From sequence record OQ411014.1: DNA of 64,000 nucleotides; one strand, written 5' to 3'. The notes beneath the pieces were generated by a model, which saw only the letters and a list, made by a program, of their open reading frames with translations, was not told the DNA's origin and did not search any database. Numbering within the stretch: the stretch's first letter is position 1; every line of letters starts with the position of its first letter. The translations under genes and the position numbers were made by a program. This DNA is from Escherichia phage EJP2. Positions 1 to 64,000 of the stretch are shown here, piece by piece.

Positions 1-42
1 GTACAGGATGTACTAACTCGTGACGCTTTCAAAATTCACAAT

Positions 43-447
43 ATGATGTTCAATATAAAAGAAGTCGTACAGTGCTTATTTTATTGTTCAAAGACTATGC
101 ATGACTTCTTTCATTCGGACATGTGTGATATGTTTGTGTGCACTGTAAATCGGGATGAGTCCTTTATTATGGGTATGCCAATGTCCGTGAATGCAGAGTA
201 CAATGAGTGCGTACTTCGTAATAACCCAGGTTCCTCACCACAACGCGATTTGCACGTGAAGAAGAATACGTACTGCATCAAGGGTGATGATATCGTTATA
301 ATGTTCTTGACAAAAGGTTTCATTCTTGATAACTTTACTGTCAAAGAGAGTTATCATGATTTCAGAGTTCAAGAAGATAATCCAACCGTTATGATCTATG
401 CATCTGATATAGAGAGTTTAGCGATGGATAATCCAGGAGTGATGTAG
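43..447 (+). CDS. hypothetical protein
   Basis: 134-aa ORF in the same orientation as the downstream gene block; no recognisable motif. Confidence 0.4.
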   Translation: MMFNIKEVVQCLFYCSKTMHDFFHSDMCDMFVCTVNRDESFIMGMPMSVNAEYNECVLRNNPGSSPQRDLHVKKNTYCIKGDDIVIMFLTKGFILDNFTVKESYHDFRVQEDNPTVMIYASDIESLAMDNPGVM

Positions 448-627
448 TGAAAAAGAAAAGCCAAACTAATGTACCGGATGTTCGTAACTTCGTACACAAA
501 CATATGGAAACATTCAGTAAAGCACAGACATTCGTTGACCGTAAAAAAGACCAACGCAATGGCAAAAGAAAACATAAAGGGCAAGACTGGTAAGTCTGCC
601 CTCTTTAATTAACAACGTGAGGTTATC

Positions 628-1524
628 ATGTTTCTGAATTTCAAAGAGTACAGCCTTAAAGAATACATTGAAATGTTCAGGGCGTTCTTTAAAGACCAAA
701 GTACAGTACTGCCCTTTGAATACTCAATTGATCGGGATTATGCCAGGACTCTTGGGTATATTATCATGCACGTAGGTGGCATGACGTTCTTGACTATTAA
801 AGATAATGGTCAGTTCTACGTTACTGAAGATGATAATATAACTTATAGTTACAATCCGAGTAAAAATTCTGAAAAAATCGTTACTCCACGTATAGACGTC
901 AATAAGTTCATTTGTCCTAAGACTCTAAAATCAGAAATCACTCACAAAGTTATAGTACTGAAGAATCGTACGCACGCTAATACCGGAAACTCTATAACTG
1001 TAATGGTCAAAGACAAATACGATTATACACGTTCAGCATATAAAAATAGTCCAATAAGTAATAAGTACAGTAGTGGAGTACATAAAACATTATGTATTGC
1101 ATCTAGAATGACTATTTCTGAATACTACGATGAAAGCGAAAGTACATGCATCCAAAGTTCTATTAATATTTGGAGTGATACTCTAGCGAATTGTTATAGT
1201 ATAACATTACATGAAAATCAAGGAAAATCTGTTGGTAAGATCGGTATGAGTACTTTGCATCCAAAAAACACCAGTCGCTTTACTATTGCAGATGATATTG
1301 TACAGTCTTTGCCTGATTTATCTTTGAGTCATCTCTTTAGTAATGAAGAAATTTATTTCAAATTACTATTGACACTAGAGCCTGAAGCGTGTAGACTATT
1401 CGAATTGATTCATACTGAAAGTATTGCACTTCTGAATGAAACAATAAATGACTGTACTCCATCGGAACGGAGTCCAGTACTGAGAGATGTAATAAGAAAC
1501 TTATCTATCAAGGAAGAGGGATAA
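628..1524 (+). CDS. hypothetical protein
   Basis: 298-aa ORF; ATG preceded by GAGG; no recognisable domain. Confidence 0.55.
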   Translation: MFLNFKEYSLKEYIEMFRAFFKDQSTVLPFEYSIDRDYARTLGYIIMHVGGMTFLTIKDNGQFYVTEDDNITYSYNPSKNSEKIVTPRIDVNKFICPKTLKSEITHKVIVLKNRTHANTGNSITVMVKDKYDYTRSAYKNSPISNKYSSGVHKTLCIASRMTISEYYDESESTCIQSSINIWSDTLANCYSITLHENQGKSVGKIGMSTLHPKNTSRFTIADDIVQSLPDLSLSHLFSNEEIYFKLLLTLEPEACRLFELIHTESIALLNETINDCTPSERSPVLRDVIRNLSIKEEG

Positions 1525-1525
1525 T

Positions 1526-1828
1526 ATGTATAAACTTGCGTTCAAGGATGGAATTGCAAAATACGCAACAATGGGCAATCGTCGAGTTCCAAGGAATGCT
1601 GAAACGATAACTCACCCAGATGGGACTACTATCTACATTGTTACTGCTACTAATGAACGAATGGCTACTGAACAGATAGTACTCCAAAGTAAGTTCGACC
1701 AGTCCAAAGTAAGTGCTCCGTACTTGCATTATGCGTACACACAGGAGATACTGGATATGGAGAACCCTGATATGTTCATGTTAGTACTGTTTGAATATGA
1801 CGAATGGCATAAACAAATTTTGTATTAA
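1526..1828 (+). CDS. hypothetical small protein
   Basis: 100-aa ORF starting 2 nt after the upstream stop. Confidence 0.5.
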   Translation: MYKLAFKDGIAKYATMGNRRVPRNAETITHPDGTTIYIVTATNERMATEQIVLQSKFDQSKVSAPYLHYAYTQEILDMENPDMFMLVLFEYDEWHKQILY

Positions 1829-1845
1829 CAATCCAAAAGATTTAC

Positions 1846-1874
1846 TTGACATTGTATCTGCACTTTGATATAAT
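1846..1874 (+). promoter_or_regulatory. sigma70-type consensus promoter (TTGACA-N17-TATAAT)
   Basis: TTGACA at 1846-1851 and TATAAT at 1869-1874, 32 nt upstream of the ATG at 1906. Confidence 0.6.
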
Positions 1875-1905
1875 AGATGCACTTTACTAATAAGAGGTTT
1901 TATAA

Positions 1906-2286
1906 ATGAGTACACCTTCCGCTATTCTAAAATCAATCACTGGCGTTCTACTAATTGAGAAGAACGGTGAAGACAAGTTAGTGTGTATTGAGGACTTACG
2001 TTCTTCCAAGCACTTCAGCATCGGTCAACTATTCAATGCCATTCGCGTACTAAACAACAAGACTGTTCAACAGTACGGTGCAAAGTGGCCTCGTTCTGAT
2101 GTAGGTACTGAATGTAGTAATGATTGGCTCGCACTGAAAGCAGCGTACAAGAATTCCAATTCAGATTATGAGTTCTTGATTGAAGTATGTAATCAACTAC
2201 AAGAAACAGTACCTGAAGTTGTTGAACGTGAAAAAGTACTGAAACAATTAGAGAAGTTTCGTCACGGTACTCTAGTACTAGAATAA
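1906..2286 (+). CDS. hypothetical protein
   Basis: 126-aa ORF with RBS AAGAGG upstream. Confidence 0.55.
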   Translation: MSTPSAILKSITGVLLIEKNGEDKLVCIEDLRSSKHFSIGQLFNAIRVLNNKTVQQYGAKWPRSDVGTECSNDWLALKAAYKNSNSDYEFLIEVCNQLQETVPEVVEREKVLKQLEKFRHGTLVLE

Positions 2287-2356
2287 TATAAAATCTTTTG
2301 TTATAAACTAATCAATTCAAATCAAAAAAAATTATACGGATATAAGGAATACTAAA

Positions 2357-2683
2357 ATGGAAAATACTAAATTTGATATGTTTGCATCCCTAGAAGAACG
2401 CGAATTCGAAGTAGAAGAAGTACAAACTCTAGATGAGTCTGATATTGAACTACTAACCGCATCTGAAGATGAAGCAGAAGAAGTTGAAAAGAAACGTCCT
2501 GGTATGAACCGCATTTCTCGCAGTACTGAAGAGTACAATGAAATGATTGAAAGTTCACACTACGAAACTCTAACTCATCCTGTAAGTGGTGTTGAGTACT
2601 CTGTGAAAGTAACTGTCTTCAAACCTGAAGTGAACCCACAAGAGAATATGCGTCCTGCATACGCTTACAGTACTAACCACTAA
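2357..2683 (+). CDS. acidic hypothetical protein
   Basis: 108-aa ORF with a D/E-rich N-terminal half. Confidence 0.5.
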   Translation: MENTKFDMFASLEEREFEVEEVQTLDESDIELLTASEDEAEEVEKKRPGMNRISRSTEEYNEMIESSHYETLTHPVSGVEYSVKVTVFKPEVNPQENMRPAYAYSTNH

Positions 2684-2692
2684 GGGTATAAA

Positions 2693-3010
2693 ATGATTTA
2701 TGAAAGTGAAATAATTTATTTCGGAATTGGGATTCTTATTGCAGTAGTAGTGTACATTATGGTTATAGTTGCAGTGTTTCGATATGCATTTGCATTGAGT
2801 ACACGCAATAATGTTGATATCGATAACTATAATGTTGCACCTGGGCTACCGTTACTAGGGTCAGAAGACTTTCCGTGGATACTGACAGCGTTACTAAGTT
2901 TAGGTGGGTATTTTTTAGGACTTCAGTTAGTCATTATCGCATGGCCTCTAATGATATTCGTAATAATTCAGGTAATTATTTCATATTCTAGAAAGAAAAA
3001 CTTTTCATAA
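2693..3010 (+). CDS. small membrane protein
   Basis: 105 aa with hydrophobic segments (IGILIAVVVYIMVIVAVF and LGGYFLGLQLVIIAWPLMIFVIIQVI). Confidence 0.55.
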   Translation: MIYESEIIYFGIGILIAVVVYIMVIVAVFRYAFALSTRNNVDIDNYNVAPGLPLLGSEDFPWILTALLSLGGYFLGLQLVIIAWPLMIFVIIQVIISYSRKKNFS

Positions 3011-3017
3011 TCAAATT

Positions 3018-3048
3018 AGCACGGTACAATGTATCGTGCTATTTTTTT
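3018..3048 (+). terminator. intrinsic terminator
   Basis: stem AGCACG/CGTGCT followed by a T7 run. Confidence 0.5.
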
Positions 3049-3068
3049 AACTAAACGAAGGAGAAGCA

Positions 3069-3866
3069 ATGAGAATCAAAGATATCAAAGATTACTCTCA
3101 TGCGACGAGAGCAGAAATCATCAGTATAGCCAAAAGCATACATCCACAATTACTGAACATCATCCAGTACCGAAGCCTTCAGGACGAATCCCTGTGTGAT
3201 AATCGTCTTACTGATATGTTCAATGAACAATTGCGTTCTAAAATCGATGCATATAAAATGCAGATGAAAGCAATGCGTACTCAGTACTTAGTAGAGTTCT
3301 TCGAGGATTATCTTCTTCTCGATGAAGGTTCTCCGTACGAGCACGACATGTACTATGGAATCGATTTGAACACAGGTAAGAAGCTCTCTAAGGCTTCGGA
3401 CTTCACTAACCCTACGTACGATGTGATTTATGTTCCAGAGGTTCAGAACGTCGTTGAGTGCGTTAATGCTATGCATACGTCTCATACTGACATTCGTCCG
3501 TTCTGGAATAAGAATTCATACACGATGTACAGTACTACAGAGCAGCATCACATCTATCCGTGCAAGAACGCAGAAGAGTTCATCAAGAGTGCACGTAAAC
3601 AATTCAGTACTTTACCTCATGAAAATGCTATCATGGATTTAGTTAGTACTGCTGCTAAGGTTCGGGACTTTGATTACCCACTACACTTCGCTGCGTTATC
3701 GTCTGGTGATGAGCGTTCGGTATATAGCAGTACTGTAATGAAATCCATTCAACGTCATCAAATCTTACGTGACTTCTTAGAAAGTGTTTACAGTCCTGAT
3801 GAAGTGTACTATACTAGTTCAGTTACAGAAGATGGGACATACAAGTTCTTTCCAAGCAATTACTAA
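3069..3866 (+). CDS. hypothetical protein
   Basis: 265-aa ORF with RBS GGAG. Confidence 0.55.
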   Translation: MRIKDIKDYSHATRAEIISIAKSIHPQLLNIIQYRSLQDESLCDNRLTDMFNEQLRSKIDAYKMQMKAMRTQYLVEFFEDYLLLDEGSPYEHDMYYGIDLNTGKKLSKASDFTNPTYDVIYVPEVQNVVECVNAMHTSHTDIRPFWNKNSYTMYSTTEQHHIYPCKNAEEFIKSARKQFSTLPHENAIMDLVSTAAKVRDFDYPLHFAALSSGDERSVYSSTVMKSIQRHQILRDFLESVYSPDEVYYTSSVTEDGTYKFFPSNY

Positions 3867-3878
3867 CGAGGATATATA

Positions 3879-4736
3879 ATGCGTTTGAGATTGGTTATTT
3901 CCAGTGCAGATGATCAGTTGTGGGTTAGGCCAGCGGACAGTACTAGACGTGTTCGTCTACCATCAGTTCATGGTCATACCTTTATTGTTGAGAACAAACA
4001 ATCAACATTAGAAGAAGCCTTTCGTCTATTCATTGGTGATTATGAATGTAAGCCATTCAATGACTATCATTGCACTTATGAAGTTGTTGATATTCCTGAT
4101 GAGTACATGTTCCAGTTGGCACTATTAGGCGTTCATGAGATGGACTTCCTTGTGTACAATAACGTCACTAAGAAAATGGCAATTTGTTCAGCAGTACATT
4201 TGGCTGTTGAATATACAATGGCAACTAATTCCAAGGTAGGTTATAACCAATCTTCTTATCGTAATAGTACTGCTACTACTAACGATGTTGTATTCCAGTG
4301 GGAGTACAAAAGTGACGAGTGGAAGACTAAGAACGATGATGTTACTGTTCATACAGTACTGGATAGTACTTATGATAATATCTATCAGTACATTGAGCCT
4401 AACCTAATGGAATGGGCTTGTAGGATGTACAGTAACATTGCTGATACTTTACGTCCTAGAGTTTATGGGTTCAAGAACTGGAAAAGTAAGATTGATACAT
4501 CTGATGAACCAGTAGCGTATGAAAAGTCCTACCCGTACTATAACTTCAGTGATTTATATTTCCTGTTCAATCAGTACTGCAACGATGAAGCGATGTTTTT
4601 GTACGCACAGGATGTAATCTCCGATTCAGCAATTGAGATATTGCGTGAACTGTACTGTCATTGTCAGTTTATCAGTACTAACATTCAGGTCGGCAAGGAT
4701 TACATAAAATTCTGTGATGAAAGAAGATCACGATAA
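3879..4736 (+). CDS. hypothetical protein
   Basis: 285-aa ORF with RBS GAGG. Confidence 0.55.
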   Translation: MRLRLVISSADDQLWVRPADSTRRVRLPSVHGHTFIVENKQSTLEEAFRLFIGDYECKPFNDYHCTYEVVDIPDEYMFQLALLGVHEMDFLVYNNVTKKMAICSAVHLAVEYTMATNSKVGYNQSSYRNSTATTNDVVFQWEYKSDEWKTKNDDVTVHTVLDSTYDNIYQYIEPNLMEWACRMYSNIADTLRPRVYGFKNWKSKIDTSDEPVAYEKSYPYYNFSDLYFLFNQYCNDEAMFLYAQDVISDSAIEILRELYCHCQFISTNIQVGKDYIKFCDERRSR

Positions 4737-4737
4737 T

Positions 4738-4767
4738 TTGAGCATTCATAAAAAAATGTGATATAAT
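4738..4767 (+). promoter_or_regulatory. sigma70-type promoter with extended -10 (TGaTATAAT)
   Basis: TTGAGC 4738-4743 and TATAAT 4762-4767; nearly identical to the promoter at 58672-58701. Confidence 0.55.
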
Positions 4768-4773
4768 TAGTAC

Positions 4774-5320
4774 TACGGATGGTTAGCTATCCGTATTTTA
4801 AATTTGAATGACCAGTACTACATACTGGTACGTTTTAACCCTGATTCACTCGAAAATGTAGAGGACAGTTGAGTACGCATTCAAGTACGTTCAGCAGAAG
4901 AAACCCGTTAGGTGTAGGCATAGTTTGTACCTCCCACGGCAATGTGGCTGATTAAACCATGAAGAGTAATACGATGACTCATGGCTTGCTTATGGCATGA
5001 TAGACATATAAGGATCGCTCCTTACCAAAATGTATAAGGGAATCTTATAAATTTTTGTAGGACTGATTAGAGGCTTACCCTTGATCCGTCCAAAATTTGA
5101 AGATACAGTACAGTACTGTTTATGTGGTAATGTATTGATGCGTGCTAAGACCACGACCGTTGCATAGAAACGCGATAGGAAGAAACAGGGCAACCCGCTT
5201 CCGTTCTTAATAGAAATTCGTAACATAAAATGATGACACATACCAGCGTCAAACTTTGTTCTTCCCTCCCTGTGGGGGGATGAAAATGAATCTACAAAAC
5301 CTCGTCAAATAATAATAAGA
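4774..5320 (+). ncRNA. candidate structured noncoding RNA, copy A (unknown class)
   Basis: 740-nt gap between + genes with its own promoter and no conserved reading frame; shares blocks with the locus at 58.7 kb (CACUCGAAAAUGUAGAGG, GAAACCCGU, CACGACCGUUG, AAACAGGGCAACCCG, ACAAACCUCGUCAA); stem GGAAG/CUUCC at 5178-5202 covaries with GCUGG/CCAGC in copy B. Confidence 0.45.
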
Positions 5321-5476
5321 AAGTACTAAATCAATTAGAACGAACGCTAGTGAGTGATAATTGATTTAGTAACAGTAACGCTTCGCTAGAAGTGTTACTC
5401 GTTGTTTAAGAATAAAATAACTTAGTGAGTTTTGGTTCTTTTGTTGTTCACTAAGTCCCTATAGAGAGAATATTAG

Positions 5477-5998
5477 ATGCCAGTGAAATATAAATCCCTT
5501 GATGGTGTTGTGAAGTACAAAGATCAAATGACTGAACAGGAATTACAAGAGTTCAGTGGGTACAAAATCGAGGGCAGTGCGGCACGTATTTCATACATTG
5601 AAGAGTACAAAGACGGAGATTTACTAGGGAAAATTATCCTTAGAATGACAAAAGCCCCAATCATATTTCGGGTAGTATACAAGGGATATAATGAAATTCG
5701 GTACAATACTGGAAGTGTTTCATCTAGATATTGCAGTAATGGTGATGTTTTTTGTGGTGAAATGCTGAGATATGATATGAATGGGAAGCTACAGGTTCGG
5801 GACTTTTTGAATCTAGGCAAGAACGTAACTGATGATATTGTTACTGAATTTGGTATCTCTGATATACTACAGCATGAATTTACAGAAGAAGAGTTATTCC
5901 GACTCTATATGAAATACGATTCAGGATTTAGATTCGTATCGGAATATAATAGAACTCCTGAACACTTCGATTCAGTACTGAAGGCGTGTTTGGAATAA
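5477..5998 (+). CDS. hypothetical protein
   Basis: 173-aa ORF. Confidence 0.55.
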   Translation: MPVKYKSLDGVVKYKDQMTEQELQEFSGYKIEGSAARISYIEEYKDGDLLGKIILRMTKAPIIFRVVYKGYNEIRYNTGSVSSRYCSNGDVFCGEMLRYDMNGKLQVRDFLNLGKNVTDDIVTEFGISDILQHEFTEEELFRLYMKYDSGFRFVSEYNRTPEHFDSVLKACLE

Positions 5999-6013
5999 TA
6001 GGATATACAATTC

Positions 6014-6532
6014 ATGGATGATAAAAAATCAAAGATGGATATACACTTTTCATCTAAAGCTCAAACTTGGAATACTCCAAGAGATTTATGGAATAAAATA
6101 AATGCAGTATGGAAGTTCACTCTAGATGCTGCGTGTTTAGAAAATAGTGCCTTGTGCGAAAAGTACTTCACTCCTGAAGACGATTCATTAGAACAGGACT
6201 GGGGTGATAACATAGTATGGCTTAACCCACCCTATAACGACCTCAAGACTTGGCTATCGAAGGCAGTACAGGAATATAAGAAAGGCTCTACAGTTGTCAT
6301 TCTGGTCCCTTCTAGGACGGATACAAAGGCATTCCAGGACTATGCTTCTAAAGAATGTTCGTGTATTTGTTTTATTAAGGGAAGACTCAAGTTCTTTGAT
6401 CCAGCTAGACCACCTGATGCGAGGGCAGACCCAGCACCATTCCCTAGCTGTTTGATAGTACTGGATGATGATCTTACACAAGAGAAAATCGATTTTCTAA
6501 AAACTCTAGGTCAGGTAATGAAGAATGTCTAA
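6014..6532 (+). CDS. DNA N6-adenine methyltransferase (phage Dam-type)
   Basis: NPPY motif (VWLNPPYNDLKTW) typical of amino-methyltransferases; size fits small phage Dam family. Confidence 0.6.
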   Translation: MDDKKSKMDIHFSSKAQTWNTPRDLWNKINAVWKFTLDAACLENSALCEKYFTPEDDSLEQDWGDNIVWLNPPYNDLKTWLSKAVQEYKKGSTVVILVPSRTDTKAFQDYASKECSCICFIKGRLKFFDPARPPDARADPAPFPSCLIVLDDDLTQEKIDFLKTLGQVMKNV

Positions 6533-7064
6533 ACGCTGTGTCTTTATGTTCGGCAGAATGAACCCGTGCCACCTCGGACACGGGAAAGTATTTGAAAAAG
6601 CACTACAACTAAAGGATAATGAAACTGATGTGAAGTTGTTCCTTAGTGCTTCGTTTGATCCTAAAAAGAATCCACTACCAAGAGAAGTTCGTCAGTACTA
6701 CATATCTGAGTTCTTCCCTGAAATAAAAGATTCTATACAAGATACAAACATAAACAATTTATTTGATATAATGAAATCACTTGATACTTATTATAGTGAT
6801 GTAATATTCGTAGGTGGTTCAGACAGGGCGAGTTCCTTCCAAGAACTACTACTGAAGTACAATAACAAACAGTACTCATTCGATTCTATCAGTACTGTAC
6901 TAGCTGGAACATCAAGAGAAGAATCTATGTTCAGTTCTACTCTAATGCGTAATGCAGTACAGAAGGACGATTTCAGTACTTTCAAGATATGTCTCCCTGG
7001 GGATAATGAATACTTGAAGTACGATATGTTCGCTGGTGTAAAGAAGTACATGAAAAATATTTGA
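6525..7064 (+). CDS. HxGH-family nucleotidyltransferase (cytidylyl/adenylyltransferase-like)
   Basis: N-terminal FGRMNPCHLGHG (GxFxPxHxGH) and C-terminal SSTLMR (ISSTxxR-like) motifs; overlaps the methyltransferase gene by 8 nt. Confidence 0.55.
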   Translation: MSKRCVFMFGRMNPCHLGHGKVFEKALQLKDNETDVKLFLSASFDPKKNPLPREVRQYYISEFFPEIKDSIQDTNINNLFDIMKSLDTYYSDVIFVGGSDRASSFQELLLKYNNKQYSFDSISTVLAGTSREESMFSSTLMRNAVQKDDFSTFKICLPGDNEYLKYDMFAGVKKYMKNI

Positions 7065-7678
7065 CACCTATCTATAGCCATGATACTATATGTACATGGC
7101 TATTTCTATATGAAGGTACTATAATGAAAGCAAAAGATCTGTTTGATATGGTTCACTCCAATCGTAAGCACCAATTGAATATTAATAGATCATTCAAGTT
7201 TGGTCACATGGATGTTACATATATAAAGTCATTTGGTTCTGATTTATTCTTGGTTGAGCTTGCTCAAGCTGGTAAATCTAAACGAGTATGTGAAATAATC
7301 TATTGTCCTCTCGAAGAAGAAAATGATACTTATGTTCCAGTTAAAGTATTTGATACTAAAGTCAAATTATCCAAGACTGAAATTGAGTTTGGTTTTCCGG
7401 TGGATGAAAAATTGAAGGATACAATTCGGTTTGTTCCGACTGATTTCAAAACTCCAGCATTTGATATAGACTTCAGTACTGAAGAATCGGCTTCACAAGC
7501 TATGTTCATTCATGATTTCGACCCCAAGAACTGTGAGTACCTAATGGCGGCTACACGTGCATTACAAGAAGTGTACCACCAGCCTGGATATGGGTACATG
7601 ATTATTTCGAGTACTTCTCCGGCATTACTGTGTGATGTACTAGGGATTGAAGTCCAAGTAGGAGTATACAATGCGTGA
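7061..7678 (+). CDS. paralogous early-gene family member
   Basis: C-terminal motif SASQAMFIHDFDP matching the shared E-x-x-F-Q/S-A-S/T-h-V-x-D/E-h-D module. Confidence 0.55.
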   Translation: MTPIYSHDTICTWLFLYEGTIMKAKDLFDMVHSNRKHQLNINRSFKFGHMDVTYIKSFGSDLFLVELAQAGKSKRVCEIIYCPLEEENDTYVPVKVFDTKVKLSKTEIEFGFPVDEKLKDTIRFVPTDFKTPAFDIDFSTEESASQAMFIHDFDPKNCEYLMAATRALQEVYHQPGYGYMIISSTSPALLCDVLGIEVQVGVYNA

Positions 7679-8222
7679 TAAAGTTCAACACATATTGAAT
7701 TGTATGCAGAAGAAAGTTCACGTTCAGAATGATGTACTTGATATGCAAGTATATACAATTCTATCTTCAGAAGATGGCGTGTTTAGTTCAACTATTCGAT
7801 GCCGCAATAAAAATAGCGGTTCCTTTACTATTATGCTAAGGAAGAAGACTGAAATGATTACTGCTCCTAGTTCAGTACTGGGACAAAACGACACATACAA
7901 TACAGTTTACACTTCTCTTGCAATGAAGATGGCAATCTTCTGTACGCATGGTAATCCCCTACACATTGTTCGTGGGGATAGTACAATAGGTGATGATGTC
8001 GTTCAGGATTTGAGTGACGAAGGTTTCTTTCGCTTGTTATTGGCAGTTGACCCGAAGTATAATATCGATATAGATGGGTACAAGCAGGTTCTTGAAATGA
8101 TTTATGCATTCGAAGAAGTAGTACCTGAAGATTGGACTATTGTTATTAGCTCACCATTAGATAATTTACATTCAATAGATGTTGATTCTATCTATTCAGT
8201 ACTGAAGGATGTCGTAGTATGA
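7671..8222 (+). CDS. hypothetical protein, possible family member
   Basis: DEGFFRLLLAVDP resembles the family motif; start overlaps the upstream gene. Confidence 0.5.
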   Translation: MRDKVQHILNCMQKKVHVQNDVLDMQVYTILSSEDGVFSSTIRCRNKNSGSFTIMLRKKTEMITAPSSVLGQNDTYNTVYTSLAMKMAIFCTHGNPLHIVRGDSTIGDDVVQDLSDEGFFRLLLAVDPKYNIDIDGYKQVLEMIYAFEEVVPEDWTIVISSPLDNLHSIDVDSIYSVLKDVVV

Positions 8223-8788
8223 ATGCCGCAGAGTTTGTTAGAGCACTTGTTGGTTTAGCTAAAGTGAAAACTTATAGAGGAAATATCACTAAATCAAATT
8301 CGCATTTTGTTCCACGTAATGGTCGTGAACATCTATTCGTTGATTCATTACTCATCAAGGGTATCGATGCATATGAAGAAATATACATTTCTATAGATAT
8401 GTGTGATGGATTCTTGAATTCCATTGCAGTTCATACAAGAAATAGATATACTCATTTCTCTATGTACAGAAAAACGGCATACACAGAGTATGATAAGTAC
8501 GCAATGGAAGAAACCTCCCCAGGGCGTTTCCTTATGCTTTTTCACAATGAAATTACCGAGCGTGATTTAATCATGAATCACAAGGGTGAATTTATTGTGC
8601 ACATGGACAATGAAAGTGAAGTGTTCAGTACTTTATTAGTACATAACTTCGATATAGAAAAGTACAGAGAAATTCATGAAACCTATAAGTGCATTGATGA
8701 ACTTAAAACTGACCTCTCATTCAGTACATATGATACTAATTGTGGTCTGAATTTCGCAGCACTATATCAAATTATATGGAAGGCATAA
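8219..8788 (+). CDS. paralogous early-gene family member
   Basis: motif ESEVFSTLLVHNFD; ATGA overlap with the upstream gene. Confidence 0.55.
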   Translation: MNAAEFVRALVGLAKVKTYRGNITKSNSHFVPRNGREHLFVDSLLIKGIDAYEEIYISIDMCDGFLNSIAVHTRNRYTHFSMYRKTAYTEYDKYAMEETSPGRFLMLFHNEITERDLIMNHKGEFIVHMDNESEVFSTLLVHNFDIEKYREIHETYKCIDELKTDLSFSTYDTNCGLNFAALYQIIWKA

Positions 8789-9309
8789 TGACTGCACTAA
8801 ATGATTTCATGACTCTCAGTACTGAAATAGTATCTTCTACAAAGGGAGAAATCACAATCCCCCGTGATGATGTATATATTATACTAACACCAGGAATAGC
8901 AGAGTCCATAAAAGTATACGAAAATAATGATTCTTTACAAGTACTGTACATGCCACAAGATTATCTTTTTGTAAATTCTGATTTTACTTTACATCAATTT
9001 CCTACGTATAGTAATTTTCAACAACGTTTCCCAAGTGATAAAACAAAAGAAATAAAATACGTACAGTACGATAATAGTTTTAAAAGTCGTACTCATTTTA
9101 TCGCTTTAGAAACTGAAGAAGATATATTCAATGCTATGATAGTACATTCATTTGATATAAACGCAGCACTAGAATTGATGAGTGTATTGACTGAAGTACC
9201 GGAAGATGTAACAGGTATTATTACTATAAGAACTAAGTACAATGAAGAATTGTTACTAAAGTGCAACAGTATGATGCGAGATTATATTAGTAATAAGGAA
9301 AACACATGA
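8788..9309 (+). CDS. paralogous early-gene family member
   Basis: start moved to the ATG overlapping the upstream TAA (N-terminus MTALNDF parallels MTVLNDF of the next gene); motif EEDIFNAMIVHSFD; close paralog of 9306-9836. Confidence 0.55.
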   Translation: MTALNDFMTLSTEIVSSTKGEITIPRDDVYIILTPGIAESIKVYENNDSLQVLYMPQDYLFVNSDFTLHQFPTYSNFQQRFPSDKTKEIKYVQYDNSFKSRTHFIALETEEDIFNAMIVHSFDINAALELMSVLTEVPEDVTGIITIRTKYNEELLLKCNSMMRDYISNKENT

Positions 9310-9836
9310 CAGTACTGAATGATTTTCTTAGAGATAGTAAGTACATTATTGATAATATTGCTGAAGAAATATCTATACCATCAATGGATGAGTTGATGAT
9401 GATATCAATGGACCCTGATGGTGGGTTGGTAAAAGTATATTACGATTTTGAACTGCACGTAATGTTCATGAAAAATCATTATGAACACGCTTCTGATATG
9501 TTGACACTTTATGATTTTGGGACGCATAAAAATTACCAACAACGTTTACCAGCAAACAAATCAAAGGATATGAAACTAAGTGTTTACAATTCTGCTGGTG
9601 TTACTATTCCGACTAAGATTTCTCTTGGTTCTGAAGAGGGAATCTTTTCTGCGGAATTAGTACATGATTCCAGTACTGAAGAAGCACTTGAAGTTATGCA
9701 AGTAATTTCTGAAGTACCTGACAGTACCAAAGGAATACTTACTATAAGAAATAAGTACAACGAACGATTACTTATAAAATGTAATGTGTTATTAGAACAA
9801 TATATACATGGAGTACTGAATGCAAATATGGTATAA
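9306..9836 (+). CDS. paralogous early-gene family member
   Basis: motif EEGIFSAELVHD; internal FGTHKNYQQRLPANKSK parallels FPTYSNFQQRFPSDKTK of the previous gene. Confidence 0.6.
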   Translation: MTVLNDFLRDSKYIIDNIAEEISIPSMDELMMISMDPDGGLVKVYYDFELHVMFMKNHYEHASDMLTLYDFGTHKNYQQRLPANKSKDMKLSVYNSAGVTIPTKISLGSEEGIFSAELVHDSSTEEALEVMQVISEVPDSTKGILTIRNKYNERLLIKCNVLLEQYIHGVLNANMV

Positions 9837-10113
9837 TGTAGTACAGAAGGATTGGGATGATAATGAAAAGACAGGGATGCGTTTCATTTCTGTTATCATT
9901 TCGAATGAAACTCGTTATGTTCTACGAGCGGATAAGAATGATGGCGTATGGGAATCATCTTTGTATCCAATGGGTTACAAATATTCTTTAGATGATGTTG
10001 CAAGTCTAGCTGATTCTATGATAGACTCAGTAAAGATTATGAAGTTCCTTGAACGTCCAGAGCTAACAACGGCTGATGATGTACAGGAATTTTTGGCGAC
10101 TTTACAAGGGTAA
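9820..10113 (+). CDS. hypothetical protein
   Basis: 97-aa ORF. Confidence 0.45.
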   Translation: MQIWYNVVQKDWDDNEKTGMRFISVIISNETRYVLRADKNDGVWESSLYPMGYKYSLDDVASLADSMIDSVKIMKFLERPELTTADDVQEFLATLQG

Positions 10114-10115
10114 TT

Positions 10116-10634
10116 ATGAAACTTTCTGACTTCATTGCACGCAAAGATTCGTTCAAAAATGGCGTTTTTCATCAAGTAGAAGGTACTGACTTTACATATA
10201 TCAGTACTAGTATTGGATTGGGAGAAGCATCGAGTATCGTATCTTTTTATACAAAAGAAACACTTGCTATATGTGATTTTGTATTTTCAACTAAACATTA
10301 TAATACCACAGACAATGCAATTATGTTCGATGCAAACTCAGTGAATGATGCTTGGTGTGTATATTTTTCTTATCCAAATACAAATGAAAATATAGTATTA
10401 TTCTTGGATGATTCAGAAGATAACGAGCCACCAGTACTGGTAGATATCTCATCAGAAGCGGATATCTTCACTAAAGCAGTAGCATTCGATATAAATTGTG
10501 ATGGTATTGAAGAGTACATTTCGATTTCCAAAGCAATCGAAAAAATTGCCAAGGATTTGGGATTACCGGAATTTACTCTAGAACTTCGTCACAATAAACT
10601 GAAGGAATTTCTTGAGATATTTGAACTATGCTAA
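10116..10634 (+). CDS. paralogous early-gene family member
   Basis: motif EADIFTKAVAFDIN. Confidence 0.55.
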   Translation: MKLSDFIARKDSFKNGVFHQVEGTDFTYISTSIGLGEASSIVSFYTKETLAICDFVFSTKHYNTTDNAIMFDANSVNDAWCVYFSYPNTNENIVLFLDDSEDNEPPVLVDISSEADIFTKAVAFDINCDGIEEYISISKAIEKIAKDLGLPEFTLELRHNKLKEFLEIFELC

Positions 10635-10873
10635 TAATTGACAATTTAGACATACCTGGTGAATTCGAAGTACTCGAAGGGATTAGTATGAGTACGTTCG
10701 TAATAAAAAGTACTGAAGCGTGGGTGAAAAAACACTTGACTGAATTAGGGTTATCCGATACACTACACTTCTTTAGTTACAGTACTGGAGATTTAGTTTT
10801 AGAATCGACAAGAGCGAGGATTACGAGTTTAAGTTCTAAGCGATTTTATGTTGAATTTATGGAAGGAGAATGA
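10628..10873 (+). CDS. hypothetical small protein
   Basis: 81-aa ORF overlapping both neighbours by a few nt. Confidence 0.45.
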   Translation: MLIIDNLDIPGEFEVLEGISMSTFVIKSTEAWVKKHLTELGLSDTLHFFSYSTGDLVLESTRARITSLSSKRFYVEFMEGE

Positions 10874-11442
10874 CAATGATCAATAGTAATACTTATATGC
10901 GTTACCTACGTATGGGCGTTTCTTTAGTTCCAGTTCGTGGAAAAGATTCAGTAGACCAAGAGTTCGCATATGCGATGCCTATTGATGGTGTACAGTACGT
11001 ACTGAACGATGGTGGTATGTACGAAGATACAAATGAGTCCGAAGACATGTCTGATATGCTTCAGAACTTATTAGCAGTAGTCAATAGTGACCGTCATGAT
11101 AAAGTAAAACGCGTTACTACGTTCCTGGAAAAGAATCTACACAAAACTGTTTGGTGTGAGATTGCTTCTGGACCACAACTGGGTTTGCTATTCGGGAACG
11201 CAGATGGTACAATTTGTCAATTAGCGATGGATTTCCGTTCTCCAGAGCAGTTCCAAGAGTACCGTGCATCTATCATCGAACACTTTGCAGCACTCGGTCT
11301 TGACGAATCTAAGATTCCAGAAATTAGTCCAATGGATACATTTGTACTGATTCCTGAGAGTCCAGCATTCGAAGCACTATTCAGTACTTTCCAGTGCTTA
11401 GGGATTGAAGTAAGTCCAGCAGATGTAGATGATGAAGAATAA
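10870..11442 (+). CDS. hypothetical protein
   Basis: 190-aa ORF with acidic C-terminus. Confidence 0.5.
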   Translation: MTMINSNTYMRYLRMGVSLVPVRGKDSVDQEFAYAMPIDGVQYVLNDGGMYEDTNESEDMSDMLQNLLAVVNSDRHDKVKRVTTFLEKNLHKTVWCEIASGPQLGLLFGNADGTICQLAMDFRSPEQFQEYRASIIEHFAALGLDESKIPEISPMDTFVLIPESPAFEALFSTFQCLGIEVSPADVDDEE

Positions 11443-11493
11443 TTAGTACTGTATATGTATACACCTTTACGATAAAGTCTTAAATATCTGAAG

Positions 11494-11724
11494 GTGTATA
11501 TTGTCATAGGAGGAAAAGTTATGAAATATTCATTGATTCGTTTAGGATTATTTGTTACAGTAGTCTTAATGGTTGTGATTGGTTCAGTACTGACACAGTT
11601 ATACCCTGCGTTTATTTTACTCGCTGGGATTTTTGGTTCAGTACTGATTGGGCTGGTGGGTTGGGCTTTGCAGCTTACCATCGATGCGGAATTAGAAAAG
11701 AGGATTAAAGATAAAGATGAATGA
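11494..11724 (+). CDS. small membrane protein
   Basis: 76 aa, two hydrophobic helices, RBS GGAGG. Confidence 0.55.
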   Translation: MYIVIGGKVMKYSLIRLGLFVTVVLMVVIGSVLTQLYPAFILLAGIFGSVLIGLVGWALQLTIDAELEKRIKDKDE

Positions 11725-11876
11725 TAAAGGTGAAGAGGAAGTCTTCTGTACTGCGTGCAATCTGTACGTACAACCTGAATACAGTTCGTACTCATGTATT
11801 TCACAGTACGGTTCATCAGTGTTCTGTAAAGAACTCTGTCCTATTTGTTATAAACAATTTCGGGAATTTTTAGTCG

Positions 11877-12566
11877 ATGCAGACATTTGATAATTCAATC
11901 AACATCAGTACTGAACTATTAAAAGTACTAAAAGTGATTTATAGTTTCAGTACTGAAGAGTTGTTGAAAGTACTACCAGAGAGTGTATCTAAACGAGAAA
12001 ACGAATATAAGTGCGTTTTTGATATACAACAAGATGTACAATTTCAAGTTCAAATTAACTACAAAGACGATTTGAATTATCGCAGTACTAATATTTCCAT
12101 TCTTGATGTGCGTCGCGGCGTAACAATGAATGGGACAATTCCATGTATCTTAGCTTTAGGTACATACGCAGCGAATAAATCAGAACCATCTATCATTTGT
12201 AACTACTCCCAAAGTAAAGAATTTATGGTTCGATATCATTCATTGACCGAAAATCCTGCTTATACAAATGTCAGTACTGATGGCAATTCACTTAGAATGA
12301 ATCGAATCAAGTACTACGAGATTGATGATATTTTTGATGAAGGTGCAGTATTCCAACATTCAATTATGCATGAGTTCGACCCTAATAGTATTCTGTTATT
12401 ACAGAAGATGGTCACTGTTGGGGATTACATCAGTACTAAATGTAATTCCAATAAAATCCTTGTCTCGGCTGATGAAGATAAGTTAGATGGTCTGTTGGAT
12501 TCACTTCTAAAGATTGATGTTGTTAGTAAATTCATTTCCTTATATGAAGGTACAGAATGGTCATAG
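11877..12566 (+). CDS. paralogous early-gene family member
   Basis: motif EGAVFQHSIMHEFDP. Confidence 0.55.
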   Translation: MQTFDNSINISTELLKVLKVIYSFSTEELLKVLPESVSKRENEYKCVFDIQQDVQFQVQINYKDDLNYRSTNISILDVRRGVTMNGTIPCILALGTYAANKSEPSIICNYSQSKEFMVRYHSLTENPAYTNVSTDGNSLRMNRIKYYEIDDIFDEGAVFQHSIMHEFDPNSILLLQKMVTVGDYISTKCNSNKILVSADEDKLDGLLDSLLKIDVVSKFISLYEGTEWS

Positions 12567-13180
12567 CCAATAAAGGTTTAGAAATCATTGAAATTGCACC
12601 GGATGAAGTTCAAATGGAAGTTGAAGTAATGTATCCGTGCAACATTGAACAGTACTGCAAACAGGGATTACAGTACTTAGAAGAAATGCAAGTACTACTT
12701 GATTCTCCTGATTGTATCGATAATTATACCAAATACACAACTGTAACCAGAACTACACCAGAATTGGAATTGATTGGTATTCGATATTGCAACACACGTC
12801 TCCCATCAATTATTACTACAGTTAAATTTACTGAAGTAATGTTGCTGGAAACATTTAGATGGCCTAAAACGTTACAAAGTCATTTCAATTCAATACGTTT
12901 TGGTGAAGATGAATACATTATCATGTGTGAAGATCCTAAGTCCTACAAATATGTAGTGATGGTCGAGCAAGATGAAGTATGCACAATTGAAGATATCAGA
13001 GACGAAAGTTCTTTATTTCAGGCTTCATTAGTTTCTGAATTAGATCCGTGTATACAGGAGTATCTCATCAAACATCACGAACTGTACTTGCGTGCAATTA
13101 GTAATGAGAACAAAGAGATTACTACTCTATGTACTACTCTGGCAGGTGGTGATTACTACGCAGAGAGGCAGTACTTATGA
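12557..13180 (+). CDS. paralogous early-gene family member
   Basis: motif ESSLFQASLVSELDP. Confidence 0.55.
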   Translation: MVIANKGLEIIEIAPDEVQMEVEVMYPCNIEQYCKQGLQYLEEMQVLLDSPDCIDNYTKYTTVTRTTPELELIGIRYCNTRLPSIITTVKFTEVMLLETFRWPKTLQSHFNSIRFGEDEYIIMCEDPKSYKYVVMVEQDEVCTIEDIRDESSLFQASLVSELDPCIQEYLIKHHELYLRAISNENKEITTLCTTLAGGDYYAERQYL

Positions 13181-13716
13181 ATGCCTTAGAACATATTGTA
13201 AAATACTTCAGTACTGCACAACCTAATGGGTATGCGTTGTTTCATGCAATGTTTCATTATGAACGAGAACCACTAGCAATTGAGCGTTATTATCAAAACG
13301 AGAAAACGCACTTCTTGATTCATGTTCGGGTCGGTTCAAAGATTGAAACTCTAAAAATGTACTATAATCACAAAGAATATCCGAAGAAAATTATAATGAT
13401 TCAATCGTCACCTACAAATAGTTTTATACATTTGATGAGTAATTATAAGACACAATTTTTAGATGATGCCAATAGTAATGTGTGTATTATGGGCGTTGAG
13501 GGAAAGGAATATAACTTCAATGCATTTGATGAATGTGCATTATTCCAGGCCAGTACTGTATGTGATATTGATGTGGATTTCATTTCAAAATCTATGTTGA
13601 CATTACAGAATATTTCGGATAGTATTAGTAGTGTTGTTACCTTACAAGGAACCAAAGGTGTAATCGATGAACTTTGTAATCTCAGGATTGATTCGATTAT
13701 GCGATTAGCTTCATAG
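13177..13716 (+). CDS. paralogous early-gene family member
   Basis: motif ECALFQASTVCDIDVD. Confidence 0.55.
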   Translation: MNALEHIVKYFSTAQPNGYALFHAMFHYEREPLAIERYYQNEKTHFLIHVRVGSKIETLKMYYNHKEYPKKIIMIQSSPTNSFIHLMSNYKTQFLDDANSNVCIMGVEGKEYNFNAFDECALFQASTVCDIDVDFISKSMLTLQNISDSISSVVTLQGTKGVIDELCNLRIDSIMRLAS

Positions 13717-13771
13717 TAATAGATTCAAAAAAATTTATAAAAGTGCAAATAATCACAAGGAGTGTGAATAT

Positions 13772-14506
13772 ATGTTAGATCGTATAAAATTTGCCCAGGA
13801 GATGGCGAATGAGCTAAACAAATCAAATTTCCAAACTGTATCACCTATTATGGCTGAGTATGCTACTGCATATGCAACAGATGGAGTTCAGTGTGGACAG
13901 GCGAATATGTTAGCGGACGTGTACAGTACTGTGCAGAGTAAGCAATTCTCTGTTAAGACGTACAAAGATAAATTCGTATCTTCATTCATGAAGGGTGAGA
14001 TTGCAGAAGATCGTGAGTTCACAGATCCTATCATTGAGCGTAGGATTTCTGGGGTGGCGAATCCGAATGCTGATCCATCGTTAGTCTTTGAGGAAGTACT
14101 GAATGATATTCGAGACAATGAACGCAGAAGTCTAAACCACTACGGTATTAATTCCACTGGAACAGTACTGTTAGGATTCAGCGAAGATGATGATTATTTT
14201 TACTTTCGTCTAACTGAATATGATTATGTGTATGATGCTCCCGCTTCAGTACAAGAGAAGACCTTCACAGAACGTAGTAAAAACTACCTAAAACATACAG
14301 GAAATCGTTGCGGAATCGAATGCTACAACACTGAAGGTGTTATGGTGTACGAATGGGTTCACCCGAACAATCAGGCTTATACACGCTGTCTGAAGAAGCG
14401 GTACGACCTACGTGATGCTGATTCTATGTATTTCAAAATCAAGAAGCAGAAGTACACCAGACCTGATGATAATGCATTGTTGGATATGGTTAGTATTCAC
14501 TTCTAA
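13772..14506 (+). CDS. hypothetical protein
   Basis: 244-aa ORF with RBS AAGGAG. Confidence 0.55.
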   Translation: MLDRIKFAQEMANELNKSNFQTVSPIMAEYATAYATDGVQCGQANMLADVYSTVQSKQFSVKTYKDKFVSSFMKGEIAEDREFTDPIIERRISGVANPNADPSLVFEEVLNDIRDNERRSLNHYGINSTGTVLLGFSEDDDYFYFRLTEYDYVYDAPASVQEKTFTERSKNYLKHTGNRCGIECYNTEGVMVYEWVHPNNQAYTRCLKKRYDLRDADSMYFKIKKQKYTRPDDNALLDMVSIHF

Positions 14507-14515
14507 ATCAATTAT

Positions 14516-14545
14516 GCAGTACTGCGATTGTAGTACTGCTTTTTT
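14516..14545 (+). terminator. intrinsic terminator with AGTACT-containing arms
   Basis: GCAGTACT...AGTACTGC stem followed by a T6 run. Confidence 0.6.
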
Positions 14546-14556
14546 CTGGAGATGCT

Positions 14557-15111
14557 ATGAATAATCTTGAGTTCGTTAAACACTTGGCTAATAAAGTTGA
14601 TACAATCGCACAGAAACATATTGACACTCAAAGTTCAATACCTATAAAATTAGCGATTCCTCATGATAATATGGAACTGTTCGATAGATTCTTTTCTGTT
14701 CGAGGCCGCCACGATAAAGATAGATATCTTTTACTCGACACTGACCGGAATGCTTTTCAGTACTCAACACCTACGTTTCCTGGAATTTTCATGAAAGTGT
14801 CTGATGGATTGTACCTTACGTACTCACCACCAGATATATCACAGACTATGATTGGATTGGATTCTAGGGTATTACTATTTCAGCCACGCAATCCAAGTGA
14901 TGTATATGATCCGTATGAATTCTTGACTGAAGAAATGCACTTCCAGGCATCTACAGTACTGGATATTCCGAGCATAGAAACTCTAAGAGAAATGCTTGAT
15001 ATTGTTGAGTTTTTGATTGAAAGTGAATTCAAATTTAGATGTTCAATGGACTACGATGATTACCAGAGTATTCAGATTGGTCGTTTTTATAATTACGCAA
15101 TGCAGGAATAA
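14557..15111 (+). CDS. paralogous early-gene family member
   Basis: motif EEMHFQASTVLDIP. Confidence 0.55.
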   Translation: MNNLEFVKHLANKVDTIAQKHIDTQSSIPIKLAIPHDNMELFDRFFSVRGRHDKDRYLLLDTDRNAFQYSTPTFPGIFMKVSDGLYLTYSPPDISQTMIGLDSRVLLFQPRNPSDVYDPYEFLTEEMHFQASTVLDIPSIETLREMLDIVEFLIESEFKFRCSMDYDDYQSIQIGRFYNYAMQE

Positions 15112-15115
15112 CCAA

Positions 15116-15727
15116 ATGAAGAATCTAGATAAATTTGAAGACCTTATCAGTACTGCAAAAGCGTTCGGGTATTATAATTTCATCCAACGCTTTGGCCTCA
15201 AAGAAGAAAGTAACCGTTTCTGTAAAGTATATCGTGGTATCTGTACTGAAGATTCGGAGTATCAGTTCTTGATTGGAACTATGCGTTCTAGTGGTGGGAT
15301 TACATACATCGTTGAAGATAATAAAACAGGTGAGTACTTGAACATGTTCGCTCTTCGGGCAGAAGGTGAATCTGAACTTACTGCGATGTTTAAAGACTGG
15401 ACACGACTATCATACAAATACGATAAGTTCAACATCTACAACTACGAAACCAAGAAGATGGAAGTTGTACCGAACATTGACATGTCTGAAGATGAACATT
15501 TTCAGTTCATGCTATTGCATGATATTCCAGATTATGATACAGTACAGTCAGTACTGAAATATCATAAAGAAGTTTCACCAATGCTCAAAGAACATAAGCT
15601 ATTCAATATCATCACGTACACGATGCCTGATTTTGATTTCACAAAGATGAAAATCAAACCTGAAGTAATTGACACGTGTATGGATTTGATACCTGAATCA
15701 TCTTTATACAAACACAAGGATATATAA
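15116..15727 (+). CDS. paralogous early-gene family member
   Basis: start set to the ATG at 15116 just after the upstream stop (track ORF begins 15017); motif EDEHFQFMLLHDIP. Confidence 0.5.
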   Translation: MKNLDKFEDLISTAKAFGYYNFIQRFGLKEESNRFCKVYRGICTEDSEYQFLIGTMRSSGGITYIVEDNKTGEYLNMFALRAEGESELTAMFKDWTRLSYKYDKFNIYNYETKKMEVVPNIDMSEDEHFQFMLLHDIPDYDTVQSVLKYHKEVSPMLKEHKLFNIITYTMPDFDFTKMKIKPEVIDTCMDLIPESSLYKHKDI

Positions 15728-16866
15728 TGACTACAATGCGTGAACTATATGACGATTTGAATGCATTAGTATCTGATGCTTTCTATCACAAAGATTTCGT
15801 TAGTAAAGGCTCTGGTACGTACCGGATTTTCTCGTACCGTCTAGCGAGTGCTGCTGACTTCGAAGAACGTAATGCCCTTGAGTCACGTGGTATTATGTTC
15901 GAGATTGATGCAGATACTAAAGAGCCAATTCGTATTGCTTCTCGGACTATGAAGAAGTTTTTCAATGCAGGGGAAACCCAAGAATTACAGTTCAAGAAGG
16001 ACGTACCATTCAGTACTATCAAGTGCGTAATGCCTAAGTTGGATGGTTCTGTTATTGCAACCTTCATGGACAATGATGGAATTATTCGTACTAAATCAAA
16101 CTCTTCGTTGGAGTCTGAGCACGCGTATTACAGTACTGAAATGATTCACGCCAATGATAAGTTACACGATGCAATCATTTGTGCTGAAGCTGCTGGTTAT
16201 ACTGTAATTATGGAATTTACTTCACCTGAGTACCGGATTATTCTTCCTTACCAGAAAGATGAACTAACTGTATTGCGTATCATTCATCGTGAAAGTGGTG
16301 AAAGCATTATGGGTTCTGACTTGAAGGAGAAGTTCCCAGTACTGTATGAGTTTTCGGTATTTGGTGATAAAGACATTCATGAATCATTCCCTGTTCGCAG
16401 TACTTTAGTACAGAGTATTGCTGCTGTTCGTGAAATGGAAGAGATTGAGGGATATGTTGTAGTACTACAAGATGGCACTACATTCAAGCTCAAGACGGAT
16501 TGGTATTGCAATTTACATTTTACCAAAGATAGTATTATCATTGATTCTCGACTATTCAAGGCAGTACTGGATGGTAGTTCAGATGATTTACGTCAATTGT
16601 TTGAAAATGATGAATATGCACTAAAAAAAGTCGAAAAAATGGAAAATTTGATTTTTTTGTGCTATAATAAGTTAGAAGAGGATGTGACTACTTTTTACGA
16701 AAAGTACAAGCACCTTGATCAAAAAACGTATGCTATGAAGGTGTTGGGTGAATTATCGAAAGATATGAACCGACAAGGACTTGCATTCAACTTGTACAAT
16801 GGTAAACCTGTTGATTACAAAGAAGTACTACTAAAGTACATGAAGAACGTGTTAGAAGGATTCTGA
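15727..16866 (+). CDS. rnlA: RNA ligase 1 (T4 RnlA-like)
   Basis: N-terminal TYRIFSY...RGIMFE...RIASR.MKKFFN and the lysine motif KLDGS match my recollection of T4 Rnl1; 379 aa. Confidence 0.85.
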   Translation: MTTMRELYDDLNALVSDAFYHKDFVSKGSGTYRIFSYRLASAADFEERNALESRGIMFEIDADTKEPIRIASRTMKKFFNAGETQELQFKKDVPFSTIKCVMPKLDGSVIATFMDNDGIIRTKSNSSLESEHAYYSTEMIHANDKLHDAIICAEAAGYTVIMEFTSPEYRIILPYQKDELTVLRIIHRESGESIMGSDLKEKFPVLYEFSVFGDKDIHESFPVRSTLVQSIAAVREMEEIEGYVVVLQDGTTFKLKTDWYCNLHFTKDSIIIDSRLFKAVLDGSSDDLRQLFENDEYALKKVEKMENLIFLCYNKLEEDVTTFYEKYKHLDQKTYAMKVLGELSKDMNRQGLAFNLYNGKPVDYKEVLLKYMKNVLEGF

Positions 16867-16895
16867 CATAGTAATAGCTGAACAGGGAGTAGTTC

Positions 16896-17135
16896 ATGGC
16901 TAACAAACCGAAGTACCAATTGAAGAAGGGTGAAGTACGTACACCGGAAGAGCAGAGAAGGATTTTAGAAGAAATCGATTCTTTACAGCATGAACGCTCC
17001 CGCAAAGGAGTTAAGAAAAGTGCTAAGAGGATTGCAAACACATTTGGAGTCTCAAGTACTGCATATAAAAAGGAACGTAAGCCCAAAAAGAAAAGAGACA
17101 GAATATACGATATAGGAAGATATGCTCGTGAATGA
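16896..17135 (+). CDS. small basic protein, possible DNA-binding
   Basis: 79 aa, highly K/R-rich. Confidence 0.5.
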   Translation: MANKPKYQLKKGEVRTPEEQRRILEEIDSLQHERSRKGVKKSAKRIANTFGVSSTAYKKERKPKKKRDRIYDIGRYARE

Positions 17136-17343
17136 TACAGTTATTCTTGAAACAGTAATGTATAAAGATAAAACTTATTATGCGGTGACTAACATATCCA
17201 GTGCTCAACGCACTAAGTACGTTCAACAACTAAAGGCAGTAGGTGATACTGTCTTTGTTATTGACAATTTGTTATTCATTGATGAAATGGGTTTATTCAA
17301 TATTAGTTTATTCGACACAGAAACAGCATTTTCAATTCGCTAA
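17122..17343 (+). CDS. hypothetical small protein
   Basis: 73-aa ORF. Confidence 0.45.
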   Translation: MLVNDTVILETVMYKDKTYYAVTNISSAQRTKYVQQLKAVGDTVFVIDNLLFIDEMGLFNISLFDTETAFSIR

Positions 17344-17360
17344 CAACTAGGAGATATATC

Positions 17361-17582
17361 ATGAAAGTTCAAATTATGCATAGTGTTGTCCAGGACATGT
17401 CTGTGGTGAAGTTTAGTACTCTAAGTGATTATTTCCGTTGTATCGAATTTATGGATACTAACGGTATACTGTGGGAACCAGTGAAGTACAGTTCCAGAAA
17501 CGATACCGCTAGTATTCGCGTTGATGAGGTAGCGTTGAATAAAATTTGTAAACGATATGGAGTTCAGAAATGCCTAAACTAG
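17361..17582 (+). CDS. hypothetical small protein
   Basis: 73-aa ORF with RBS GGAG. Confidence 0.5.
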   Translation: MKVQIMHSVVQDMSVVKFSTLSDYFRCIEFMDTNGILWEPVKYSSRNDTASIRVDEVALNKICKRYGVQKCLN

Positions 17583-18499
17583 TACTGACAGTTGGATTGC
17601 CTGGGTGCGGGAAAAGTACTTGGGCTACAGAAGAAGTAAAGAAATCCAAACGCAAAACTGTCATTCTAAATCGTGATGATATTCGTGAAACGATGTTCGG
17701 TGGTAACTGGGAATATCGTTATAGTAACGAGAACGAAAAATACGTCCAGAATACTCTCGCTTTTCAAGCCCAAGAAGCAGTGAAAAATGGCTGGGATATT
17801 ATCGTTGCAAATACTAATCTCAACCCAAAAGAACAAAACATGTGGAGTACTTTTGCAAAGGAGAATTCATATACCTTAGTACATCAGGACTTCTTCAAGG
17901 AGTTCAAGAAAGGTAAATCCTTTGTGCATGATTACTTCGCAATCAATGCTTTCGTGAAACATTGTAAAGAACGTAACCTAAAACGTTTGAAGTCTGTTCA
18001 AGAAAGTGTAATTGACCAAATGGCAACTTCGTACTATTACAGTACTGTTACGCCTCCACCAGTGATTGAAGGTGATGGTCTAAAATATTACATCGTAGAT
18101 ATTGACGGAACTCTAGCACATATGTTAGATTATCGTTCACCCTATGATGAAACAAAAGTTCATCTTGATGTACCTGATGAGTTCGTAATTTCAGTACTGC
18201 ACGCTCTTGTAAAAGACCCGTCAGTACGTATTATCCTCATGAGTGGTCGTCACGTCACCTGTAAAGAGCTAACACAAGAATGGTTAGCGAAGCATTCAGT
18301 ACCGTATCATGAGCTTCATATGCGTGCTGCGGACGATGTACGAGGGGACGATGTGGTGAAATATGAGTTGTATATGCAAGAAGTATACAACAAAAACAAA
18401 CGAGTCCAAGTTGTGTTCGATGACCGTCAAAAAGTTGTGAACACATGGCGTGAGTTGCTTGGCCTCAAAACCTTCCAGGTACAGCCTGGAAATTTCTAG
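17570..18499 (+). CDS. pseT: polynucleotide 5'-kinase / 3'-phosphatase (T4 Pnk-like)
   Basis: P-loop GLPGCGKSTWA at the N-terminus, HAD phosphatase motif YIVDIDGTLA and C-terminal FDDRQKVV; 309 aa. Confidence 0.85.
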   Translation: MPKLVLTVGLPGCGKSTWATEEVKKSKRKTVILNRDDIRETMFGGNWEYRYSNENEKYVQNTLAFQAQEAVKNGWDIIVANTNLNPKEQNMWSTFAKENSYTLVHQDFFKEFKKGKSFVHDYFAINAFVKHCKERNLKRLKSVQESVIDQMATSYYYSTVTPPPVIEGDGLKYYIVDIDGTLAHMLDYRSPYDETKVHLDVPDEFVISVLHALVKDPSVRIILMSGRHVTCKELTQEWLAKHSVPYHELHMRAADDVRGDDVVKYELYMQEVYNKNKRVQVVFDDRQKVVNTWRELLGLKTFQVQPGNF

Positions 18500-18508
18500 G
18501 AGTGATAT

Positions 18509-18895
18509 ATGCTCGTAATTCGAATCGGCAACGAAGAACGTGAAATCCGACTTGTGGAAACAATTGATAGTACTCAATATTTCGTACTCAAGAATGAAGT
18601 TAGTTCTGTTTCTCTAGTTGAAGCAGTTGACGACCTTTGCATTTCTCTGTATAGTGGTGGTATTGACACACTTGAAGAAGCAATCTGGATTGAAGCTGCA
18701 TACCTATCAGAAACATATGGCGTGTGGACATTTGATGAAGTTGATACAACTAAAGAAGCTACACGCTTGACGGAGTTCATGAACGATCTGATTGATGGTG
18801 TAGAGGAAGATGATCCTTTATATCAGCACGCACATTATACGGTTCAAGAAATCCAAGAAATAATCTCAACAAATCTAAAATATAAGGAAGAATAA
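18509..18895 (+). CDS. hypothetical protein
   Basis: 128-aa acidic ORF. Confidence 0.5.
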   Translation: MLVIRIGNEEREIRLVETIDSTQYFVLKNEVSSVSLVEAVDDLCISLYSGGIDTLEEAIWIEAAYLSETYGVWTFDEVDTTKEATRLTEFMNDLIDGVEEDDPLYQHAHYTVQEIQEIISTNLKYKEE

Positions 18896-18896
18896 T

Positions 18897-19253
18897 ATGA
18901 GCATTACAGTACTATTTGGTCTAGACAACGTTGACATTTTCGATGCAGTTGCAAAAGCACAAGACGTTGATGTTGCTGGGATGGTGGTTTCTTATGGTAA
19001 CGTCCAAGGTGAAACTATCGAGATTTATGGTGAACAAACAGTACTGAAAGTTGCTAGATTAGCAGAATTCAACGGTACTGCATTGACTGTCTATACTGAC
19101 GGTACTAAAGAGTTCATCGATGTTGCTAAGTTCATTCCTGTGTGTGAGCCTGTTGCAGCAGATAAGATTGGTGAACTAGTATTTGATCAAACTGAACTAC
19201 CATTTGCTGTAGCATTAGTTCGTGGTGTTCATCGTTTAGTTCACGTAATCTAA
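18897..19253 (+). CDS. hypothetical protein
   Basis: 118-aa ORF. Confidence 0.5.
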   Translation: MSITVLFGLDNVDIFDAVAKAQDVDVAGMVVSYGNVQGETIEIYGEQTVLKVARLAEFNGTALTVYTDGTKEFIDVAKFIPVCEPVAADKIGELVFDQTELPFAVALVRGVHRLVHVI

Positions 19254-19263
19254 TTTCAAATAC

Positions 19264-19293
19264 AGTACTGCTATTGTGGCAGTACTTTTTTTG
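19264..19293 (+). terminator. intrinsic terminator with AGTACT-containing arms
   Basis: AGTACTGC...GCAGTACT stem followed by a T7 run. Confidence 0.6.
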
Positions 19294-19301
19294 AGGTATA
19301 T

Positions 19302-19544
19302 ATGAGTAGTATTCAAAAGTTCCAAATGCTTGAAGGTACTCTAAAGAGCTTCACTGAAGTTGCTAATGATATGCGTACTGCATTACTCGGAACTAAAATT
19401 CAGTTACACGATGATACTCGTGTATATGAAGTACAAAGTATTTCATGGGATTATTCTGGTTCATTGACTATTGCAATTGAAGAATTACCGCGTGCATATT
19501 CAGTGAAGCGTGTTAGTCTAAATGAAATCTCTCGTGTTCTATAA
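19302..19544 (+). CDS. hypothetical protein
   Basis: 80-aa ORF with RBS GAGG. Confidence 0.5.
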   Translation: MSSIQKFQMLEGTLKSFTEVANDMRTALLGTKIQLHDDTRVYEVQSISWDYSGSLTIAIEELPRAYSVKRVSLNEISRVL

Positions 19545-19555
19545 AGGATAATCAA

Positions 19556-19723
19556 ATGTTTACAGCAATTCTAGGTTTTGTATTCTGGTTGGCAATGGTT
19601 GGTGCAGTAGTGTTTCAGGCACAAACACAAAATCGTAAAATCGCATTTTGGGTAGTGTGTGCACTAATTGTAACTCCAGTAATCCCAGCGAGTATACTCT
19701 ACTTCTTAGGTCGAAGGAAGTGA
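19556..19723 (+). CDS. small membrane protein (55 aa; below the ORF-track length cut-off)
   Basis: ATG at 19556 after RBS AAGGA; hydrophobic MFTAILGFVFWLAMVGAVVF...; stop TGA at 19721-19723. Confidence 0.4.
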   Translation: MFTAILGFVFWLAMVGAVVFQAQTQNRKIAFWVVCALIVTPVIPASILYFLGRRK

Positions 19724-19947
19724 CACTACTATTACTGATGTATATATGTGGATTCACTTCATCAGTACTAATATCTGAGTTTGAATATCATTTATACAAT
19801 GTTGAATGTACCAGAGTGGATTATTGTTATATAATAGTGTATTCACTCCTTGGTTGGTACGTTATGATACCTTGGATTGTCATTGACAATCTTTGGAAAT
19901 ATAAAAGAAAGGGTTAATACCCTTTATTAATTACATAAGGAATTATC

Positions 19948-20298
19948 ATGAACAATGCACAAGCCCAGTCTGCATTAGGTAGTATTGAGACGTTCATAGA
20001 GTCATTGGTTCAAATAAAACAACGTGAACTTGACCGCATAACTGAGAAAGTATCTAACTTGGAAGTACAAGTAACTCCAGAAATTATGTTAGAACTTGCG
20101 TGTGTCTTTTATCACAAAGACTATGATCTTACTGATTGTAAAGTTACTAGTGTTAAAGTACATCAAGTCTTGTACACTGAAGAAGAATGTATTGGTTTTA
20201 TCTTAGTAGTACTGGTAGAAATGCCGGACGAAACTATTGACAAATATTATTTGTGTCCAGATGATATTCATAAATTGAAGTTTATTGATGAGGAATAA
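19948..20298 (+). CDS. hypothetical protein
   Basis: 116-aa ORF with RBS AAGGA. Confidence 0.5.
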   Translation: MNNAQAQSALGSIETFIESLVQIKQRELDRITEKVSNLEVQVTPEIMLELACVFYHKDYDLTDCKVTSVKVHQVLYTEEECIGFILVVLVEMPDETIDKYYLCPDDIHKLKFIDEE

Positions 20299-20300
20299 AA

Positions 20301-20729
20301 ATGAAGCTATATTGCTTAGTGAACGTAAAATGTTGTGCAATACAAGCAGGTATTCAGGCATTACACAGTACTGCAAGAATGATGCACAAGTATCACATGA
20401 ATGGTCAAGCATGGGCTAATCTTATGATTGACACTTGGATGACTCACAACGAAACTGTAGTACTCTTACAGGGTGGTGTGCACAAAACTCTACGTGATAA
20501 AGTCAATCTCCTAAATGGACAAGAAGTTATGCCATTTGATTTCTTCACTGAAGAAGATATCAATGATGCATATACTAGTATCTCCATCCTTTGCAGTACT
20601 GAAATGGTTGAGGATATGAAACGTCTTCGTGAAGAAGAAGTTACTAAAGAAGACTTAGCACAAAAATACAGTTCGTGGTCTGCTGCTGAGATTTTGGAAT
20701 TTATGGCATTTGCGAGGACAATCTCCTAA
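20301..20729 (+). CDS. hypothetical protein
   Basis: 142-aa ORF. Confidence 0.5.
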   Translation: MKLYCLVNVKCCAIQAGIQALHSTARMMHKYHMNGQAWANLMIDTWMTHNETVVLLQGGVHKTLRDKVNLLNGQEVMPFDFFTEEDINDAYTSISILCSTEMVEDMKRLREEEVTKEDLAQKYSSWSAAEILEFMAFARTIS

Positions 20730-21955
20730 TGAAATTACCTACAGAGTGGTATGTTGCTCGAAGCATGAACAGTACTGAAGAGATTTTAGGCTTTTTGGTT
20801 GATGCATCGAGTAAAACATCAAAAACGTTTGAAAGTAAGAAAGAAAAGGCTGATTACTGGGCGAGAAACCGTACTAGTAATGGTAAGCTAGAAGGGATTT
20901 ATGTTAGTAATGAACCCCAAGAAGGTTTTCAGATTGTAACCAACGTTGGTCGTTATCGTACCAAGAACGTTCTATGGCGTGTATGGCATCCAGAAGGTTT
21001 TGAGTTCGAAATCACTTCTGACAACTTCTGTGATTTACTCCAGACTAACACTATCATTGATGGTGAAATTCAGGGTAAATTATTCTTGACTTCAGATAAG
21101 AAGTTAGTGAATGAGAAAACCAAACTCTTTGCAGATCGTATTGCTAAAGAAGAAAAAGCCAATAATATCAATGCTTCAGTAAAAGAATTGAAAATTGGTC
21201 AAGGCATTCGTATTGAAACTGTATCCAAAAGTACATCACCTGATTTTATCTATATGGGTAAAGTGCACTGTATCAGTACTCATGCTAATTACAAATACCG
21301 TATCAAAGATAAGAGTTCCTTAGTACACGTACTGAAACGTGTAATTGATGGTGCGTACTTCTTGACTGCAAAGATTACTCACGACTTTATTCGTGTTGAT
21401 CAGTACGATGTAAAAATCACACCAGCAGAAGTGTGCAAAGAAGTGAATGCATATTTCAAAGATGTATTTGACTATAACAATGCAGCTATGACACATCTAT
21501 GTCCGGTGTATACCTATGTTACTCCGTTGTGTGTGAGTCCAAAGCCATTCAAGAAAGATGACATGCACATTGAATTCACACAAGTTCCTGGTAATAGTAT
21601 TACCCGTTTCGATGGTTCTACACAGATTCGTTATGAACAAGACGGTGAACAGTACTGGGTATTTGGATATCTACGTCCATCCAAAAACACTTCATACGAT
21701 TCACACGTTTATAATATTGTGTTGACAACTAGTACTGGTGCAACTAAAATCTTCATGCGTAAATGCACAGTGAACGAACATGGTGTACTCAACCCCAATG
21801 CTGAATTGGGTAACATGTATAACTTCACGTACTGCACCGAATTTTATTCACCATGCAGTCGGCATATGCCAACATCTGAACTCGATGGCAAGAAGTGTTT
21901 AGTTCGGATTGATATTCCAGAATTTCTTGAAGTTGGACATTACACACTAAAATAA
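20729..21955 (+). CDS. hypothetical protein
   Basis: 408-aa ORF; ATGA overlap with the upstream gene. Confidence 0.55.
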   Translation: MKLPTEWYVARSMNSTEEILGFLVDASSKTSKTFESKKEKADYWARNRTSNGKLEGIYVSNEPQEGFQIVTNVGRYRTKNVLWRVWHPEGFEFEITSDNFCDLLQTNTIIDGEIQGKLFLTSDKKLVNEKTKLFADRIAKEEKANNINASVKELKIGQGIRIETVSKSTSPDFIYMGKVHCISTHANYKYRIKDKSSLVHVLKRVIDGAYFLTAKITHDFIRVDQYDVKITPAEVCKEVNAYFKDVFDYNNAAMTHLCPVYTYVTPLCVSPKPFKKDDMHIEFTQVPGNSITRFDGSTQIRYEQDGEQYWVFGYLRPSKNTSYDSHVYNIVLTTSTGATKIFMRKCTVNEHGVLNPNAELGNMYNFTYCTEFYSPCSRHMPTSELDGKKCLVRIDIPEFLEVGHYTLK

Positions 21956-21965
21956 GGATATTACT

Positions 21966-23381
21966 ATGAGCGTACTTTCTATTTTGACTGAACTAAAAGA
22001 CAATGCATCTATTCTGGTCAAAAAAGACATTCTCAATAAAAACAAGGACGATGCAGTACTGCAACGTGTTCTCAAACTAGCTTTAGACCCAGGAATTGTA
22101 AGTGGTTATAAGAAGCTACCGAATCCCTTCGTTAGTGAAACTAAGTACACACTCAACGAAGCACTAAATCAGCTTGATGATATCTACACTCGTAAGTACA
22201 CTGGTCATGCTGGACGTGACCACATTGCACAAATCCTAGGTTCAGTCACTGAAGATGACCGTGAAGTTATCCGTCGAGTACTGACTAAGGACTTAGAGTG
22301 TGGTGCTAGTGATAAGATTGTGAACGATGTATTTGGTAAAGGTTTTGTCAAAGATGAACCGTATATGCGTTGTTCATTGATTGATCATAAAACTGCAAAA
22401 AACATCAACTTCGATGGTTATGGTTATGCTGTCTCTGAAGTAAAAATGGACGGCACTTACCTGAACCACGTAGTCATCAACAATGCACTAACATCCTCAT
22501 CCAGAAATGGTAAACTATATGATTTTCTTGGTTGTCGTGACTTAGAAATGAGTGGGGTTGCTGGAATCATTCAGAAAAATGATCCACGTTTCAGTTCTGG
22601 TGTAGTTTTCATGGGAGAAGGTTTAGTACTAGACACTGATGGCACTATTCTTCCACGAACAACTGGTAATGGGATCATCCAAAAAGCGGGTAAAGATTCC
22701 ATAACATCGTTCGAAGCTATGCGGGTAGTCTTTGTATTATGGGACGTTGTTCCATATGATGCATTCTGTAATGGTTTTTGGGATGTGAAACGCAAAGAGC
22801 GTCGTGAAATACTTGAAAGTGCAATCAACGAATTCGATAGTGAATTTGTACGTATGGTTGAGTACCGTAAAGTAAAAAATCTAAAAGAAGCATTTGATTA
22901 TAACACTGAACTCATGAACAAGGGTGAAGAAGGTTCAGTACTGAAATGTGAAGATGGTGTTTGGAAATCACACACTTCTCCTAAGCAATTGAAAATGAAA
23001 CTGAAAATGCAAATTGATTTACGCATTGTAGGATTCAATGAAGGGGATAAGAAACGTAAAGGCTGTTTGGGTTCTTTACAACTTGAAAGTGATTGTGGTA
23101 CATTGAAAGTGAATGTAGGTACTGGTATCAAAGAGAAAGATGCCGAATGGACATTCAAAAGTATCTGGGAAAAACGTTTTGAACTATTGAATAAGATTGT
23201 CACTGTTGAGGCAAATGAAATCGTAGTTGATAAACGTACTGGAGAACCATCACTATTTTTGCCAGTGTTTGTTGAATTTAGATTTGACAAGGACACATGT
23301 GACACGTATACTCGTATCTTAGAAATTCGAGAAAGTGCTGTTGAGGTATTTGCAAACAGTATTGTTAGTTCTTTATTGTAA
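21966..23381 (+). CDS. ATP-dependent DNA ligase
   Basis: adenylation motif I KMDG (SEVKMDGTY); 471 aa, similar in size to T4 gp30. Confidence 0.7.
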   Translation: MSVLSILTELKDNASILVKKDILNKNKDDAVLQRVLKLALDPGIVSGYKKLPNPFVSETKYTLNEALNQLDDIYTRKYTGHAGRDHIAQILGSVTEDDREVIRRVLTKDLECGASDKIVNDVFGKGFVKDEPYMRCSLIDHKTAKNINFDGYGYAVSEVKMDGTYLNHVVINNALTSSSRNGKLYDFLGCRDLEMSGVAGIIQKNDPRFSSGVVFMGEGLVLDTDGTILPRTTGNGIIQKAGKDSITSFEAMRVVFVLWDVVPYDAFCNGFWDVKRKERREILESAINEFDSEFVRMVEYRKVKNLKEAFDYNTELMNKGEEGSVLKCEDGVWKSHTSPKQLKMKLKMQIDLRIVGFNEGDKKRKGCLGSLQLESDCGTLKVNVGTGIKEKDAEWTFKSIWEKRFELLNKIVTVEANEIVVDKRTGEPSLFLPVFVEFRFDKDTCDTYTRILEIRESAVEVFANSIVSSLL

Positions 23382-23451
23382 GATAACATTCGTTCCAGTA
23401 CTGAATACGTTATAAAATTTCTAAAATGTTTACCTAATATTAGAAGGGCAA

Positions 23452-23856
23452 ATGAAACCAATATCTAAGGCGACGTTGATGATGTACAAGGATGTACTGT
23501 ACATCACAGCCAAATCAACAAGCATTCAATCTCCAGGGATGGGTCTGTTCTCGGTGCAACGAAGATCAATTTTGTATTATGATTTTTTTGCAGAATTTGA
23601 TTTTGTTGATGCGTCGCTGACGATACATAAAACACGACACGGTTCAGTAAACGATACATTTGATAATTGTCTTGACAACTGCCAGATTGATGGTGTAAAG
23701 TATGTCCTATCAAACGGACTAAGAGCACCATCTCTTGCAGATTTCAGATGTTCTCAAGTTTTCTATGCAGAAGTGCTTGACGAGAACAATAAGTTGAATT
23801 ACAATACTCTTCTTGGTGCACTTCTGGTTGAACAGAATCGCTGGAAAGATATCTAA
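23452..23856 (+). CDS. hypothetical protein
   Basis: 134-aa ORF. Confidence 0.5.
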   Translation: MKPISKATLMMYKDVLYITAKSTSIQSPGMGLFSVQRRSILYYDFFAEFDFVDASLTIHKTRHGSVNDTFDNCLDNCQIDGVKYVLSNGLRAPSLADFRCSQVFYAEVLDENNKLNYNTLLGALLVEQNRWKDI

Positions 23857-23863
23857 AAAATGC

Positions 23864-23891
23864 TTGACAATCTAGAATAATGTGGTATAAT
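23864..23891 (+). promoter_or_regulatory. sigma70-type promoter with extended -10
   Basis: TTGACA 23864-23869 and TGgTATAAT ending at 23891, upstream of the ClpP gene. Confidence 0.6.
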
Positions 23892-23941
23892 AGTTGCACT
23901 TAGTACGAAATTCTAATTGATAATCGAAAAGGAAATAAAAT

Positions 23942-24634
23942 ATGTTTCATAACTCTATCAAAGCCAATGCATACGAAGAACCAACCAACATGACTATTCC
24001 AATCGTTGTTGAACAGACTCATAATGGTGAGCGTTCTTATGATTTACCATCTCGTTTGATGAACTCTCGTATCATCATGGTTGATACTGATTTCAACGAC
24101 CAGATGGCATATGTAATCAAAATGCAGTTGCTGTGGCTTGATAGTCAAAGTGCAGACCCAATCACTATGTACATCAACTCCCCTGGTGGTTCAGTACATG
24201 CTGGTTTAGGTATTGCTGATGTAGTTGCGAACCTTCGCTCTCCAGTACGCACTATCGTTATGGGTATGGCTGCATCGATGGGTTGTTACATGCAAAGTAC
24301 TATGGGTACTCCTGGTCTGCGTCTAGCAGGTAAACGTGCACAAATCATGGCACACCAAGTATCTTCTGGTACACAAGGTCTGATTCTAGACCAAGAGATT
24401 TCTCTGAATCATAGTAAGCGTTTGAACAAACTCTTGACTGAAGAGATTGCTGAAGCAGTAGGTATGCCGATTGAACAATTCCTTATTGACTGTAACCGCG
24501 ATTTGTGGTTAAATGCTGAAGAAGCATTGAACTACGGCACTAAAGGTTTCATCGATGGTATCTATCTGGGTAAACAAAACGAACAAGGCCAACTACTTGT
24601 CCAACGTCGTGGTGGTGTTGAGGAATGGGTGTAA
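23942..24634 (+). CDS. clpP: ClpP-family serine protease
   Basis: INSPGGSVHAG and catalytic-serine motif GMAASMG. Confidence 0.8.
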   Translation: MFHNSIKANAYEEPTNMTIPIVVEQTHNGERSYDLPSRLMNSRIIMVDTDFNDQMAYVIKMQLLWLDSQSADPITMYINSPGGSVHAGLGIADVVANLRSPVRTIVMGMAASMGCYMQSTMGTPGLRLAGKRAQIMAHQVSSGTQGLILDQEISLNHSKRLNKLLTEEIAEAVGMPIEQFLIDCNRDLWLNAEEALNYGTKGFIDGIYLGKQNEQGQLLVQRRGGVEEWV

Positions 24635-24921
24635 TGAGTAAAGTTCTAGTAAGGGGTGGCAACGCCCCTGATAATGCAGAAGTGCTGGATGATGCAGAAT
24701 TCATTCGTCTATGTTACAGTACTATCAAAGATAAGACTGTAGAGCTAGAGAACAGTACTGAAAGTTCTCAAGTCCTAGATGCATTATCAGATATTCTCGA
24801 ATTGAGTATGTCTATCATTCAAAAAGAAAACATTACTGCACAGAATTTATTTGCACACGCAATGAATCGTCGTAATGTTGAAGGTAGTTTTCTGGATAAA
24901 AAAGCAATCACTAAGGAGTAA
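24625..24921 (+). CDS. hypothetical protein
   Basis: 98-aa ORF overlapping the clpP stop. Confidence 0.5.
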   Translation: MGVMSKVLVRGGNAPDNAEVLDDAEFIRLCYSTIKDKTVELENSTESSQVLDALSDILELSMSIIQKENITAQNLFAHAMNRRNVEGSFLDKKAITKE

Positions 24922-24927
24922 TTTACT

Positions 24928-25371
24928 ATGAACGAACAACAACAGCGACAACAAGGTTACGATTTCTACTTCACCAACCAGTCCCTAACTGTAGAACAAC
25001 TAAAGCAACAGAGTACGTTCTTCCGTTTAGGTTATCGTGCAGCACAAGCTGATGTAGCGAAGAAAGCTAACAAAGCATTCCCAACTACCCTATATGATGT
25101 TCCACAGCGTGCAGAGCGTTTCAACGCTACATGGAACGACATTCTAGCAGCTACACGTAAACCACGTATGCGTAAGCTCCACGCTGACCATATGGCTCCA
25201 GTACTGTATACTCTAATCAAACACGTAGAGCTACAGAAAGATGAAATCTATCGCTATGCTGATGTTGTACGTCTAGTCGAAGAAGGTTTCGATAAGATTC
25301 TTCAAATCGGTGTTGATGAAGGTATCTTGACAGCACACGATTGTAAGCAGTATAATTACGTTCCTAAGTGA
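24928..25371 (+). CDS. hypothetical protein
   Basis: 147-aa ORF, Q-rich N-terminus. Confidence 0.5.
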   Translation: MNEQQQRQQGYDFYFTNQSLTVEQLKQQSTFFRLGYRAAQADVAKKANKAFPTTLYDVPQRAERFNATWNDILAATRKPRMRKLHADHMAPVLYTLIKHVELQKDEIYRYADVVRLVEEGFDKILQIGVDEGILTAHDCKQYNYVPK

Positions 25372-25378
25372 ATACCAC

Positions 25379-25402
25379 AGGCCACTTAATTGTGGCCTTT
25401 TT
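25379..25402 (+). terminator. intrinsic terminator
   Basis: stem AGGCCAC/GTGGCCT followed by a T run. Confidence 0.6.
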
Positions 25403-25420
25403 AATATAAGGAGAATCAAT

Positions 25421-26212
25421 ATGAAATTTATGATTATGTCCGACACACACGGTTCCAACGATTTCATTCCAGAGGGTGATTACAGCGATGTAGTACTGAT
25501 TATTCCTGGTGACTTCGATGAAGCTAAACGACCACGTTTCCGTACTAAGATTGAATCTCTGTGTAAGCAGTTTAAGGAAGTAGTACTGGTTCCTGGCAAT
25601 CATGAGTACTACGGTTCTAATATTCACAAAGTACATAAGATTTTGAAAGAAATGAATTTTGAGATTCCCAATTTCTCATTCCTGCAAAACGACTACATTT
25701 ACATTGGTGATGTATTGATTGTCGGTGCTACACTGTGGACTGATTACGACAGAAGTAATGCCCTAGTGAAGTTCGATGCAAAGATGAAGATGAATGATTA
25801 CAAACACATTCGTCATGGTACTGAAGCTGAACCGTGGAAGACTAAACTCACAGTAGAAGATGTAGAGTACATGCATCACATTTCGAAGAAATATATCAAG
25901 ATGCTGATTGACACAGAGCGTGAACTCGTACATAATGATATCAAGGTTGTGGTAGTAACACATCACGCACCAAGTTATCAGAGTGTTTCTCCACGTTACA
26001 AGAATGATTCACTGAATGGTTGTTACTGTTCTGATATGGATCAGTACGTAGCTGATACAAAAGCGGACTTCTGGATTCATGGACACGTACATGATAACTT
26101 CGATTATTATATCGATAAGACTCGTGTTCTGTGCAACCCAAGAGGCTATGCGTCATCTATTGGAGTTCATGAAAATAAAAACTTCAATGCAAACTATATT
26201 TTTGAGGTATAA
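25421..26212 (+). CDS. calcineurin-like metallophosphoesterase
   Basis: motifs SDTHGS, GDFDE, GNHEYY, THHAP and GHVHDN. Confidence 0.7.
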   Translation: MKFMIMSDTHGSNDFIPEGDYSDVVLIIPGDFDEAKRPRFRTKIESLCKQFKEVVLVPGNHEYYGSNIHKVHKILKEMNFEIPNFSFLQNDYIYIGDVLIVGATLWTDYDRSNALVKFDAKMKMNDYKHIRHGTEAEPWKTKLTVEDVEYMHHISKKYIKMLIDTERELVHNDIKVVVVTHHAPSYQSVSPRYKNDSLNGCYCSDMDQYVADTKADFWIHGHVHDNFDYYIDKTRVLCNPRGYASSIGVHENKNFNANYIFEV

Positions 26213-26214
26213 TA

Positions 26215-26808
26215 ATGAAGATTCGTGAGTTCACAGAACAAGAACAAGCTGCAATGCGTTTTGTGTTGCAGGATCGAGTACTGATCTGTAAAGGCATCTT
26301 TGATAAGATGGAAGAACGTCTACGTGAAGCATATGCTAACTACGTTCGTGATTTCAAATATTCATTCTGGAATCCATTCACTTTCAAACCAGTGAAAGAA
26401 TATAATTTCAGGCGAATGCTGATGGGTGATCTGTACTACAAATGGGCTAACCATCGTTATAGTATAGAGGATACTCTTATGGAGTACTTCCCGAAAGGTA
26501 CAGTACTGAATATTATGTACACTGATTCGTTTACACCGCCACATAATTTTGTACTGGATGTAGATAATCGTCTACGTAAAGTTGTGGAATGGGCTTACTG
26601 GTATGTAATTCGTTCTCCAGAAGATTTGGACTTCGGGCGTTTAGTACTGTCCTATGCGAAAGAGCCGTATGAGTTCTCACCAGAAGATGTACTGCGTTAT
26701 CGCAATCTGGAACGTTCGTACAAAGCTATCAGTAAAGAATGGGAAGAAATTCAGGGCATTTACGAGGGTTTCAAAGATGCAGTACACACTGTCGATTCAG
26801 AAAAGTAA
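26215..26808 (+). CDS. hypothetical protein
   Basis: 197-aa ORF. Confidence 0.5.
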   Translation: MKIREFTEQEQAAMRFVLQDRVLICKGIFDKMEERLREAYANYVRDFKYSFWNPFTFKPVKEYNFRRMLMGDLYYKWANHRYSIEDTLMEYFPKGTVLNIMYTDSFTPPHNFVLDVDNRLRKVVEWAYWYVIRSPEDLDFGRLVLSYAKEPYEFSPEDVLRYRNLERSYKAISKEWEEIQGIYEGFKDAVHTVDSEK

Positions 26809-27310
26809 AGAAGTACTTTATGATTTCCAGAACTTTATGATTCTGGCTGCTAAAGTACATACTCTTGCTATTCGCCGTTTGGATGATATGTACAACAAGT
26901 ACTTGAAGAGTGGGTACAATCATTGGTTCCGTGACAAGTACACATATGAAGAGTTCTTGAATGCGATTACGTTCAATACTACAATTGAAGTATTTGAACA
27001 CACAATGCATAATTTACCATTCAAACATATCAAACCAAAGAATTGGTCGTACTTTCTAAAAACCAGAACTATCAAGAAACTCACAAAGATGAGTGATGAG
27101 TCAATCGTGGAAGGTGTTTATGTAGTGACTAATGCGTGTGCAATCATGCAATACATGACACTAATCACTGACGTTACTGGTTTCTTGCGTAGGATTGAGT
27201 TGTATTCTAATTCAATGCCATATACAATTGACGACAACGATGTTCGACTGTACAATAAAGTTGTTGCAATGAACTGCAAGATGGCTACTGTTGTGGGGAA
27301 ATATAAATGA
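26654..27310 (+). CDS. hypothetical protein (start uncertain)
   Basis: track ORF overlaps the upstream gene extensively; the true start is probably an internal ATG near 26776-26834. Confidence 0.4.
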   Translation: MRKSRMSSHQKMYCVIAIWNVRTKLSVKNGKKFRAFTRVSKMQYTLSIQKSKEVLYDFQNFMILAAKVHTLAIRRLDDMYNKYLKSGYNHWFRDKYTYEEFLNAITFNTTIEVFEHTMHNLPFKHIKPKNWSYFLKTRTIKKLTKMSDESIVEGVYVVTNACAIMQYMTLITDVTGFLRRIELYSNSMPYTIDDNDVRLYNKVVAMNCKMATVVGKYK

Positions 27311-27819
27311 AACTAAAAGAACTCGACGTTGCCAGTACTCTAATTTGGATTTCAAATTTAGATAAGGTAGCTAAGGTATATAACTTAGCACTTGCTTATC
27401 ATAAAGAAATCACAGATAAAGCTGAACGTGAATTCGAAGAACATTATAGTAGTAAGTGGTTTTATCGTACCTTCACCAATGCGAATGATTATAAGAACGC
27501 ATGGTATGAAGATGATGGTAAGCACTATACTTTTGGGTGGATATTGGGTATCTTTGAATTGAGCAAGATGACAGTACTACCAGATGAGTTTCCAGAGTTA
27601 GCTAATCAATTGGCTGCTGATTGGGCTACTGGTTATCCAACTAAGTTGGAGCGTACAATCACTGCTTGGTCTAAATATGCAAAGCGACCCTTTGAAATTA
27701 CTACAGAAGATTTGACTTTGTATTTTGAATTCAAAGCGTGGCACTCTCTACTAAAAGAACTAACTACAGCTTTGGGGATTTATGATGAAGCACTCGACTT
27801 GGATGAAGATTGCATGTGA
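27307..27819 (+). CDS. hypothetical protein
   Basis: 170-aa ORF. Confidence 0.5.
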   Translation: MKLKELDVASTLIWISNLDKVAKVYNLALAYHKEITDKAEREFEEHYSSKWFYRTFTNANDYKNAWYEDDGKHYTFGWILGIFELSKMTVLPDEFPELANQLAADWATGYPTKLERTITAWSKYAKRPFEITTEDLTLYFEFKAWHSLLKELTTALGIYDEALDLDEDCM

Positions 27820-28258
27820 CGTAGCAGATGAGAGTAAGTGTATCTCTCATCACGTTGGTGCAGTTATAGTAAACAATGACAGGATTGTCAGTACTGGATA
27901 CAATGGCACACCACCTAAGCAGCCTAATTGCTGTGATGTGAATGCTCATCTGGTACACGACAAGACCTTACAACAATGGGTATCTGATGATGCTAAGGTA
28001 GAGCATCATCACTGGAGTCAATTACATGAGATTCATGCTGAGATGAATGCGTTATTGTATTCTTCTCCGAAGGATCGTATTGGGGCAACTCTTTACAGTA
28101 CTCTACAGCCGTGCTATACTTGCTCTTTATTGATTGCTGCTAGTGGTATCACTAAAGTGATTTATGAGAAGGGATATCCACGAACTCCACCTGAAGCTAC
28201 TTCAGTACTGGAACAGGCGGGTATTGAAATTATCAAGTTTTCTGACTTAGGGGAATAA
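27782..28258 (+). CDS. cd: dCMP deaminase (cytidine/deoxycytidylate deaminase family)
   Basis: zinc-binding motifs HAEMNAL and PCYTCS. Confidence 0.7.
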   Translation: MMKHSTWMKIACDVADESKCISHHVGAVIVNNDRIVSTGYNGTPPKQPNCCDVNAHLVHDKTLQQWVSDDAKVEHHHWSQLHEIHAEMNALLYSSPKDRIGATLYSTLQPCYTCSLLIAASGITKVIYEKGYPRTPPEATSVLEQAGIEIIKFSDLGE

Positions 28259-28260
28259 GT

Positions 28261-28527
28261 ATGATTTACATTATCCTTGGTGTCATCACTATGGCTATCA
28301 CAATTCTTCTTCTTATTGTTGGTGATAAGGTTGGTGTAGTAGAAGAGCCTCCTGGATTGGTTCGGAATTATGAAGTGCGATTTGAACCATCCAATAACAA
28401 GTACTATCTTGTGAATGTACTACCTAAGAAAGAAGTACCTGTAACGAATTGGTACGGGAAGAGAATCATGTATAAGGATATGATCCTAGCGGATTATGTT
28501 CGTGAAAAAATGAATTCTGTGAAATGA
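28261..28527 (+). CDS. small membrane protein
   Basis: N-terminal hydrophobic helix IYIILGVITMAITILLLIV. Confidence 0.5.
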   Translation: MIYIILGVITMAITILLLIVGDKVGVVEEPPGLVRNYEVRFEPSNNKYYLVNVLPKKEVPVTNWYGKRIMYKDMILADYVREKMNSVK

Positions 28528-28530
28528 AAA

Positions 28531-28557
28531 AAGGAGCCATATGGCTCCTTTTCTTTT
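28531..28557. terminator. bidirectional intrinsic terminator
   Basis: palindrome AAGGAGCCAT/ATGGCTCCTT flanked by an A run on one side and a T run on the other. Confidence 0.65.
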
Positions 28558-28661
28558 AGAAAACAATTTAATATCTGGATAATCATTTCAGTCCTTTAAC
28601 ATAATCCCACTGCGGCGGGATATTGGTTTGACATATCAAATTATCCCTAAATGTATTAATT

Positions 28662-29081
28662 TTATTCGTCATCTTTGTTGACAAAATCCAAATCTAGTAC
28701 ACTAGGTGGTGGTACATTACAAAAATATAAATCCCACGGTTTGTAGATTGATTCACCTGAACTTAACTTAATTTTGTGCGTTTGAAATGAAGTAACAAAT
28801 GCTTGATCTATTCGCATAAAAAATGTATTCTTACCAAGCAATGTAGACAGTACTGAATCAGATGCACTTGTGTCCAAGTACTGACCATCTTTATCAGTAT
28901 ATGTCAATCTGATAAAGCTGAAAATATTACCATCAGTGTCAACTAAATCAAAGGTGTTATCAGAGCGTTGTCTGAAAATATTGATGTTGTTTTTGATTAC
29001 ACCATTAATGTTTGCAACTGGGACACAGAATCCACCAATACTAAAAGGTAGTTCACCTCTACCTGCAATCACTTTTGCCAT
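28662..29081 (-). CDS. hypothetical protein, N-terminal paralog of the 29920-30576 gene
   Basis: one of only two convincing minus-strand genes; N-terminal region alignable with the Ig-like protein at 29920-30576. Confidence 0.55.
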   Translation of the reverse strand: MAKVIAGRGELPFSIGGFCVPVANINGVIKNNINIFRQRSDNTFDLVDTDGNIFSFIRLTYTDKDGQYLDTSASDSVLSTLLGKNTFFMRIDQAFVTSFQTHKIKLSSGESIYKPWDLYFCNVPPPSVLDLDFVNKDDE

Positions 29082-29238
29082 ACTATATCCTTTTATAAAA
29101 AACTGGTCATAAAATGACCTACATAATATTTATGTTACTTGTTCATTTTTTGTACAGCTAATGCTAAATAAATTTATATTGACACTGATAAGCAAACATG
29201 CTAGAGTAATCATCTTACACATTCATTGTAGAGGGTAT

Positions 29239-29853
29239 ATGAAAAAAATTCCATTAGAATTGTTACAGATATTTCTTATCTGGTTGCTATGTACTGTTCC
29301 CAGTTCAGCAGAAAGTTTGTCCAGTACTATCTTTAGAGATAAAGAGAATATTGTTCATTTTGGTGCTCCAGTTTCATTCGAGGCATATAGCAAATTACTG
29401 AAAATGTATAAGATAAAACCATTTTCTGAAATTAGACTCACCAGTAATGGTGGAGAATATGATGCTGGTATGAAGATTGCTCACTTAGTTTACACCAATG
29501 ACATATCAGTCTTTGTTCCAAAGTACTGTGCAAGTGCATGTACATTTATATTTTTTGGAGCTAGGGTTGAGCACCGTGACATTGCACCAACGGCAATGTT
29601 GGGATTACATAATGTGTCGTTTGGTATGAACAACTCAACGGGTGAAGACGCGAATAACTCGTCGATAACAGTCAAGGAGGCACTTGATTTTGCACAAGAA
29701 GCAGTTGTAAGATCAGGAATGATGATTTCATTCTATTCTGCGAATGGGATACCAAGTGATGTACTACTTCAAGTATCACAAACATATGGTCAAGGTATCA
29801 TAAATGTGCAACGGGCTGACTTAGTTCGTTGGGGTGCAATACAAGCGAAATAA
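29239..29853 (+). CDS. secreted protein with possible ClpP/SppA-like fold
   Basis: start set at the ATG after RBS AGAGGG; signal-peptide-like MKKIPLELLQIFLIWLLCTVPSSA; TSNGGEYDAG and CASACTF loosely resemble ClpP motifs. Confidence 0.45.
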   Translation: MKKIPLELLQIFLIWLLCTVPSSAESLSSTIFRDKENIVHFGAPVSFEAYSKLLKMYKIKPFSEIRLTSNGGEYDAGMKIAHLVYTNDISVFVPKYCASACTFIFFGARVEHRDIAPTAMLGLHNVSFGMNNSTGEDANNSSITVKEALDFAQEAVVRSGMMISFYSANGIPSDVLLQVSQTYGQGIINVQRADLVRWGAIQAK

Positions 29854-29878
29854 AAAAGGAGCCTAAAGGCTCCTTTTT
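29853..29878. terminator. bidirectional intrinsic terminator
   Basis: AGGAGCC-TAAA-GGCTCCT with flanking A5 and T5 runs. Confidence 0.65.
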
Positions 29879-29919
29879 GAATGTTTAATATCAAACCACA
29901 ATAAAAAAGTGGTTAACTT

Positions 29920-30576
29920 TTACGCCCCCAAAATAGTAACATTACATTGTGCAGTAAAATTACCATCAACACTAGTTGCTGTTATAATAGCATTCCCAGC
30001 CAACAAACCAGTGACCAGACCAGAATCAGAAACTGAAGCTACTGTTGGTTCGGAAGATTCCCACAGTACTGATTGGTTTGTAGCATCCTCTGGTGTGAAA
30101 ATTGGCGTGAGTTGGTCAGTTTCACCTGTCTGAATAGAAGATGTTACTTTATTCAATGCAAGACCAGTAACATACACTGAACGATCACGTTGACTTGCAT
30201 AAGAATTAAGATAAAATGATGAACCATCGCCTAGGATGATTTTATTTAAGAATAGTTTTATTGCAAAACCGACCAGTTCATCTTTTTCTGGATCATATAC
30301 CTTAATACAAAATTTACCAGGGTCAAGTTTAGCAGCAAGTTCTTCATCGGTATCACTTAGCAATAACGGTTGTTTGTTCTTATCCAAAGCTGTTATTTGA
30401 AGAAATTCATATAGTGAATCACCAGTTTTGGATTGCAAGTCAAACATGATAGTACTTCTCTGTTTTGATATATTAATAGTAGTTAGTTCTGTACCATCTT
30501 TCAATACGGCAGCGTTGACATTTATACCCGAAATATCGAACGGAAATTGGTCGCGGCGAGCAATTGGTTTACCCAT
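29920..30576 (-). CDS. Ig-like (Big_2-type) domain protein, possible virion decoration or adhesin
   Basis: C-terminal ~70 aa match the Big_2 pattern (SVLWESSEPTVASVSDSGLVTGLLAGNAIITATSVDGNFTAQCNVTI). Confidence 0.6.
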   Translation of the reverse strand: MGKPIARRDQFPFDISGINVNAAVLKDGTELTTINISKQRSTIMFDLQSKTGDSLYEFLQITALDKNKQPLLLSDTDEELAAKLDPGKFCIKVYDPEKDELVGFAIKLFLNKIILGDGSSFYLNSYASQRDRSVYVTGLALNKVTSSIQTGETDQLTPIFTPEDATNQSVLWESSEPTVASVSDSGLVTGLLAGNAIITATSVDGNFTAQCNVTILGA

Positions 30577-30633
30577 TGTAACCTCCTTATAGTTTACAAT
30601 TTTAAATATTTATCCATAATGTGCTAAAAAAAC

Positions 30634-30663
30634 TTGCACATTCCAAGATAATACTGATATAAT
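30634..30663 (+). promoter_or_regulatory. sigma70-type promoter with extended -10
   Basis: TTGCAC 30634-30639 and TGaTATAAT ending at 30663. Confidence 0.55.
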
Positions 30664-30716
30664 AGACTCATCCAACGCGAAGTTGGTGTAAACAAACTAC
30701 TAAGAGGACTTAGACA

Positions 30717-31790
30717 ATGAAAAACGAAAACGTATATGTATACATCGGACGCTTCCAGCCAGCACATAAAGGCCACGAAGCAGTACTTGAAAATGCAATC
30801 AAAAAAGCTGACCGTGTTGTTATTCTAGTGGGTAGTGCTGAACAAGCTCGTTCCCCTAAGAACCCGTTCACCTTTGAAGAACGCCAAAAAGTACTGGACG
30901 GTATCACAACTCGTCTTGCACAAGATGAATGGGCGAAAGGTCGCCGTGTGATGATCGACATCCTACCTGTACATGACTTCGTATACAACAACCAGAAATG
31001 GCTCATGGAAGTTCAAGAACAAGTTCGTTCCTGCACTAAAAGTGAAAACATTACTCTAACTGGTTGTCGTAAACATGGCGATGATAGTACTTTCTATCTT
31101 GAGTTCTTCCCTCAGTGGAATCAAGATTTCATTACAGAAACTACACAAGAAGATGTTGGTATCAATGCCACTCAACTACGTAACCAATTCTTCAGTACTA
31201 AACAAGTACCTGAACAAAATGTACTTACTCCTGAAACTGTAGAGTTCCTTGAGAAGTTCAGCGTAGAAAAGAAAGATGTACTAGATTACCTAGTGAAAGA
31301 ACATGCTTTTACTACAAAATATAAAGCAGACATGAAGAAACAACTACCATTTGACACAATCCCATTCCTGACTGGTGATAGTCTGATTGTCTGTGCAGGT
31401 CATGTTCTTGTAGGTATTCGTCGCTCTGAACCAGGCAAAGGTCAGTACTGTCTACCTGGTGGGTTCTTCGATGCATGGAAAGATAAAGATCAAGTTGATA
31501 CTGCTTTACGTGAACTCAAAGAAGAAACCAAAATTGATGTACCAATGAATAAACTACGCGGTTCTATTGAACGTGTAGAAGAGTTTGGTGACTTTGACCG
31601 TGACCCACGCTGGCGTGTAATCACTAAGTGCATCTACATCAAACTTGACGGTACTAAACTACCTAAAGTAAAAGGCTCAGATGATCTCAAAGGTTGCTTC
31701 TGGATGCCTATGACTGAAATTGCTAAAAATCGTGCTAACTTCTTTGTTGATCACGTTTCCATCATTGACACGTTCTTAGGAATCCTGTAA
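30717..31790 (+). CDS. natV: bifunctional NMN adenylyltransferase / Nudix hydrolase (NadM-Nudix, NatV-like)
   Basis: N-terminal YIGRFQPAHKGH (HxGH) and a C-terminal Nudix box (...ALRELKEETKI). Confidence 0.75.
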   Translation: MKNENVYVYIGRFQPAHKGHEAVLENAIKKADRVVILVGSAEQARSPKNPFTFEERQKVLDGITTRLAQDEWAKGRRVMIDILPVHDFVYNNQKWLMEVQEQVRSCTKSENITLTGCRKHGDDSTFYLEFFPQWNQDFITETTQEDVGINATQLRNQFFSTKQVPEQNVLTPETVEFLEKFSVEKKDVLDYLVKEHAFTTKYKADMKKQLPFDTIPFLTGDSLIVCAGHVLVGIRRSEPGKGQYCLPGGFFDAWKDKDQVDTALRELKEETKIDVPMNKLRGSIERVEEFGDFDRDPRWRVITKCIYIKLDGTKLPKVKGSDDLKGCFWMPMTEIAKNRANFFVDHVSIIDTFLGIL

Positions 31791-31791
31791 T

Positions 31792-32331
31792 ATGAATGTA
31801 ATTTCTCTGACTCCAGGTTTGAAAGCAGACTTGGATGCAGTAAAGGAAAGTAAGTACAATAAGATAACTAGCTGTACTGAACTAATCTTGAGTACTGATG
31901 GTTATTCTGAATGTAATCAATTGTTCGTTGATGCACTTCAACACATTGATAAAAAACTGTATCTAACCGATTTTCTTTATCTTATTCAGAGAACGTGGAT
32001 TAGCAATGCACAAAACAGAAATCACCTGAATTCAGGTGAAAGTACTTCAAGCTATGGTTATTGGAAATATAACTTCGCTGGAGTATCATCGGATACTTTA
32101 TACATTACGAACTATGTTCCGTCTGGAAATATCAGAATTGTCGATTCAGTACAACATTATGAATATTATGATATTGACACGGAAAAGCCAAGTCTGTATA
32201 CTATATCCGATATCGTAATTAGAAATGAAAAGACATTGTTCAACATGGTATTTCCAACGACTACTAAACTGTTTTCGAAGGAATACATGAAGTTCACAAT
32301 TCCATTGTCTCTGATTATGAACAACCAATAA
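31792..32331 (+). CDS. hypothetical protein
   Basis: 179-aa ORF between the two NAD salvage genes. Confidence 0.5.
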   Translation: MNVISLTPGLKADLDAVKESKYNKITSCTELILSTDGYSECNQLFVDALQHIDKKLYLTDFLYLIQRTWISNAQNRNHLNSGESTSSYGYWKYNFAGVSSDTLYITNYVPSGNIRIVDSVQHYEYYDIDTEKPSLYTISDIVIRNEKTLFNMVFPTTTKLFSKEYMKFTIPLSLIMNNQ

Positions 32332-32379
32332 GAACGCGGAGTTCTTATATAACATCAACTACCAAAGAGGTAATATAAA

Positions 32380-33852
32380 ATGCAAAACGTAAATTTCATC
32401 CTAAACGCAGATAGTTACAAGCACTCTCATTTACTAATGATGAAAGAAGGTGTTCAAGCTCTTGAATCAAACATCATTGCTCGTAAACCATCTAAATTCA
32501 CCAGTCATGTAGTTATGATGGGTCTTCAGATTTTCGTTCAGGAATATCTGGATATCACAATTACTGCGGCTGATATCGATGAAGCAGAGATTGAAACAAA
32601 CGAACGTGGTGATGATTTTGACCGCGACTTCTGGGAACACATCGTGAATGTACACAAAGGTAAACTACCTTTACATATCCGTGCTATCCCTGAAGGTACA
32701 GTAGTTCCAGTTGGTATGCCGTTGGTTCGCTCCTTCAGTACTGACCCACGTACTATGGTACTCGCTAGTTTCGTCGAAACTCAATTACAACGTGCAATCT
32801 GGTTCCAAACTACTGTTGCATCTAATGCTCGCAGTATCAAGGAATTTCTTGCTGATACTATGGAACGTCATGCTGGTCATCGCTTTGTGGATTATCATCT
32901 ACATAACTTCGGCTGTCGTGGTGCAAGTTCCTATGAAACAGCAATGCTCGCAGGTGTAGCTCATGCCGCTCTATTCAGTGGCTCTGACTGCCTATTAGCA
33001 AACCGTAGTATCAAATACTACTACAATACTACTAAACCATATGTTAGTAGTGTTATGGCGAGTGAACACAGTGCTACATGTTCTAACTCCGATGCAGACA
33101 AGCGTGATGATTCAGCAATGGCGTTGAAGATGGTTCGCCTATGGGAAAAGAAAGTAGATAAGTTCATTGCTAATGGTTCAGTTGGTGCACCCCCAATTGT
33201 TTCTGTAGTAATCGATACTTATGATGCTTATCGCTTTGTTCGTGAGTTCATCGGTACTCGTCTAAAATCTACAATCGAAGAGATTGCAGCTAAATGTCCA
33301 AGTGCTAAACTAGTAATGCGTCCTGATAGTGGTAATCCACTAACTATGCCAATCGAAATCGTATCTATCCTTATGGAGAAATTCGGTTCAGTACTGAATG
33401 CTAATGGCATGAAAGTACTTCCATCTTTCATTGGTGTTCTTCAGGGCGACGGAGTTTCAGAAAGTTCAATCCGTGAAATCGTCCACAACCTAGAGAAAAA
33501 GAACTACTCTCTAGAGAATCTAATCTTTGGTATGGGTGGTAAAAACTCCCACGTCGAAGGTGGTCGTGATGCATATTCTTTCGCCCAGAAAGGTTGTGCA
33601 CAGCAACTAGCTGATGGTACTTGGGAAGATTTGTTCAAAGATCCTATTACTGACGTTGGGAAAAAATCCCTTCGTGGTCGTGTAACTACTTACTTGTGCA
33701 AAGAAAGTGGGAAGATGATGGCTGAACGAATCGAACTACAAGAAGTAAATCCTTTCTTAGAAGATATGATGGTTGACATTTTTGTAAATGGTGATATCAT
33801 GAATCTAAGCTCTTTTGATGATGTACGTGCTCGTGCGAACAAGGGATTGTAA
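32380..33852 (+). CDS. nadV: nicotinamide phosphoribosyltransferase (NAMPT/NadV)
   Basis: 490 aa; N-terminal NADSYKHSH and overall pattern match the NAMPT family. Confidence 0.8.
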   Translation: MQNVNFILNADSYKHSHLLMMKEGVQALESNIIARKPSKFTSHVVMMGLQIFVQEYLDITITAADIDEAEIETNERGDDFDRDFWEHIVNVHKGKLPLHIRAIPEGTVVPVGMPLVRSFSTDPRTMVLASFVETQLQRAIWFQTTVASNARSIKEFLADTMERHAGHRFVDYHLHNFGCRGASSYETAMLAGVAHAALFSGSDCLLANRSIKYYYNTTKPYVSSVMASEHSATCSNSDADKRDDSAMALKMVRLWEKKVDKFIANGSVGAPPIVSVVIDTYDAYRFVREFIGTRLKSTIEEIAAKCPSAKLVMRPDSGNPLTMPIEIVSILMEKFGSVLNANGMKVLPSFIGVLQGDGVSESSIREIVHNLEKKNYSLENLIFGMGGKNSHVEGGRDAYSFAQKGCAQQLADGTWEDLFKDPITDVGKKSLRGRVTTYLCKESGKMMAERIELQEVNPFLEDMMVDIFVNGDIMNLSSFDDVRARANKGL

Positions 33853-33860
33853 TATCAATG

Positions 33861-33884
33861 GGGAGTCTTAGTACTCCCTTTTTT
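33861..33884 (+). terminator. intrinsic terminator
   Basis: stem GGGAGT/ACTCCC followed by a T6 run. Confidence 0.55.
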
Positions 33885-33895
33885 GCGAGGTTTAT

Positions 33896-34534
33896 ATGTG
33901 GTCTAAAGTAAAAGATAATCTAGATGCGTACATTATCCCACTACACGATGTGGTATGGCTACGAGATGAAGTACGTAAGGCAATGACCGAAGGTTATGCG
34001 TTTCCAGCAGAAGAAGATGAAATTCAAAAAGATGCATCAGTAGTTTCTGATGAAATGATTATCGGTTATCCAGATCCAGAAAATGAAAATATGTTCATGT
34101 TTGGATTCAAAGATGATGATTGTCTGGACGACCAAAGTATCATTGACCACATTACACATCGCTGTTGGGAAGATATTAGTGAAGCTGGTATTGTTTCATT
34201 TGGTGAAATGGAAAGTTTTTCAGCAGTTGTGTATAATGAAGATGTTCCAAATTTCCGTAAGCACAAGACAGAAGTGGATAACTTCCTAACTCATTTGATT
34301 GGTCGATCTATTGTTAGTGATGAGCCATCATTCCTCAATAACACTGCGGAATGTAAAGAATTCATCTTAGAACGATATGATTATGAAAATATGAAACGTA
34401 CTGCGACGAATAAGTGGGGCAACTTCAATTATCGTTTATTTGAAAATGATGAAGGAGATGTCGTGACAATCGTTACATACAATGCTAAACTGATCTCCTA
34501 CTATAACTTCAGATACAAAGACGAGGATCTATAA
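33896..34534 (+). CDS. hypothetical acidic protein
   Basis: 212-aa ORF. Confidence 0.5.
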   Translation: MWSKVKDNLDAYIIPLHDVVWLRDEVRKAMTEGYAFPAEEDEIQKDASVVSDEMIIGYPDPENENMFMFGFKDDDCLDDQSIIDHITHRCWEDISEAGIVSFGEMESFSAVVYNEDVPNFRKHKTEVDNFLTHLIGRSIVSDEPSFLNNTAECKEFILERYDYENMKRTATNKWGNFNYRLFENDEGDVVTIVTYNAKLISYYNFRYKDEDL

Positions 34535-34535
34535 A

Positions 34536-34748
34536 ATGGTTTTGACTTATCTTTTCATGTTCGGTATGTACGCAGTAACCACTGGTTGTGCATGGTTCCT
34601 GACTTCAATTACATTCATTGGTTGGGCCAATCGTGAAGGTAAAATCAAATACGGCTTGTGGTTCCGTGAGTTCAGTCCTTTTGTAGTACCACTATGGATT
34701 ACAACTATTGTAATTTATATTCTCATCCCAGTAGTATTCTTGGGTTGA
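34536..34748 (+). CDS. small membrane protein
   Basis: 70 aa, two hydrophobic helices. Confidence 0.5.
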   Translation: MVLTYLFMFGMYAVTTGCAWFLTSITFIGWANREGKIKYGLWFREFSPFVVPLWITTIVIYILIPVVFLG

Positions 34749-34788
34749 CATTACAGTACTGTTCAAGATTTTCTAATAAGGATTATAT

Positions 34789-35391
34789 ATGACTTGTATT
34801 ATCGCTTTTACTGATGGTAAATCATCCTTCATCGCAGGTGACAAACTAGGTTCCAACGGCTTTACTAAATCAGTAATGGTTGAACCAAAAGTCTTTGAGA
34901 AAGAGTTTCATCGTGTTAGTACCAATGATGAAGGTACTGTGCGGACGCGTGAAACGATGGCACTCGGTTATACTACGTCATTTCGTATGGGACAACTTCT
35001 GTCTTACAATCTAGTACTGCCTGACCAAGATGCGAATCAATCCTTCAGTCAGTACCTGGTTCAGAAAGTAATTCCACTTATTCGTCATATGTTCAAAGAT
35101 GAATGGGGTGCACGTGATAGCTCACAAGATATTGGTGGTGGTCAGTTCATTATTCTGCATAACCACACTATCTACGAAGTTCAAGGTGACTTCTCAGTAC
35201 TGCAACCTAAGACACAAATTACTGCTGTAGGTTCAGGTACTTACCATGCAATTGCAGCTATGCAAGCACTACAAAGTGTTTCATCTGATACTAAGAAAGA
35301 TCTACTACATTACGTACCAACGATTTTTGATATTGTCAGTACTAATGTAACTTCAGTATCTGCTGAACATGATGTATTGCATTACAAATAA
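34789..35391 (+). CDS. Ntn-hydrolase, HslV/proteasome-beta-like
   Basis: N-terminus MTCIIAF with Thr2 as the candidate nucleophile, followed by SFIAGDKLGS, resembling the HslV start TTIV...AGDGQ. Confidence 0.45.
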   Translation: MTCIIAFTDGKSSFIAGDKLGSNGFTKSVMVEPKVFEKEFHRVSTNDEGTVRTRETMALGYTTSFRMGQLLSYNLVLPDQDANQSFSQYLVQKVIPLIRHMFKDEWGARDSSQDIGGGQFIILHNHTIYEVQGDFSVLQPKTQITAVGSGTYHAIAAMQALQSVSSDTKKDLLHYVPTIFDIVSTNVTSVSAEHDVLHYK

Positions 35392-35582
35392 TGGTTGATA
35401 TATTTTTCATTGTAATGATGATGCTTGGTGTATTCGGGTTGATTGCAATTACCCGAATCACTGATAGACCATACACAGATAACATTGAACGCGTTTGTAT
35501 GTTTCTACTAAGTACTATAATGTTGGTTATCGTTGGTGTAGTAGGTTCTATGTTTGCAGAACTAATTCTAATTGCGTACTGA
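35391..35582 (+). CDS. small membrane protein
   Basis: 63 aa, hydrophobic. Confidence 0.45.
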   Translation: MVDIFFIVMMMLGVFGLIAITRITDRPYTDNIERVCMFLLSTIMLVIVGVVGSMFAELILIAY

Positions 35583-35605
35583 TGTACGCTTTTTAAGGAG
35601 TACTT

Positions 35606-35839
35606 ATGGACTTAGCAGATTTGGTTTATGTTGTATCGTTAGTACTGTACGGTATTTGTATAGTACTGACTATGTTAGAATGGAGTACTTGGAGTGATGG
35701 TTTCAAAGAACTAAATGGTGAGTTTACCTCTAAATACTATGCAATTAGTTATTTTATCATGAAGTTAGGTATGATTGGAATGTATGGTATTTTGGGATAT
35801 CTATTCTACTTCTTACCTGAACATATGAGATTATTTTAG
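35606..35839 (+). CDS. small membrane protein
   Basis: 77 aa, hydrophobic. Confidence 0.45.
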   Translation: MDLADLVYVVSLVLYGICIVLTMLEWSTWSDGFKELNGEFTSKYYAISYFIMKLGMIGMYGILGYLFYFLPEHMRLF

Positions 35840-35849
35840 GAGATATAAA

Positions 35850-36281
35850 ATGGCAGGAAAAGGATATTGCAGCCTAAAACTTGATAAAGCACAAGCAAAG
35901 GAATTGAAACGGATTTTAAAAATCGGTGGCGTTGAATGCTTAGACCCTTCGGATTTGCATTGTACTTTAATGTACGATGAAAGTAATCCTAACATCAAAA
36001 TGCTCAAGAACACAAAGACTTATAAAGCTAAAGTAACTGGTGTTAGTAAATTGGGTGATGCGATTGTATTGGATTTGGAATCCCCTGGCATCAAGAAACG
36101 TCATCAGGAATTGAAGAATGCTGGTTATAAGCACTCATTCCCTGAATTGAAAATTCATATGAGCATCAACTACGATCCAAAAAGTACTGATAAGGATTTA
36201 CTAGAACTCTTTATCAAATTGAAGGGTATTCCTTCAGTACTGATATTTGGTAATGAAAAATTTGAATCTCTAAAGCCGTAA
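35850..36281 (+). CDS. 2H phosphoesterase superfamily protein (LigT/CPDase-like)
   Basis: two H-x-T/S-x motifs (LHCTLMY and IHMSINY) with typical spacing. Confidence 0.5.
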   Translation: MAGKGYCSLKLDKAQAKELKRILKIGGVECLDPSDLHCTLMYDESNPNIKMLKNTKTYKAKVTGVSKLGDAIVLDLESPGIKKRHQELKNAGYKHSFPELKIHMSINYDPKSTDKDLLELFIKLKGIPSVLIFGNEKFESLKP

Positions 36282-36291
36282 GGAGTATATA

Positions 36292-37050
36292 ATGGACGTG
36301 AATAAATTTCTTGACAACAAAGGACAAAAGCGTCTGTTAGTACTAACTGGTGCGGGTTTCAGTGCGGAATCTGGAGTTAGTACATTTCGTGATGCAGAAG
36401 ATGCCCTATGGGAAGGTGTGAAGATTAACGATGTATGTAACATTGCGAGCTTAGGCTTTAAGTACGCACAAGTACATGCATTCTACAACACACTAAGAAC
36501 TATCATCAAGGACAAAGAGCCTAACGAAGCACACTATGAAATTAGCGTTATGGAGTCAATGTACGGGGATAACTTCCTACACATGACTGCTAATATCGAT
36601 GATTTATATGAGCGTGCTGGTGGCACTGCTATGCACCTTCATGGCAACATCAAAGAAGTCATTGAGAACTATTCAATGGCACATAACGACTTTACAGTAC
36701 TGGATGTTGGATATGAAGTTTATATTCCAAAGGAAGGTGTATTTGCTAAACCTAATGTAGTATTCATTGGTGAATCAGAGCGTTATGTGAATAACCAGCG
36801 TATTCCGTTGTATGAAGAACGAAATAAAGTACTGGCATCCTTGACAGACTTAGATACCGTTGTTATCATTGGTTCATCGGATACAATCCTGAAGTGGAGT
36901 TCGTTGGTTGGTTTAGGCACACCAGCTTATACCATCAACATCAACACAAGAAAGAATGACACTGACTGGGCGTTCGATAAGAAGATTTACAAGCCAGTAA
37001 CTAAAGCGTTATTGGAATTGAGGGAGTTAGTTCTTACACGGATGGGATAG
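36292..37050 (+). CDS. Sir2-family NAD-dependent deacylase / ADP-ribosyltransferase
   Basis: NAD-binding motif GAGFSAESGVSTFRD and catalytic HG motif (HLHGN); no zinc-ribbon cysteines seen. Confidence 0.75.
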   Translation: MDVNKFLDNKGQKRLLVLTGAGFSAESGVSTFRDAEDALWEGVKINDVCNIASLGFKYAQVHAFYNTLRTIIKDKEPNEAHYEISVMESMYGDNFLHMTANIDDLYERAGGTAMHLHGNIKEVIENYSMAHNDFTVLDVGYEVYIPKEGVFAKPNVVFIGESERYVNNQRIPLYEERNKVLASLTDLDTVVIIGSSDTILKWSSLVGLGTPAYTININTRKNDTDWAFDKKIYKPVTKALLELRELVLTRMG

Positions 37051-37059
37051 GAGTGAGTT

Positions 37060-37614
37060 ATGGATTTTACAGAGATACCATTCGGACAACGCAGTGAAAG
37101 ATTTGACTGTGCGTTCGTTTGGATCTACGCTAAGAATTGCACACCATACAAGGATTATCCATATAATGATATTCCTAACGTATCTTTAGTACTGACAGAG
37201 TTACGCTTTGATGGTCTAATGGGTGCGGTTGGTGGAGCAGTTGAGGATGATGATCCTTCATTGGAAGTGGCAGTGCAACGTGAAGCCTTAGAGGAAATAA
37301 ACTTTTCTCTTGACATTACTAATCTGAAACCGTTATTATCATTACGTTCCCCATACGGAGCACATAACCATAGTTTCTCGTACGAAGTACAGTACGATGA
37401 GCTACTAGAGATTCGGAACAACGCATACAAAGGTGCTCACTTCAGTGCTGAAAATGCGGGTGTAAATCTGATTCACGTATGTCGCTATACGAAGGGAAGA
37501 GGGAACGAATGTGGTTACAATAACATTCTTACACAGAATTTTATTGGCACATCCAAACTGGAACTAGAGCGTTTAGTTCATAATGAAAATTTACTAATAA
37601 ATTACCTTGCATAA
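37060..37614 (+). CDS. Nudix hydrolase
   Basis: Nudix box GAVGGAVEDDDPSLEVAVQREALEEINF. Confidence 0.65.
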   Translation: MDFTEIPFGQRSERFDCAFVWIYAKNCTPYKDYPYNDIPNVSLVLTELRFDGLMGAVGGAVEDDDPSLEVAVQREALEEINFSLDITNLKPLLSLRSPYGAHNHSFSYEVQYDELLEIRNNAYKGAHFSAENAGVNLIHVCRYTKGRGNECGYNNILTQNFIGTSKLELERLVHNENLLINYLA

Positions 37615-37624
37615 AGGATAAAAT

Positions 37625-37957
37625 ATGTATAAGATGTTTATAGACGACCTTCGGGATGCAGAGAAGCATTACCCAAATGAAGGATTCATCGTCACAAGGA
37701 CTTACAATGAAGCTGTACAGTACGTACAAGAACATGGTCTACCTAGTTTTGTTTCATTCGACCATGACTTGGGCGACACTGACAGTACTGATGAGAAGAC
37801 TGGATATTCTTTTGCTAAGTTCCTCATCGAGTACATGATTGATAACGATTTGCGGGAACCGTTTGAGTACTTTATTCACAGTGCTAATCCAGTTGGTGCA
37901 GAGAATATCAAACAGTACTTGCAAAATGGGTTCAACTTTATCCAAGGGCAAGCATGA
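37625..37957 (+). CDS. hypothetical protein
   Basis: 110-aa ORF. Confidence 0.5.
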   Translation: MYKMFIDDLRDAEKHYPNEGFIVTRTYNEAVQYVQEHGLPSFVSFDHDLGDTDSTDEKTGYSFAKFLIEYMIDNDLREPFEYFIHSANPVGAENIKQYLQNGFNFIQGQA

Positions 37958-38244
37958 AAGTAATAACATTTATTCTGATTTTGATTGTTGTTGTTGGTAT
38001 TCGCCTTAAAATAGCGGAGAACCAATACAACACTGAAAGACTGAATATTACGAAAGAATCTGGAACAGTAGTTGCAACTGGACAATGCAACAAATACACT
38101 TGTGCTTACTCTGTAAAAACCTCTAGTGGTTCTACAGTGAACAGTACTGGTGACACTCCGGTAAGTCTCGGTCAAATCGTATACCGTGAATGCTGGGAAG
38201 AAAGGGTCAGGGGTCCGCGTTGTTACGTAGACTTTAGACCATAA
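37954..38244 (+). CDS. small secreted or membrane protein
   Basis: N-terminal hydrophobic MKVITFILILIVVVGI and several cysteines. Confidence 0.45.
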   Translation: MKVITFILILIVVVGIRLKIAENQYNTERLNITKESGTVVATGQCNKYTCAYSVKTSSGSTVNSTGDTPVSLGQIVYRECWEERVRGPRCYVDFRP

Positions 38245-38269
38245 AACACTATCATGAAAAGGGAATTTT

Positions 38270-39724
38270 ATGAAAAAATATGCTATTGATACAAACGTAC
38301 TTCTAAGCGATCCAAACGCAGCAACCGCTTTCAAAGGTGCTACAGTGGTTCTACCATTTACAGTACTGGAAGAAATGGACTCCATCAAGAGTCGTGGTGT
38401 TGACGTTAGCCGTGATGCACGTGTAGCAATTCGCAATATCAGTAACATCCTGGAAGACGCGTCTCATGAAGAGATTAGTACTACTGGGGTTGATATGTCC
38501 AAACTACATCCACATTTAGATTCCGACAGTCGTCTAATGATTGTTACATCTGAAGAAGCTGAAGCACTTCTACGTGTTGCAGGTATTGATAAGTCCGATG
38601 CTGAACTTACAAAAGTTGCTACACTAATGAACAGTACTGTACCGGATGACAAGATTATTCTTGTTGCTCTAGCTACAGAATCAGTACTGGTTACTCGTGA
38701 TATCAACATGCGTATCAAAGCTATGGCTTATGGTGTTGAAGTTCAGGACTATCGTAGTGATGTTACTATTTCCGATTCTGACCTACTACATATTGGGAAC
38801 CACAAACTAGAGTTTTCGTTCTGGGATACCATTGCGGATCGTGGTTTAGAAGTTTTCAGTACTAAAGAAGGTCGTAACACTTATCAACTAATTGCTAAAG
38901 ATGCAATTCAGGATCTACTACCAGAAAATCTATGCGTTGGTGACTATCTATATGATGACACTGATTTGCTAATGGTATATGATGGAGAAGGTGATCGTGA
39001 GTTCTCTGATGGTGAAGTTGATGACACAGTGTACTCCGTGTTCATTGATGTTGGTCAACACAGTGCAATGCGTACTAAGATTTGGGATATCAAAGCTAAG
39101 AACGTGAAACAAGCAATGGCAATCAACAGTATTCTTGACCCTAATGTTCACTTGACAGTACTGTTAGGTTCTGCGGGTACAGGTAAGACTTTGATTACTC
39201 TAGCATGTGCACTAGAACTAACATTAGAGAAGCGTCAGTACGATAAAGTTATTTTCTCTAAAACCCAAGACTCACAGTTTGATGAAATTGGTTTCTTACC
39301 AGGAACCGAAATGGAAAAAATGCTTCCGAATTGTGGACCTGCACTGGATGCATTGGAATTCCTTCACAAAGATGATGCTAACCCTCAAGGTTCAATTGAA
39401 GAAATCATCAAACGTAATGTTGTACAATTCAAAGCACTGAACTTTATTCGTGGACGTTCGTTTACCAATACAATTCTAGTTGTTGATGAATTCCAAAACA
39501 TTACTCCGGCTCAAGCTAAAACTATCTTGACACGGGCAGGAATGAACTGTAAAGTTATCATCATGGGTAACTTAGCACAGATTGATAGTAAGTTTATCAG
39601 TTCTGTAAACAGCGGTTTGACCTATGTAGTTGAGAAGTTCAAAGATTGGGAAGGTTGTCGTATCATCGAACTCGAAGGTGTTGTACGTTCTGCACTAGCT
39701 GAATTCGCTGAAGAAAATATGTAA
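38270..39724 (+). CDS. phoH: PIN-domain / PhoH-like ATPase fusion (PhoH2-type)
   Basis: N-terminal PIN-like YAIDTNVLLSDP; Walker A LLGSAGTGKT and conserved PhoH C-terminal region. Confidence 0.8.
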   Translation: MKKYAIDTNVLLSDPNAATAFKGATVVLPFTVLEEMDSIKSRGVDVSRDARVAIRNISNILEDASHEEISTTGVDMSKLHPHLDSDSRLMIVTSEEAEALLRVAGIDKSDAELTKVATLMNSTVPDDKIILVALATESVLVTRDINMRIKAMAYGVEVQDYRSDVTISDSDLLHIGNHKLEFSFWDTIADRGLEVFSTKEGRNTYQLIAKDAIQDLLPENLCVGDYLYDDTDLLMVYDGEGDREFSDGEVDDTVYSVFIDVGQHSAMRTKIWDIKAKNVKQAMAINSILDPNVHLTVLLGSAGTGKTLITLACALELTLEKRQYDKVIFSKTQDSQFDEIGFLPGTEMEKMLPNCGPALDALEFLHKDDANPQGSIEEIIKRNVVQFKALNFIRGRSFTNTILVVDEFQNITPAQAKTILTRAGMNCKVIIMGNLAQIDSKFISSVNSGLTYVVEKFKDWEGCRIIELEGVVRSALAEFAEENM

Positions 39725-39757
39725 TATATTGGGGGAGTTTCAATACTCCCCATTCAT

Positions 39758-39967
39758 TTGGACAGTACTATGAGTTTAGATTTGAACTTAGTTCGACACG
39801 CACTGTCACGGTTTGATTGGGCTGATACATTATTTTCGTTAGCTGAACAATCATTATCAACGGTTCCGGCTGATAACACTGACAGGCTTAAGCGTTTGTC
39901 GTTGTTATACAAAACACAAGCCTTAGTGAATCATGACAGAATTTTGAATAGAAGAAAAATGTTATAA
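39758..39967 (+). CDS. hypothetical small protein
   Basis: 69-aa ORF. Confidence 0.4.
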   Translation: MDSTMSLDLNLVRHALSRFDWADTLFSLAEQSLSTVPADNTDRLKRLSLLYKTQALVNHDRILNRRKML

Positions 39968-39971
39968 ATTA

Positions 39972-40001
39972 TTGAGACAAAACTCAATACTATGATATAA
40001 T
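39972..40001 (+). promoter_or_regulatory. sigma70-type promoter with extended -10
   Basis: TTGAGA 39972-39977 and TGaTATAAT ending at 40001. Confidence 0.55.
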
Positions 40002-40031
40002 AGATACATCAACAACAAAGAGGAAATAAAC

Positions 40032-40280
40032 ATGGAACAGAATAAAAAAGAAGCTCAAAACTCCCGTCGCGTAGCAATGGATAAACTATCCGCTCTAACA
40101 GAACTCAAGAAACTACGTCGTGACGGTATCCTAACTCGTCAACAGTTCCGTCGTGAAGTATGGGACAAAGGTCTACAAACTGGCGTGAAAGGTGTTCCAG
40201 AAATCACTGCTTTCGAAGTTGTGAAAGTAGATGGTAAGAAAGCACTAACCGTTCAAGTTCGTCCTTGGGGTCGTATCTGA
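40032..40280 (+). CDS. hypothetical basic protein
   Basis: 82 aa with RBS AGAGGA. Confidence 0.5.
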   Translation: MEQNKKEAQNSRRVAMDKLSALTELKKLRRDGILTRQQFRREVWDKGLQTGVKGVPEITAFEVVKVDGKKALTVQVRPWGRI

Positions 40281-40369
40281 AACGGGCATATTCTAAACAA
40301 TTTTGATAAATAACATTACAAGAATAATAATAAAGTTATTTAACTCCATGTTGTTTAGTTATACTTTCC

Positions 40370-40396
40370 AGCCCACTAATTTAGTGGGCTTTTTTT
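40370..40396 (+). terminator. intrinsic terminator
   Basis: AGCCCACTA...TAGTGGGCT stem followed by a T6 run. Confidence 0.65.
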
Positions 40397-40409
40397 ATGT
40401 GGTGACTAT

Positions 40410-41108
40410 ATGAATTTCGAACAGACAGTACTGAAAGCTGTTAGAGAACACGTAATATACTTCAGTGGTTACAGTACTTTTAGGGGGTATTACATCGTTG
40501 GTTCATTCATGCAATGTAAACGTTGTATCTTCATGGAACCTAAAGATATAGATGTAATTATTGTAACCAATGAGAAAGAAGAAATAGGTGAAAAGGAATA
40601 TAGTTTCTTCATTGAAGAAGCTGATAACATTGAAGTTAATGTTACAGTACTGACACCTGTTGAAAACCTAAATTCTATAATCAGACTCGAACCAAAGTAC
40701 TTTGATTCATTCTGTTCATCTAAGTCTCTTGAATGGGACATTGATGGTATTCGTAATATTTCTAATTCTGAAATCAGGTCTAAGGTCATGAAGTTCTCTG
40801 ACTTAGCTTTCAACAAAGGCAAAAAGAAACTCACCATAGAAAAAGATTACGATGAAGAATTAGGACTCAAGAATATTTGTCATGCTTATCGTTTTCTGAT
40901 TGATGCTATCCGGTTCTATTACCCATCTACACCTATGTTAGAGAAAGAGATGATGGACTTAGGTTATAGCAAGTACCGCAATCGGGTTTATAAAATTTAC
41001 AAAAATACGCAAGGTACACTTGACGATAAGTACCAAGCTATGGTAAAGTACGCTAAACCTGAATACAACAGGATGTGTTCAGAGTTTAGGAAATTGTTCC
41101 CTCGATAA
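40410..41108 (+). CDS. putative nucleotidyltransferase-fold protein
   Basis: VGSF...(x14)...DIDVIIV resembles the minimal Pol-beta-type GS...DxD motif. Confidence 0.35.
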   Translation: MNFEQTVLKAVREHVIYFSGYSTFRGYYIVGSFMQCKRCIFMEPKDIDVIIVTNEKEEIGEKEYSFFIEEADNIEVNVTVLTPVENLNSIIRLEPKYFDSFCSSKSLEWDIDGIRNISNSEIRSKVMKFSDLAFNKGKKKLTIEKDYDEELGLKNICHAYRFLIDAIRFYYPSTPMLEKEMMDLGYSKYRNRVYKIYKNTQGTLDDKYQAMVKYAKPEYNRMCSEFRKLFPR

Positions 41109-41119
41109 AAGGAGTTTAT

Positions 41120-41410
41120 ATGCAATACAGACCACTATACGACCATGTTCTTGCTAAACAGATTGTTCATGAAGCTAAGAGTTCTTTTGGTATCATCCTG
41201 AACAGTACTGGTGTAGAAGAGACAACTACTGCTACTGTTGTTGCAGTTGGTACTGGGTCGAAGAATAGCCTAGGGAAAGTTATTCCAGTTGGTGTAAACG
41301 TAGGTGATGTGGTATCATTCAGTCCTGATGCTGCTGTTCATCGTGTTACACTAGATGGTACTGAATATCTTGTTATGCGTAAAGATTGCATCTTAGGCGT
41401 ACAGGAATAA
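41120..41410 (+). CDS. groES: co-chaperonin GroES (Cpn10) homolog
   Basis: 96 aa; RPL.D.VL.K...GIIL...VVAVG.G...V.VGD.V.F pattern characteristic of GroES. Confidence 0.7.
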   Translation: MQYRPLYDHVLAKQIVHEAKSSFGIILNSTGVEETTTATVVAVGTGSKNSLGKVIPVGVNVGDVVSFSPDAAVHRVTLDGTEYLVMRKDCILGVQE

Positions 41411-41426
41411 CATAAAGGGAGCCATT

Positions 41427-41798
41427 ATGGTTCCCTATTTTTATGAGGTCAATATAATGAACGTGAATACCAGTACTGAACGATTGAAAATTTACGAAAC
41501 ACTAGAACGATATCTTGATATTGATGAAGTTAGTCCACAATATATTATTGACATTTTACAAAAACACGTCGATAATAATCCAGGAAAATGCCTTGTATGT
41601 TATTGCAACGAAGATATGTTAGAAATAACTGCTTCACACTTGGAAACTGATGAAGAATATAACGCCAGACAAAACTTTATCCAACAGCAGCAAGAACGAA
41701 AAGAAACTGAAAAACACATGAAAGCACTGATGAAGAAGTCATCACTCAGTACTGAAGAAAAAGCACTCCTAATCAAATACATTGAGGAAAACAAATGA
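41427..41798 (+). CDS. hypothetical protein
   Basis: 123-aa ORF. Confidence 0.5.
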   Translation: MVPYFYEVNIMNVNTSTERLKIYETLERYLDIDEVSPQYIIDILQKHVDNNPGKCLVCYCNEDMLEITASHLETDEEYNARQNFIQQQQERKETEKHMKALMKKSSLSTEEKALLIKYIEENK

Positions 41799-42568
41799 AT
41801 CGTGAAAAGATGCTTTATCATGCAAAAGAAAAGGGTTGTTTGAATTTTGATATCTACACAATGAAACGTGAAACACGTGATAACCTGGACTTCCTTTTGG
41901 ATGGTGACTTTTTAGATTTCAAAACAGACAGTGCATTCGGTAATGATCGCAACAGTAAATGGCAGGAATACGTAATCACCAATAGGGGTATTGCATTACT
42001 GGGAGTGTATCGTCTTGAGTATGCACATCTCAATGAACGTGATACTGAAAAACATATCGGTCGCATCGAACAACTTCGTGAATTACTTGATGTTGTTGAT
42101 GTAAAGCTAACTGATATTGAATATGCATTTACGAATAACCAACGTAAATCAGTGAACTACATGAACACCAACTATCCTACTGGTGCAAGTACATTAGTTC
42201 ACAAGATAAAAGAACAAGAAAAAAGTGTTGACACAACTCCCAATGATGAGCTATCATTACTCTCGTTGTTTGAGTTCAGTACTGAATTAGGTAAAAAAGG
42301 TTCCAGTACTAAACGCTCTGACGATTATGTCCTGAAGAAGTGTATGGAAGAACTTGGTGAGTTAGCTCTTGAAGTTACTATCAGTCAAGGTGAATCCTAC
42401 AAAGAACCAGGCAAAGATGGTGTCAAAGGTGAAGCAGTAGATTTAGCGATTTGTGCACTTGACATGTTCGCATTACAATGTAATAATATGAGTCCAGACG
42501 AGATAGAACGTGAGTTCTTGACTTATATGACAACTAAAGTGAATAAGTGGAGAAATACTCTAAAATGA
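41795..42568 (+). CDS. hypothetical protein
   Basis: 257-aa ORF with ATGA overlap. Confidence 0.5.
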   Translation: MNREKMLYHAKEKGCLNFDIYTMKRETRDNLDFLLDGDFLDFKTDSAFGNDRNSKWQEYVITNRGIALLGVYRLEYAHLNERDTEKHIGRIEQLRELLDVVDVKLTDIEYAFTNNQRKSVNYMNTNYPTGASTLVHKIKEQEKSVDTTPNDELSLLSLFEFSTELGKKGSSTKRSDDYVLKKCMEELGELALEVTISQGESYKEPGKDGVKGEAVDLAICALDMFALQCNNMSPDEIEREFLTYMTTKVNKWRNTLK

Positions 42569-42843
42569 GTAACACTAACAGTACTATCAAAGTTGAATGG
42601 TATGATAAAGTTACTGAAGTTCGTGCTCAGTGGGAGAATAATCATTTTATCTCTGACGGCGGGTTAGCTGGGCGAATCTACTTCAGTGATGAGTTCAATC
42701 AAGAATGGAGTGCTGGTGAACCTAAGTATTCAGTACTCCACGATGATGGACAATCTTCAGTAGTAGAGTTCGATGAAGAATGTGAGGAATTTGTTTCTGT
42801 TCAATCACATTTACCAATTATCTATTACAACAAAGAGAAATAA
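42547..42843 (+). CDS. hypothetical protein
   Basis: 98-aa ORF. Confidence 0.45.
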   Translation: MEKYSKMSNTNSTIKVEWYDKVTEVRAQWENNHFISDGGLAGRIYFSDEFNQEWSAGEPKYSVLHDDGQSSVVEFDEECEEFVSVQSHLPIIYYNKEK

Positions 42844-43037
42844 TGAAAAAAGTTCTTGCAGTACTGCTATCTACTATGATAGTATCTTGTTCTGCTCCTG
42901 ATGTTAAACCTGGTGAAGCATACCAGGTTTATCCTGGACTGGTACAATTACAAATGCAGGGTGCAACGTACTCTTGTCATGAAATTCACGAAGATAATAC
43001 TCTATCTTTAATGTGTCGCAAAAACCGAATGAGGTAA
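42843..43037 (+). CDS. small lipoprotein
   Basis: signal peptide plus lipobox (MKKVLAVLLSTMIVSCSA). Confidence 0.5.
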   Translation: MKKVLAVLLSTMIVSCSAPDVKPGEAYQVYPGLVQLQMQGATYSCHEIHEDNTLSLMCRKNRMR

Positions 43038-43043
43038 TATAAC

Positions 43044-43376
43044 ATGAAAACTTCCGTACTAATTGCAGTTGATACCAGTGGTGAATACAACAACGAACAC
43101 ACCAAGAGTCGAGTACTGGACATTCTTCGTAACCTGTGTCCTCGTTCTAATGTTGATTTGATTACTTTCGATGCTGATGGTATTCTGCAATGGGATATTC
43201 CGGTGTTCCTTGAAAATAACATCGTCGGTTACGAAACCAAATCCGATTTCATGAGCATCCTTGAATATATGGATGAAACTGATTATGACCGTCAATTCAT
43301 TTTAGTTGAAAATTTTGATGGACTTCAAGACACAATTGATGTATATTCTCTGAAAACACACGGCTTTGTAGCCTAA
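43044..43376 (+). CDS. hypothetical protein
   Basis: 110-aa ORF. Confidence 0.5.
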   Translation: MKTSVLIAVDTSGEYNNEHTKSRVLDILRNLCPRSNVDLITFDADGILQWDIPVFLENNIVGYETKSDFMSILEYMDETDYDRQFILVENFDGLQDTIDVYSLKTHGFVA

Positions 43377-43420
43377 AAAATAAACAACTTAGTAAATAAT
43401 TTCATATAGGAAAACAATAA

Positions 43421-43594
43421 ATGAGCAATACAAATAAACCCCTACTGTGTGGTCACTGTTCCAAAACACTGGGTGAACATAATTCCGTTGACGCAGGGTG
43501 TCCAATTCAAGTAGGGAAACTGGTCGTGGCTTTCAGTAAATCAAAGAAATTCACTGAACATGCTCCTATTGCTAAAATGGAATTCTTTTACTAA
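43421..43594 (+). CDS. small cysteine-containing protein (57 aa; below track cut-off)
   Basis: ATG at 43421 and TAA at 43592-43594; CGHC...GC motif; weak RBS. Confidence 0.3.
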   Translation: MSNTNKPLLCGHCSKTLGEHNSVDAGCPIQVGKLVVAFSKSKKFTEHAPIAKMEFFY

Positions 43595-43741
43595 CTAACA
43601 AATGAAGTACTATAAGCCGTGCCGCTGGGTAATATCAGCATAAGACCGTACGCGACAGAAGCTAATACAGAGAGTCCCTACTCGGTATACCATCCTCTCT
43701 GGGCGATAGTACTTCACCCTTTAATTACAAGGAGTGCAGTG

Positions 43742-44380
43742 ATGAAAGACTTCAAAGATATGACCACATCAGATAAGTACTGGTACATCATCGAACATCC
43801 GGCGTTCATGAATGATGAGTTCGTTTCAGTAAACATCTGTGTTGAACCACAAAACGTATGCCCCATTACTGAACGTATCGAGAATTACAAACCACTGAAT
43901 ACTAAAGTTCAGTACTGGATAGAGTTCTGTCCTCCGTATAAAGATTCGTACACTAATAACAAATTCGTACAATCACACGATACTGATTGTGATTGTGGTG
44001 GTTGGACGTATGAAGAAGCAATCGATAATCTCTTCGATTTGGTTATCGAGAAGTACGGCTCTTACACCGACGAAGACCTAAAAACTAAAATGGGTGAAGT
44101 TTTTGGGACTACCAAACCAGTAATTTGGAAACGCAGCGTTGAGGATCGTGTCCAGGCACTACTCAAACAGCGTACATCAAATAAAGTAGAAGACCCGTTG
44201 GAATTCACTTTCTTAGAAAAAGATATCAAAAATCTAAAAGGTACACTCCATGCCTTGACTGAACATCGAAAGACTGCTAATATAGATTCATACAGTGAAA
44301 TTGACGATTGCATTCAGAATTGTAAAGTAGATATATCTATTCTGGAAGCATCATTAAAAATCGGAATGATGATTGAATGA
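43742..44380 (+). CDS. hypothetical protein
   Basis: start moved to the ATG following RBS AAGGAG (track ORF begins 43619). Confidence 0.5.
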   Translation: MKDFKDMTTSDKYWYIIEHPAFMNDEFVSVNICVEPQNVCPITERIENYKPLNTKVQYWIEFCPPYKDSYTNNKFVQSHDTDCDCGGWTYEEAIDNLFDLVIEKYGSYTDEDLKTKMGEVFGTTKPVIWKRSVEDRVQALLKQRTSNKVEDPLEFTFLEKDIKNLKGTLHALTEHRKTANIDSYSEIDDCIQNCKVDISILEASLKIGMMIE

Positions 44381-44751
44381 ATCCCAAATTAGAACGATTG
44401 GTAAATGAATTACGTACCCTGCCACCTTTGGAGTTAGATGAAGGTGCAGGGCGTAGACGTTATCGTGTTATTGCACGTGCACTTGATAAGCGTGGACGTG
44501 TGATTTGTACCAGAACTAACACGTATAAAACGTCACATCCAGTACAGAAGCATTTCGCGTTAAAGGTTGGTCGTCCTGATGCAATCTTTTTGCACGCTGA
44601 AATTTCAGTACTACTCTCTGCAAAACAGGATGTTCATACACTCCTTATTGCTAGAATCGATAGTAATGGTAATCCCGCTCTCGCTAAACCTTGCGAGATT
44701 TGTTCTATCGCAATTCAGCAATACGGTGTAAAAGAAATTATCCATACATAA
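44377..44751 (+). CDS. cytidine/dCMP deaminase-family zinc enzyme
   Basis: HAEISVL and PCEICS zinc-binding motifs; 124 aa. Confidence 0.55.
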   Translation: MNPKLERLVNELRTLPPLELDEGAGRRRYRVIARALDKRGRVICTRTNTYKTSHPVQKHFALKVGRPDAIFLHAEISVLLSAKQDVHTLLIARIDSNGNPALAKPCEICSIAIQQYGVKEIIHT

Positions 44752-44760
44752 GGAAGTACA

Positions 44761-45318
44761 ATGACTATTATCGTGAATTTAGTAGGTGGTCCGTGCTGTG
44801 GAAAAAGTACTACTGCTGCTGGACTATTCAGTACTATGAAACTTCAAACAACTAACAAGGTTGAACTTGTTACTGAAGTTATCAAAGACCATGTGTACGA
44901 TGAGAACAAAGGTGCAATGCAAGACCAGGTTCTTCTTACTGCTGAACAGAATCACCGATTCAAACGTTTAGATGGTAAAGTTGATTTTGTAATCTCGGAC
45001 GCTTCCCTTTTGAACGCAATCGTGTATAATCAGTTCTACAATCAAAACAAAGATATCAGTACTGAACTATCTCGTAAACTATTCGAGAAGTACGATAACG
45101 TTGTATTCTTCCTTCCACGTAAGCCTCAATATGATGCATACGGACGTACACAGTCAGAAGAAGATGCACGTTTCATCGATGAACTTTTCGAGAGTGTGTT
45201 CTGGGAATATTCTATTCCTTTCATTGATATGCGTGAATATACTCACGATGTTCTTCCAGAAAAGATTCTTGAGAAACTTCAAGAGAAATTTGGCAATACT
45301 GTAACCCTACGAGGCTAA
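44761..45318 (+). CDS. P-loop nucleoside/nucleotide kinase-like protein
   Basis: N-terminal Walker A VGGPCCGKSTT; 185 aa. Confidence 0.45.
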   Translation: MTIIVNLVGGPCCGKSTTAAGLFSTMKLQTTNKVELVTEVIKDHVYDENKGAMQDQVLLTAEQNHRFKRLDGKVDFVISDASLLNAIVYNQFYNQNKDISTELSRKLFEKYDNVVFFLPRKPQYDAYGRTQSEEDARFIDELFESVFWEYSIPFIDMREYTHDVLPEKILEKLQEKFGNTVTLRG

Positions 45319-45319
45319 T

Positions 45320-45502
45320 ATGAAAACAATCTTCAGTAAAGAGTACGATGGAGAAGATCTTTACGATCTAAATCGTGATATCAGTGAAGCACTGGATGAA
45401 CGATTCAATACGTTAGTAGGTTCAATCCCTACTGATGAAAATGGTATTCAAGAAGGTAAATTCATTGTAACAGTAAAGTGGACTGCACACGAGGATGACT
45501 AA
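45320..45502 (+). CDS. hypothetical small protein
   Basis: 60-aa ORF. Confidence 0.4.
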   Translation: MKTIFSKEYDGEDLYDLNRDISEALDERFNTLVGSIPTDENGIQEGKFIVTVKWTAHEDD

Positions 45503-45945
45503 TGCTTCAGTACTGTGATGGTATAGAGGTTAGTCACTATATAGAATCCAGAATACACAAGTATGATTTCTTAGGTTTTCTACCATTGATTGATGTGGAC
45601 GGTCTTGAGTACTATACTGTTGAAAACAAAGGTAGATTGAGTGATATTTTTGCACGTGTTTCTCCTGTTATTGGTGAGGAATCGGACATGATTACTGAAC
45701 TTGAGTATTGGTTCACTCAACCGATTCCCCAAGATGCACGAGAAGAACGAAAGTTATATCATGAATATTATCGTGATGAATTTATAAAACGCTTGCAAGA
45801 ATGGAAATACTGTGTTAGATTCTTAGGGTGCGACGACGCTGATTACTTCATGCGTTTCAAAAACAAGGAACATGCTCTGGAGTTCCTAAATACCGTCAGT
45901 TCGTTTGACGAAATATATAATCATGAACATTCAATGATGTGGTAA
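45502..45945 (+). CDS. hypothetical protein
   Basis: 147-aa ORF. Confidence 0.5.
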   Translation: MLQYCDGIEVSHYIESRIHKYDFLGFLPLIDVDGLEYYTVENKGRLSDIFARVSPVIGEESDMITELEYWFTQPIPQDAREERKLYHEYYRDEFIKRLQEWKYCVRFLGCDDADYFMRFKNKEHALEFLNTVSSFDEIYNHEHSMMW

Positions 45946-45955
45946 GGAAAATATA

Positions 45956-46369
45956 ATGGCTAATACTATTGCAATGAAAAACACAACCACTGGTGAAATC
46001 CGTAATGGTTTCACTGGTTTCTCTTGGACAACCCTGTTCTTCTGGGCTTTCCCAGCAATCTTCCGAATGGACTTTGTTACATTCATCGTGGTGTTCCTAG
46101 TAACACTAGTACTGTCAGCTACTACCATGTTCGGTGGTGCTATCCTAGTAATCGTATGGGCGTTCCTGTACAACCGTTACTACACCATTAGTCTTATCCG
46201 AAAGGGTTACAAGTTCAATGGTACTCACGAAGAGAACAAAGCAGCAGCAATGATTCTCAGGATTGAACTAAATGCTAATAACTGTCTAACTACTGAACCA
46301 GTACCACAAACTCCAGCACCTGCACCAGTTGCACAACCTGAAGTTCAGGGAGAACCAGTACAGAAATAA
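45956..46369 (+). CDS. membrane protein
   Basis: two hydrophobic helices and a proline-rich C-terminus. Confidence 0.5.
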   Translation: MANTIAMKNTTTGEIRNGFTGFSWTTLFFWAFPAIFRMDFVTFIVVFLVTLVLSATTMFGGAILVIVWAFLYNRYYTISLIRKGYKFNGTHEENKAAAMILRIELNANNCLTTEPVPQTPAPAPVAQPEVQGEPVQK

Positions 46370-46380
46370 TCCTCTCTAAG

Positions 46381-46405
46381 AGCGTCCTTTATGGACGCTT
46401 TTTTC
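46381..46405 (+). terminator. intrinsic terminator
   Basis: AGCGTCC-TTTAT-GGACGCT followed by a T6 run. Confidence 0.65.
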
Positions 46406-46526
46406 GTTTTATGTTAATGAAATATAACAGTACTAATATTGATTTAGGTCAACGTATTTTGGGCTTCATGGACGTATAATTCTTCTCAATGGATGTAAAT
46501 AATTTACTAATAACAAGGAGAAGAAT

Positions 46527-48332
46527 ATGAAACATGATAAACTATACGCAGATGTGAACGATTTCTTGAGTCAGAGTAATCCTGATATTCTACAAGAGAA
46601 TGCTAACAAAGATTCCAAAATGGTGAATACTCACAGGGATTTACTCGCTGGGATACTTTCCAAACACTTCGCAGAGGAAGTTATCTCAGATGATTTGATG
46701 AAGTGGCATACTGAAGGTTATGGTCATATTCATGATTTAGATTACTACATTAGCCCGTTGACTAACTGTTGTTTAGTGAACTATCAAGAGATGCTAGAGA
46801 ATGGTTTCAAATTGGGTAATGCACAAGTTGGTTCCCCTAATAGCATTGGTGTAGCGTGTACAGTACTGACACAGATAGTACTGGCAGTTTCAGCTTCACA
46901 GTACGGTGGACAGTCCTTAGCTCACATTGATGCCGGATTAGCTCCGTATGTTCGGAAATCTCACGAACGTCTATTGAAGGAACAAGAAAAGTATAATCTA
47001 CCAGATGAATACGTTACTTCTGCTCTTGAGAAGGAAGTGTATGATTCTATGCAAGCAGTACTGTACCAAGTGAATACCATCACAAGTTCCAATGGACAAA
47101 CGCCTTTTATATCTATTAGCTTAGGTTTGGACACTTCTGTGTATGGTCGGATGATTACTTCTGCGTACTTGAAAGTTCATGAGAAAGGTCTAGGTAAAGA
47201 TGGTACTACTCCTGTATTCCCTAAAGTTATTTTCTTTTTGGATGAAGGTACTAACTTCAAGCCTAATGACCCAAATTACGATCTAAAGGTACAAGCGATG
47301 CAATGTGCATCAAAACGCATCTATCCTGACTTTGTTTCAGTACCGAAGAATAAAGAAGTAACTGGCAGTACAAGTACAGCAGTAACACCTATGGGTTGTC
47401 GTTCTTTCCTGTCACAATGGAAAAACGATGACGGTACTGAACAATACAACGGTCGCTTCAACTTAGGTGTAGTATCCATCAACTTACCGCTAATTGCTCT
47501 TGAAAGTCCGTCAGAAGAGGATTTCTATAGTAATGTGCGTCATCATATGGATATTGCATTCAGAGCACAGATGAACCGTGTAGAGCGTCTAAAGAGCATG
47601 AAAGCGAAGCAGAACCCTACACTTTTCATGGAAGGGGCAATTGCTCGTCTAAAAGCAGATGACACTATCGAAGAGCTATTTTATGATGGTTATGCGAGTA
47701 TTAGTATTGGATATGTCGGTTTAGCTGAATGTTCAGACATTTTACGTTCAGGACTGGATAAAGATTTTTGTGTAGAAATCCTGACCTTTATGAAAAATAT
47801 TTGTAATTCCTATACTGAAAACTCCAAAATCGCTTTTAGTCTGTACGGTACACCTGCGGAGTCATTATGCTACAAATTTGCGAAATGTATCGAGAAAAAG
47901 CATCCTTCAGTACTGAAACGTGATTTTATCACTAACTCATTCCATCAACCAGTTTGGGTGGATAGTACTCCATTTGAGAAGTTCAAATACGAAGAAGGGT
48001 TCTCTTTGCTCAGTAATGGTGGTAATATCAGTTACGTTGAAACTCCTAACCTTGCACAGAATATGAAGGCTCTAGAAGGTATTATTGACTATGCTTATCA
48101 CAGAATCCATTATTTTGGAATCAACCAGCCTGTTGACAGATGTTATGCTTGTCAGTTCAATGGTGAGTTCAAAGTAGATAAAAATGGGTTTCATTGTCCA
48201 CAATGTAATAACCGAGACGAAACGAAGATGTCTGTCATTAGACGTGTTTCTGGGTACTTGAGTTCTCCTAATAGCCGTCCTTTCAACAAAGGTAAGCAAC
48301 AGGAAGTAATTGTAAGGGTAAAACATAAATGA
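46527..48332 (+). CDS. nrdD: anaerobic ribonucleoside-triphosphate reductase (class III RNR)
   Basis: 601 aa; C-terminal zinc ribbon (CYACQ...HCPQC) and glycyl-radical motif RRVSGYL. Confidence 0.85.
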   Translation: MKHDKLYADVNDFLSQSNPDILQENANKDSKMVNTHRDLLAGILSKHFAEEVISDDLMKWHTEGYGHIHDLDYYISPLTNCCLVNYQEMLENGFKLGNAQVGSPNSIGVACTVLTQIVLAVSASQYGGQSLAHIDAGLAPYVRKSHERLLKEQEKYNLPDEYVTSALEKEVYDSMQAVLYQVNTITSSNGQTPFISISLGLDTSVYGRMITSAYLKVHEKGLGKDGTTPVFPKVIFFLDEGTNFKPNDPNYDLKVQAMQCASKRIYPDFVSVPKNKEVTGSTSTAVTPMGCRSFLSQWKNDDGTEQYNGRFNLGVVSINLPLIALESPSEEDFYSNVRHHMDIAFRAQMNRVERLKSMKAKQNPTLFMEGAIARLKADDTIEELFYDGYASISIGYVGLAECSDILRSGLDKDFCVEILTFMKNICNSYTENSKIAFSLYGTPAESLCYKFAKCIEKKHPSVLKRDFITNSFHQPVWVDSTPFEKFKYEEGFSLLSNGGNISYVETPNLAQNMKALEGIIDYAYHRIHYFGINQPVDRCYACQFNGEFKVDKNGFHCPQCNNRDETKMSVIRRVSGYLSSPNSRPFNKGKQQEVIVRVKHK

Positions 48333-48799
48333 ACTACCAAACTATCGTAATTGATGATATGGTGAACGGTGAGGGCATTCGCTGCTCTCTGTTCGTCAGT
48401 GGGTGCAGTCATGGCTGTGAAGGGTGTTTCAACGAAAAAGCGTGGGATTATCGCTCTGGATTTGAATACACTACCAGTACTGAAGAATGTATCCTAGAAG
48501 AGCTTCAGAAGGATTATGTGAGTGGTTTATCGCTATTAGGTGGTGATCCACTCATGCCGAAGAACATTATTGAGGTAATTGCTCTTTGTAAGAAAGTAAA
48601 GGAACAATTCCCAAATAAGACCATTTGGTGCTGGAGTGGGTACACTTTAGAGGAAATCCAAGAGAATCATGCTAAGGACGTATTACAGTACTTAGATGTT
48701 CTTGTGGATGGAAAGTTCGACTTAGAGAAGTATGACAGTACTGTTCAGTTCAGGGGTTCGAGTAATCAACGAATTCTGTATAAAGGTACTGACTTTTGA
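48329..48799 (+). CDS. nrdG: anaerobic RNR activating enzyme (radical SAM)
   Basis: cysteine cluster GCSHGCEGCF; ATGA overlap with nrdD. Confidence 0.8.
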   Translation: MNYQTIVIDDMVNGEGIRCSLFVSGCSHGCEGCFNEKAWDYRSGFEYTTSTEECILEELQKDYVSGLSLLGGDPLMPKNIIEVIALCKKVKEQFPNKTIWCWSGYTLEEIQENHAKDVLQYLDVLVDGKFDLEKYDSTVQFRGSSNQRILYKGTDF

Positions 48800-48803
48800 A
48801 TAT

Positions 48804-48826
48804 AGGCTCCTTTATGGAGCCTTTTC
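48804..48826 (+). terminator. intrinsic terminator
   Basis: AGGCTCC-TTTAT-GGAGCCT followed by a T run. Confidence 0.65.
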
Positions 48827-48840
48827 TATTATAAAGGAGG

Positions 48841-48848
48841 TATAAATA
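48841..48848 (+). promoter_or_regulatory. T4-late-promoter-like TATAAATA box
   Basis: exact TATAAATA 34 nt upstream of the fibre-like gene start. Confidence 0.3.
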
Positions 48849-48881
48849 AGTTATCGGATATCTATAACTAAGGGATATGAA

Positions 48882-51581
48882 ATGACTAAAAGAATTTATG
48901 GAGGCTTAGACGTTACTCATAACGTAACAGTTCAGGGCAAAAGGACAGTACAAGGTATCAATAATCAAGTATTCGATGCGAATGGTGATATGAAGATTAA
49001 TACCTATACTCAACAGGAATTACTCGATATTGTTAGCTTAATGCCAATATCACACTACGGTACTCACAACTACTTACCTGCTGGTGTTAGTGGGGACTTT
49101 AATGGTGCAGCGGAGAACCCAGCACAACGTAGAAACAAAATCCTACTGGAGAACGATGGTACACTAGTAATGCTACGTGCTGGTACAAACGGCAGTGTAG
49201 AAGGTTTATTCTATGCTTACCTACCAAATGCACTATCAGTTACTGATTTAGGTAGAGGTGTAAACACTGGTCGTCAGTACAAGCCAGGTTATTTTGGTAG
49301 TACTAAAACTGCTTTCGGTTTGTATAATACAGATGAGAACATTCTTCTAGGAAGATATTCTGATTCGTCAAATGGCAGTACTGGATGGTTTATTTCCATT
49401 ACTAACGGAACACTAGATGACACACAACATAATGGTTTCTTCTTGAATGCTTATACTGATATTGCCCCTCAAGGTGGTGTTGAATATGCAATGATGGCAG
49501 AAGATGGTTCAATTTACGTATTCAGTGTAGATACAAGTAATAACGAATTTAATATTGCAGTTGTTAGAGTTACTTTCAATTTGACGAATAAAACTTACAC
49601 AGCGTCAAGAATCACTGGTTGGACAACCAAGACGTTCTATAATACTACATATTCAGCAGATACTAATATTGTAGTGACGAAGAAAGTAAACTCAACTAAT
49701 ATCGCTGATAAGCCATATATGTACGTTCCGAATGGACTACTTGGTTTAGGTGTATACATGACGTCAATTGACTTGTGTGTAGCACAACAGCCAGGTACAC
49801 AGAACTTCCGCTTTAGAGTTAATGGTGATGCGTGGGCTACTATGGCAACGTATAATACCAGACCACAGCACAGTTATAGTTTCAACTTCAATATGAGTAC
49901 TAAACAATGTACGCTGGATGCAGGGAATGACATTGGTTCAAACGCAGCACCATTTATTGTTACTAATACAGGTTCACAATTAATTGCTTCTGGTAACGTA
50001 ATCAACCAAGATGATTTATATAATCACGGTGGGTGGAGAAACATTTATAGTTCTTACTATTACTTGGATATTGGTACAGTATTCTGTACTACGAGTCCTA
50101 ACTTGTCAGAACCATTGGGGATTGAAAAAGCAACATACCCAGCACAAAGTGTTTACAGTATGCTTAACGTAAGAGCAGTCAATGCATCAGCATTCAATAA
50201 AGGGAATCTTGGTCCTTCGTTCGGTTCAGCAGTTGGTTCTTACATTAACGGCGTAGAATTACTACCAGGTAACAGTACTAAACAATTCTCTCGTTCTTCT
50301 GGTACTGGTGCATTTAGACCATCATATGCAGTACATGCTGCTTCACCTACCTTTACGTTTAAATCTCTTTCAAGAGGTACAATGAAAGGTTATGAGCCTA
50401 CTGCTGAACGTGATTTCATTACAGATAATATAAACAACCGTATTTTCATTAGTACTGTATCTGGTTCGAATGTTACGACAAATGGTGGGATTTTCATGGT
50501 TGGTCAACGTTATTCACAGTCTTTGTCATTTGACAAACATGGTGTTGGTACTGGAACAATCTCGGTCACTGATTCAGTACTGGTAAATTTCAGAAATTCT
50601 GAATATGCAAAAGTACCTGCTTCATGGAATCTTTCTACAGCAGCAACTAAAGATATGACACTATTTGTTCCACAACAAACTGATATTCCTGCTTTTGTAA
50701 TGTTAAGTACTGTTACTACTGGAAATAAAAACTATATTAAGATTGTGGAAGTGAACGTTAATACCAGAAGTGGTAATATTACTTCAATTAGTTTTAAGCG
50801 TAATGTAATTGAAAACGTTTATGGTGATAGTTTTACACCAAATGGTGCTGGTGGTTTTGCTTCATCTTCTGTAGGTTTAACAATATATGATGGCGGTTCG
50901 TTCTACTTTATTGGTGGTTCAGATCCTTTATCTCACCCAACAATTGGCAATACGAATACACATCAATTCAGAGCTATTGTTACTAAAAGTACTGCACAAT
51001 TTGACAGCTTTATTATTTCAGGTTCACATGCTAGTTATGAACAGGGTATTCAACCTGCTGCTCTTCCTGGTATTGGCTTTGGGTATTTCCAAGCAATTGA
51101 CTACTCAAACAAAATGACATTCCAGAAATGTGGTACTACTGTTGCTGAATATAATGCATGGACAGCAATTGGTGATCCAATTAACGTAGTTTCACAAGAC
51201 GTTGCACAAGGATTTGTTGTTTACTTCAACGAAGAAACACCAGTAATGCTCAGTGGTAAGTCATTTACGATGCCAGTTCAAAGTGTTGATTTGAAAACTA
51301 TTAAAGCTAACCCAGCGAATACGACATTCCACATTTATGTGAGAATGAACCAAGGTAATGCAGAATATCATATAACTACTGAAGTTATTTCCGAAACTGG
51401 TAGTACTGCATATAACGTATTCTGGATTGGTACTGTTACTACGGATGCTATCCAAATCTCGACTATTAATGTATTCAAGCGTTCTCGTTTGGATGTATTT
51501 GGTGCATCACTTGAACCAACCGGATCATCATTCCCAGTGAGTTATGGTCTACCATCAGGCAACGGAACAATTAACTGGTAA
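48882..51581 (+). CDS. tail fibre / receptor-binding-like structural protein
   Basis: 899 aa, S/T/N/G/Y-rich and poor in charged residues; C-terminal ~110 aa module shared with the next two genes. Confidence 0.6.
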   Translation: MTKRIYGGLDVTHNVTVQGKRTVQGINNQVFDANGDMKINTYTQQELLDIVSLMPISHYGTHNYLPAGVSGDFNGAAENPAQRRNKILLENDGTLVMLRAGTNGSVEGLFYAYLPNALSVTDLGRGVNTGRQYKPGYFGSTKTAFGLYNTDENILLGRYSDSSNGSTGWFISITNGTLDDTQHNGFFLNAYTDIAPQGGVEYAMMAEDGSIYVFSVDTSNNEFNIAVVRVTFNLTNKTYTASRITGWTTKTFYNTTYSADTNIVVTKKVNSTNIADKPYMYVPNGLLGLGVYMTSIDLCVAQQPGTQNFRFRVNGDAWATMATYNTRPQHSYSFNFNMSTKQCTLDAGNDIGSNAAPFIVTNTGSQLIASGNVINQDDLYNHGGWRNIYSSYYYLDIGTVFCTTSPNLSEPLGIEKATYPAQSVYSMLNVRAVNASAFNKGNLGPSFGSAVGSYINGVELLPGNSTKQFSRSSGTGAFRPSYAVHAASPTFTFKSLSRGTMKGYEPTAERDFITDNINNRIFISTVSGSNVTTNGGIFMVGQRYSQSLSFDKHGVGTGTISVTDSVLVNFRNSEYAKVPASWNLSTAATKDMTLFVPQQTDIPAFVMLSTVTTGNKNYIKIVEVNVNTRSGNITSISFKRNVIENVYGDSFTPNGAGGFASSSVGLTIYDGGSFYFIGGSDPLSHPTIGNTNTHQFRAIVTKSTAQFDSFIISGSHASYEQGIQPAALPGIGFGYFQAIDYSNKMTFQKCGTTVAEYNAWTAIGDPINVVSQDVAQGFVVYFNEETPVMLSGKSFTMPVQSVDLKTIKANPANTTFHIYVRMNQGNAEYHITTEVISETGSTAYNVFWIGTVTTDAIQISTINVFKRSRLDVFGASLEPTGSSFPVSYGLPSGNGTINW

Positions 51582-51590
51582 GGAGAAATT

Positions 51591-52178
51591 ATGCCATTAC
51601 AATACAGAACGGACGTGAACGCAGCAGGACAAATTAAAGTACAGAATAAAACAACTGGTGTTTCTATTACATCAGGTAACGGTCAAGTATATTCTACAAC
51701 ATCTGCGGGGGCGATTACGTTCCCAGTACTGACAACTGATGATGTGGATTATATTACACTTGAATTACCACTCTCTCAGTTCGGAGAATTGTATGAGAAT
51801 ACTAGTCTTAATATTACAAGTACTGGTTTAGTACTGAAGTTTAATAGAATAATTCCACTCTTCATGAGTGGGATTTACTACGATGTTCCAGTTCAGAACA
51901 TCACAGCACAAGCTGCAACGTCAGGTACAGCAACATATTATGTGTATGTTAAACTAGAACTTGGTGCACCAAAATATTTCATCTCCAGAACAGAAGGTGT
52001 TGAGAACGAAATAACCATGTTCATAGGTACTATCACAGTAAGTACTACCACAATAACAGCAATCAATATTAACAAAGTTTCCAGATTCGGTACATACAGA
52101 CCGAGTACTACACAGAAAGGTTCTTCTTTCCCTGTCAGTACTGGACACCCTTCACAAACTGGTTCAATTAACTGGTAA
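51591..52178 (+). CDS. short paralog carrying only the fibre C-terminal module
   Basis: 195 aa; C-terminus RFGTYRPSTTQKGSSFPVSTGHPSQTGSINW matches the endings of both flanking large proteins. Confidence 0.55.
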   Translation: MPLQYRTDVNAAGQIKVQNKTTGVSITSGNGQVYSTTSAGAITFPVLTTDDVDYITLELPLSQFGELYENTSLNITSTGLVLKFNRIIPLFMSGIYYDVPVQNITAQAATSGTATYYVYVKLELGAPKYFISRTEGVENEITMFIGTITVSTTTITAININKVSRFGTYRPSTTQKGSSFPVSTGHPSQTGSINW

Positions 52179-52187
52179 GGAAATAAC

Positions 52188-54941
52188 ATGTCATCTAAAA
52201 GAGTAATAGGTTCAGTTGAGTTTTTAAGTAACTTAGCTGTAAATGGGAAATACGCAATGCGTTCCTTTAATGGTGTCAATCCAGATGCCAATACTGGTAT
52301 AATCACTTATCCATTTTATACCAGAGAAGAAGTTCAGAAGATTCTCGATATACTCCCTGTTTCACGTATAGGTGAAATGGACTATCTACCACCGAACGTA
52401 AGTGGTTCCTTTAGTGGAGCTACTTCATTCTCGAATGATCGCAGAGTTCAGCCATGTATTATTGAAGATGATGGTACAGCCGTAATTATTCGCCCTGGTA
52501 CGAATGGTAGTCAGTTTGATTTTTATTATGCTTACATCCGTAACGTCAGAAATATCCCAACTCTAACACAAAGTGATATTGTTCAGACGAATACCAGATA
52601 TCACCCATCATATCTTACTAGTACTCAAAAGATTGAACAATTTTACGGTACTGATGGATATGATCTTCTTTGGTACAGAGTTTCTGACTCAGTTAATAGT
52701 TCAAACTATTTTGCAATTACATTAACTAACGGTTCCTTTAACGTAGTAGGTCACCAACATGCTCTTATTCCACAAACATCTATGCCTAATTTCACACCAG
52801 CATATGCTCATATCGTGAATGGTTCAGTATACATGTGGGGCTATGACAGTACTTTAGGTTCAGGTAGAGCATTGAAGTTATACACTATCCCAACTAGTTC
52901 GTTGCGTTCTGGTGTTACTACTGGTTTAACTGCTGTCACTGGATTTAATGGAAAAACTATCAACGGTAATGCTTATACAGCAGCCAGTACTGCTAGGATT
53001 TATGATACATATGCAAGTACTACCAGTACTGCTGATTGCTTAATTCAATACACGTCTAACATGTATTCTCCTGAATATCACGACTACGCCATCTCCAATG
53101 CAATGGCGGCTGGTAATGCTGATAATACACAGATTCGTTTCACTATGTTCCCTACATATCGTTACGGTTCTGCGTATGGTTTTAGTGGTATATTCATGTA
53201 CGCAATTAGTTTAGTCTATAATATCAGTACTAAAACATTTACGTACGATACTACATCTTTAGGTAAAATTGTGGTGAATGCTACACTAAATGGTTCTACA
53301 ATGACCTATACAGAAACTGCTAACCCATATTTGGTTGATGCAACTTCATGGCGTGGTTTTGGTGCAAGTCTAGGTAACTGTGGAACAATCTGTCAAGCAG
53401 GTGATGGTTTCATGGTGAGTACTCGCTCTCGTTGGGCAAGTTCTGCTCCTTACGGTGTCAGTACTTCTAAGATTAATAACTTTACTTCTCAATTCGATTC
53501 TATTAAAATGACTGGTAGAAGTGTTACTGCAAATACTCAACTATTTGCTAACCCAATCTACGGTTCTGCAATTGGTGAGAACTTGATGGGTCCACGTCTG
53601 TTAAGTAAAACTCGTATGATTCTTGCATGTTCAGGTACATACGATGGTGTATCCAACGCAAGCTATGACAATACTGTAGTTGCGGACTTCGGTACTGATT
53701 CGAACTTCTCATACAAGTCAATGACTCAAGGTACACTTACTGGGTATGCACCACAAACGTATCGTAAATTCGCTAATAATGACAACTTCAGACTATCAGA
53801 ATTAGTAACACTAATGGACAGTACTGGTAATGTTCAAGCAAGTAGTACTGCATTCATCGAGAACGTTAAGTACACTGGTGGGATTGGTATTAACCCTGAT
53901 ACACTTGAATACACTGGCAGTACTGTTAATATGTCCAATGCAGTTATCCAATCACTTAAACAAGGTATTGCAACTTCTGCTGGTATTCCATTGAATACAA
54001 GTTTGCTTACAGTGTATTACATTCCTGATACATCATATTGCAATCACCAAGCAGTACTAATGGTTCGTAATCCTGATAACACTGGCGTTGTAGTACTAGC
54101 TGAAATGAATTTAACTACAAGTACTTCTGGAAGTACAATTACTGTTACTGGTGGTTCTGTAATAAGAACTTTCGTTCAGAACAGACCAAATATTACTTCA
54201 GTAAATGGTGGGAACTACGCTCGTAACGTTGGTGTTTGTGCTGGTAAATTCAGTGGTTTTAATTACCTTAGTGTTCACTCAGCGAATAACTTTGGTGTTC
54301 CTGGTGATGCAAGGTCTTATTCGTTCTTTGCAAAAGTTAAGGGTGGTGCTATAGTATCACAGAGAATCGATGAGTCCTATTATTCACAGACATATGGCAG
54401 GACTGGTGGTTTCCTACCAGGGAAAGGTTTCGGTTATTATGATAACTCAGTGAGTGATTACCAGACCAAATCCGTGTTCCAACTCTTCGGTACTACTGAA
54501 GCACAGATGGATGCACTAATTGCTGGTACTGGAACATCAACACCTGTTGTTGTTATGTCTCAAGAAGTTCCTGAAGGTTTTAGTGTTTACTTTACACAAG
54601 AACTACCAGTATTCTTAGGTGGTATGTACGATAAGCTACCAATCCAGACAGTTGATTTGAGAACTATCAAAGCTGATCCATCCAATACTACTTTCTATAT
54701 CTACGTATCAATGGATAGAAGTAAAGGTGAAGCATCATACGTTATCAGTACTGCACTCTTGGATGAAACTCTAACCAGAGCATTCATTGGTACTATTGTG
54801 ACTATTGATGCAGGTATTGACCGGATTGATGCAGAGAAGGTAACACGCTTCTTGACTTACAGACCAAGTACTTACAAGAGGGGTTCTGCAATCCCTGCGA
54901 GTACTGGTGTTCCATCTGGGACTGGTTCACGCTGGCATTAA
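52188..54941 (+). CDS. tail fibre / receptor-binding-like structural protein
   Basis: 917 aa; shares VDL(K/R)TIKA(N/D)P...TTF(H/Y)IYV and C-terminal motifs with 48882-51581. Confidence 0.6.
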   Translation: MSSKRVIGSVEFLSNLAVNGKYAMRSFNGVNPDANTGIITYPFYTREEVQKILDILPVSRIGEMDYLPPNVSGSFSGATSFSNDRRVQPCIIEDDGTAVIIRPGTNGSQFDFYYAYIRNVRNIPTLTQSDIVQTNTRYHPSYLTSTQKIEQFYGTDGYDLLWYRVSDSVNSSNYFAITLTNGSFNVVGHQHALIPQTSMPNFTPAYAHIVNGSVYMWGYDSTLGSGRALKLYTIPTSSLRSGVTTGLTAVTGFNGKTINGNAYTAASTARIYDTYASTTSTADCLIQYTSNMYSPEYHDYAISNAMAAGNADNTQIRFTMFPTYRYGSAYGFSGIFMYAISLVYNISTKTFTYDTTSLGKIVVNATLNGSTMTYTETANPYLVDATSWRGFGASLGNCGTICQAGDGFMVSTRSRWASSAPYGVSTSKINNFTSQFDSIKMTGRSVTANTQLFANPIYGSAIGENLMGPRLLSKTRMILACSGTYDGVSNASYDNTVVADFGTDSNFSYKSMTQGTLTGYAPQTYRKFANNDNFRLSELVTLMDSTGNVQASSTAFIENVKYTGGIGINPDTLEYTGSTVNMSNAVIQSLKQGIATSAGIPLNTSLLTVYYIPDTSYCNHQAVLMVRNPDNTGVVVLAEMNLTTSTSGSTITVTGGSVIRTFVQNRPNITSVNGGNYARNVGVCAGKFSGFNYLSVHSANNFGVPGDARSYSFFAKVKGGAIVSQRIDESYYSQTYGRTGGFLPGKGFGYYDNSVSDYQTKSVFQLFGTTEAQMDALIAGTGTSTPVVVMSQEVPEGFSVYFTQELPVFLGGMYDKLPIQTVDLRTIKADPSNTTFYIYVSMDRSKGEASYVISTALLDETLTRAFIGTIVTIDAGIDRIDAEKVTRFLTYRPSTYKRGSAIPASTGVPSGTGSRWH

Positions 54942-54954
54942 TTTAAACTCAATT

Positions 54955-54983
54955 GAGGTTGTCTATTGACAGCCTCTTTTTTT
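54955..54983 (+). terminator. intrinsic terminator
   Basis: GAGGTTGTC-TATT-GACAGCCTC followed by a T7 run. Confidence 0.65.
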
Positions 54984-54994
54984 CTTGATATAAT
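54966..54994 (+). promoter_or_regulatory. sigma70-type promoter overlapping the terminator
   Basis: TTGACA 54966-54971 lies in the terminator stem; TGaTATAAT ends at 54994. Confidence 0.5.
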
Positions 54995-55021
54995 GTTTAG
55001 ACTCATGGAAGGAGGAAAATT

Positions 55022-55333
55022 ATGCAATACAGAACACCAGTACTGATCAATCGATACAAAAGTAAAGACTTTGATGTTTACATTGGTCGTGGGACAAAAT
55101 GGGGAAACCCGTTCCCAATCGATGAAGCATGTGGTCAAACTCGCCTAATCGTTATTGAAATGTACAGACACCAAATGTATGAATGGCTAGAAAATGGAAC
55201 CATCACTGTTCAGGATATTTTGGATTTATCGGGAAAAACCATTGCATGTTCTTGTGCACCAAAGGCATGTCATGGAGATATAATCATAGAGGTATTCAAT
55301 GAAATAGTGAGTATGATGAATGCAGGAACATAA
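55022..55333 (+). CDS. DUF4326-like protein
   Basis: YIGRGTKWGNPF motif near the N-terminus, as I recall for DUF4326 proteins. Confidence 0.45.
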   Translation: MQYRTPVLINRYKSKDFDVYIGRGTKWGNPFPIDEACGQTRLIVIEMYRHQMYEWLENGTITVQDILDLSGKTIACSCAPKACHGDIIIEVFNEIVSMMNAGT

Positions 55334-55721
55334 AATATATGACATCATTAAAACTCTTAAAACTTGTAAGAGAGTAACATTATCTGAAAAAGTTTACTGC
55401 GGTTTAAATGATAAAAAGTGTATCATGTTCGATTGTATAGATGATGGTGAATCCAGCATTAGTATTGCTAGTCCTAAGAATCCTAATGGTGATTTTATCT
55501 TCTGTACAGTTACTGATGAACTTGAATTTGTACTCGTCAAGAGTGATGGTGCACAATCTGAAATCTTAGACTTGAGTACTGAAGATAGATTCTTTCAACG
55601 AAGTTTACTCTTTGACTTATCATTAACCTATGATGAGTATCAATCAGTACTTCATAATTTCAACAAATTTTATAACGGACTAATCAGTACTGTTATAATC
55701 TATTCAACCGAGGTCATATAA
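55320..55721 (+). CDS. hypothetical protein
   Basis: 133-aa ORF. Confidence 0.5.
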   Translation: MQEHKIYDIIKTLKTCKRVTLSEKVYCGLNDKKCIMFDCIDDGESSISIASPKNPNGDFIFCTVTDELEFVLVKSDGAQSEILDLSTEDRFFQRSLLFDLSLTYDEYQSVLHNFNKFYNGLISTVIIYSTEVI

Positions 55722-56968
55722 TGTCAAAAAATATGCTCGAAAATATCATCGTAAAACACTACGCTGGTAGTATCGCTTATGGTACAAATACTCCCTTATC
55801 AGATGTTGATTTCCGTGGAATCTTTATGGCTCCAAAGGAATTCATCTTGTCTCCGTTCGTAAACGTAGGGGAAGCATCTGATTCAAAAGAAGAAGATACT
55901 AAATTCTACGAACTCAATAAGTTCATGAAACTAAATGTCGATGCGAACCCGAATATCCTCGAAACACTATGGGTCGATGATGAACACATCGTTGAAAGTA
56001 CTGAAATGTACCAACATCTTCGCAAGCACAGAAGTGAACTACTAAGTAATAAGATTGCATTTACTTATACTGGATTCGCATATAACCAAGTTCACCGCAT
56101 GAGCAACCATAATGGCTGGATGGATAAAGAGAGAATTGCTGAACGCAGACTCAATGAAATCATCGAAAAACATCCTTGTATTGAAGTGAAAGAGTGGATG
56201 TACGAATATTTCCCTCATTATGTCATTGACCGGATTGACTTCTCTAATGTAAAAGGTTATAGTGATGATGTTGATTTGGACTTGGATAAGTTCTTGCGTG
56301 ATAGTTCTCTGCAACTGATCAGTACTAAATCCTTAGCACAGCATCACTTCGTGCGTTTAGTACATAATTACTTACCACAGAAAGTACTTGACCGTGATTT
56401 CAACTTAGCTCATTTCAATACGAATCATGAACTAATTCACTACGGTGATAATATCTTTGCAGTAGTTCCAACTCAGGGGAAATCGAAAGTACTTTCAGTA
56501 CATAACGATTTAGTTTGGGATTCAAAGAAAGAACGTACTCCTGAAGAACTAAAAGTACTTCCATCTTTGATTGTGAAATTCAATCGCAAAGAATATGAAG
56601 AACTGAATGATAAACGCAAGCACTATCACAAGTGGAAAGAGAACCGTAACAGTATTCGTGCTGAACTGGAGTCAAAGAATGGCTTCGATACTAAGCACGC
56701 AATGCACGTGGTTCGTTTATTACGTACAGCAAAAGAAGCACTGTTGACTGGTGTCATCAACGTCAAACGTCCTGATGCGGAAGAATTACTTGCAATCCGT
56801 AATGGTGCTTGGACATATGAAGAAATGATGAAGTACTTTGAATCTGAATCTAAATTAGTAATGAACTTAGGTAAAACATCAAAAGTACTTCCATCGTCCC
56901 CAAACCGTAAACTAGCAACTCAATTAGTACTAGACTTACGTGAGATGCATTGGAAACAAGGAAAATAA
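55721..56968 (+). CDS. Pol-beta-superfamily nucleotidyltransferase
   Basis: N-terminal YAGSIAYGTNTPLSDVDFRGIF (GS...SDxD motif); 415 aa. Confidence 0.55.
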   Translation: MSKNMLENIIVKHYAGSIAYGTNTPLSDVDFRGIFMAPKEFILSPFVNVGEASDSKEEDTKFYELNKFMKLNVDANPNILETLWVDDEHIVESTEMYQHLRKHRSELLSNKIAFTYTGFAYNQVHRMSNHNGWMDKERIAERRLNEIIEKHPCIEVKEWMYEYFPHYVIDRIDFSNVKGYSDDVDLDLDKFLRDSSLQLISTKSLAQHHFVRLVHNYLPQKVLDRDFNLAHFNTNHELIHYGDNIFAVVPTQGKSKVLSVHNDLVWDSKKERTPEELKVLPSLIVKFNRKEYEELNDKRKHYHKWKENRNSIRAELESKNGFDTKHAMHVVRLLRTAKEALLTGVINVKRPDAEELLAIRNGAWTYEEMMKYFESESKLVMNLGKTSKVLPSSPNRKLATQLVLDLREMHWKQGK

Positions 56969-56969
56969 T

Positions 56970-57122
56970 ATGCCTGAACTACAGAAACATATTGACGCTA
57001 TCATTGAACTTTACTTCAACGAAAAAGATACAGTAAAGCGTTATGAAATTGCAGCAGAAGTACAACATGCACTAGATGAAGCACGTCAAGCTACTGTTCA
57101 TAAAATCACTAAAGGCAAATAA
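56970..57122 (+). CDS. hypothetical small protein
   Basis: ATG at 56970 after RBS AAGGAA; 50 aa. Confidence 0.4.
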   Translation: MPELQKHIDAIIELYFNEKDTVKRYEIAAEVQHALDEARQATVHKITKGK

Positions 57123-57129
57123 CGAAAAA

Positions 57130-57154
57130 GGCCCAGATTATTCTGGGCTTTTTT
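57130..57154 (+). terminator. intrinsic terminator
   Basis: GGCCCAGA-TTAT-TCTGGGCT followed by a T6 run. Confidence 0.65.
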
Positions 57155-57198
57155 ATGTGCTAAATATTTGTACATTCATCATCAACACGGAGGTACAT

Positions 57199-57555
57199 AT
57201 GGGTGTATTCACGAAGTACTGGAAACTTGCTTCAGTACTTATTCTGTTACTAGGCTCATTCTATTCAGGGTGGTACGTAAAGACTCTAAAGGATGGTTAT
57301 GAACAGAATATTGTTAAAGAAGTAAAACAAGAAGTACAGGGTGCATTAAAGGAAGTAAAAGAACAGAACTACCAAAACTACTTAAACACGAAAGAGTATT
57401 TGGATTCTAAACAAATCAATGTAATCAAAGAAAAGATTCCAGTTATCATTGAGAAAGAAAAAGAGATATACTTCCAGTACTGTTTAGAAGAGGAAGGAGT
57501 AGAGGCTCTACGTATTCTACGTGAGAACTCAAGAATTGCGAGAGGTATGAAATGA
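57199..57555 (+). CDS. i-spanin (Rz-like), candidate
   Basis: start set at the ATG after RBS GGAGG; N-terminal transmembrane helix then a charged coiled-coil-like region; overlaps the lipoprotein gene. Confidence 0.5.
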   Translation: MGVFTKYWKLASVLILLLGSFYSGWYVKTLKDGYEQNIVKEVKQEVQGALKEVKEQNYQNYLNTKEYLDSKQINVIKEKIPVIIEKEKEIYFQYCLEEEGVEALRILRENSRIARGMK

Positions 57556-57875
57556 AAAAGTTAATCCTTAGTATTGTATTCGCTTGTACAGTACTTCTAT
57601 GTGGTTGTGCACCAAAAGCATTAGTAACAATGGAAGCACCTATACTGGAGACTGATTCTAAGTTCCTGGAGCGTTGTACTGCTGATACACCAGTACCGGA
57701 AAATCCTTACATTGATAAAGACGGGAAGAAGCTATACAATGGTATTTCCAGCATGGAAGCCTTTCAAAAATGGCAAACAGTATATGATGATTGTGCACTC
57801 AAACATGATGCACTAATAAATGTTATACTAGAATTGCAAAAAAATCGTACAGTACTATTGAAGAAAGAACATTGA
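57552..57875 (+). CDS. o-spanin (Rz1-like outer-membrane lipoprotein), candidate
   Basis: signal peptide with lipobox (VLLCGC); ATGA overlap with the preceding gene. Confidence 0.5.
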   Translation: MKKLILSIVFACTVLLCGCAPKALVTMEAPILETDSKFLERCTADTPVPENPYIDKDGKKLYNGISSMEAFQKWQTVYDDCALKHDALINVILELQKNRTVLLKKEH

Positions 57876-57927
57876 TGTATTATACTCAGGGGGTCCAATA
57901 TCGGATTCCCTTTTTTATGGAGCAAAT

Positions 57928-58293
57928 ATGACAACTAAAATTTTCCCTCAGAGTCTTATGAAGGATCTATCTTACGGTTACGGTACTACTAAGGTCATGG
58001 GTGATTATAATGAAAAGACTGATTCCTTCGCACCGGATATCGAATATGAAGTCTTACACAATGAACAGTGTAATACTACTCGTTGGAACAGTGTTCATGA
58101 TTTAGTTTTTCTTGACAAGAGTACTGGGAAAACGTATCATACACAGTATGAAGTTGGTCTTACCGAATCGCAGTATTTGAGTGCATTTGACTATGATAAA
58201 GAAGGTGTCGAATGTACTGAAGTACAAACGTGGGAAGAGCAAGTTACCTATACAGTGTTAAAATGGCGGGATAAAAATGATTCAAGATATTGA
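57928..58293 (+). CDS. hypothetical protein
   Basis: 121-aa ORF. Confidence 0.5.
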   Translation: MTTKIFPQSLMKDLSYGYGTTKVMGDYNEKTDSFAPDIEYEVLHNEQCNTTRWNSVHDLVFLDKSTGKTYHTQYEVGLTESQYLSAFDYDKEGVECTEVQTWEEQVTYTVLKWRDKNDSRY

Positions 58294-58666
58294 TTTTTCT
58301 AATTTGGAATACGTCAGTGCAGTCAAAAATATCAGTACTGAAGATGATATCAAATACGTTACTACTACGATTACGTTCTTGCGTAAAGAAGATAGTATTG
58401 CTCATCTAACTGGACTTGAGAAGACTTTCGCTGAACTCAAATTACAAGAAGAATCAAAGTACATCAAACTTGCTTCGGTGTACACTACGGTTGAAGATGT
58501 TATCCAGAAAGATGAGCCAATTAAGGTGATTTTTTCTGGGATAAATAAAAAGTACCGGCAGGTTACTCGTTCTGAAACGGATGAGAACATGCACATTATT
58601 CTGAATGACATTCAGTTCGTAGATATGGTTTTTGACCGTTCTGAAAATAAACATGTTTACATGTAG
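58277..58666 (+). CDS. hypothetical protein
   Basis: 129-aa ORF. Confidence 0.5.
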   Translation: MIQDIDFSNLEYVSAVKNISTEDDIKYVTTTITFLRKEDSIAHLTGLEKTFAELKLQEESKYIKLASVYTTVEDVIQKDEPIKVIFSGINKKYRQVTRSETDENMHIILNDIQFVDMVFDRSENKHVYM

Positions 58667-58671
58667 TATTT

Positions 58672-58701
58672 TTGAGATGAATGAAAATTTTGTGATATAA
58701 T
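58672..58701 (+). promoter_or_regulatory. sigma70-type promoter with extended -10 (TGTGATATAAT)
   Basis: TTGAGA 58672-58677 and TATAAT 58696-58701; near-identical to the promoter at 4738-4767. Confidence 0.55.
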
Positions 58702-58707
58702 GTATAG

Positions 58708-59235
58708 TACGGATAACACCTATGTTGAATGTCTTTGATAAACAGAACCTGATCCACTCGAAAATGTAGAGGGCAGATGAGTAGAACATTCACTACGAAG
58801 TGCAAATGAAACCCGTCAGTAATAAAGCGTAAGTGCGGTCATACAAACGAGACGTAAGACACACGCGACACGGCAAAGCGGCACTATAAAAGCGATAAGA
58901 AAACATATTCGCTCTTGATAGACTTATGAGGCATACTCACCCAGTTGAAAGGGAGTCTCTTTACGGAGAGACAGCAGTATTTGTTGCTGAATTAGCAAGT
59001 ACTGTAAGCGTGTGAGGAACACGACCGTTGTATGCAGACTGTAGTAGCTGGAAACAGGACAACCCGCCAGCGTTGCTACTTTTATTTGTACGGGAAAGAT
59101 CCGTCCAAAAAGTAGTGAATCTACAAATTCAGATTGGTAAGACTACCAGCGTCAGGATATTCCTGATTTTTTTTCGGCCCTCCCTTGTGGGGGGATGGAA
59201 TTGGATCAACAAACCTCGTCAAGTATAATATGAAT
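58708..59235 (+). ncRNA. candidate structured noncoding RNA, copy B (unknown class)
   Basis: 688-nt intergenic gap with promoter; shares sequence blocks with locus A and the covarying stem GCUGG/CCAGC at 59047-59071; the only ORF (59028-59228) starts with TTG and its frame is not conserved in copy A. Confidence 0.45.
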
Positions 59236-59354
59236 AGTATTAGTACTTAATAATTCAAATGAATTGAGAGATATGAGATGAGCGATAGCGAAATCGAATA
59301 TGTCTCAATTCTTGGCTTACGCAGTAAGCCAACGAAACATTACAGGAGCTTATC

Positions 59355-59765
59355 ATGAGTCAGTTAGAACCAATTGTAGGATCTTATAATATTTTCTTCA
59401 AAGATACCAATGTAACACCAAGCAGTTCATATAACCAAAATACACGTGTAAGTACTTACACAATTGAGCATTTAAGTACTGGCAAGAATTTCAGTACTGA
59501 ATACGGGAAGTACGTCCAGAAGAACTCCGATTGTTTTCAGCTATTTCGTAACTCCCCACGTCAAGATATTTTACTAATCACAAACGAAGTGGAGTTCCGT
59601 CAAAGATCTCTTGATTTCCCTAATGCAGTTCATTATACTATTAGTGATATCGACTTCATCAAAGTACTTGTTCATTACGACGAAGTATCAAAGGTAAGTA
59701 CTTTTGAGGATTTGTCTTTTGATGAAGTAATTGCACTCAAGGATAAACTATATGAAAGCAAGTGA
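59355..59765 (+). CDS. hypothetical protein
   Basis: 136-aa ORF with RBS AGGAG. Confidence 0.55.
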   Translation: MSQLEPIVGSYNIFFKDTNVTPSSSYNQNTRVSTYTIEHLSTGKNFSTEYGKYVQKNSDCFQLFRNSPRQDILLITNEVEFRQRSLDFPNAVHYTISDIDFIKVLVHYDEVSKVSTFEDLSFDEVIALKDKLYESK

Positions 59766-60291
59766 ACTAGCTGCGATTCTACTCAAGAATCCAGATATGG
59801 AAGTATATACGGAGAATCATCATTATGACAGTTATGATAATGACTCTTATTTCACTACAGAAAAAGTAGATTCAGTAGTACTGTCACCTGATGGTCTTTT
59901 CTTGAATTTCAAAACTATTGACACGGATACTGCACTGAAGACTCCAATGAGTAAACCGAAGTTGCATACGTTCCGTATAAAACTAAAAGATGGTGAGTAC
60001 TTTAGGATTCCAGAGAGTTACCACACTCTCAGTACTTTGATTGATTTCGAAGTTGAAGGTCATATGGTATTTTATGTGTCATGGCATGATGACTGGTGGA
60101 TTTTAGCACCTGAAGATACAGAAGATGAGTTCGTAAAAGAAAAAATATCTTATTCTTCATCTACACATTACACTCCAGATGATGTAGAATGTGTTCAGAT
60201 AATTACTGCACTAGATGATAAGTGGGAACCAATCTACACTGACTTCACTTTGCAAGATGCCATTGAATTTGCCAATAGGAATACTAAATGA
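59752..60291 (+). CDS. hypothetical protein, paralog of the 60288-60782 gene
   Basis: start set to MKASELAAILLKNPDMEVY, which parallels MKAKDLIDLLKNDPEQELY of the next gene. Confidence 0.5.
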   Translation: MKASELAAILLKNPDMEVYTENHHYDSYDNDSYFTTEKVDSVVLSPDGLFLNFKTIDTDTALKTPMSKPKLHTFRIKLKDGEYFRIPESYHTLSTLIDFEVEGHMVFYVSWHDDWWILAPEDTEDEFVKEKISYSSSTHYTPDDVECVQIITALDDKWEPIYTDFTLQDAIEFANRNTK

Positions 60292-60782
60292 AAGCTAAAG
60301 ACCTAATCGATTTACTAAAAAATGATCCAGAACAAGAACTATACGTGCAGCTTTCCCGAACAACTTCATGGGATGAAGATTACTGTACTGCTCATGTAGT
60401 GACTGATATTGAGATGACTCCATCTGGTATTTTCATTGAGTATGACTATCATAGTGCTAAGTCTGTAAAGATGCCAGCAGATGCACCATATGTCGGAGCT
60501 TTCCGTATCTTCCTGAAAAATGGTGAAGAATTCATTCCTAATGAAGTAGAAGATTTCTGGCCTAGTATTTTTGATTTTGGTTACTACGCATCATACAAAA
60601 CTGACAACGAATGTGTTGTACTGGAGTATAGTGAAGAATGTCAATACAATCCTGATAAAGTTGTCAGTACTGTAGATGATGTAGATCGTGTTGAAGTTGT
60701 AACTAGCGTTCAAGGATGGAAAACAGAATGGACATCTATGACGTTCCAGGAAGCATTCGAGTTTATGACGAATCTAGAGTAA
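60288..60782 (+). CDS. hypothetical protein, paralog of the 59752-60291 gene
   Basis: N- and C-termini align with the upstream gene; ATGA overlap. Confidence 0.5.
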   Translation: MKAKDLIDLLKNDPEQELYVQLSRTTSWDEDYCTAHVVTDIEMTPSGIFIEYDYHSAKSVKMPADAPYVGAFRIFLKNGEEFIPNEVEDFWPSIFDFGYYASYKTDNECVVLEYSEECQYNPDKVVSTVDDVDRVEVVTSVQGWKTEWTSMTFQEAFEFMTNLE

Positions 60783-61144
60783 ATCCGTTCGTACTAGAAG
60801 ATATGCTGTGTAAGTACTTTGAATTCAACATGTACAATAAAGAAAAATTGGCCCCTTGGGACGAAAGATGTTTGTTCGAAATATTGAGGCATAATTTTGA
60901 AGATGAACGCAGTCTATATGATACAGTACTGAAGTTAGTTGATATACTTAGTTCTACATTTGACGAACAGGTATTTGTGGCTTCATACCCAAGTAATTAT
61001 AGTGCTGTAGTTCATCCAAATGTTGTTTACCTTGATGAATTTGCATTCGGAAGAACATATCCAGAATGCAAAATTATCATTGCGTTCAACTATATGAATG
61101 TTGATGTTTCTTATAATGGTGTCCTTAGATATATAGTAAGATGA
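60716..61144 (+). CDS. hypothetical protein (start uncertain)
   Basis: track ORF overlaps the upstream gene by 67 nt; the true start is probably internal. Confidence 0.4.
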   Translation: MENRMDIYDVPGSIRVYDESRVNPFVLEDMLCKYFEFNMYNKEKLAPWDERCLFEILRHNFEDERSLYDTVLKLVDILSSTFDEQVFVASYPSNYSAVVHPNVVYLDEFAFGRTYPECKIIIAFNYMNVDVSYNGVLRYIVR

Positions 61145-61178
61145 TAAATATTCTATATCATTATATGAGGATTATTTT

Positions 61179-61625
61179 ATGAGCGATTTTGATGCAGCAG
61201 TAGATATGCGTAACATACTGGATTACATGGATGATACAGTACAAGAGAACGGTTCTTCTGAACTACTTGAGTTCGTTGAGGATTGTATCTTTTTGGAATC
61301 ATTGAGTCACCACTGGCACTTACAGTGTAAGATTTATTCCAAACATATGGAACTCGATGAACTATACAAAGAAATTGGTGAATACGTTGATTCCTTCATT
61401 GAAGGACTAATGAGTACTCGTGGTGTTCTACCTATGGTATCGGAGAAGCAATACTTCTTCGTAGGATTAGATCAATGTATTCCAGTACTGGAACAGTACG
61501 TACAACAAGCTAAAGTCATCCATGAGATGTTAGCTGCTGAAGATGATTTCGGTTCAGTGAATAGTATTGAAGACATTATTAGTTTTCTAGAACGTACTCT
61601 TTACAAACTGAAGTGTCTAGACTAA
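61179..61625 (+). CDS. hypothetical protein
   Basis: 148-aa ORF. Confidence 0.5.
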   Translation: MSDFDAAVDMRNILDYMDDTVQENGSSELLEFVEDCIFLESLSHHWHLQCKIYSKHMELDELYKEIGEYVDSFIEGLMSTRGVLPMVSEKQYFFVGLDQCIPVLEQYVQQAKVIHEMLAAEDDFGSVNSIEDIISFLERTLYKLKCLD

Positions 61626-61633
61626 AATACAAA

Positions 61634-61655
61634 GGACGCACAATGCGTCCTTTTT
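61634..61655 (+). terminator. intrinsic terminator
   Basis: GGACGCA-CAA-TGCGTCC followed by a T5 run. Confidence 0.65.
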
Positions 61656-61672
61656 CTATATGAGGATTTTAT

Positions 61673-62020
61673 ATGAGTGAAACACGTGTAATCTATGGCT
61701 TGATTGCAGAACTAAATTCACCTGTTGATTACGATGAAGAGATTGACCGCATCTCTGACAGTACTCTAAGTCTGAACTACAATGGTACATTAGTGTATAT
61801 GGTTCAAGAAGAACTAGAGTCATATGAATTTGGTTTGCTAATTTCTACTAAGCAATATGGCGATAAAGACAAGTTCCTTGCACTATGCAAAGAAGCAAAT
61901 CTTGATGTCAATCCTGACAGTACTGACATTTTCTGCGTACAATGGTATGACGGGGTAGATTGTCCTTTGGATTGTACCAGCATTGAAGAATATAGAGCGT
62001 ATCGTACCGGTGCTAAATAG
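61673..62020 (+). CDS. hypothetical protein
   Basis: 115-aa ORF with RBS GAGGA. Confidence 0.5.
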   Translation: MSETRVIYGLIAELNSPVDYDEEIDRISDSTLSLNYNGTLVYMVQEELESYEFGLLISTKQYGDKDKFLALCKEANLDVNPDSTDIFCVQWYDGVDCPLDCTSIEEYRAYRTGAK

Positions 62021-62056
62021 TATTATATCAATACTACTCTATAAGGAGATAATAAA

Positions 62057-62281
62057 ATGCAAGCTAACGATTTGTCTGGTAAAATTGTCACTGAAGGTGA
62101 CGTAGTAGCTTATGGACATGACAATGGAAGTACTTTAGAACTAGGTAAAGTATATAAGATTACGCCTAAGAAAGTTTGGATGTATCCTATTCAGGATGGT
62201 GTAGTACAGTTCCTGTGCAAACAGTGCCGTGATTGGAGGCGAGTGGTAAAGGTTGAGAATTTCTATAATCGAGATAAATGA
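62057..62281 (+). CDS. hypothetical small protein
   Basis: 74 aa with RBS AAGGAG. Confidence 0.5.
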   Translation: MQANDLSGKIVTEGDVVAYGHDNGSTLELGKVYKITPKKVWMYPIQDGVVQFLCKQCRDWRRVVKVENFYNRDK

Positions 62282-62516
62282 GATTTATGAAGAATACCGA
62301 GACGTGTGGCGTAATGCTGATTACAGTATAGTACGCCGCAAACGTCTACTGGAATTATTTGATAAGGGTCTTGTAATTGTGGTGAACACGAAGCATTGTC
62401 CACAACTAAAACAGGATGCGGATTTGAAAAAGTTGCTCAAGGATGGTAAACTAGAACAGTTCAATATCAGAGAGAGTAAGAATTTCAAGAGGACATATCT
62501 AAGAAGGAAGCCATGA
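62253..62516 (+). CDS. hypothetical small protein
   Basis: 87-aa ORF. Confidence 0.4.
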   Translation: MRISIIEINEIYEEYRDVWRNADYSIVRRKRLLELFDKGLVIVVNTKHCPQLKQDADLKKLLKDGKLEQFNIRESKNFKRTYLRRKP

Positions 62517-62517
62517 T

Positions 62518-63072
62518 ATGGCAAAACTACAATTTACATATGCAGCAATGAATTGCGGTAAAAGTACTGCACTATTACAAACAGCTTATAACCTAAGTAA
62601 TATTGGAAAGAAAGTACAATACTACACATCAGCACTTGATGACCGATATGGTTATGGTAAAATTACTTCCAGAATTGGTCTGTCCGAAGAAGCTATGGTC
62701 ATTCCTAAAGATGACTTTTCAGTACTGAATGATATCATTACTGATTACAATGAAGGTACTGAACCTTTTGCAATTTTCGTTGATGAATGTCAGTTCTTGA
62801 ATACAAATCAGATTGACAAATTGGCGTATATCGCTGATAATTGCAATGTAGCCGTATATTGTTATGGACTCAGGACTGATTACAGTGGTGTACTCTTTGA
62901 GGGTTCTAAACGTCTCTTTGAGTTAGCTGATGACTTACATGAGCTAAGTAACAACTGTCAATGTGGTGCTAAGGCTACGATGACAAAGCGACTAAATGAC
63001 AGTACTGAACAAGTACTGATTGGTGATAATGACATGTATCAATGCGTATGCAGAGCGTGTCACAAGAAATAA
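62518..63072 (+). CDS. tk: thymidine kinase
   Basis: P-loop MNCGKST and C-terminal zinc-binding cysteines (CQCGAKAT...CVCRAC). Confidence 0.8.
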   Translation: MAKLQFTYAAMNCGKSTALLQTAYNLSNIGKKVQYYTSALDDRYGYGKITSRIGLSEEAMVIPKDDFSVLNDIITDYNEGTEPFAIFVDECQFLNTNQIDKLAYIADNCNVAVYCYGLRTDYSGVLFEGSKRLFELADDLHELSNNCQCGAKATMTKRLNDSTEQVLIGDNDMYQCVCRACHKK

Positions 63073-63081
63073 GGACAACAT

Positions 63082-63330
63082 ATGATTAGTTACAAAGACA
63101 TTATCTTTGCAGTACTGAAGCGTTTCAAAAATGAAGTACTTGATGAGTTTGATGACCGTACTCTGTTCAAACTATTAGCGTACTGTACTGCTGCATTTGT
63201 AGTATTCTCTTTTGTACCAGGGTGGGCTATTGTTGTTGCACTTCTGATTGGTTGGGTTACTTACATCGTTGACCGTTCACAAGACGCAAAGACTTGGGCT
63301 GAACATGAAAAAGATGTTGACGAAGAATAA
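63082..63330 (+). CDS. small membrane protein
   Basis: 82 aa with a central hydrophobic helix. Confidence 0.5.
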   Translation: MISYKDIIFAVLKRFKNEVLDEFDDRTLFKLLAYCTAAFVVFSFVPGWAIVVALLIGWVTYIVDRSQDAKTWAEHEKDVDEE

Positions 63331-63350
63331 AAAATAACATACACTTAAAA

Positions 63351-63376
63351 GGTGCTACAGATGTAGTGCCTTTTTT
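63351..63376 (+). terminator. intrinsic terminator
   Basis: GGTGCTA...TAGTGCC stem (two G-U pairs) followed by a T6 run. Confidence 0.55.
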
Positions 63377-63390
63377 CTTAGGAGAGTACT

Positions 63391-63870
63391 ATGTGGTTAT
63401 TTCTATTTTGTTTGATAATGGCATTTGCAACAGTGCAATTGTTCTTTGAGATGGTACATTCTGGTGTATTCGGAGATAGATTGTACTTCAAGGTGAAGTT
63501 TATTGGATTTGATGTAAACACTGAGCGTTCACAGGTGATCCGTACATTAATAATGATGTATCATTCTGGTAAGTACAAAATTGAACTGAACAAGCAGACA
63601 TTATATTTCATCCAAGAAGGCGAGAACAGTACTGAATACATTGTGGAGTGCTTACATGTAAGTGATGTGAATTCATATAAGTACGGACGTTTTGCTGGTA
63701 TTACTAGTACTACAATGGATAACCGAGGCATAATTGATTTCGACACTCGGATGATGTTGTATGATATTGTTGCTGAAGCAAAAGAGCCTGAACCACCAGC
63801 AGATGTTCCAACTTACCAGTACTCAAACTTGAAAGGTTTCTTTGCCCCTAAACAGGATATCGAATTATGA
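63391..63870 (+). CDS. hypothetical protein with N-terminal hydrophobic segment
   Basis: 159-aa ORF with RBS GGAGAG. Confidence 0.5.
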   Translation: MWLFLFCLIMAFATVQLFFEMVHSGVFGDRLYFKVKFIGFDVNTERSQVIRTLIMMYHSGKYKIELNKQTLYFIQEGENSTEYIVECLHVSDVNSYKYGRFAGITSTTMDNRGIIDFDTRMMLYDIVAEAKEPEPPADVPTYQYSNLKGFFAPKQDIEL

Positions 63871-64000
63871 TTATTGAATATGTAATTGCAATGTGTACTG
63901 CGAGTGCTGTAGCACCGTTGGGTTCTTATATTCTGTACCAGAATCGTGAAGTTATTTCGCGTAAACTGGGTAAACTCTTCGGTACTAAAAAGCTGATTGA

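Follow-up and report, generated by a model that had tools for sequence, protein, structure and literature searches.

A probable NARP2-type NAD+ salvage operon with a fast-evolving middle gene in the jumbo phage EJP2

The window analyzed here is a 64,000-nucleotide stretch of Escherichia phage EJP2, a ~350-kb jumbo phage of an Eneladusvirus/Mimasvirus-like group. It carries three adjacent open reading frames (ORFs) on the plus strand, lying exactly where a preliminary description of the sequence had placed them: a gene for a NadM-type NMN adenylyltransferase fused to a Nudix domain (30717-31790; 357 aa), a middle ORF of 179 aa (31792-32331) and a gene for nicotinamide phosphoribosyltransferase (NAMPT; 32380-33852; 490 aa). 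The middle ORF starts 1 nt past the stop codon of the NadM-Nudix gene, which itself lies 590 bp upstream of the NAMPT gene in the same transcription unit. All three ORFs form one such unit, running from a conserved promoter to a conserved hairpin terminator, and this operon structure is kept in 11-12 lineages of related phages and contigs. No tRNAs were found in the window.

The same description had assigned the module a promoter and a terminator of its own, and both were located on the plus strand. Because the gene upstream of the NadM-Nudix gene sits on the opposite strand, the promoter was expected within 30577-30716, and in this divergent intergenic region we identified a sigma-70-type site with an extended -10 element (30635-30663), in which TGCACA and TATAAT are spaced by 17 nt and the latter is preceded by TG-n. 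The intrinsic terminator follows the NAMPT gene (33860-33885) and consists of the hairpin GGGGAGT-CTTAGT-ACTCCCT and the run TTTTTG. Taken alone, the promoter scan of the window did not rise above shuffled sequence (27 sites versus 22.9 expected); the window contains 7 copies of TGNTATAATA, versus 1.7 expected. We accepted both elements on the strength of their conservation across 11-12 related phages and contigs: TGnTATAAT recurs at the same distance in 10 of 11 aligned related leaders (XaC1 has TACTAT there), and a GC-rich hairpin with a T-run follows NAMPT in 12 of 12 lineages, the stem sequences differing among them.

Between the promoter and the NadM-Nudix start codon, RNAfold predicts a two-hairpin 5' leader (30672-30713, plus strand), composed of P1 (CCAAC-GCGAA-GTTGG, 30672-30686) and P2 (CTAAG-AGGA-CTTAG, 30700-30713), the loop of P2 enclosing the Shine-Dalgarno sequence. 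This architecture is predicted identically in 11 lineages with different stem sequences. A second two-hairpin leader precedes NAMPT (32328-32372, plus strand): its P1 (ATAAGAAC-GCGGA-GTTCTTAT, 32328-32348) overlaps the stop codon of the middle ORF and its P2 (TACC-AAAGA-GGTA, 32360-32372) surrounds the Shine-Dalgarno sequence, an arrangement found in 11 other lineages as well. In all lineages examined, both enzyme genes are preceded by the same two-hairpin leader. The exact P2 sequence of the first leader occurs once in the window, and Rfam gave no match for the leader or for the window as a whole. Hairpins holding a Shine-Dalgarno sequence in the loop and followed by ATG were not clearly enriched in the window (10, versus a mean of ~5 and a maximum of 10 in shuffles), and we claim no such motif for the window at large. 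In a MAFFT alignment, the leader stems of the subgroups fall in different registers. The repetition before both enzyme genes of a leader that apparently covaries suggests post-transcriptional control of a pathway known to be costly to the cell.

Profile, solved-structure and motif checks agree on the identity of the first enzyme as a NadM-type NMN adenylyltransferase with a Nudix domain, as originally read from the sequence. It matches Pfam CTP_transf_like (5e-12) and NUDIX (5.5e-13), PHROG phrog_395 (7e-74) and, over its full length, the Synechocystis NadM-Nudix enzyme slr0787 (PDB 2qjo; 7.7e-54), with residues 8-354 collinear with residues 11-338 of 2qjo, such that the two-domain architecture is complete. 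The NCBIfam models for bifunctional NMNAT/Nudix proteins likewise match from end to end (best 3.8e-79), at scores under their equivalog cut-offs; the NCBIfam scores for the module fall short of the curated values at 266 versus 397 and 403.4 versus 405. The nucleotidyltransferase motifs GRFQPAHKGH (11-20) and INATQLR (149-155) align with those of 2qjo and of Francisella NadM (PDB 2qjt), and the phage enzyme shares with the bacterial ones the HxGH, ISSTxxR-type and REUxEE motifs. Within the Nudix domain, the core RELKEE (265-270) is intact and corresponds to the REUXEE of the canonical box GX5EX7REUXEEXGU. The GX5E part, in contrast to that of the bacterial enzymes, is non-canonical, with a 2-residue insertion, K/D at the position of the expected glutamate and the first glutamate out of canonical register. 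This deviation is kept across the jumbo-phage clade and is absent from KVP40-like and bacterial enzymes; it leaves the activity and substrate of the Nudix domain uncertain.

The second enzyme was also borne out as a NAMPT, both by profile and solved-structure matches and by NAMPT catalytic residues that are intact in alignment. It matches Pfam NAMPT_N (1e-13) and NAPRTase (3.5e-27), PHROG phrog_448 (1.7e-129), Xanthomonas NAMPT (PDB 7yqo; 4e-72) and human NAMPT (~1e-65), and its Y13, H175, F177, R180, D203, H230, R314, D316 and R396 align with human Y18, H191, F193, R196, D219, H247, R311, D313 and R392, respectively. Some labels nevertheless point elsewhere: GenBank records of some relatives call the homolog "nicotinate phosphoribosyltransferase", the best NCBIfam model for the protein bears that name too, and NAMPT is homologous to Namat, the NARP1-type enzyme that uses ADPR-PP. 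We consider it highly improbable that the protein is either of these, and rejected both identities. The NAMPT_N domain is present, and the solved structures that match best are those of true NAMPTs; Asp203 lines up with human Asp219, the residue that confers specificity for nicotinamide over nicotinate. The aromatic clamp that defines Namat (F392/Y396; G385/K389 in human NAMPT) is absent, the aligned phage residues being K388/E393. Moreover, NARP1 (Adps plus Namat) shares the end product and the proposed purpose, but its ADPR-PP is made by Adps and it needs no NMNAT; here an NMNAT gene shares the operon, and a search for Prs/Adps across the 64-kb window of the ~350-kb genome yielded no homolog (best tblastn E = 0.71). 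Finally, the NAMPTs of the related Serratia phage BF and Salmonella phage 7t3 are listed as "Nmnat-associated", i.e., as NARP2 carriers, in Table S2 of Osterman et al. (bioRxiv 10.1101/2024.02.11.579819). The alignment thus points to a PRPP-type NAMPT and not an ADPR-PP-type Namat.

A pair of this kind, as the preliminary description had noted, is that of vibriophage KVP40, NadV (NAMPT) and NatV (NMNAT-Nudix), which is named NARP2 (Lee et al. 2017, as cited in later work; Osterman et al. bioRxiv 10.1101/2024.02.11.579819) and whose genes have been shown to defeat type I Thoeris as well as DSR2 (Osterman et al. bioRxiv 10.1101/2024.02.11.579819). NadV has been reported in every NadM-carrying phage, and no phage has been found with both NARP1 and NARP2. 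The module described here shares with KVP40 NARP2 the enzyme families and domain architecture (NAMPT_N with a PRTase barrel; a HIGH-type adenylyltransferase with Nudix) and, expectedly, the chemistry. It differs in forming a single promoter-to-terminator unit with an extra ORF, repeated leader hairpins and the 2-residue insertion in the Nudix loop, and the NadM-Nudix protein of a KVP40-like phage is only ~32% identical to the one here. In KVP40-like VH7D, as well as in RB43, no NAMPT lies within ~4 kb of the NadM-Nudix gene, which marks the compact operon as a feature of the jumbo-phage clade.

Homologous modules were found in the cultured jumbo phages Serratia BF (BF_0106-0108), Yersinia fHe-Yen9-04 (g096-g098), Cronobacter GAP32 (GAP32_112-114), Pectobacterium CBB, Salmonella 7t3/Munch and Erwinia Hallingskeid, in which the order of the three genes and the genes flanking them are the same, as are the promoter, terminator and leader hairpins. 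The phage here is distinct from all of these and is otherwise represented by metagenome contigs only. The Klebsiella phage K64-1/RaK2 group (Alcyoneusvirus) also has NadM-Nudix followed by NAMPT, with the same upstream and downstream neighbors, leader hairpins and terminator, but lacks the middle ORF, and its NAMPT is only ~51% identical. The module is therefore of a type already catalogued, with GenBank records that annotate such modules and published work that discusses them; as a further jumbo-phage example of a biochemically defined pathway, it alone changes little.

Considering gene content, motifs and conserved boundaries together, we think it very likely that the three genes make up a NARP2-type operon for NAD+ salvage that is expressed early. 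In the proposed pathway, NAMPT would join nicotinamide and PRPP into NMN, a step for which the nicotinamide-stacking, PRPP-binding and autophosphorylated-histidine residues are all present, and the N-terminal NadM domain would then convert NMN and ATP into NAD+. Judging from homologs, both enzymes are presumably active, and the C-terminal Nudix domain would most likely hydrolyze ADP-ribose (possibly NAD(H)) to AMP and ribose-5-phosphate, the latter of which could re-enter PRPP synthesis via host Prs. Because TIR, SIR2 and SEFIR NADase effectors release precisely nicotinamide and ADP-ribose, the operon should keep NAD+ available under NADase defenses; NAD+ should rise in undefended cells too. 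We infer the anti-defense benefit of the module from the KVP40 experiments, and its net benefit would depend on the host, since NARP2 was toxic or costly in E. coli.

The same biochemistry could, however, have been selected for another reason, namely to feed enzymes of the phage itself that consume NAD+, or to boost metabolism generally, rather than to counter host NADase defenses. Downstream of the operon, at a distance of 2-4 kb, lie a Sir2-like gene and other NAD/ADPr-processing genes; the candidate consumers are the nearby downstream cluster of Sir2-like, 2H, Nudix, cREC and PIN-PhoH genes. Since the phage encodes these genes, supplying NAD+ to phage enzymes is an equally direct reading of the locus. 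Sir2 (36292-37050), a Nudt16-like Nudix, cREC and PIN-PhoH are all found on the same strand within 6 kb, and Iyer et al. described the corresponding neighborhood of Serratia phage BF as a predicted NAD+-utilizing RNA-repair system. In addition, jumbo phages commonly pair NAD synthesis genes with NAD-consuming ones, and NARP2 raises NAD+ also in cells without a defense system. On the other hand, defense by Thoeris and by DSR2 was lost in the presence of the KVP40 pair, and a terminator stands between the operon and the genes that follow it. We therefore hold a supply role as the main one to be possible, if somewhat doubtful; supplying NAD+ and opposing defense are, moreover, not mutually exclusive.

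The small, very fast-evolving middle gene is the only unexplored part of the operon. It is a real gene under purifying selection (dN/dS = 0.31), is co-transcribed with the enzyme genes, and lies between them wherever both flanks are readable; on one short contig it immediately follows NadM-Nudix. Its protein is 19-30% identical among relatives, versus 62-92% for the NAD genes; in the cultured relatives the values are 19-28% for the middle protein, 62-84% for NadM-Nudix and 76-79% for NAMPT. Since the K64-1 group has no middle ORF, the gene is dispensable for the two-enzyme route. The earlier view of this ORF as uncharacterized stands, no sequence match having been found in Pfam, PHROG, NCBIfam or PDB. 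A word-indexed homolog search returned near-identical copies only, while an exhaustive HMMER search recovered 7 true cluster representatives; a further hit, the repetitive eukaryote-like protein P0007, was discarded as spurious. A profile of the family searched against PDB and Pfam gave only noise at E-values up to 10, and hhalign against E. coli RdgB gave a probability of 0.03.

Structure prediction was more informative. AlphaFold gave the same topology in two models whose input sequences were for the most part different (pLDDT 86-87, pTM 0.82-0.83), and Foldseek ranked ITPA and KomB first (TM-scores 0.33-0.45, E-values 2e-3 to 1e-2) and matched HAM1 domains among viral models. The middle protein is thus confidently predicted to have an ITPase-like alpha/beta fold, closest to ITPase/Ham1/Maf proteins, including KomB. 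It differs from the ITPase/Ham1/Maf/YjjX proteins in having no sequence or profile similarity to them, TM-scores below 0.5, and no recognizable Ham1 nucleotide-binding or catalytic residues. In an alignment of 15 family members, conservation reaches 80% only at R67, L103, I141, F161, I170, P171 and L174, and a variable loop lies at residues 71-87; no acidic residue or lysine is conserved, and at the sequence level neither the Ham1 T-x-N-x-x-K-x-x-E loop nor the catalytic Asp is recognizable or conserved in the family alignment. Our best guess is that the protein is a non-catalytic binding protein, whose surface would shift quickly with the host or its defense repertoire.

Such a protein, with an ITPase fold that binds a nucleotide or a partner protein, might make a third working part of the module: it could sequester a signal such as dITP, for example, or mimic KomB against SIR2-type NADase effectors, or else tune the phage enzymes. 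In the Kongming system, which depletes NAD, KomB is a HAM1 protein without catalytic activity; on sensing dITP, it activates a SIR2 NADase. The repeatedly predicted topology, the ranking of ITPA and KomB, and the viral HAM1 matches are consistent with this proposal, as are the tight linkage to the NAD genes and an evolution as fast as that of many anti-defense proteins. It is weakened by the low TM-scores and modest E-values, by profile comparisons that tie the family to neither RdgB nor any Pfam or PDB entry, and by the conservation of little besides Arg67 and a few hydrophobic residues, among which no phosphate-binding or catalytic constellation is recognizable. All carriers, furthermore, come from a single phage lineage, where the linkage could simply reflect synteny kept by descent, and the related K64-1 group manages without the gene. 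On balance, we consider a functional third component unlikely.

A more elaborate scheme, which we consider less probable still, is a jumbo-phage NARP2 variant in which a catalytically inert middle protein would sequester an alarm nucleotide such as dITP, or mimic KomB-like sensors, to disarm SIR2-type NADases. The operon would then both block the destruction of NAD+ and rebuild it, and the leaders would co-regulate the two enzyme genes. What the locus does offer is a conserved yet hypervariable gene, with a predicted ITPase fold, inside an operon of one large phage clade. If this middle ORF proved to be an anti-defense factor or a regulator, NARP2 in these phages would consist of three parts, and the link between HAM1-like folds and conflicts over NAD would extend from the host side to the phage side. 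Near-identical contigs carry an extra DUF723 gene within the operon, which is absent here.

All three genes of the NAD+ salvage operon were found on the + strand at exactly the coordinates claimed in the preliminary description: the NadM-Nudix gene at 30717-31790 (357 aa), a middle ORF at 31792-32331 (179 aa) and the NAMPT gene at 32380-33852 (490 aa). Minus-strand ORFs within this region were at most 98 aa each, and no support for them as genes was found. The window was uniform in composition (GC 0.33-0.41) and contained neither tRNA genes nor Rfam families at the gathering threshold.

In the NadM-Nudix protein, an N-terminal cytidylyltransferase-like domain (5e-12) precedes a C-terminal NUDIX domain (5.5e-13), and the match to PHROG 395 (7e-74) spans the whole protein. 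Full-length alignments were obtained with two bifunctional enzymes of solved structure, the NMN adenylyltransferase/Nudix hydrolases from Synechocystis (2qjo, 7.7e-54) and Francisella (2qjt, 7.9e-40). Its top NCBIfam matches were all bifunctional NMNAT/Nudix models, with scores below the strict equivalog cut-offs. The nucleotidyltransferase motifs (GRFQPAHKGH at 11-20 and INATQLR at 149-155) and the Nudix catalytic helix (RELKEE, residues 265-270) are kept, and the proposed NMNAT-Nudix assignment was thereby upheld. One departure from the Nudix box lies in its GX5E segment, which is lengthened by a 2-residue insertion and shows K/D at the expected glutamate position; it is common to the whole jumbo-phage clade and is not found in a KVP40-like enzyme or in the bacterial enzymes.

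The NAMPT assignment held as well: the protein combines a NAMPT_N domain with a PRTase barrel and matches PHROG 448 (1.7e-129), Xanthomonas NAMPT (4e-72) and human NAMPT (about 1e-65). Nine residues with functional roles in human NAMPT (Y18, H191, F193, R196, D219, H247, R311, D313 and R392) are all conserved, as Y13, H175, F177, R180, D203, H230, R314, D316 and R396, respectively. The aromatic clamp that defines Namat, the NARP1 enzyme, consists of F392 and Y396, positions occupied by G385 and K389 in human NAMPT. Since K388 and E393 occupy these positions in the window protein, the enzyme is, as judged from sequence, of the PRPP-using NAMPT type and not of the NARP1 Namat type. No Prs/Adps-like sequence was found within the window. 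The Namat and nicotinate-PRTase readings were rejected as highly improbable.

Together, the NAMPT would convert nicotinamide and PRPP to NMN, the NadM domain would join NMN and ATP into NAD+, and ADP-ribose is probably recycled by the Nudix domain; we hold this three-activity biochemistry with high confidence. Osterman et al. reported that the KVP40 homologs of this enzyme pair restore NAD+ and overcome type I Thoeris and DSR2, named the pathway NARP2, and listed the NAMPTs of phages BF and 7t3 as Nmnat-associated in their Table S2 (10.1101/2024.02.11.579819), in agreement with the KVP40 comparison and the NAD+-rebuilding route put forward in the preliminary description. Jumbo-phage NAD+ synthesis clusters have also been discussed by Iyer et al. 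and in a 2024 Microbiome paper. The closest cultured relatives are jumbo phages of ~350 kb (Erwinia phage Hallingskeid, Serratia phage BF, Yersinia fHe-Yen9-04, the Erwinia pEa_SNUABM phages, Cronobacter GAP32, Pectobacterium CBB and Salmonella 7t3/Munch), and near-identical metagenome contigs exist. In all these relatives the gene order is NadM-Nudix, a 163-182-aa ORF, NAMPT, and both enzymes are already annotated in GenBank. Given this annotation, the NARP2 description and the presence of BF and 7t3 in Table S2, the window module belongs to the already known NARP2 pathway. Homologs of NadM-Nudix were found in 453 phage records, and those of NAMPT/Namat in 961. The window module does differ from the type system in that its NAD genes are clustered, as in its jumbo-phage relatives, whereas in a KVP40-like phage and in RB43 they are not.

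Less certain than the biochemistry is the purpose of the module, which could be defence evasion or NAD+ supply to the phage's own enzymes, two readings that are mutually compatible. Supply as the sole purpose would mean NAD+ for the phage's own Sir2/2H/Nudix/cREC/PIN-PhoH genes, and the location of this predicted NAD+-using cluster downstream of the operon speaks for it; we regard this narrower reading as possible, if somewhat doubtful.

The cluster itself comprises five genes on the same strand (35850-39724), only 2 kb from the operon: a 2H phosphoesterase (35850-36281, 143 aa), a Sir2-like protein (36292-37050), a Nudt16-like Nudix (37060-37614), a cREC domain protein (37625-37957) and PIN-PhoH (38270-39724). 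For this sirtuin-centred neighbourhood, as it occurs in Serratia phage BF, Iyer et al. 2022 predicted a role as an NAD+-utilising RNA-repair system. The 2H protein matched the Pfam anti-CBASS family Acb1 (1.8e-17) and, weakly, the solved structure of Acb1 (7t26, 3.8e-4), in an alignment that pairs both H-x-T/S motifs (LHCT and IHMS); because of these matches, it may degrade cyclic-nucleotide immune signals, instead of or besides processing ADPr or RNA cyclic phosphates.

The only parts of the module that merit further work are the accessory middle ORF and a leader element. The gene upstream of NadM-Nudix, which encodes an Ig-domain virion protein (29920-30576), lies on the opposite strand, and the NadM-Nudix gene must therefore begin a new transcription unit. 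By scan and conservation, a promoter (TGCACA-17-TATAAT with an extended -10) was placed at 30635-30663, and a terminator (hairpin and T-run) lies at 33860-33885, directly 3' of NAMPT. The promoter is not significant by scan statistics alone; its significance comes from the conservation of TGnTATAAT at the same distance in 10 of 11 aligned related leaders (the exception, XaC1, has TACTAT). A GC-rich terminator hairpin follows NAMPT in 12 of 12 lineages, with a different stem sequence in each, so that the dedicated promoter and terminator proposed earlier are both borne out by conservation. The host-type promoter suggests early expression of the operon. The extended -10 motif TGNTATAATA occurs seven times in the window against 1.7 expected, a count reached by no shuffle (1866, 16660, 23883, 29980, 30655 and 39993 on the + strand; 62021 on the - strand), suggesting that host-type promoters are spread as a set over the window; among these sites, only that at 30655 is followed by the leader.

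This leader, composed of two hairpins, precedes both enzyme genes (30672-30713 for NadM-Nudix and 32328-32372 for NAMPT) and not the middle ORF, in every lineage examined, including related loci L001, L002, L003, L007, L008, L012, L014, L015, L017, L018 and L020. A first hairpin, P1, with a 5-8-bp stem and a G-rich loop of the GCGnnGT type, is followed by an A-rich spacer and P2, a short hairpin containing the Shine-Dalgarno sequence. At least 10 different P1 stem sequences occur across lineages, the differences in leader stems being apparently compensatory; K64-1 has its two P2 arms exchanged. Core motifs of the leader are confined to these two sites in the window and in the related loci compared, and the leader has no Rfam match. 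Possible roles for it are those of an operator, a processing site or a stability element, through which both enzymes would be co-regulated.

The middle ORF, whose start codon lies 1 nt past the NadM-Nudix stop codon, had been called unexplored, and its protein indeed matched nothing in Pfam, PHROGs, NCBIfam or PDB sequences. Among 1.84 billion cluster representatives searched exhaustively with HMMER, only 7 were true relatives, and the divergent BF, Yen9-04, GAP32 and CBB proteins joined the family by profile, via their C-terminal halves. Homologs sit between NadM-Nudix and NAMPT wherever both flanks are readable; in one short contig only the upstream NadM-Nudix is visible. The ORF is a real gene, as indicated by its dN/dS of 0.31 against an 89%-identical homolog (neighbouring genes are lower, 0.05-0.19). 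It is the fastest-diverging syntenic gene of the neighbourhood, at 19-30% identity compared with 62-84% for NadM-Nudix and 76-85% for NAMPT; in a single pair it reaches 66%, with enzymes 92% identical. The Klebsiella phages of the K64-1/RaK2 group have the same operon without it, and the two-enzyme route therefore does not need it.

AlphaFold modelled the middle protein confidently (pLDDT 86, pTM 0.82), and a second model, of a member about 28% identical and built without window-type sequences, had its secondary-structure elements arranged in the same order (pLDDT 87, pTM 0.83). Foldseek ranked human ITPA and KomB at the top, weakly (E 2e-3 to 1e-2, TM 0.33-0.45), and among viral models returned family members and weak HAM1 matches. 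Since there is no profile-level similarity to RdgB, Pfam or PDB sequences, and conservation across 15 family members is limited to Arg67 and a few hydrophobic positions, the protein is predicted to be ITPase-like in fold only and to fall outside the Ham1 family. Acidic residues and lysines are nowhere conserved across these 15 members, and pyrophosphatase activity is improbable. KomB is itself a HAM1 protein without catalytic activity; it senses dITP and switches on a SIR2 NADase, which makes attractive the idea of a binder or mimic within an NAD-protecting operon; we consider such a role unlikely, and found no report in the literature of a phage protein of this kind. The window protein and its 89%-identical homolog P0002 differ mainly in a single loop (residues about 71-87; SNAQNRNHLN in the former, PTTSSLFHRN in the latter). 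Family members vary in the length of this loop, and both models have their lowest confidence there.

In three related contigs (L004, L005 and L006), whose middle ORF is 99% identical to that of the window, an extra 302-aa gene (contig positions 9063-9971) lies between NadM-Nudix and the middle ORF. It matches DUF723 and treble-clef zinc fingers, is probably a homing endonuclease, and is absent from the window at the junction 31790/31792; the operon looks polymorphic for the presence of this mobile gene. L004 has more DUF723/CapR genes nearby, one of them after PhoH. For a 212-aa ORF directly past the terminator (33896-34534), the sole match is to PHROG 36508, a function-unknown family, and covers just the C-terminal half of that family; the ORF is present in L005, L006 and L012, absent from the otherwise near-identical L004, and went undetected in Hallingskeid, BF, 7t3 and the contig of the homolog P0003. 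On the other side of the operon, two virion-protein paralogs on the - strand (28662-29081 and 29920-30576) have an N-terminal domain in common (PHROGs 33171 and 10468); the latter additionally has a Big_2 Ig domain, and Ig-domain proteins at this position in relatives range from 218 aa up to 560-820 aa with repeated Big_2 domains. On either side of the operon lies a protease-like gene: a ClpP-like protein at 29161-29853 (PHROG 26024, with Pfam CLP_protease just under the cut-off) and an HslV-family peptidase-like protein at 34789-35391 (PHROG 1040).

Follow-up and report, generated by a model that had tools for sequence, protein, structure and literature searches.

The window, that is, the whole 64,000-nt stretch of phage DNA analyzed here, comes from a Rak2-like jumbo phage and contains a block of 9 kb (30.6-39.8 kb) in which separable modules lie in series, and the genes at issue are part of it (Table 1). 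Four ORFs had been singled out in an earlier note as HslV-like, 2H, Sir2, and Nudix genes; all four were found on the + strand, with boundaries correct to the nucleotide and catalytic motifs intact, and the domain calls were borne out by profile matches and motifs. They had been placed within 3 kb downstream of NAMPT, and this needed correction: NAMPT ends at 33852, which puts the four genes 0.9-3.8 kb beyond its end.

Table 1. Features of the block and RNA-repair genes elsewhere in the window (positions are those of the window).
Feature	Position	Strand	Basis
Rnl1	15727-16866		
Pnkp	17570-18499		
Sigma-70-type early promoter, extended -10 (TGCACA-17-TATAAT; motif TGATATAATAGA)	30635-30666	+	Promoter scan
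NatV-like bifunctional NMN adenylyltransferase + Nudix (NARP2 step 2)	30717-31790	+	Pfam CTP_transf_like + NUDIX
179-aa protein between NatV and NadV	31792-32331	+	
NadV/NAMPT (NARP2 step 1)	32380-33852	+	Pfam NAMPT_N + NAPRTase; PHROG 448, E 2e-129
Intrinsic-terminator-like hairpin (GGGGAGT...ACTCCCT) + T-tract, directly 3' of NadV stop	33860-33885	+	
Variable spacer gene, 212-aa protein	33896-34534	+	PHROG 36508 (unknown function)
Variable spacer gene, 70-aa hydrophobic protein	34536-34748	+	Hydropathy
HslV-like Ntn-hydrolase peptidase, accessory gene	34789-35391	+	PHROG 1040 'peptidase HslV family', E 9e-21
Small membrane protein	35391-35582	+	Hydropathy
Weak hairpin + T-tract between the small membrane ORFs	35574-35594	+	
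Small membrane protein	35606-35839	+	Hydropathy
Acb1-family 2H phosphodiesterase, lid-less variant	35850-36281	+	Pfam Acb1 PF23474, 63.8 bits vs cut-off 27
Zinc-less phage-clade sirtuin	36292-37050	+	Pfam SIR2 (PF02146), E 1e-19
NUDT16-like Nudix hydrolase	37060-37614	+	Pfam Nudt16-like (PF22327), 63.7 bits vs cut-off 27, E 2.6e-17
cREC (cyclic-phosphate-processing receiver-like) domain protein	37625-37957	+	Pfam cREC_REC (PF20274), 91.4 bits vs cut-off 27, E 6e-26
96-aa protein, N-terminal membrane anchor; start overlaps cREC stop	37954-38244	+	PHROG 14661 'membrane protein'; hydropathy
PIN endoRNase + PhoH (PhoH2-like RNA helicase)	38270-39724	+	Pfam PIN_4 1e-21 + PhoH 4e-43
Terminator-like hairpin after PIN-PhoH; stem sequence that of the 33860 hairpin	39732-39751	+	
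Next extended -10 promoter, start of following transcription unit	39972-40004	+	
RlaP	55721-56968		

Host-type early promoters bound the block on either side, and one of them appears to drive it. Exact + strand copies of the promoter 12-mer were detected in the window only at 1866, 30655, and 39993, and the five motif matches at one mismatch or fewer were reached by none of 100 shuffles. Most of the related loci that were inspected (L001-L005, L007, L009, L014, L015) have an equivalent TGATATAAT promoter just 5' of their NatV homologue. The GC hairpin and U-tract 3' of the NadV stop were kept in every relative examined, with differing stem sequences, and in all relatives the PhoH stop was followed by a hairpin. 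Co-expression of the later genes with the salvage module, on which the earlier note had made its reading depend, therefore requires read-through of the conserved terminator after NAMPT. The two spacer genes that follow this terminator occurred in some relatives only.

By homology, the NatV-ORF-NadV segment is a predicted NARP2 NAD+ reconstitution pathway, which pairs Nampt with Nmnat, and both are encoded here. The NatV-like protein matched the NCBIfam model 'bifunctional nicotinamide-nucleotide adenylyltransferase/Nudix' at E 4e-79, without reaching the equivalog cut-off, and NadV shared 76-80% identity with its counterparts in BF-like and Munch-like jumbo phages. The 179-aa protein, which starts 1 nt after the NatV stop, gave zero matches in Pfam, PHROG, and NCBIfam; a weak homologue was present at the same position in Munch/PHA46-like loci. 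NARP2 function has been shown for the homologues of Vibrio phage KVP40, and the pathway counters Thoeris and DSR2 (Osterman et al. 2024).

Profile comparison marks the HslV-like protein as a genuine Ntn hydrolase of a divergent phage family and not as an HslV orthologue. The profile of 18 homologues aligned with E. coli HslV at an hhalign probability of 96% (E 3.7e-9), and Thr2, Asp18, Lys34, and G148-S-G150 were invariant across them; once Met is removed, the numbering equals that of HslV Thr1/Asp17/Lys33. Pfam Proteasome (PF00227) was not matched, the NCBIfam HslV model scored 25.8 bits against a cut-off of 137, and a Pfam scan of 30 window ORFs revealed no HslU-type ATPase partner. Among the related loci, the gene was present only in the window, Munch/PHA46-like loci, and 121Q, and it was missing from BF-like loci, RaK2, L004, and Hallingskeid. 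It had been counted as a member of an NAD/ADP-ribose island; no NAD or ADP-ribose tie was found, and it is an accessory gene.

The second accessory enzyme had been called a 2H phosphoesterase from two H-x-T/S motifs, and both were found, along with the Acb1 match above threshold. H37-C-T39 and H103-M-S105 line up with the catalytic tetrad of Acb1 in T4 and FBB1 (FBB1 H44, T46, H113, T115), T4 57B/Acb1 and nt-1 gp57B being among the aligned sequences, and the best Foldseek matches (9Q2G, 7T26/7T27) were phage Acb1-type phosphodiesterases. Regarding the Acb1 base-stacking aromatics (Y12, W74, F107, W147), Tyr6 and Phe97 were kept, the Trp74 position was Leu, and the protein terminates before the C-terminal lid (145-152) with Trp147. 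Glu136 was invariant in alignment A3 and pairs with the Glu in 'DREY' of T4; that it corresponds to FBB1 E141, which contacts adenine N6, is assumed, the full FBB1 sequence lying outside the alignment. The most likely activity of this enzyme would be cleavage of cyclic or 2',3'-cyclic-phosphate nucleotides, an assignment that is tentative because the Acb1 lid is absent. The homologue of Vibrio phage nt-1 is the positional gp57B, T4 57B being Acb1, and the homologues in phages GAP32 and CBB are named 'Anti-CBASS protein Acb1' in UniRef. In Aeromonas phage AerS_266, a homologue with the annotation anti-CBASS nuclease adjoins an anti-Thoeris gene. Phages 121Q and RaK2 keep the other core genes but have no 2H gene at this position.

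The sirtuin had been described as having intact NAD-binding and HG motifs and no obvious zinc ribbon, and this was confirmed. GAGFS (20-24), TFR (31-33), N101, D103, and HLHG (115-118) with the catalytic H117 were intact, TQNID was changed to TANIDD, and the zinc ribbon is absent, since the protein has a single Cys (C49); CxxC pairs were lacking in all phage-clade members. The model (pLDDT 93.5) was closest to E. coli CobB (TM 0.77-0.87) and retained the hydrophobic FxGE tunnel, and the TQNID Gln and the equivalent of CobB Arg95 were replaced throughout the phage clade. The NCBIfam CobB/deacylase equivalog was not reached (best 104 bits against a cut-off of 318), all deacylase models being far under their cut-offs, and no PADLOC defence SIR2 model (ThsA, DSR, SIR2-HerA, pAgo-associated types) matched at E <= 0.01. 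The closest zinc-less cellular homologue overlaps, or is translationally coupled to, a lipoate-protein-ligase (LplA-B_cat) gene.

The Nudix protein carries the Nudix box REALEE at residues 74-79, and its best PDB matches were NUDT16/X29; characterized enzymes of this type have RNA 5' caps and polymer-linked ADP-ribose as substrates. [quoted passage not shown] The cREC motifs were DDLRD (7-11), FDHDLG (45-50), and HSANP (85-89), with D7-D8 and D46/D48 invariant. PIN-PhoH, with its Walker A GSAGTGKT at 300-307, matched the NCBIfam model 'RNA 5'-3' helicase PhoH2' at 3e-44, the cut-off not being reached.

The series Sir2-Nudix-cREC-membrane protein-PIN/PhoH was invariant in 18 related jumbo-phage loci, with genes overlapping or 9-25 nt apart, and the 2H, HslV-like, and NatV/NadV genes varied. 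Because this order is kept in all 18 loci, co-location is beyond chance in this phage lineage, and because the HslV-like gene, the 2H gene, and the salvage pair were each lost in some relatives that keep Sir2-Nudix, the region is best described as concatenated separable modules. Thus, the earlier view of a region centred on NAD+/ADP-ribose chemistry holds, that of a single NAD/ADP-ribose island does not, and the extent of the cluster was understated: the four named genes are real, and cREC, the membrane protein, and PIN-PhoH, inseparable from Sir2-Nudix, had been overlooked.

In other phage lineages, the gene context of the sirtuin and cREC points to RNA-end repair, and not to degradation of signalling nucleotides, as their putative role. 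The order Pnkp-Rnl1-Sir2, with the same sirtuin clade, was observed in rV5-like ECP26, and in T5-like TrudiRoth Sir2 is followed by HAD_SAK_2, a 'Swiss Army Knife RNA repair' phosphatase. Among 80 viral sirtuin loci, 28 contained Sir2-HAD_SAK, 26 of the 80 as PhoH-Sir2-HAD_SAK, Rnl1 adjoined Sir2 in 11, and RlaP or Pnkp did so in others; for cREC, Rnl1, Pnkp, or RlaP lay within 7 kb in 29 of 65 non-Rak2 viral loci, all these counts being uncorrected for phylogenetic redundancy. The earlier suggestion that the cluster degrades defence signals is therefore upheld in part: the 2H enzyme belongs to the Acb1 family of defence-signal-degrading enzymes, but the sirtuin/cREC context elsewhere is RNA-end repair.

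The reading that we prefer, and to which we give an even chance, is that the invariant core (sirtuin, NUDT16-like Nudix, cREC, membrane protein, and PIN-PhoH) acts on damaged RNA ends, in a modular block with NARP2 and accessory genes. The sirtuin would carry out NAD+-dependent ADP-ribosylation of a terminal or 2'-phosphate on RNA in a Tpt1/KptA-like manner, and this step would free nicotinamide and ADP-ribose (cyclic) phosphate. Cyclic phosphates would be opened by cREC, plus the 2H enzyme where present; the Nudix would yield AMP and ribose phosphate by cleaving either the ADP-ribose product or an ADP-ribose/NAD cap; and PIN-PhoH would unwind or trim the RNA. The ends might then be healed and sealed by the phage Rnl1, Pnkp, and RlaP, whose genes lie in other parts of the window, with the neighbouring NARP2 recycling nicotinamide. 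Several points count against this proposal. T4-type repair by Pnkp and Rnl1 works without a 2'-phosphotransferase, and single-lineage synteny alone is weak evidence. Moreover, RNA-repair genes, NARP, and Acb1 are counter-defence functions, and anti-defence genes could cluster without common substrates.

Two further observations against RNA-end chemistry also support a different role, in which the sirtuin is a conventional protein lysine deacylase or ADP-ribosyltransferase for early host/phage protein remodelling, the Nudix clears O-acyl-ADP-ribose, NARP2 removes the inhibitory nicotinamide and resupplies NAD+ as in the eukaryotic NAMPT-sirtuin axis, and cREC and PIN-PhoH are unrelated neighbours. 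Among solved structures and cellular proteins, the sirtuin's closest relatives are protein lysine deacylases, the top matches in sequence and structure being acyl-peptide complexes of E. coli CobB and SIRT5, with GAGxS, TFR, N101/D103, the catalytic His117, and the FxGE tunnel all kept, and the coupling of the nearest zinc-less cellular homologue to the LplA-B_cat gene suggests protein acyl-lysine chemistry. In addition, several lineages have NAD-rebuilding genes beside the sirtuin. However, the zinc ribbon, part of the peptide cleft, is lost, the replaced Gln and Arg95 equivalent and the low deacylase scores argue against such an activity, in three lineages RNA-end enzymes and not protein-modification genes recur as partners, and the Nudix-cREC fusion links the Nudix to a predicted phosphoesterase. 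We regard this role as unlikely.

Less probable still is that the genes share no biochemistry and that an early-gene/anti-defence region of the Rak2-like backbone has been inherited as a block of independent genes. Synteny across the lineage does cover the whole region and its flanking genes, accessory genes are gained and lost, and the conserved terminator divides the block, but the Nudix-cREC fusion, the tight spacing of the invariant five-gene core, and the recurrence of sirtuin and cREC, each beside RNA-end enzymes in unrelated phages, speak against it. A signal-destruction battery, with the 2H enzyme cleaving CBASS cyclic oligonucleotides, Nudix/cREC cleaving ADP-ribose-derived Thoeris-type signals, and NARP2 offsetting NAD+ depletion, would agree with the Acb1 family membership and names, the AerS_266 neighbourhood, the anti-Thoeris and anti-DSR2 action of NARP2, and the apparent host-type early promoter, but is improbable, as the sirtuin is an NAD+ consumer with no evident part in breaking down signals, the phages can dispense with the 2H gene, whose product lacks the lid and two of the four aromatics, the cREC partners are RNA ligases and not signalling-pathway sponges or nucleases, and NUDT16-type enzymes are known for caps and polymer-linked ADP-ribose.

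Returning to the RNA-end reading, such an NAD+-consuming pathway would be a new enzymatic route and a phage counter-defence against RNA-cleaving immunity, and it would explain why NAD+-rebuilding genes are placed beside the core. Phage-clade sirtuins adjoin NAD-rebuilding genes of two types, NARP2 in the window and NARP1 in PVP-SE1; this adjacency is possibly new, no mention of it being found in the literature searched. Because these two non-equivalent pathways adjoin the same sirtuin clade in different lineages, a more specific proposal, which we hold to be doubtful, is that the zinc-less phage sirtuin is the first non-Tpt1 NAD+ user to remove or cap RNA terminal phosphates, coupled to NARP in a closed NAD+ cycle. 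The sirtuin would yield nicotinamide and ADP-ribose phosphate, cREC/2H/Nudix would process the ADP-ribose part, and NARP2 here, or NARP1 in PVP-SE1-like phages, would rebuild NAD+. If this is true, NARP serves a phage NAD+ consumer besides countering host NADases. Both proteins are widespread, zinc-less sirtuins occurring in about 2% of sequenced phage records (991 of 50,697) and cREC on at least 339 viral contigs, and their functions are so far predicted only; no experimental study of phage sirtuins or cREC was found in the literature.

Compared with known systems, the NARP2 of Vibrio phage KVP40 (Nampt plus Nmnat/Nudix), reportedly described by Lee et al. in 2017, has the same two enzymes and domain architectures; in the window, the genes are neighbours separated by one uncharacterized ORF, are flanked by a promoter and a terminator of their own, and immediately precede the sirtuin block, whereas no NAD-salvage gene lies within 7 kb of the sirtuin of KVP40. 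With Acb1 (T4 gp57B; Erwinia phage FBB1, PDB 7T26/7T27), the window 2H protein has in common a compact 2H fold, the HxT/HxS pair, and equivalents of Tyr12/Phe107/Glu141, but identity to T4 Acb1 is ~20%, and Acb1 of T4 and nt-1 adjoins genes 1 and 57A, a different context. The sirtuin shares the Rossmann core, NAD-binding motifs, and catalytic His with E. coli CobB and class III sirtuins; unlike CobB, it is without zinc-binding cysteines, has Leu as the Arg95 equivalent, and carries an extra 8-11-residue insertion after FxGE. The enzymes of T4-type tRNA repair (Pnkp and Rnl1) and RlaP are all three encoded in the window, 17-20 kb from the cluster, whereas in other phages they adjoin the same sirtuin clade and cREC. 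Tpt1/KptA with a 2H cyclic phosphodiesterase is the working analogy, in which NAD+-dependent RNA phosphate removal yields nicotinamide and ADP-ribose cyclic phosphate, and phosphoesterases follow; the folds are unrelated (sirtuin, not ART), and the likeness is one of presumed function. Finally, the sirtuin-2H-Nudix-cREC-PIN neighbourhood has been published for Serratia phage BF (AQW88637.1), where, on computational grounds only, NAD-dependent RNA repair with a KptA-like activity was predicted (Iyer, Burroughs, Anantharaman, Aravind 2022, section 3.7.3; PMC9503650), so that neither the neighbourhood nor the RNA-repair reading is new here. All five published domains are in the window in one orientation and like order (35850-39724), and the homologous BF locus is 54% (2H), 46% (Sir2), 67% (Nudix), 70% (cREC), and 67% (PIN-PhoH) identical; Nudix and cREC are separate in the window and fused in BF, and the window adds an upstream HslV-like gene and three small membrane ORFs. 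The window is thus one more, moderately divergent example of the locus catalogued in Serratia phage BF and its relatives.

The HslV-like, 2H, Sir2 and Nudix ORFs were found exactly where the earlier note, which had read the sequence only, placed them, in a window of 36-40% G+C that carries almost all its genes on the + strand. That reading of the cluster halted one gene early, and a cREC ('cyclic-phosphate processing receiver') protein, a membrane-anchored protein and a PIN-PhoH protein lie downstream. Its proposal of an NAD/ADP-ribose processing island, maybe degrading defence signalling nucleotides, was right in part, and was too broad and omitted conserved partners. The product of the ORF between NatV and NadV had no family match in Pfam, PHROGs or NCBIfam, and this ORF may supply the NAD+ salvage module with a third component.

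Features of the locus and of the rest of the window
Feature	Position	Strand	Basis or remark
Rnl1	15727-16866		RNA_lig_T4_1 + T4_Rnl1_C
Pnkp	17570-18499		kinase + HAD_PNKP phosphatase
ClpP protease	23942-24634		E 2e-44
Calcineurin-like phosphoesterase	25421-26212		
Second ClpP-like ORF	29161-29853		weak match
NatV (NMNAT + Nudix)	30717-31790	+	domain searches
ORF between NatV and NadV, 179 aa	31792-32331	+	start 1 nt past NatV stop
NadV/NAMPT	32380-33852	+	domain searches
HslV-like	34789-35391	+	PHROG 1040 'peptidase HslV family', E 9e-21
2H	35850-36281	+	Pfam Acb1 PF23474, 63.8 bits vs cut-off 27
Sirtuin	36292-37050	+	Pfam SIR2, E 1e-19
Nudix	37060-37614	+	Pfam Nudt16-like, E 2.6e-17
cREC protein	37625-37957	+	domain search, E 6e-26
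Membrane-anchored protein, 96 aa	37954-38244	+	start overlaps cREC stop
PIN + PhoH protein	38270-39724	+	domain searches
C-terminal MazG-like pyrophosphatase	41795-42568		PHROG 1247, E 7e-17
AAA_28 P-loop kinase	44761-45318		PHROG 'thymidylate kinase' match
Very large ORF, 899 aa	48882-51581		no Pfam match at E <= 0.001
Very large ORF, 917 aa	52188-54941		no Pfam match at E <= 0.001
RlaP	55721-56968		RNA-repair-pathway Pol-beta nucleotidyltransferase

When GenBank phages were compared with the region by megablast, no match was obtained, so none is near-identical; relatives were found by blastn and tblastn, at nucleotide identities of 72% or less, and all were jumbo phages of 340-380 kb. The closest was Erwinia phage Hallingskeid (72% nucleotide identity; amino-acid identity to the window of 76% for Sir2, 75% for 2H and 79.5% for NadV), and next came Salmonella phages Munch, 7t3 and PHA46, Serratia phage BF, GAP32, CBB, 121Q and RaK2. 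The only contigs with proteins 99% identical to HslV-like, Sir2 and 2H were Logan (SRA-assembly) contigs, none longer than 106 kb, so the phage appears to be represented in public sequencing runs and missing from GenBank phage records. The window proteins were compared with 18 related jumbo-phage loci, and the order Sir2-Nudix-cREC-membrane protein-PIN/PhoH was kept in every sufficiently long one; a contig fragment (L016) breaks off inside the Nudix gene, and Nudix and cREC form a single 302-aa ORF in Serratia phage BF. Among these 18 loci, 121Q and RaK2 lacked the 2H gene, only the Munch-like phages and 121Q shared the HslV-like gene with the window, and the 121Q locus was without NatV and NadV; no 121Q-like phage was present among the close NadV matches. 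This comparison indicated an invariant five-gene core and a usual NAD module, with accessory genes between them. In 65 loci outside Rak2-like phages, neither Sir2 nor a NUDT16-like Nudix nor 2H was found beside cREC, which makes the full set of five genes specific to this lineage. The genome paper of Sharanji, a 121Q-like phage, is silent on these genes. A homologue of the MazG-like protein lies downstream of PIN-PhoH in sufficiently long Rak2-like loci; in KVP40-like loci, a homologue precedes the sirtuin by 3 kb.

Three identical copies of a strong predicted host-type promoter with an extended -10, TGATATAATAGA, were found, the only ones on the + strand; they lie at 1866, 30655 and 39993, each with a TTGACA-like -35. 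The copy at 30655 lies 61 nt before NatV and that at 39993 after PIN-PhoH; in most of the relatives that were inspected, a corresponding promoter precedes NatV and the next strong promoter lies beyond PhoH. Intergenic gaps in the block range from -4 to 48 nt, and generic sigma-70-like matches inside it showed no excess (46 vs 40.5 expected from shuffled sequence). The three promoter copies suggest early transcription by host RNA polymerase in predicted units at least about 9 kb long. A GC-rich hairpin followed by a U-tract was observed after the NadV stop and after the PhoH stop in every relative, and since the stem sequences differ between relatives, a conserved hairpin function can be argued. 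In the window, the hairpins at 33860-33878 and 39732-39750 share the stem GGGGAGT/ACTCCC, with none expected from shuffled sequence. Because the hairpin after NadV is conserved, the salvage genes look like a separate unit, and transcription of the downstream genes would depend on read-through or on an unrecognised type of promoter.

The earlier note had allowed that the 2H and HslV-like calls might be spurious, and both proved sound. In the 2H protein, H37-C-T39 and H103-M-S105 are present and the match is to the Acb1 family, with a weak match to Pfam 2_5_RNA_ligase2. Its top PDB sequence match was Acb1 of phage FBB1, and for its AlphaFold model (pLDDT 87.6) the nearest structure was 9Q2G, a phosphodiesterase of Burkholderia phage BCSR5 (TM 0.82, E 1e-8) for which our literature search found no paper; FBB1 Acb1 (7T26/7T27, E 6e-8) was also near. 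A LigT/CPDase-type RNA 2',3'-cyclic phosphodiesterase was rejected as its identity, as LigT and plant CPDase structures matched about 1000-fold worse than Acb1-type ones; the protein may have RNA>p activity. The homologue in Vibrio phage nt-1, annotated gp57B, adjoins genes 1 and 57A, which is the position of T4 57B (= Acb1). By the feature checklist of Hobbs et al., the window protein keeps the catalytic tetrad and the equivalents of Tyr12 and Phe107, and has a Glu at the position assumed to match Glu141, whereas Trp74 is replaced by Leu and the protein stops short of the lid bearing Trp147. It is thus an Acb1-family member without the lid, and its substrate range is uncertain.

The HslV-like protein belongs to a family of 328 homologues, several annotated HslV by one source, and M1, T2, D18, K34 and G148-x-G150 were invariant among 18 diverse members; without the initiator Met, these residues have the same numbering as HslV Thr1/Asp17/Lys33. 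Alignment of the family profile to E. coli HslV (probability 96%, E 3.7e-9), together with the invariant catalytic residues, supports an Ntn hydrolase. No match to the Pfam Proteasome model was obtained, the phmmer match to PDB was marginal (E 0.026), and an HslV orthologue was ruled out by the NCBIfam score of 25.8 bits vs a cut-off of 137. By its profile and residues, the protein is a real but divergent Ntn hydrolase. The jumbo-phage members carry an insertion of about 14-16 residues (EKEFHRVSTNDEGTVRTRET) at residues ~38-57, which is missing in shorter homologues of other viral contigs. Counting this peptidase, at least three protease-type genes, ClpP included, lie inside one 12-kb stretch.

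As the earlier note had read, the NAD-binding motifs of the sirtuin are intact, as is His117, and the zinc ribbon is absent, only one cysteine being present. TQNID is changed to TANIDD and the equivalent of CobB Arg95 to Leu; the confident model (pLDDT 93.5) had E. coli CobB as the nearest fold (TM 0.77-0.87). A defence-type NADase was rejected as its identity, given no PADLOC match and this nearest fold. The loss of the four cysteines is common to sirtuins of Rak2-like, rV5-like, T5-like and KVP40-like phages, which share a VCN motif and T[AST]N[VI]DD, with D-[VI]-G-Y replacing the first CxxC. These zinc-less proteins correspond to what Iyer et al. (2022, PMC9503650) called a 'distinct clade' among viral sirtuins. 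The clade was detected by tblastn in 991 of 50,697 phage records; the locus search needed an alignment query, a single-protein query giving no match. The nearest zinc-less cellular sirtuin was that of Pseudochelatococcus lubricantis (locus L031, 8001-9496), whose gene overlaps by 4 nt one for a lipoate-protein ligase catalytic domain (LplA-B_cat). For neither phage sirtuins nor cREC did our literature search turn up an experimental study.

In Iyer et al. (2022, PMC9503650), who had already described this neighbourhood computationally from Serratia phage BF, the sirtuin was proposed to act like KptA/Tpt1 on RNA 2'-phosphates, and the other enzymes to process cyclic phosphates or ADPr>P; cREC was defined and linked to RNA ligases by Iyer et al. 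(2021). The same sirtuin clade was found in Pnkp-Rnl1-Sir2 of the rV5-like ECP26, and in the T5-like TrudiRoth the gene after the sirtuin encodes a HAD_SAK_2 phosphatase ('Swiss Army Knife RNA repair'), and PhoH is close by. Across 80 viral sirtuin loci (±7 kb; raw contig counts, relatedness ignored), PhoH-Sir2-HAD_SAK was found in 26, Sir2-HAD_SAK without PhoH in two, and PhoH-Sir2 without HAD_SAK in two; Rnl1 adjoined Sir2 in 11, single loci had RlaP or Pnkp, and 15 had no recognised partner. The cREC survey comprised at least 339 viral contigs: Rnl1, Pnkp or RlaP lay within 7 kb of cREC in 29 of 65 non-Rak2 loci (raw count, relatedness ignored), a calcineurin-like phosphoesterase immediately downstream in three of these 65 (L070-L072), and RlaP was near cREC in nine unrelated viral loci. 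The window itself has RlaP, a calcineurin-like phosphoesterase and, 17-20 kb upstream of the cluster, Rnl1 and Pnkp, a complete T4-type tRNA-repair pair; it contains no tRNA genes.

Because in unrelated phages the sirtuin and cREC are independently associated with enzymes that heal and seal RNA ends, action on RNA ends is favoured for the core. We give this proposed mechanism, in which the sirtuin core would work on RNA ends, about an even chance of being correct. Against it, counter-defence is a function common to RNA repair, NARP and Acb1, which may simply share an island, and T4-type Pnkp/Rnl1 repair needs no 2'-phosphotransferase. A role on protein is suggested by the nearest characterised sirtuin relatives, which are protein deacylases, and by the lipoate-protein-ligase-type gene that overlaps the Pseudochelatococcus homologue.

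If the core works on RNA ends, a Tpt1-like sirtuin reaction would yield nicotinamide and an ADP-ribose derivative, which are inputs of NAD+-rebuilding pathways. This sirtuin clade adjoins NARP2 in Rak2-like phages; NatV-NadV-Sir2 are directly adjacent in contig L170, contig L175 has RlaP-NadV-Sir2, and NatV or NadV lies within 6 kb of the sirtuin in four other loci (L174, L181, L189 and L193). In Salmonella phage PVP-SE1 (L194, 72126-80989), a NARP1-type pair, gene 97 (PRPP-synthetase-like) and gene 96 (nicotinamide phosphoribosyltransferase-like), is transcribed divergently from a phosphoesterase-Rnl1-cREC-like-Sir2-DNA ligase operon. NARP3 was looked for beside the TrudiRoth sirtuin and was not adjacent. 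The window's AAA_28 kinase weakly matches NadR-type enzymes in their kinase half, and five other viral loci (e.g., L158) have a close homologue at a distance of 1-2 kb from the sirtuin; the window kinase may be a nicotinamide riboside kinase or the 'nucleotide kinase' of the second neighbourhood type of Iyer et al. No statement of sirtuin adjacency to NAD+-rebuilding genes was found in the consulted portions of the papers, and the occurrence of this clade beside such genes of differing kinds is suggestive of a possibly new point.

Jumbo phages have already been framed as encoding NAD+ synthesis together with NAD+ consumers (Li et al. 2024), and NatV and NadV constitute NARP2, which has been shown to overcome Thoeris and DSR2 (Osterman et al. 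2024). The locus is a moderately divergent new example of a neighbourhood that had been catalogued in silico before, and its components include NARP2, which is known, and an Acb1-like protein assigned by family.

Follow-up and report, generated by a model that had tools for sequence, protein, structure and literature searches.

Among described protein families, the closest to the small protein studied here is phrog_10623, which consists of 55–56-aa proteins of Rak2-like jumbo phages (e.g., PBECO4 AGC34763.1) with no assigned function. The small protein shares with this family the layout C-x2-C-x6-H-x6-C-P...FS.(E/K)K.(Y/F), its size and its genome neighbourhood, but it is only 21–25% identical to the canonical members and has a C-terminal tail of its own (..MEFFY). 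The zinc knuckle (PF00098; C-x2-C-x4-H-x4-C), which in its retroviral-type CCHC form is expected to hold a single metal site, is alike in the ligand order Cys-Cys-His-Cys and in being a very short module; it is unlike in spacing (x2/x6/x6 in the phage protein), and the phage protein has no Pfam match and ~25 more conserved residues after the core. The combination of a vWA domain with a zinc finger is found in TFIIH p44/Ssl1, and some phage relatives of the small protein likewise place a vWA-like domain before a small Cys/His module in one polypeptide. This comparison is one of architecture only, as the phage domain spans ~115 aa and its Pfam vWA match is below cut-off. The RNA element next to the small gene can be likened to riboswitch aptamers and leader operators (e.g., the phage T4 gene 32 leader) by mode of action, not by membership. 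It resembles them in its compact, covarying, P1-closed multi-helix fold, its invariant junction and its position directly 5′ of the SD at the head of a metabolic operon, and differs in having no Rfam family, in showing an alternative pairing of the SD in GAP32 and CBB only, and in the varying identity of the downstream cistron.

Rak2-like jumbo phages carry ~500–600 genes each, rarely with an assigned function; in Escherichia phage EJP2, the 349-kb member studied here, 471 of 540 ORFs are hypothetical. In the window (the whole stretch of EJP2 DNA that was analysed, 64,000 nt), the interval between the gene at 43044–43376 and the true start of the next gene at 43742 measures 365 nt. A preliminary description had given a 240-nt gap, a length measured to an over-extended ORF at GTG 43619, and had also proposed 43742 as the true start, which is where homologs and gene calls indeed begin. 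Our overall reading, to which we assign a probability of roughly 60%, is that this interval contains two independent conserved features, an ORF at 43421–43594 and an RNA at 43604–43715, with the roles proposed below.

The small open reading frame and its Cys/His core

The protein-coding features of the locus are as follows.

43044..43376, plus strand: upstream gene, 110 aa, phrog_26969, small vWA-like protein, likely partner of the CCHC module
43408–43411, plus strand: SD-like AGGA, lying 9 nt ahead of the ATG of the small ORF, read from the sequence
43421..43594, plus strand: small ORF (EJP02_143), CCHC Cys/His mini-protein of 57 aa, divergent phrog_10623-like member (ORF57)
43448..43504, plus strand: codons of the core C10-x2-C13-x6-H20-x6-C27-P28, putative metal site, from invariant alignment columns
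43730..43734, plus strand: SD (AGGAG) of the downstream gene, read from the sequence
43742..44380, plus strand: downstream gene, 212 aa, phrog_16370, first of the dCMP-deaminase-like / AAA_28 kinase / NrdD block

ORF57 starts with ATG, has 57 codons and encodes a protein beginning MSNTNKPLLCGHCSKTLGEHNSVDAGCPIQ, exactly as first described in coordinates and translation; the label "unannotated" was wrong for the public record, which already lists the identical protein as 'hypothetical protein EJP02_143 [Escherichia phage EJP2]'. Length by itself leaves the ORF within chance expectation, as an ORF of at least 57 codons was present on the plus strand in 434 of 5000 mononucleotide shuffles (8.7%) of 43377–43741, while its conservation raises it above chance. 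EJP2 and Erwinia phage Hallingskeid share an open frame in +0 only, indels between the two ORFs are multiples of 3, and the syntenic ortholog in Hallingskeid, a 61-aa gene, is identical at 21 of 50 aa (42%) with invariant Cys/His positions. The frame is also kept in one Hallingskeid-like metagenome contig; a lack of frame conservation in related phages had been named beforehand as the outcome that would refute the ORF, and the opposite was seen. The gene was called in all ten EJP2-like metagenome contigs (from independent samples), which are too uniform for a test of selection and were looked up by the identical protein, a bias.

The alternative that the 57 codons are a chance open frame in non-coding DNA, without a functional protein, draws on that shuffle frequency, on a weak skew of EJP2–Hallingskeid differences across codon positions (20/27/32), on the failure of the EJP2 sequence itself to match Pfam or PHROG, and on the comparison of Hallingskeid with L093. 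In this sole close unbiased pair, the ORF has 3 nonsynonymous and 1 synonymous differences and the neighbouring genes have mostly synonymous ones, which argues that constraint outside the ORF core is weak. We nevertheless consider a chance frame quite improbable: against it stand the exclusive +0 frame with its in-frame indels, the SD at a proper distance from the ATG, the C/C/H/C-P spacing and FS motif that stay invariant across clades otherwise 23–44% identical, the profile match to the phrog_10623-like family, and the presence of the same module within longer, clearly coding proteins. Judged by these comparisons, ORF 43421–43594 is a real gene of a kind ordinary for giant phages. Its product is a further small, fast-evolving hypothetical protein of a jumbo phage, already in GenBank, and by itself is of minor importance.

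Single-sequence searches returned little for this protein. Neither PHROG models (E ≤ 0.01) nor Pfam (E ≤ 0.1) gave a family for the 57-aa protein, a word-indexed protein search gave a self-match only, and the search of PDB with the ORF57/family profile gave no significant homolog; across Pfam, PDB and PHROG, no DNA- or RNA-binding domain of known type was found. Exhaustive phmmer gave eight matches, of which P0006 alone is real; the rest were RCC1-type repeat proteins and one junk repeat, and these false matches touch only residues ~11–36 through the LG..D.V.RSSPVQVG repeat. By profile–profile comparison (hhalign), ORF57 aligned to the 55–56-aa family (phrog_10623) over 47 columns with 94% probability (E 1.5e-7). 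Searches with phrog_10623 matched PBECO4 (2.7e-29), the 55-aa protein of Hallingskeid (3.3e-15) and the C-terminus of the Munch protein (6.6e-10). ORF57 and the 61-aa Hallingskeid gene form a separate ortholog pair, and Hallingskeid also has the canonical 55-aa copy; ORF57 is read as a fast-evolving paralog of the phrog_10623 family.

C10, C13, H20, C27 and P28 are invariant in eight module copies from five phage clades; F38 and S39 are invariant too, but in narrower alignments, and the core layout in EJP2 and Hallingskeid reads C-x2-C-x6-H-x6-C-P...FS. In an AF2 model of ORF57, the core (pLDDT ~72) forms short beta strands and hairpins around the ligands. The core most likely ligates one zinc ion and would fold as a small beta-hairpin knuckle. 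Zinc ribbons are defined by two CxxC/CxxH knuckles on beta hairpins together with similarity to solved members, and ORF57 does not qualify as one; the only PDB sequence neighbours of the family profile, all of them insignificant (E 0.18–3.2), were zinc-ribbon mini-proteins, namely MsrB, ribosomal protein L32 and RNA polymerase subunit P/Rpo12. The "small zinc-binding regulator" originally suggested is retained as a Cys/His metal-binding protein, which the invariant C10, C13, H20 and C27 support well at the sequence level, and zinc is a plausible metal; for the regulator part, the domain searches and the presence pattern of the neighbouring RNA element gave no backing in either direction.

The vWA-like neighbour

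The product of the gene at 43044..43376 is 41% identical to that of a 111-aa Hallingskeid gene and matches phrog_26969 at 2e-8. In sister phages, the CCHC module is either the C-terminal domain of a small vWA-like protein or a cistron that follows it with a 4-nt overlap. It forms the C-terminal end of 165–169-aa proteins (Munch, Kae01, three UViGs); RaK2_00514 and A4_484 have it at their N-terminus. The first ~41 residues of the 110-aa EJP2 protein align to the N-terminal domain of the Munch-like fused proteins (hhalign 91%, E 1.1e-6), a match between split and fused domains that spans those residues only. The fused proteins themselves match Pfam VWA/VWA_2 weakly (E 0.002–0.005, below curated cut-offs), and they carry the MIDAS-type D-x-S-x-S motif (DSSAS, DASGS); the 110-aa protein has DTSGE and no Pfam match.

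Because the module is fused or coupled to a vWA-like protein in sister phages, ORF57 may serve as a metal-stabilised binding module that forms a complex with the vWA-like protein encoded at 43044–43376, and a partnership between the two is likely. For the divergent ORF57 the case is indirect, because EJP2 does not carry the canonical 55-aa paralog, which in Hallingskeid is the copy coupled to the vWA-like protein. Fusion of ORF57 to the 110-aa gene by a −1/+2 frameshift was rejected: the two lie in different frames with a 44-nt spacer between them, and ORF57 is preceded by an SD of its own. The repeated fusion of this Cys/His module family to a vWA-like domain offers an experimental handle: both proteins should be studied together.

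Fold and distribution of the RNA element

The remaining ~150 nt of the gap, missed in the preliminary description, are occupied by a conserved structured RNA with the following parts.

43604..43715, plus strand: structured RNA, 112 nt, unannotated, without an Rfam family (covariance model R1, 107 bits)
43604..43613, plus strand: P1 5′ strand, GAAGUACUAU, pairs with 43706–43715
43616..43618, plus strand: P1b 5′ strand, GCC, pairs with GGC at 43702–43704 across an AA/G internal loop
43619..43651, plus strand: P2, GUGC (43619–22) with GUAC (43648–51), enclosing hairpin A and the invariant AUAAG.CCG
Inside P2, plus strand: hairpin A, CUGG (43625–28) with UCAG (43635–38), recovered by RNAalifold
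43652..43662, plus strand: P3, a weak mini-hairpin, GC...GC in EJP2 and CUC/GAG or CGC/GCG elsewhere (69.8% of cells paired)
43668..43701, plus strand: P4 hairpin, stem CAGAGAG (43668–74) with CUCUCUG (43695–701) and a 20-nt loop
43706..43715, plus strand: P1 3′ strand, AUAGUACUUC, pairs with 43604..43613
43716..43729, plus strand: pyrimidine/AU-rich linker after P1, ACCCUUUAAUUACA, a Y-tract and then a loose UUUAA(U/G)U motif

MAFFT misaligned P4, so R1 was seeded from a hand-curated, N-padded alignment of five sequences. Across 18 distinct sequences, 96.1% of cells pair, a percentage inflated by the fitting of the alignments to the model structure, and both partners are changed in 18 of the 31 pairs, as against 3–9 in slid controls; the covariation score over the same 18 sequences is 0.472 versus 0.025–0.105. 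In P1/P1b, 9 of 13 pairs covary with 100% pairing (for the P1b pair at columns 13/118, 15 sequences have GC, two have AU and one has GU), all seven pairs of the P4 stem covary with at least 7 different complementary stems observed, and P3 adds two covarying pairs. RNAalifold independently finds P1, P1b, hairpin A, P3 and P4 and does not recover P2. P2 and hairpin A are invariant save for GC/GU changes and hence uninformative on covariation, and the P2 helix, which rests on invariant sequence, is unproven. The P4 loop is nearly invariant as a whole and carries the invariant UCCCUACUC (43675–83) and UACCA. Most clades have the linker, in some cases as a variant (CUUAA and UUUUUAG are examples), and it could pair locally with the SD.

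R1 scores range over 58–120 bits on the plus strand and 12–15 bits on the minus strand, and this difference, together with the G-U pairs, shows that selection has acted on the sense-strand structure. In the DNA of the element, GTAC-like cores recur and a direct repeat (ATAAGCCGTGC / ATAAG.CCGTAC) can be seen, and gene insertions cluster around it, as might be expected if the DNA itself served, for example, as an origin or as a site of recombination or protein binding. We regard this as highly unlikely, given that the helices are preserved by compensatory changes, that each G-U pair would read as an A-C mismatch in the opposite strand, and that R1 scores the minus strand so low. The stretch 43604–43715 is a conserved multi-helix RNA of the sense strand.

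The element is conserved in about 27 giant phages and is single-copy in each genome (26 distinct phages of the collection). It occurs in Alcyoneus-, Mimas- and Eneladusvirus, Munch-like and other jumbo phages (E 1e-13 to 1e-30), with R1 scores of 58–120 bits in 17 distinct copies besides that of EJP2; copies on which R1 was not trained were found at E 1e-13 to 1e-17 in RaK2, KP13-7, Kaldavass, Yen9-04, Serratia BF, SNUABM44, CBB, GAP32 and UViGs. Hosts of these phages range from Klebsiella and Salmonella to Erwinia, Yersinia, Cronobacter and Xanthomonas, and the surrounding genes are swapped. Between EJP2 and Hallingskeid, DNA identity across the element is 79%, and the proteins of the flanking genes are 41–48% identical. 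The element always lies 6–25 nt past a stop codon, whatever the flanking genes, and 8–28 nt separate P1 from the next SD or start wherever a downstream ORF is listed, the downstream cistron differing between clades. As this leaves no promoter room between element and start codon, the mRNA of the downstream cistron must include the element. In Asteriusvirus, the element is absent at the locus, which indicates that it is dispensable in that lineage.

In the annotated copies that were checked (RaK2, KP13-7, Yen9-04, Serratia BF, GAP32, CBB and Kaldavass), the element sits in an unannotated gap, and every annotated copy inspected is free of an RNA annotation. The mechanical ORF from GTG 43619 in EJP2 is over-extended, its GTG being the GUG of P2, and a 42-aa 'gene' of phage 7t3 likewise overlies the element; both annotations are corrected here. 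The literature covered (PA5oct ncRNAs, the EJP2 paper, a jumbo-phage survey and searches with sequence strings) made no mention of the ORF or the RNA. In further sequence searches, all 36 bacterial matches to a degenerate pattern, and 4 viral ones, failed the covariance model, six of seven metagenome matches to the 17-mer AGTACTATAAGCCGTGC shared the 17-mer alone, the gapped exact pattern AGACCGTACGC...CCCTACTCGG, which was too specific, found nothing in viral contigs, and megablast of the region against the phage collection (from which EJP2 is absent) returned nothing. The element constitutes a well-defined orphan RNA family, single-copy and 110–120 nt long with 18 covarying pairs, and outweighs the ORF in importance.

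Candidate roles of the RNA element

Run over 3 kb with E ≤ 1, the Rfam 15 covariance models did not match the element, and with E ≤ 10 on the isolated EJP2 and GAP32 elements they gave only noise (8–14 bits). ARAGORN detected 0 tRNA or tmRNA genes in the whole window, and no intrinsic terminator (a short GC-rich hairpin with a T run) was detected between 42800 and 44000. A cistron leader with a conserved, covarying, aptamer-like fold, as expected of a riboswitch, was found, with 18 covarying pairs and P1 ending 8–28 nt before the SD or start. The SD zone pairs with the body of the element in GAP32 and CBB only, and elsewhere a local Y-tract/SD hairpin is the sole pairing.

Taken together, the fold and its placement suggest that the element is most likely a cis-acting leader of a nucleotide-metabolism operon. 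A long closing helix (P1/P1b) surrounds a multi-helix junction made of P2 with hairpin A, the weak P3, and P4 with its conserved 20-nt loop. The RNA would be transcribed within the mRNA, forming the leader of the cistron with which the nucleotide-metabolism block begins, and would act in cis on the translation or stability of that cistron, presumably through a specific partner, a small molecule or a protein, bound by the invariant junction and loop nucleotides. Should it be a riboswitch or a protein operator, it would provide a direct entry point into the regulation of nucleotide metabolism in Rak2-like jumbo phages. The more specific idea that it is a new riboswitch-class aptamer or small ribozyme, confined to Rak2-like jumbo phages and placed at the front of the dCMP-deaminase-like / kinase / NrdD-NrdG block so as to tune these genes to a nucleotide-related metabolite, is tentative and on balance unlikely.

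A stable trans-acting sRNA, excised from a polycistronic transcript or transcribed from a promoter of its own, could bind a host or phage factor, with its position being incidental. This remains a minority possibility, and a doubtful one. It would suit the nearly invariant terminal loop (UCCCUACUC...UACCA) with no complementary partner inside the element, the AU-rich single-stranded flanks at both ends, the U-rich tract after P1, and the single-copy conservation independent of neighbouring genes. Sigma70-like −10 boxes also lie 17–28 nt upstream in EJP2 (TTCACT-17-TAAAAT with TG), RaK2 (TGTTATAAT) and Yen9-04 (TATAAT), but not every copy has them, and AT-rich DNA is commonly home to such boxes (8 found versus 4.8 expected). 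No intrinsic terminator was detected, P1, being AU-rich and long-range, would make a poor one, and a pure trans role leaves the fixed 8–28-nt spacing to the SD or start unexplained. A further reading is a self-cleaving ribozyme that cuts the polycistronic mRNA at a point between two cistrons. The structure is strongly supported, and the element is like small self-cleaving ribozymes in its size, in its multi-helix junction, in the invariance of nucleotides at the junction and in the loop, and in lying between cistrons of a phage. This reading is very unlikely all the same, since no Rfam ribozyme matched the isolated element even at E up to 10 and no cleavage-site signature can be named.

The two features of the interval could also form a pair, with the CCHC mini-protein as an RNA-binding regulator that would contact the adjacent RNA (at the P4 loop or junction) and thereby govern the downstream operon in an autoregulatory protein–operator arrangement. 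CCHC knuckles in other systems bind single-stranded nucleic acid, the invariant loop nucleotides would suit specific recognition, and the divergent paralog ends 9–25 nt before the element in EJP2, Hallingskeid and L093. We find this pairing improbable, as the presence of the two is uncoupled: Mimasvirus, Eneladusvirus and Kaldavass-like phages have the element without a CCHC module within ~3.5 kb, Asteriusvirus has the module without the element, and in Munch-like and RaK2-like phages other genes lie between them. Our preferred reading keeps them as two independent features, with the RNA as a cis-acting leader.

A link to tRNA-Tyr/TyrRS was considered and dropped, as the other clades have no TyrRS close by, the loop triplet lacks conservation and ARAGORN was empty. 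As a minor observation, TyrRS lies 0.2–2 kb upstream of the element in Mimasvirus, Eneladusvirus and Kaldavass, and some clades have a GUA triplet in the loop of hairpin A.

A small Cys/His protein gene and its intergenic interval

EJP2, described in the literature as a Rak2-like jumbo phage, has 540 ORFs of which 471 are hypothetical (PMC10213699), and the window holds densely packed + strand genes at a GC content of ~37%. Megablast of the region against the phage collection gave no match because EJP2 is absent from that BLAST collection. The locus contains the following features:

43044-43376: 110-aa gene, upstream neighbour
43408-43411, + strand: Shine-Dalgarno-like AGGA, 9 nt 5' of the small ORF's ATG
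43421-43594, + strand: small ORF with ATG start, 57 codons
43604-43715, + strand: conserved structured RNA (the RNA element)
43730-34, + strand: Shine-Dalgarno (SD) AGGAG of the downstream gene
43742-44380: 212-aa gene, downstream neighbour

The small ORF was borne out with its coordinates and translation as first quoted, and the next-gene start at ATG 43742 was upheld, as homologs start MN(T/I)C(D/E)KYW there and gene callers agree on ten EJP2-like contigs. The 240-nt gap of the preliminary description had been counted up to a mechanical ORF start (GTG 43619) and not to the real gene start; with the true start at 43742, the intergenic interval is therefore 43377-43741 (365 nt). The mechanical ORF (43619..44380, 253 aa) is 41 codons too long and starts on the GUG of the RNA element's helix P2. 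An annotated 42-aa CDS of phage 7t3 (locus L004:2478-2606), also spurious, sits on that phage's copy of the element. The small ORF had been called unannotated, which does not stand: an identical protein is already recorded as "hypothetical protein EJP02_143 [Escherichia phage EJP2]", encoded on a 349,185-bp sequence.

The length of the ORF is attainable by chance, being reached in 434 of 5000 shuffles of the intergenic interval. A single relative emerged from tblastn: Erwinia phage Hallingskeid (366 kb) has a 61-aa protein, annotated as hypothetical, with identities of 21/50. Both phages share the order small ORF, ~150 nt of non-coding sequence and 212-aa family gene, continuing into a dCMP-deaminase-like gene, a kinase and NrdD. 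The frame of the small ORF is the sole one open in both phages (alignment gaps of 15 nt and 6 nt), which upholds its conservation, with a conserved core of C-x-H-C-x5-E-H-N-x-V-D-x2-C-P-I. When Hallingskeid is compared with metagenome contig L093, to which it is 95-98% identical, the small ORF carries three nonsynonymous changes and one synonymous change with the core untouched, versus a dominance of synonymous changes in the genes beside it; the changes within this pair speak against strong constraint. We conclude that the small ORF is a real gene that evolves fast.

The CCHC module and its predicted vWA-like partner

A regex search followed by an HMM scan of related loci located a C-x2-C-x6-H-x6-C-P...FS module (the CCHC module) in several further forms:

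Second ORF of 55 aa in Hallingskeid
56-aa ORFs of PBECO4, WPEC3 and 121Q
C-terminus of 165-169-aa proteins in Munch, Kae01 and three uncultured genomes
N-terminus of RaK2_00514 (400 aa) and A4_484 (267 aa)

C10, C13, H20, C27 and P28 do not vary in any module alignment. Canonical members constitute phrog_10623 (no assigned function), whose HMM does not match the EJP2 protein at E <= 0.01; the EJP2/Hallingskeid ortholog profile matches the canonical-member profile at 94% probability (E 1.5e-7). The family is tiny, with 7 clusters of 55-61 aa each among 5.8 billion proteins searched by profile, and an exhaustive phmmer search adds no real member because the remaining matches are RCC1-repeat artefacts. 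These multi-repeat RCC1-like proteins (E 1e-4 to 1e-6) were rejected as relatives, their similarity coming from residues 16-33 (LGEHNSVDAGCPIQVG; 43466-43519), which resemble the RCC1-repeat consensus LG.GD.V.RSSPVQVG. This segment is a pitfall for automated annotation.

Pfam identified no domain in the small protein and a PDB profile search gave no significant match; the insignificant matches (MsrB1, RpoP, L32) are all zinc-binding beta-ribbon proteins, and the protein is probably zinc-binding. The regulator role first suggested for it gained neither support nor contradiction from these comparisons. Domain architecture is the most useful clue to the protein's role. Munch-like phages carry the module fused C-terminally to a ~115-aa domain that begins MK(F/I)LVA(I/V)D(S/A)S(A/G)SF, carries a DxSxS motif and matches Pfam VWA/VWA_2 weakly (E 0.002-0.005, below cut-off). 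In Hallingskeid, the vWA-like part and the module are separate cistrons overlapping by ATGA. The EJP2 110-aa gene, 44 nt upstream of the small ORF, is a homolog of the N-terminal part of the fused proteins (hhalign 91%, over 41 columns; 41% identity to the Hallingskeid counterpart). From this pattern of fusion and fission we therefore infer that the CCHC module is a partner of the vWA-like protein, with which it would function jointly. The original finding is confirmed yet ordinary: the gene is real, had been annotated before, and encodes a small Cys/His protein from a narrow phage family; the structured RNA in the same gap, not previously reported, makes the locus more interesting than the ORF alone.

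A structured RNA of Rak2-like jumbo phages

In the EJP2/Hallingskeid alignment, the non-coding stretch 3' of the small ORF shows much stronger conservation than the coding sequence on both sides (79% identity by blastn versus 41-48% for the flanking proteins). The RNA element was also detected by blastn in Salmonella phages Munch, 7t3, SE_PL and PHA46 and Klebsiella phage fENko-Kae01. Stems at the same site differ by clade, all of them fully complementary (CAGAGAG/CUCUCUG, CAGGGU/ACCCUG, CAUUGAU/AUCAAUG, CUCUGU/ACAGAG). A covariance model (R1), built from a hand-curated alignment of five sequences, detected copies outside its training set.

Table. R1 scores of detected copies
RaK2, KP13-7: 72-73 bits
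Kaldavass: 71 bits
Yen9-04: 68 bits
Serratia BF, pEa_SNUABM_44: 66 bits
CBB, GAP32: 58-60 bits
Several uncultured viral contigs of 100-370 kb: 69-101 bits

R1 did not match the Asteriusvirus loci (A4, PBECO4, WPEC3, 121Q, JNE01) or one Vibrio phage, and none of 36 bacterial pattern matches passed. With blastn of the GAP32 and RaK2 versions, the total reached 26 distinct phages in the collection, Xanthomonas phage XbC2 among them, with a single copy in each. The copies in RaK2, KP13-7, Yen9-04, Serratia BF, GAP32, CBB and Kaldavass lie in unannotated 140-165-nt intergenic gaps, and no copy whose annotation was inspected is annotated as RNA. The isolated element matched no Rfam 15 family even at E <= 10, ARAGORN identified no tRNA or tmRNA, no terminator-like site was detected around it, and no description was found in the published literature, sequence strings included. 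That the element constitutes an undescribed RNA family of Rak2-like jumbo phages is well supported.

Across 18 distinct sequences in a model-fitted alignment, 96.1% of pair cells hold standard pairs, both-sided changes occur at 18 of 31 pairs (3-9 in slid controls) and the covariation score is 0.472 versus 0.025-0.105 in slid controls. Covariation was observed in 9 of 13 pairs of P1/P1b (e.g., AAAGUACUAU/AUAGUACUUU versus GAAAUACAA/UUGUAUUUC) and in 7 of 7 pairs of P4; P3 is weak (70% paired), and hairpin A and P2 are invariant and therefore uninformative on covariation. RNAalifold on the same model-fitted alignment predicts P1, P1b, hairpin A, P3 and P4 unaided, with 18 of 26 pairs compensated. 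The selected structure is on the sense strand, because G-U pairs occur (columns 18/50 in every sequence; 26/33, 9/121 and 13/118 in some) and R1 scores only 12-15 bits on the minus strand. Invariant unpaired blocks are AAGCCGUGC, AUAAG.CCG, UA(A/G)UAC, the P4 loop UCCCUACUC...UACCA, and GGGCG.

Over a span of ~3.5 kb at the locus, Mimasvirus, Eneladusvirus and Kaldavass-like phages have the element without the CCHC module, and Asteriusvirus has the module without the element. On this distribution around the locus, the small ORF and the RNA element are not linked; that they are neighbours in EJP2 and Hallingskeid seems to be a chance outcome of gene order.

Position, possible mode of action and neighbouring genes

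Genes on both sides of the element vary by clade (5': the CCHC ORF, an acidic 112-aa protein, lipoprotein, membrane protein, endonuclease-like protein or methylase; 3': the 212-aa family gene, a 73-aa ORF, a 126-aa ORF, membrane protein or methyltransferase). The geometry does not change: a stop codon precedes the element by 6-25 nt and, in loci with a downstream ORF listed, 8-28 nt separate its end from the next SD or start. In Hallingskeid compared with L093, the insertion point of a 73-aa gene falls exactly between the SD of the element and the 212-aa gene, such that the order element-SD-ATG is kept. This ORF (MKAKHLAKILLENPEAEV...; L001:4311-4532 in Hallingskeid) also occurs in one uncultured viral genome (L020:2786-3004) and is missing from L093 (L001 versus L093:1947-1967); in Hallingskeid, the displaced 212-aa family gene apparently restarts at a TTG directly after the insert's stop codon (TAATTG).

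There is no space for a promoter 3' of the element, and the mRNA of the next cistron must therefore contain it; this cistron heads a block of dCMP-deaminase-like gene, AAA_28 kinase, NrdD and NrdG. When each copy was folded with 45 nt of downstream sequence, P1 was retained at a probability of 0.5-1.0. Pairing between SD and element body was confined to GAP32 and CBB, where the purine-rich SD can pair with the P1 3' strand and U-tract; in most other copies the SD can fold into a small hairpin with a pyrimidine tract directly 3' of P1. We rank first, at a probability of about one half, that the element is a cis-acting leader, which could work as an operator that binds a ligand or a protein, as a stabiliser or by enhancing translation. 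A trans-acting sRNA, processed or independently transcribed, ranks second and seems rather unlikely: -10-like boxes lie 17-28 nt 5' of the element in EJP2, RaK2 and Yen9-04, but are not universal across clades. Ribozyme activity and action at the DNA level are lesser candidates.

The 3' end of the small ORF contains a sigma70-like promoter match (43550-43578: TTCACT, 17 nt spacer, TAAAAT, TG upstream) that would initiate transcription about 15-20 nt before the element; -10 boxes stand at similar distances in RaK2 (TGTTATAAT) and Yen9-04 (TATAAT), with none in other clades.

The 212-aa gene (phrog_16370) recurs in conserved form across 88 phage records, in which H19, P20, C40-P41, H79 and D84-C85-G86-G87 are invariant, and a half-length version (phrog_21055) occurs in ~130 kb Vibrio and Shewanella phages. 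The product of the 212-aa gene could be a nucleotide-metabolism enzyme not yet characterised, since it has no Pfam domain and a dCMP-deaminase-like gene is always next 3'. Mobile-looking genes cluster around the element in Eneladusvirus and Kaldavass (L023:2419-3351, L028:2818-3348, L026:1826-2734), namely DNA methyltransferases and an endonuclease-like gene in which ICPxHGxF motifs are repeated. The gene for a tyrosyl-tRNA synthetase is found 0.2-2 kb 5' of the element in Mimasvirus, Eneladusvirus and Kaldavass. A functional link between these genes and the element could not be shown. A 64-aa ORF at 42843-43037 (MKKVLAVLLSTMIVSC...) looks like a small lipoprotein with signal peptide and lipobox Cys; similar small ORFs are present in Munch (61 aa) as well as in GAP32 and CBB (68 aa), there directly 5' of the RNA element (L002:1965-2150, L024:3150-3356). 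In the EJP2-like metagenome contigs L085 and L086, a WGR-domain gene replaces it, a cassette swap in otherwise near-identical genomes. Further upstream, 38270-39724 encodes a 484-aa fusion of an N-terminal PIN_4 domain and a PhoH-like ATPase (E 1e-21 and 4e-43).
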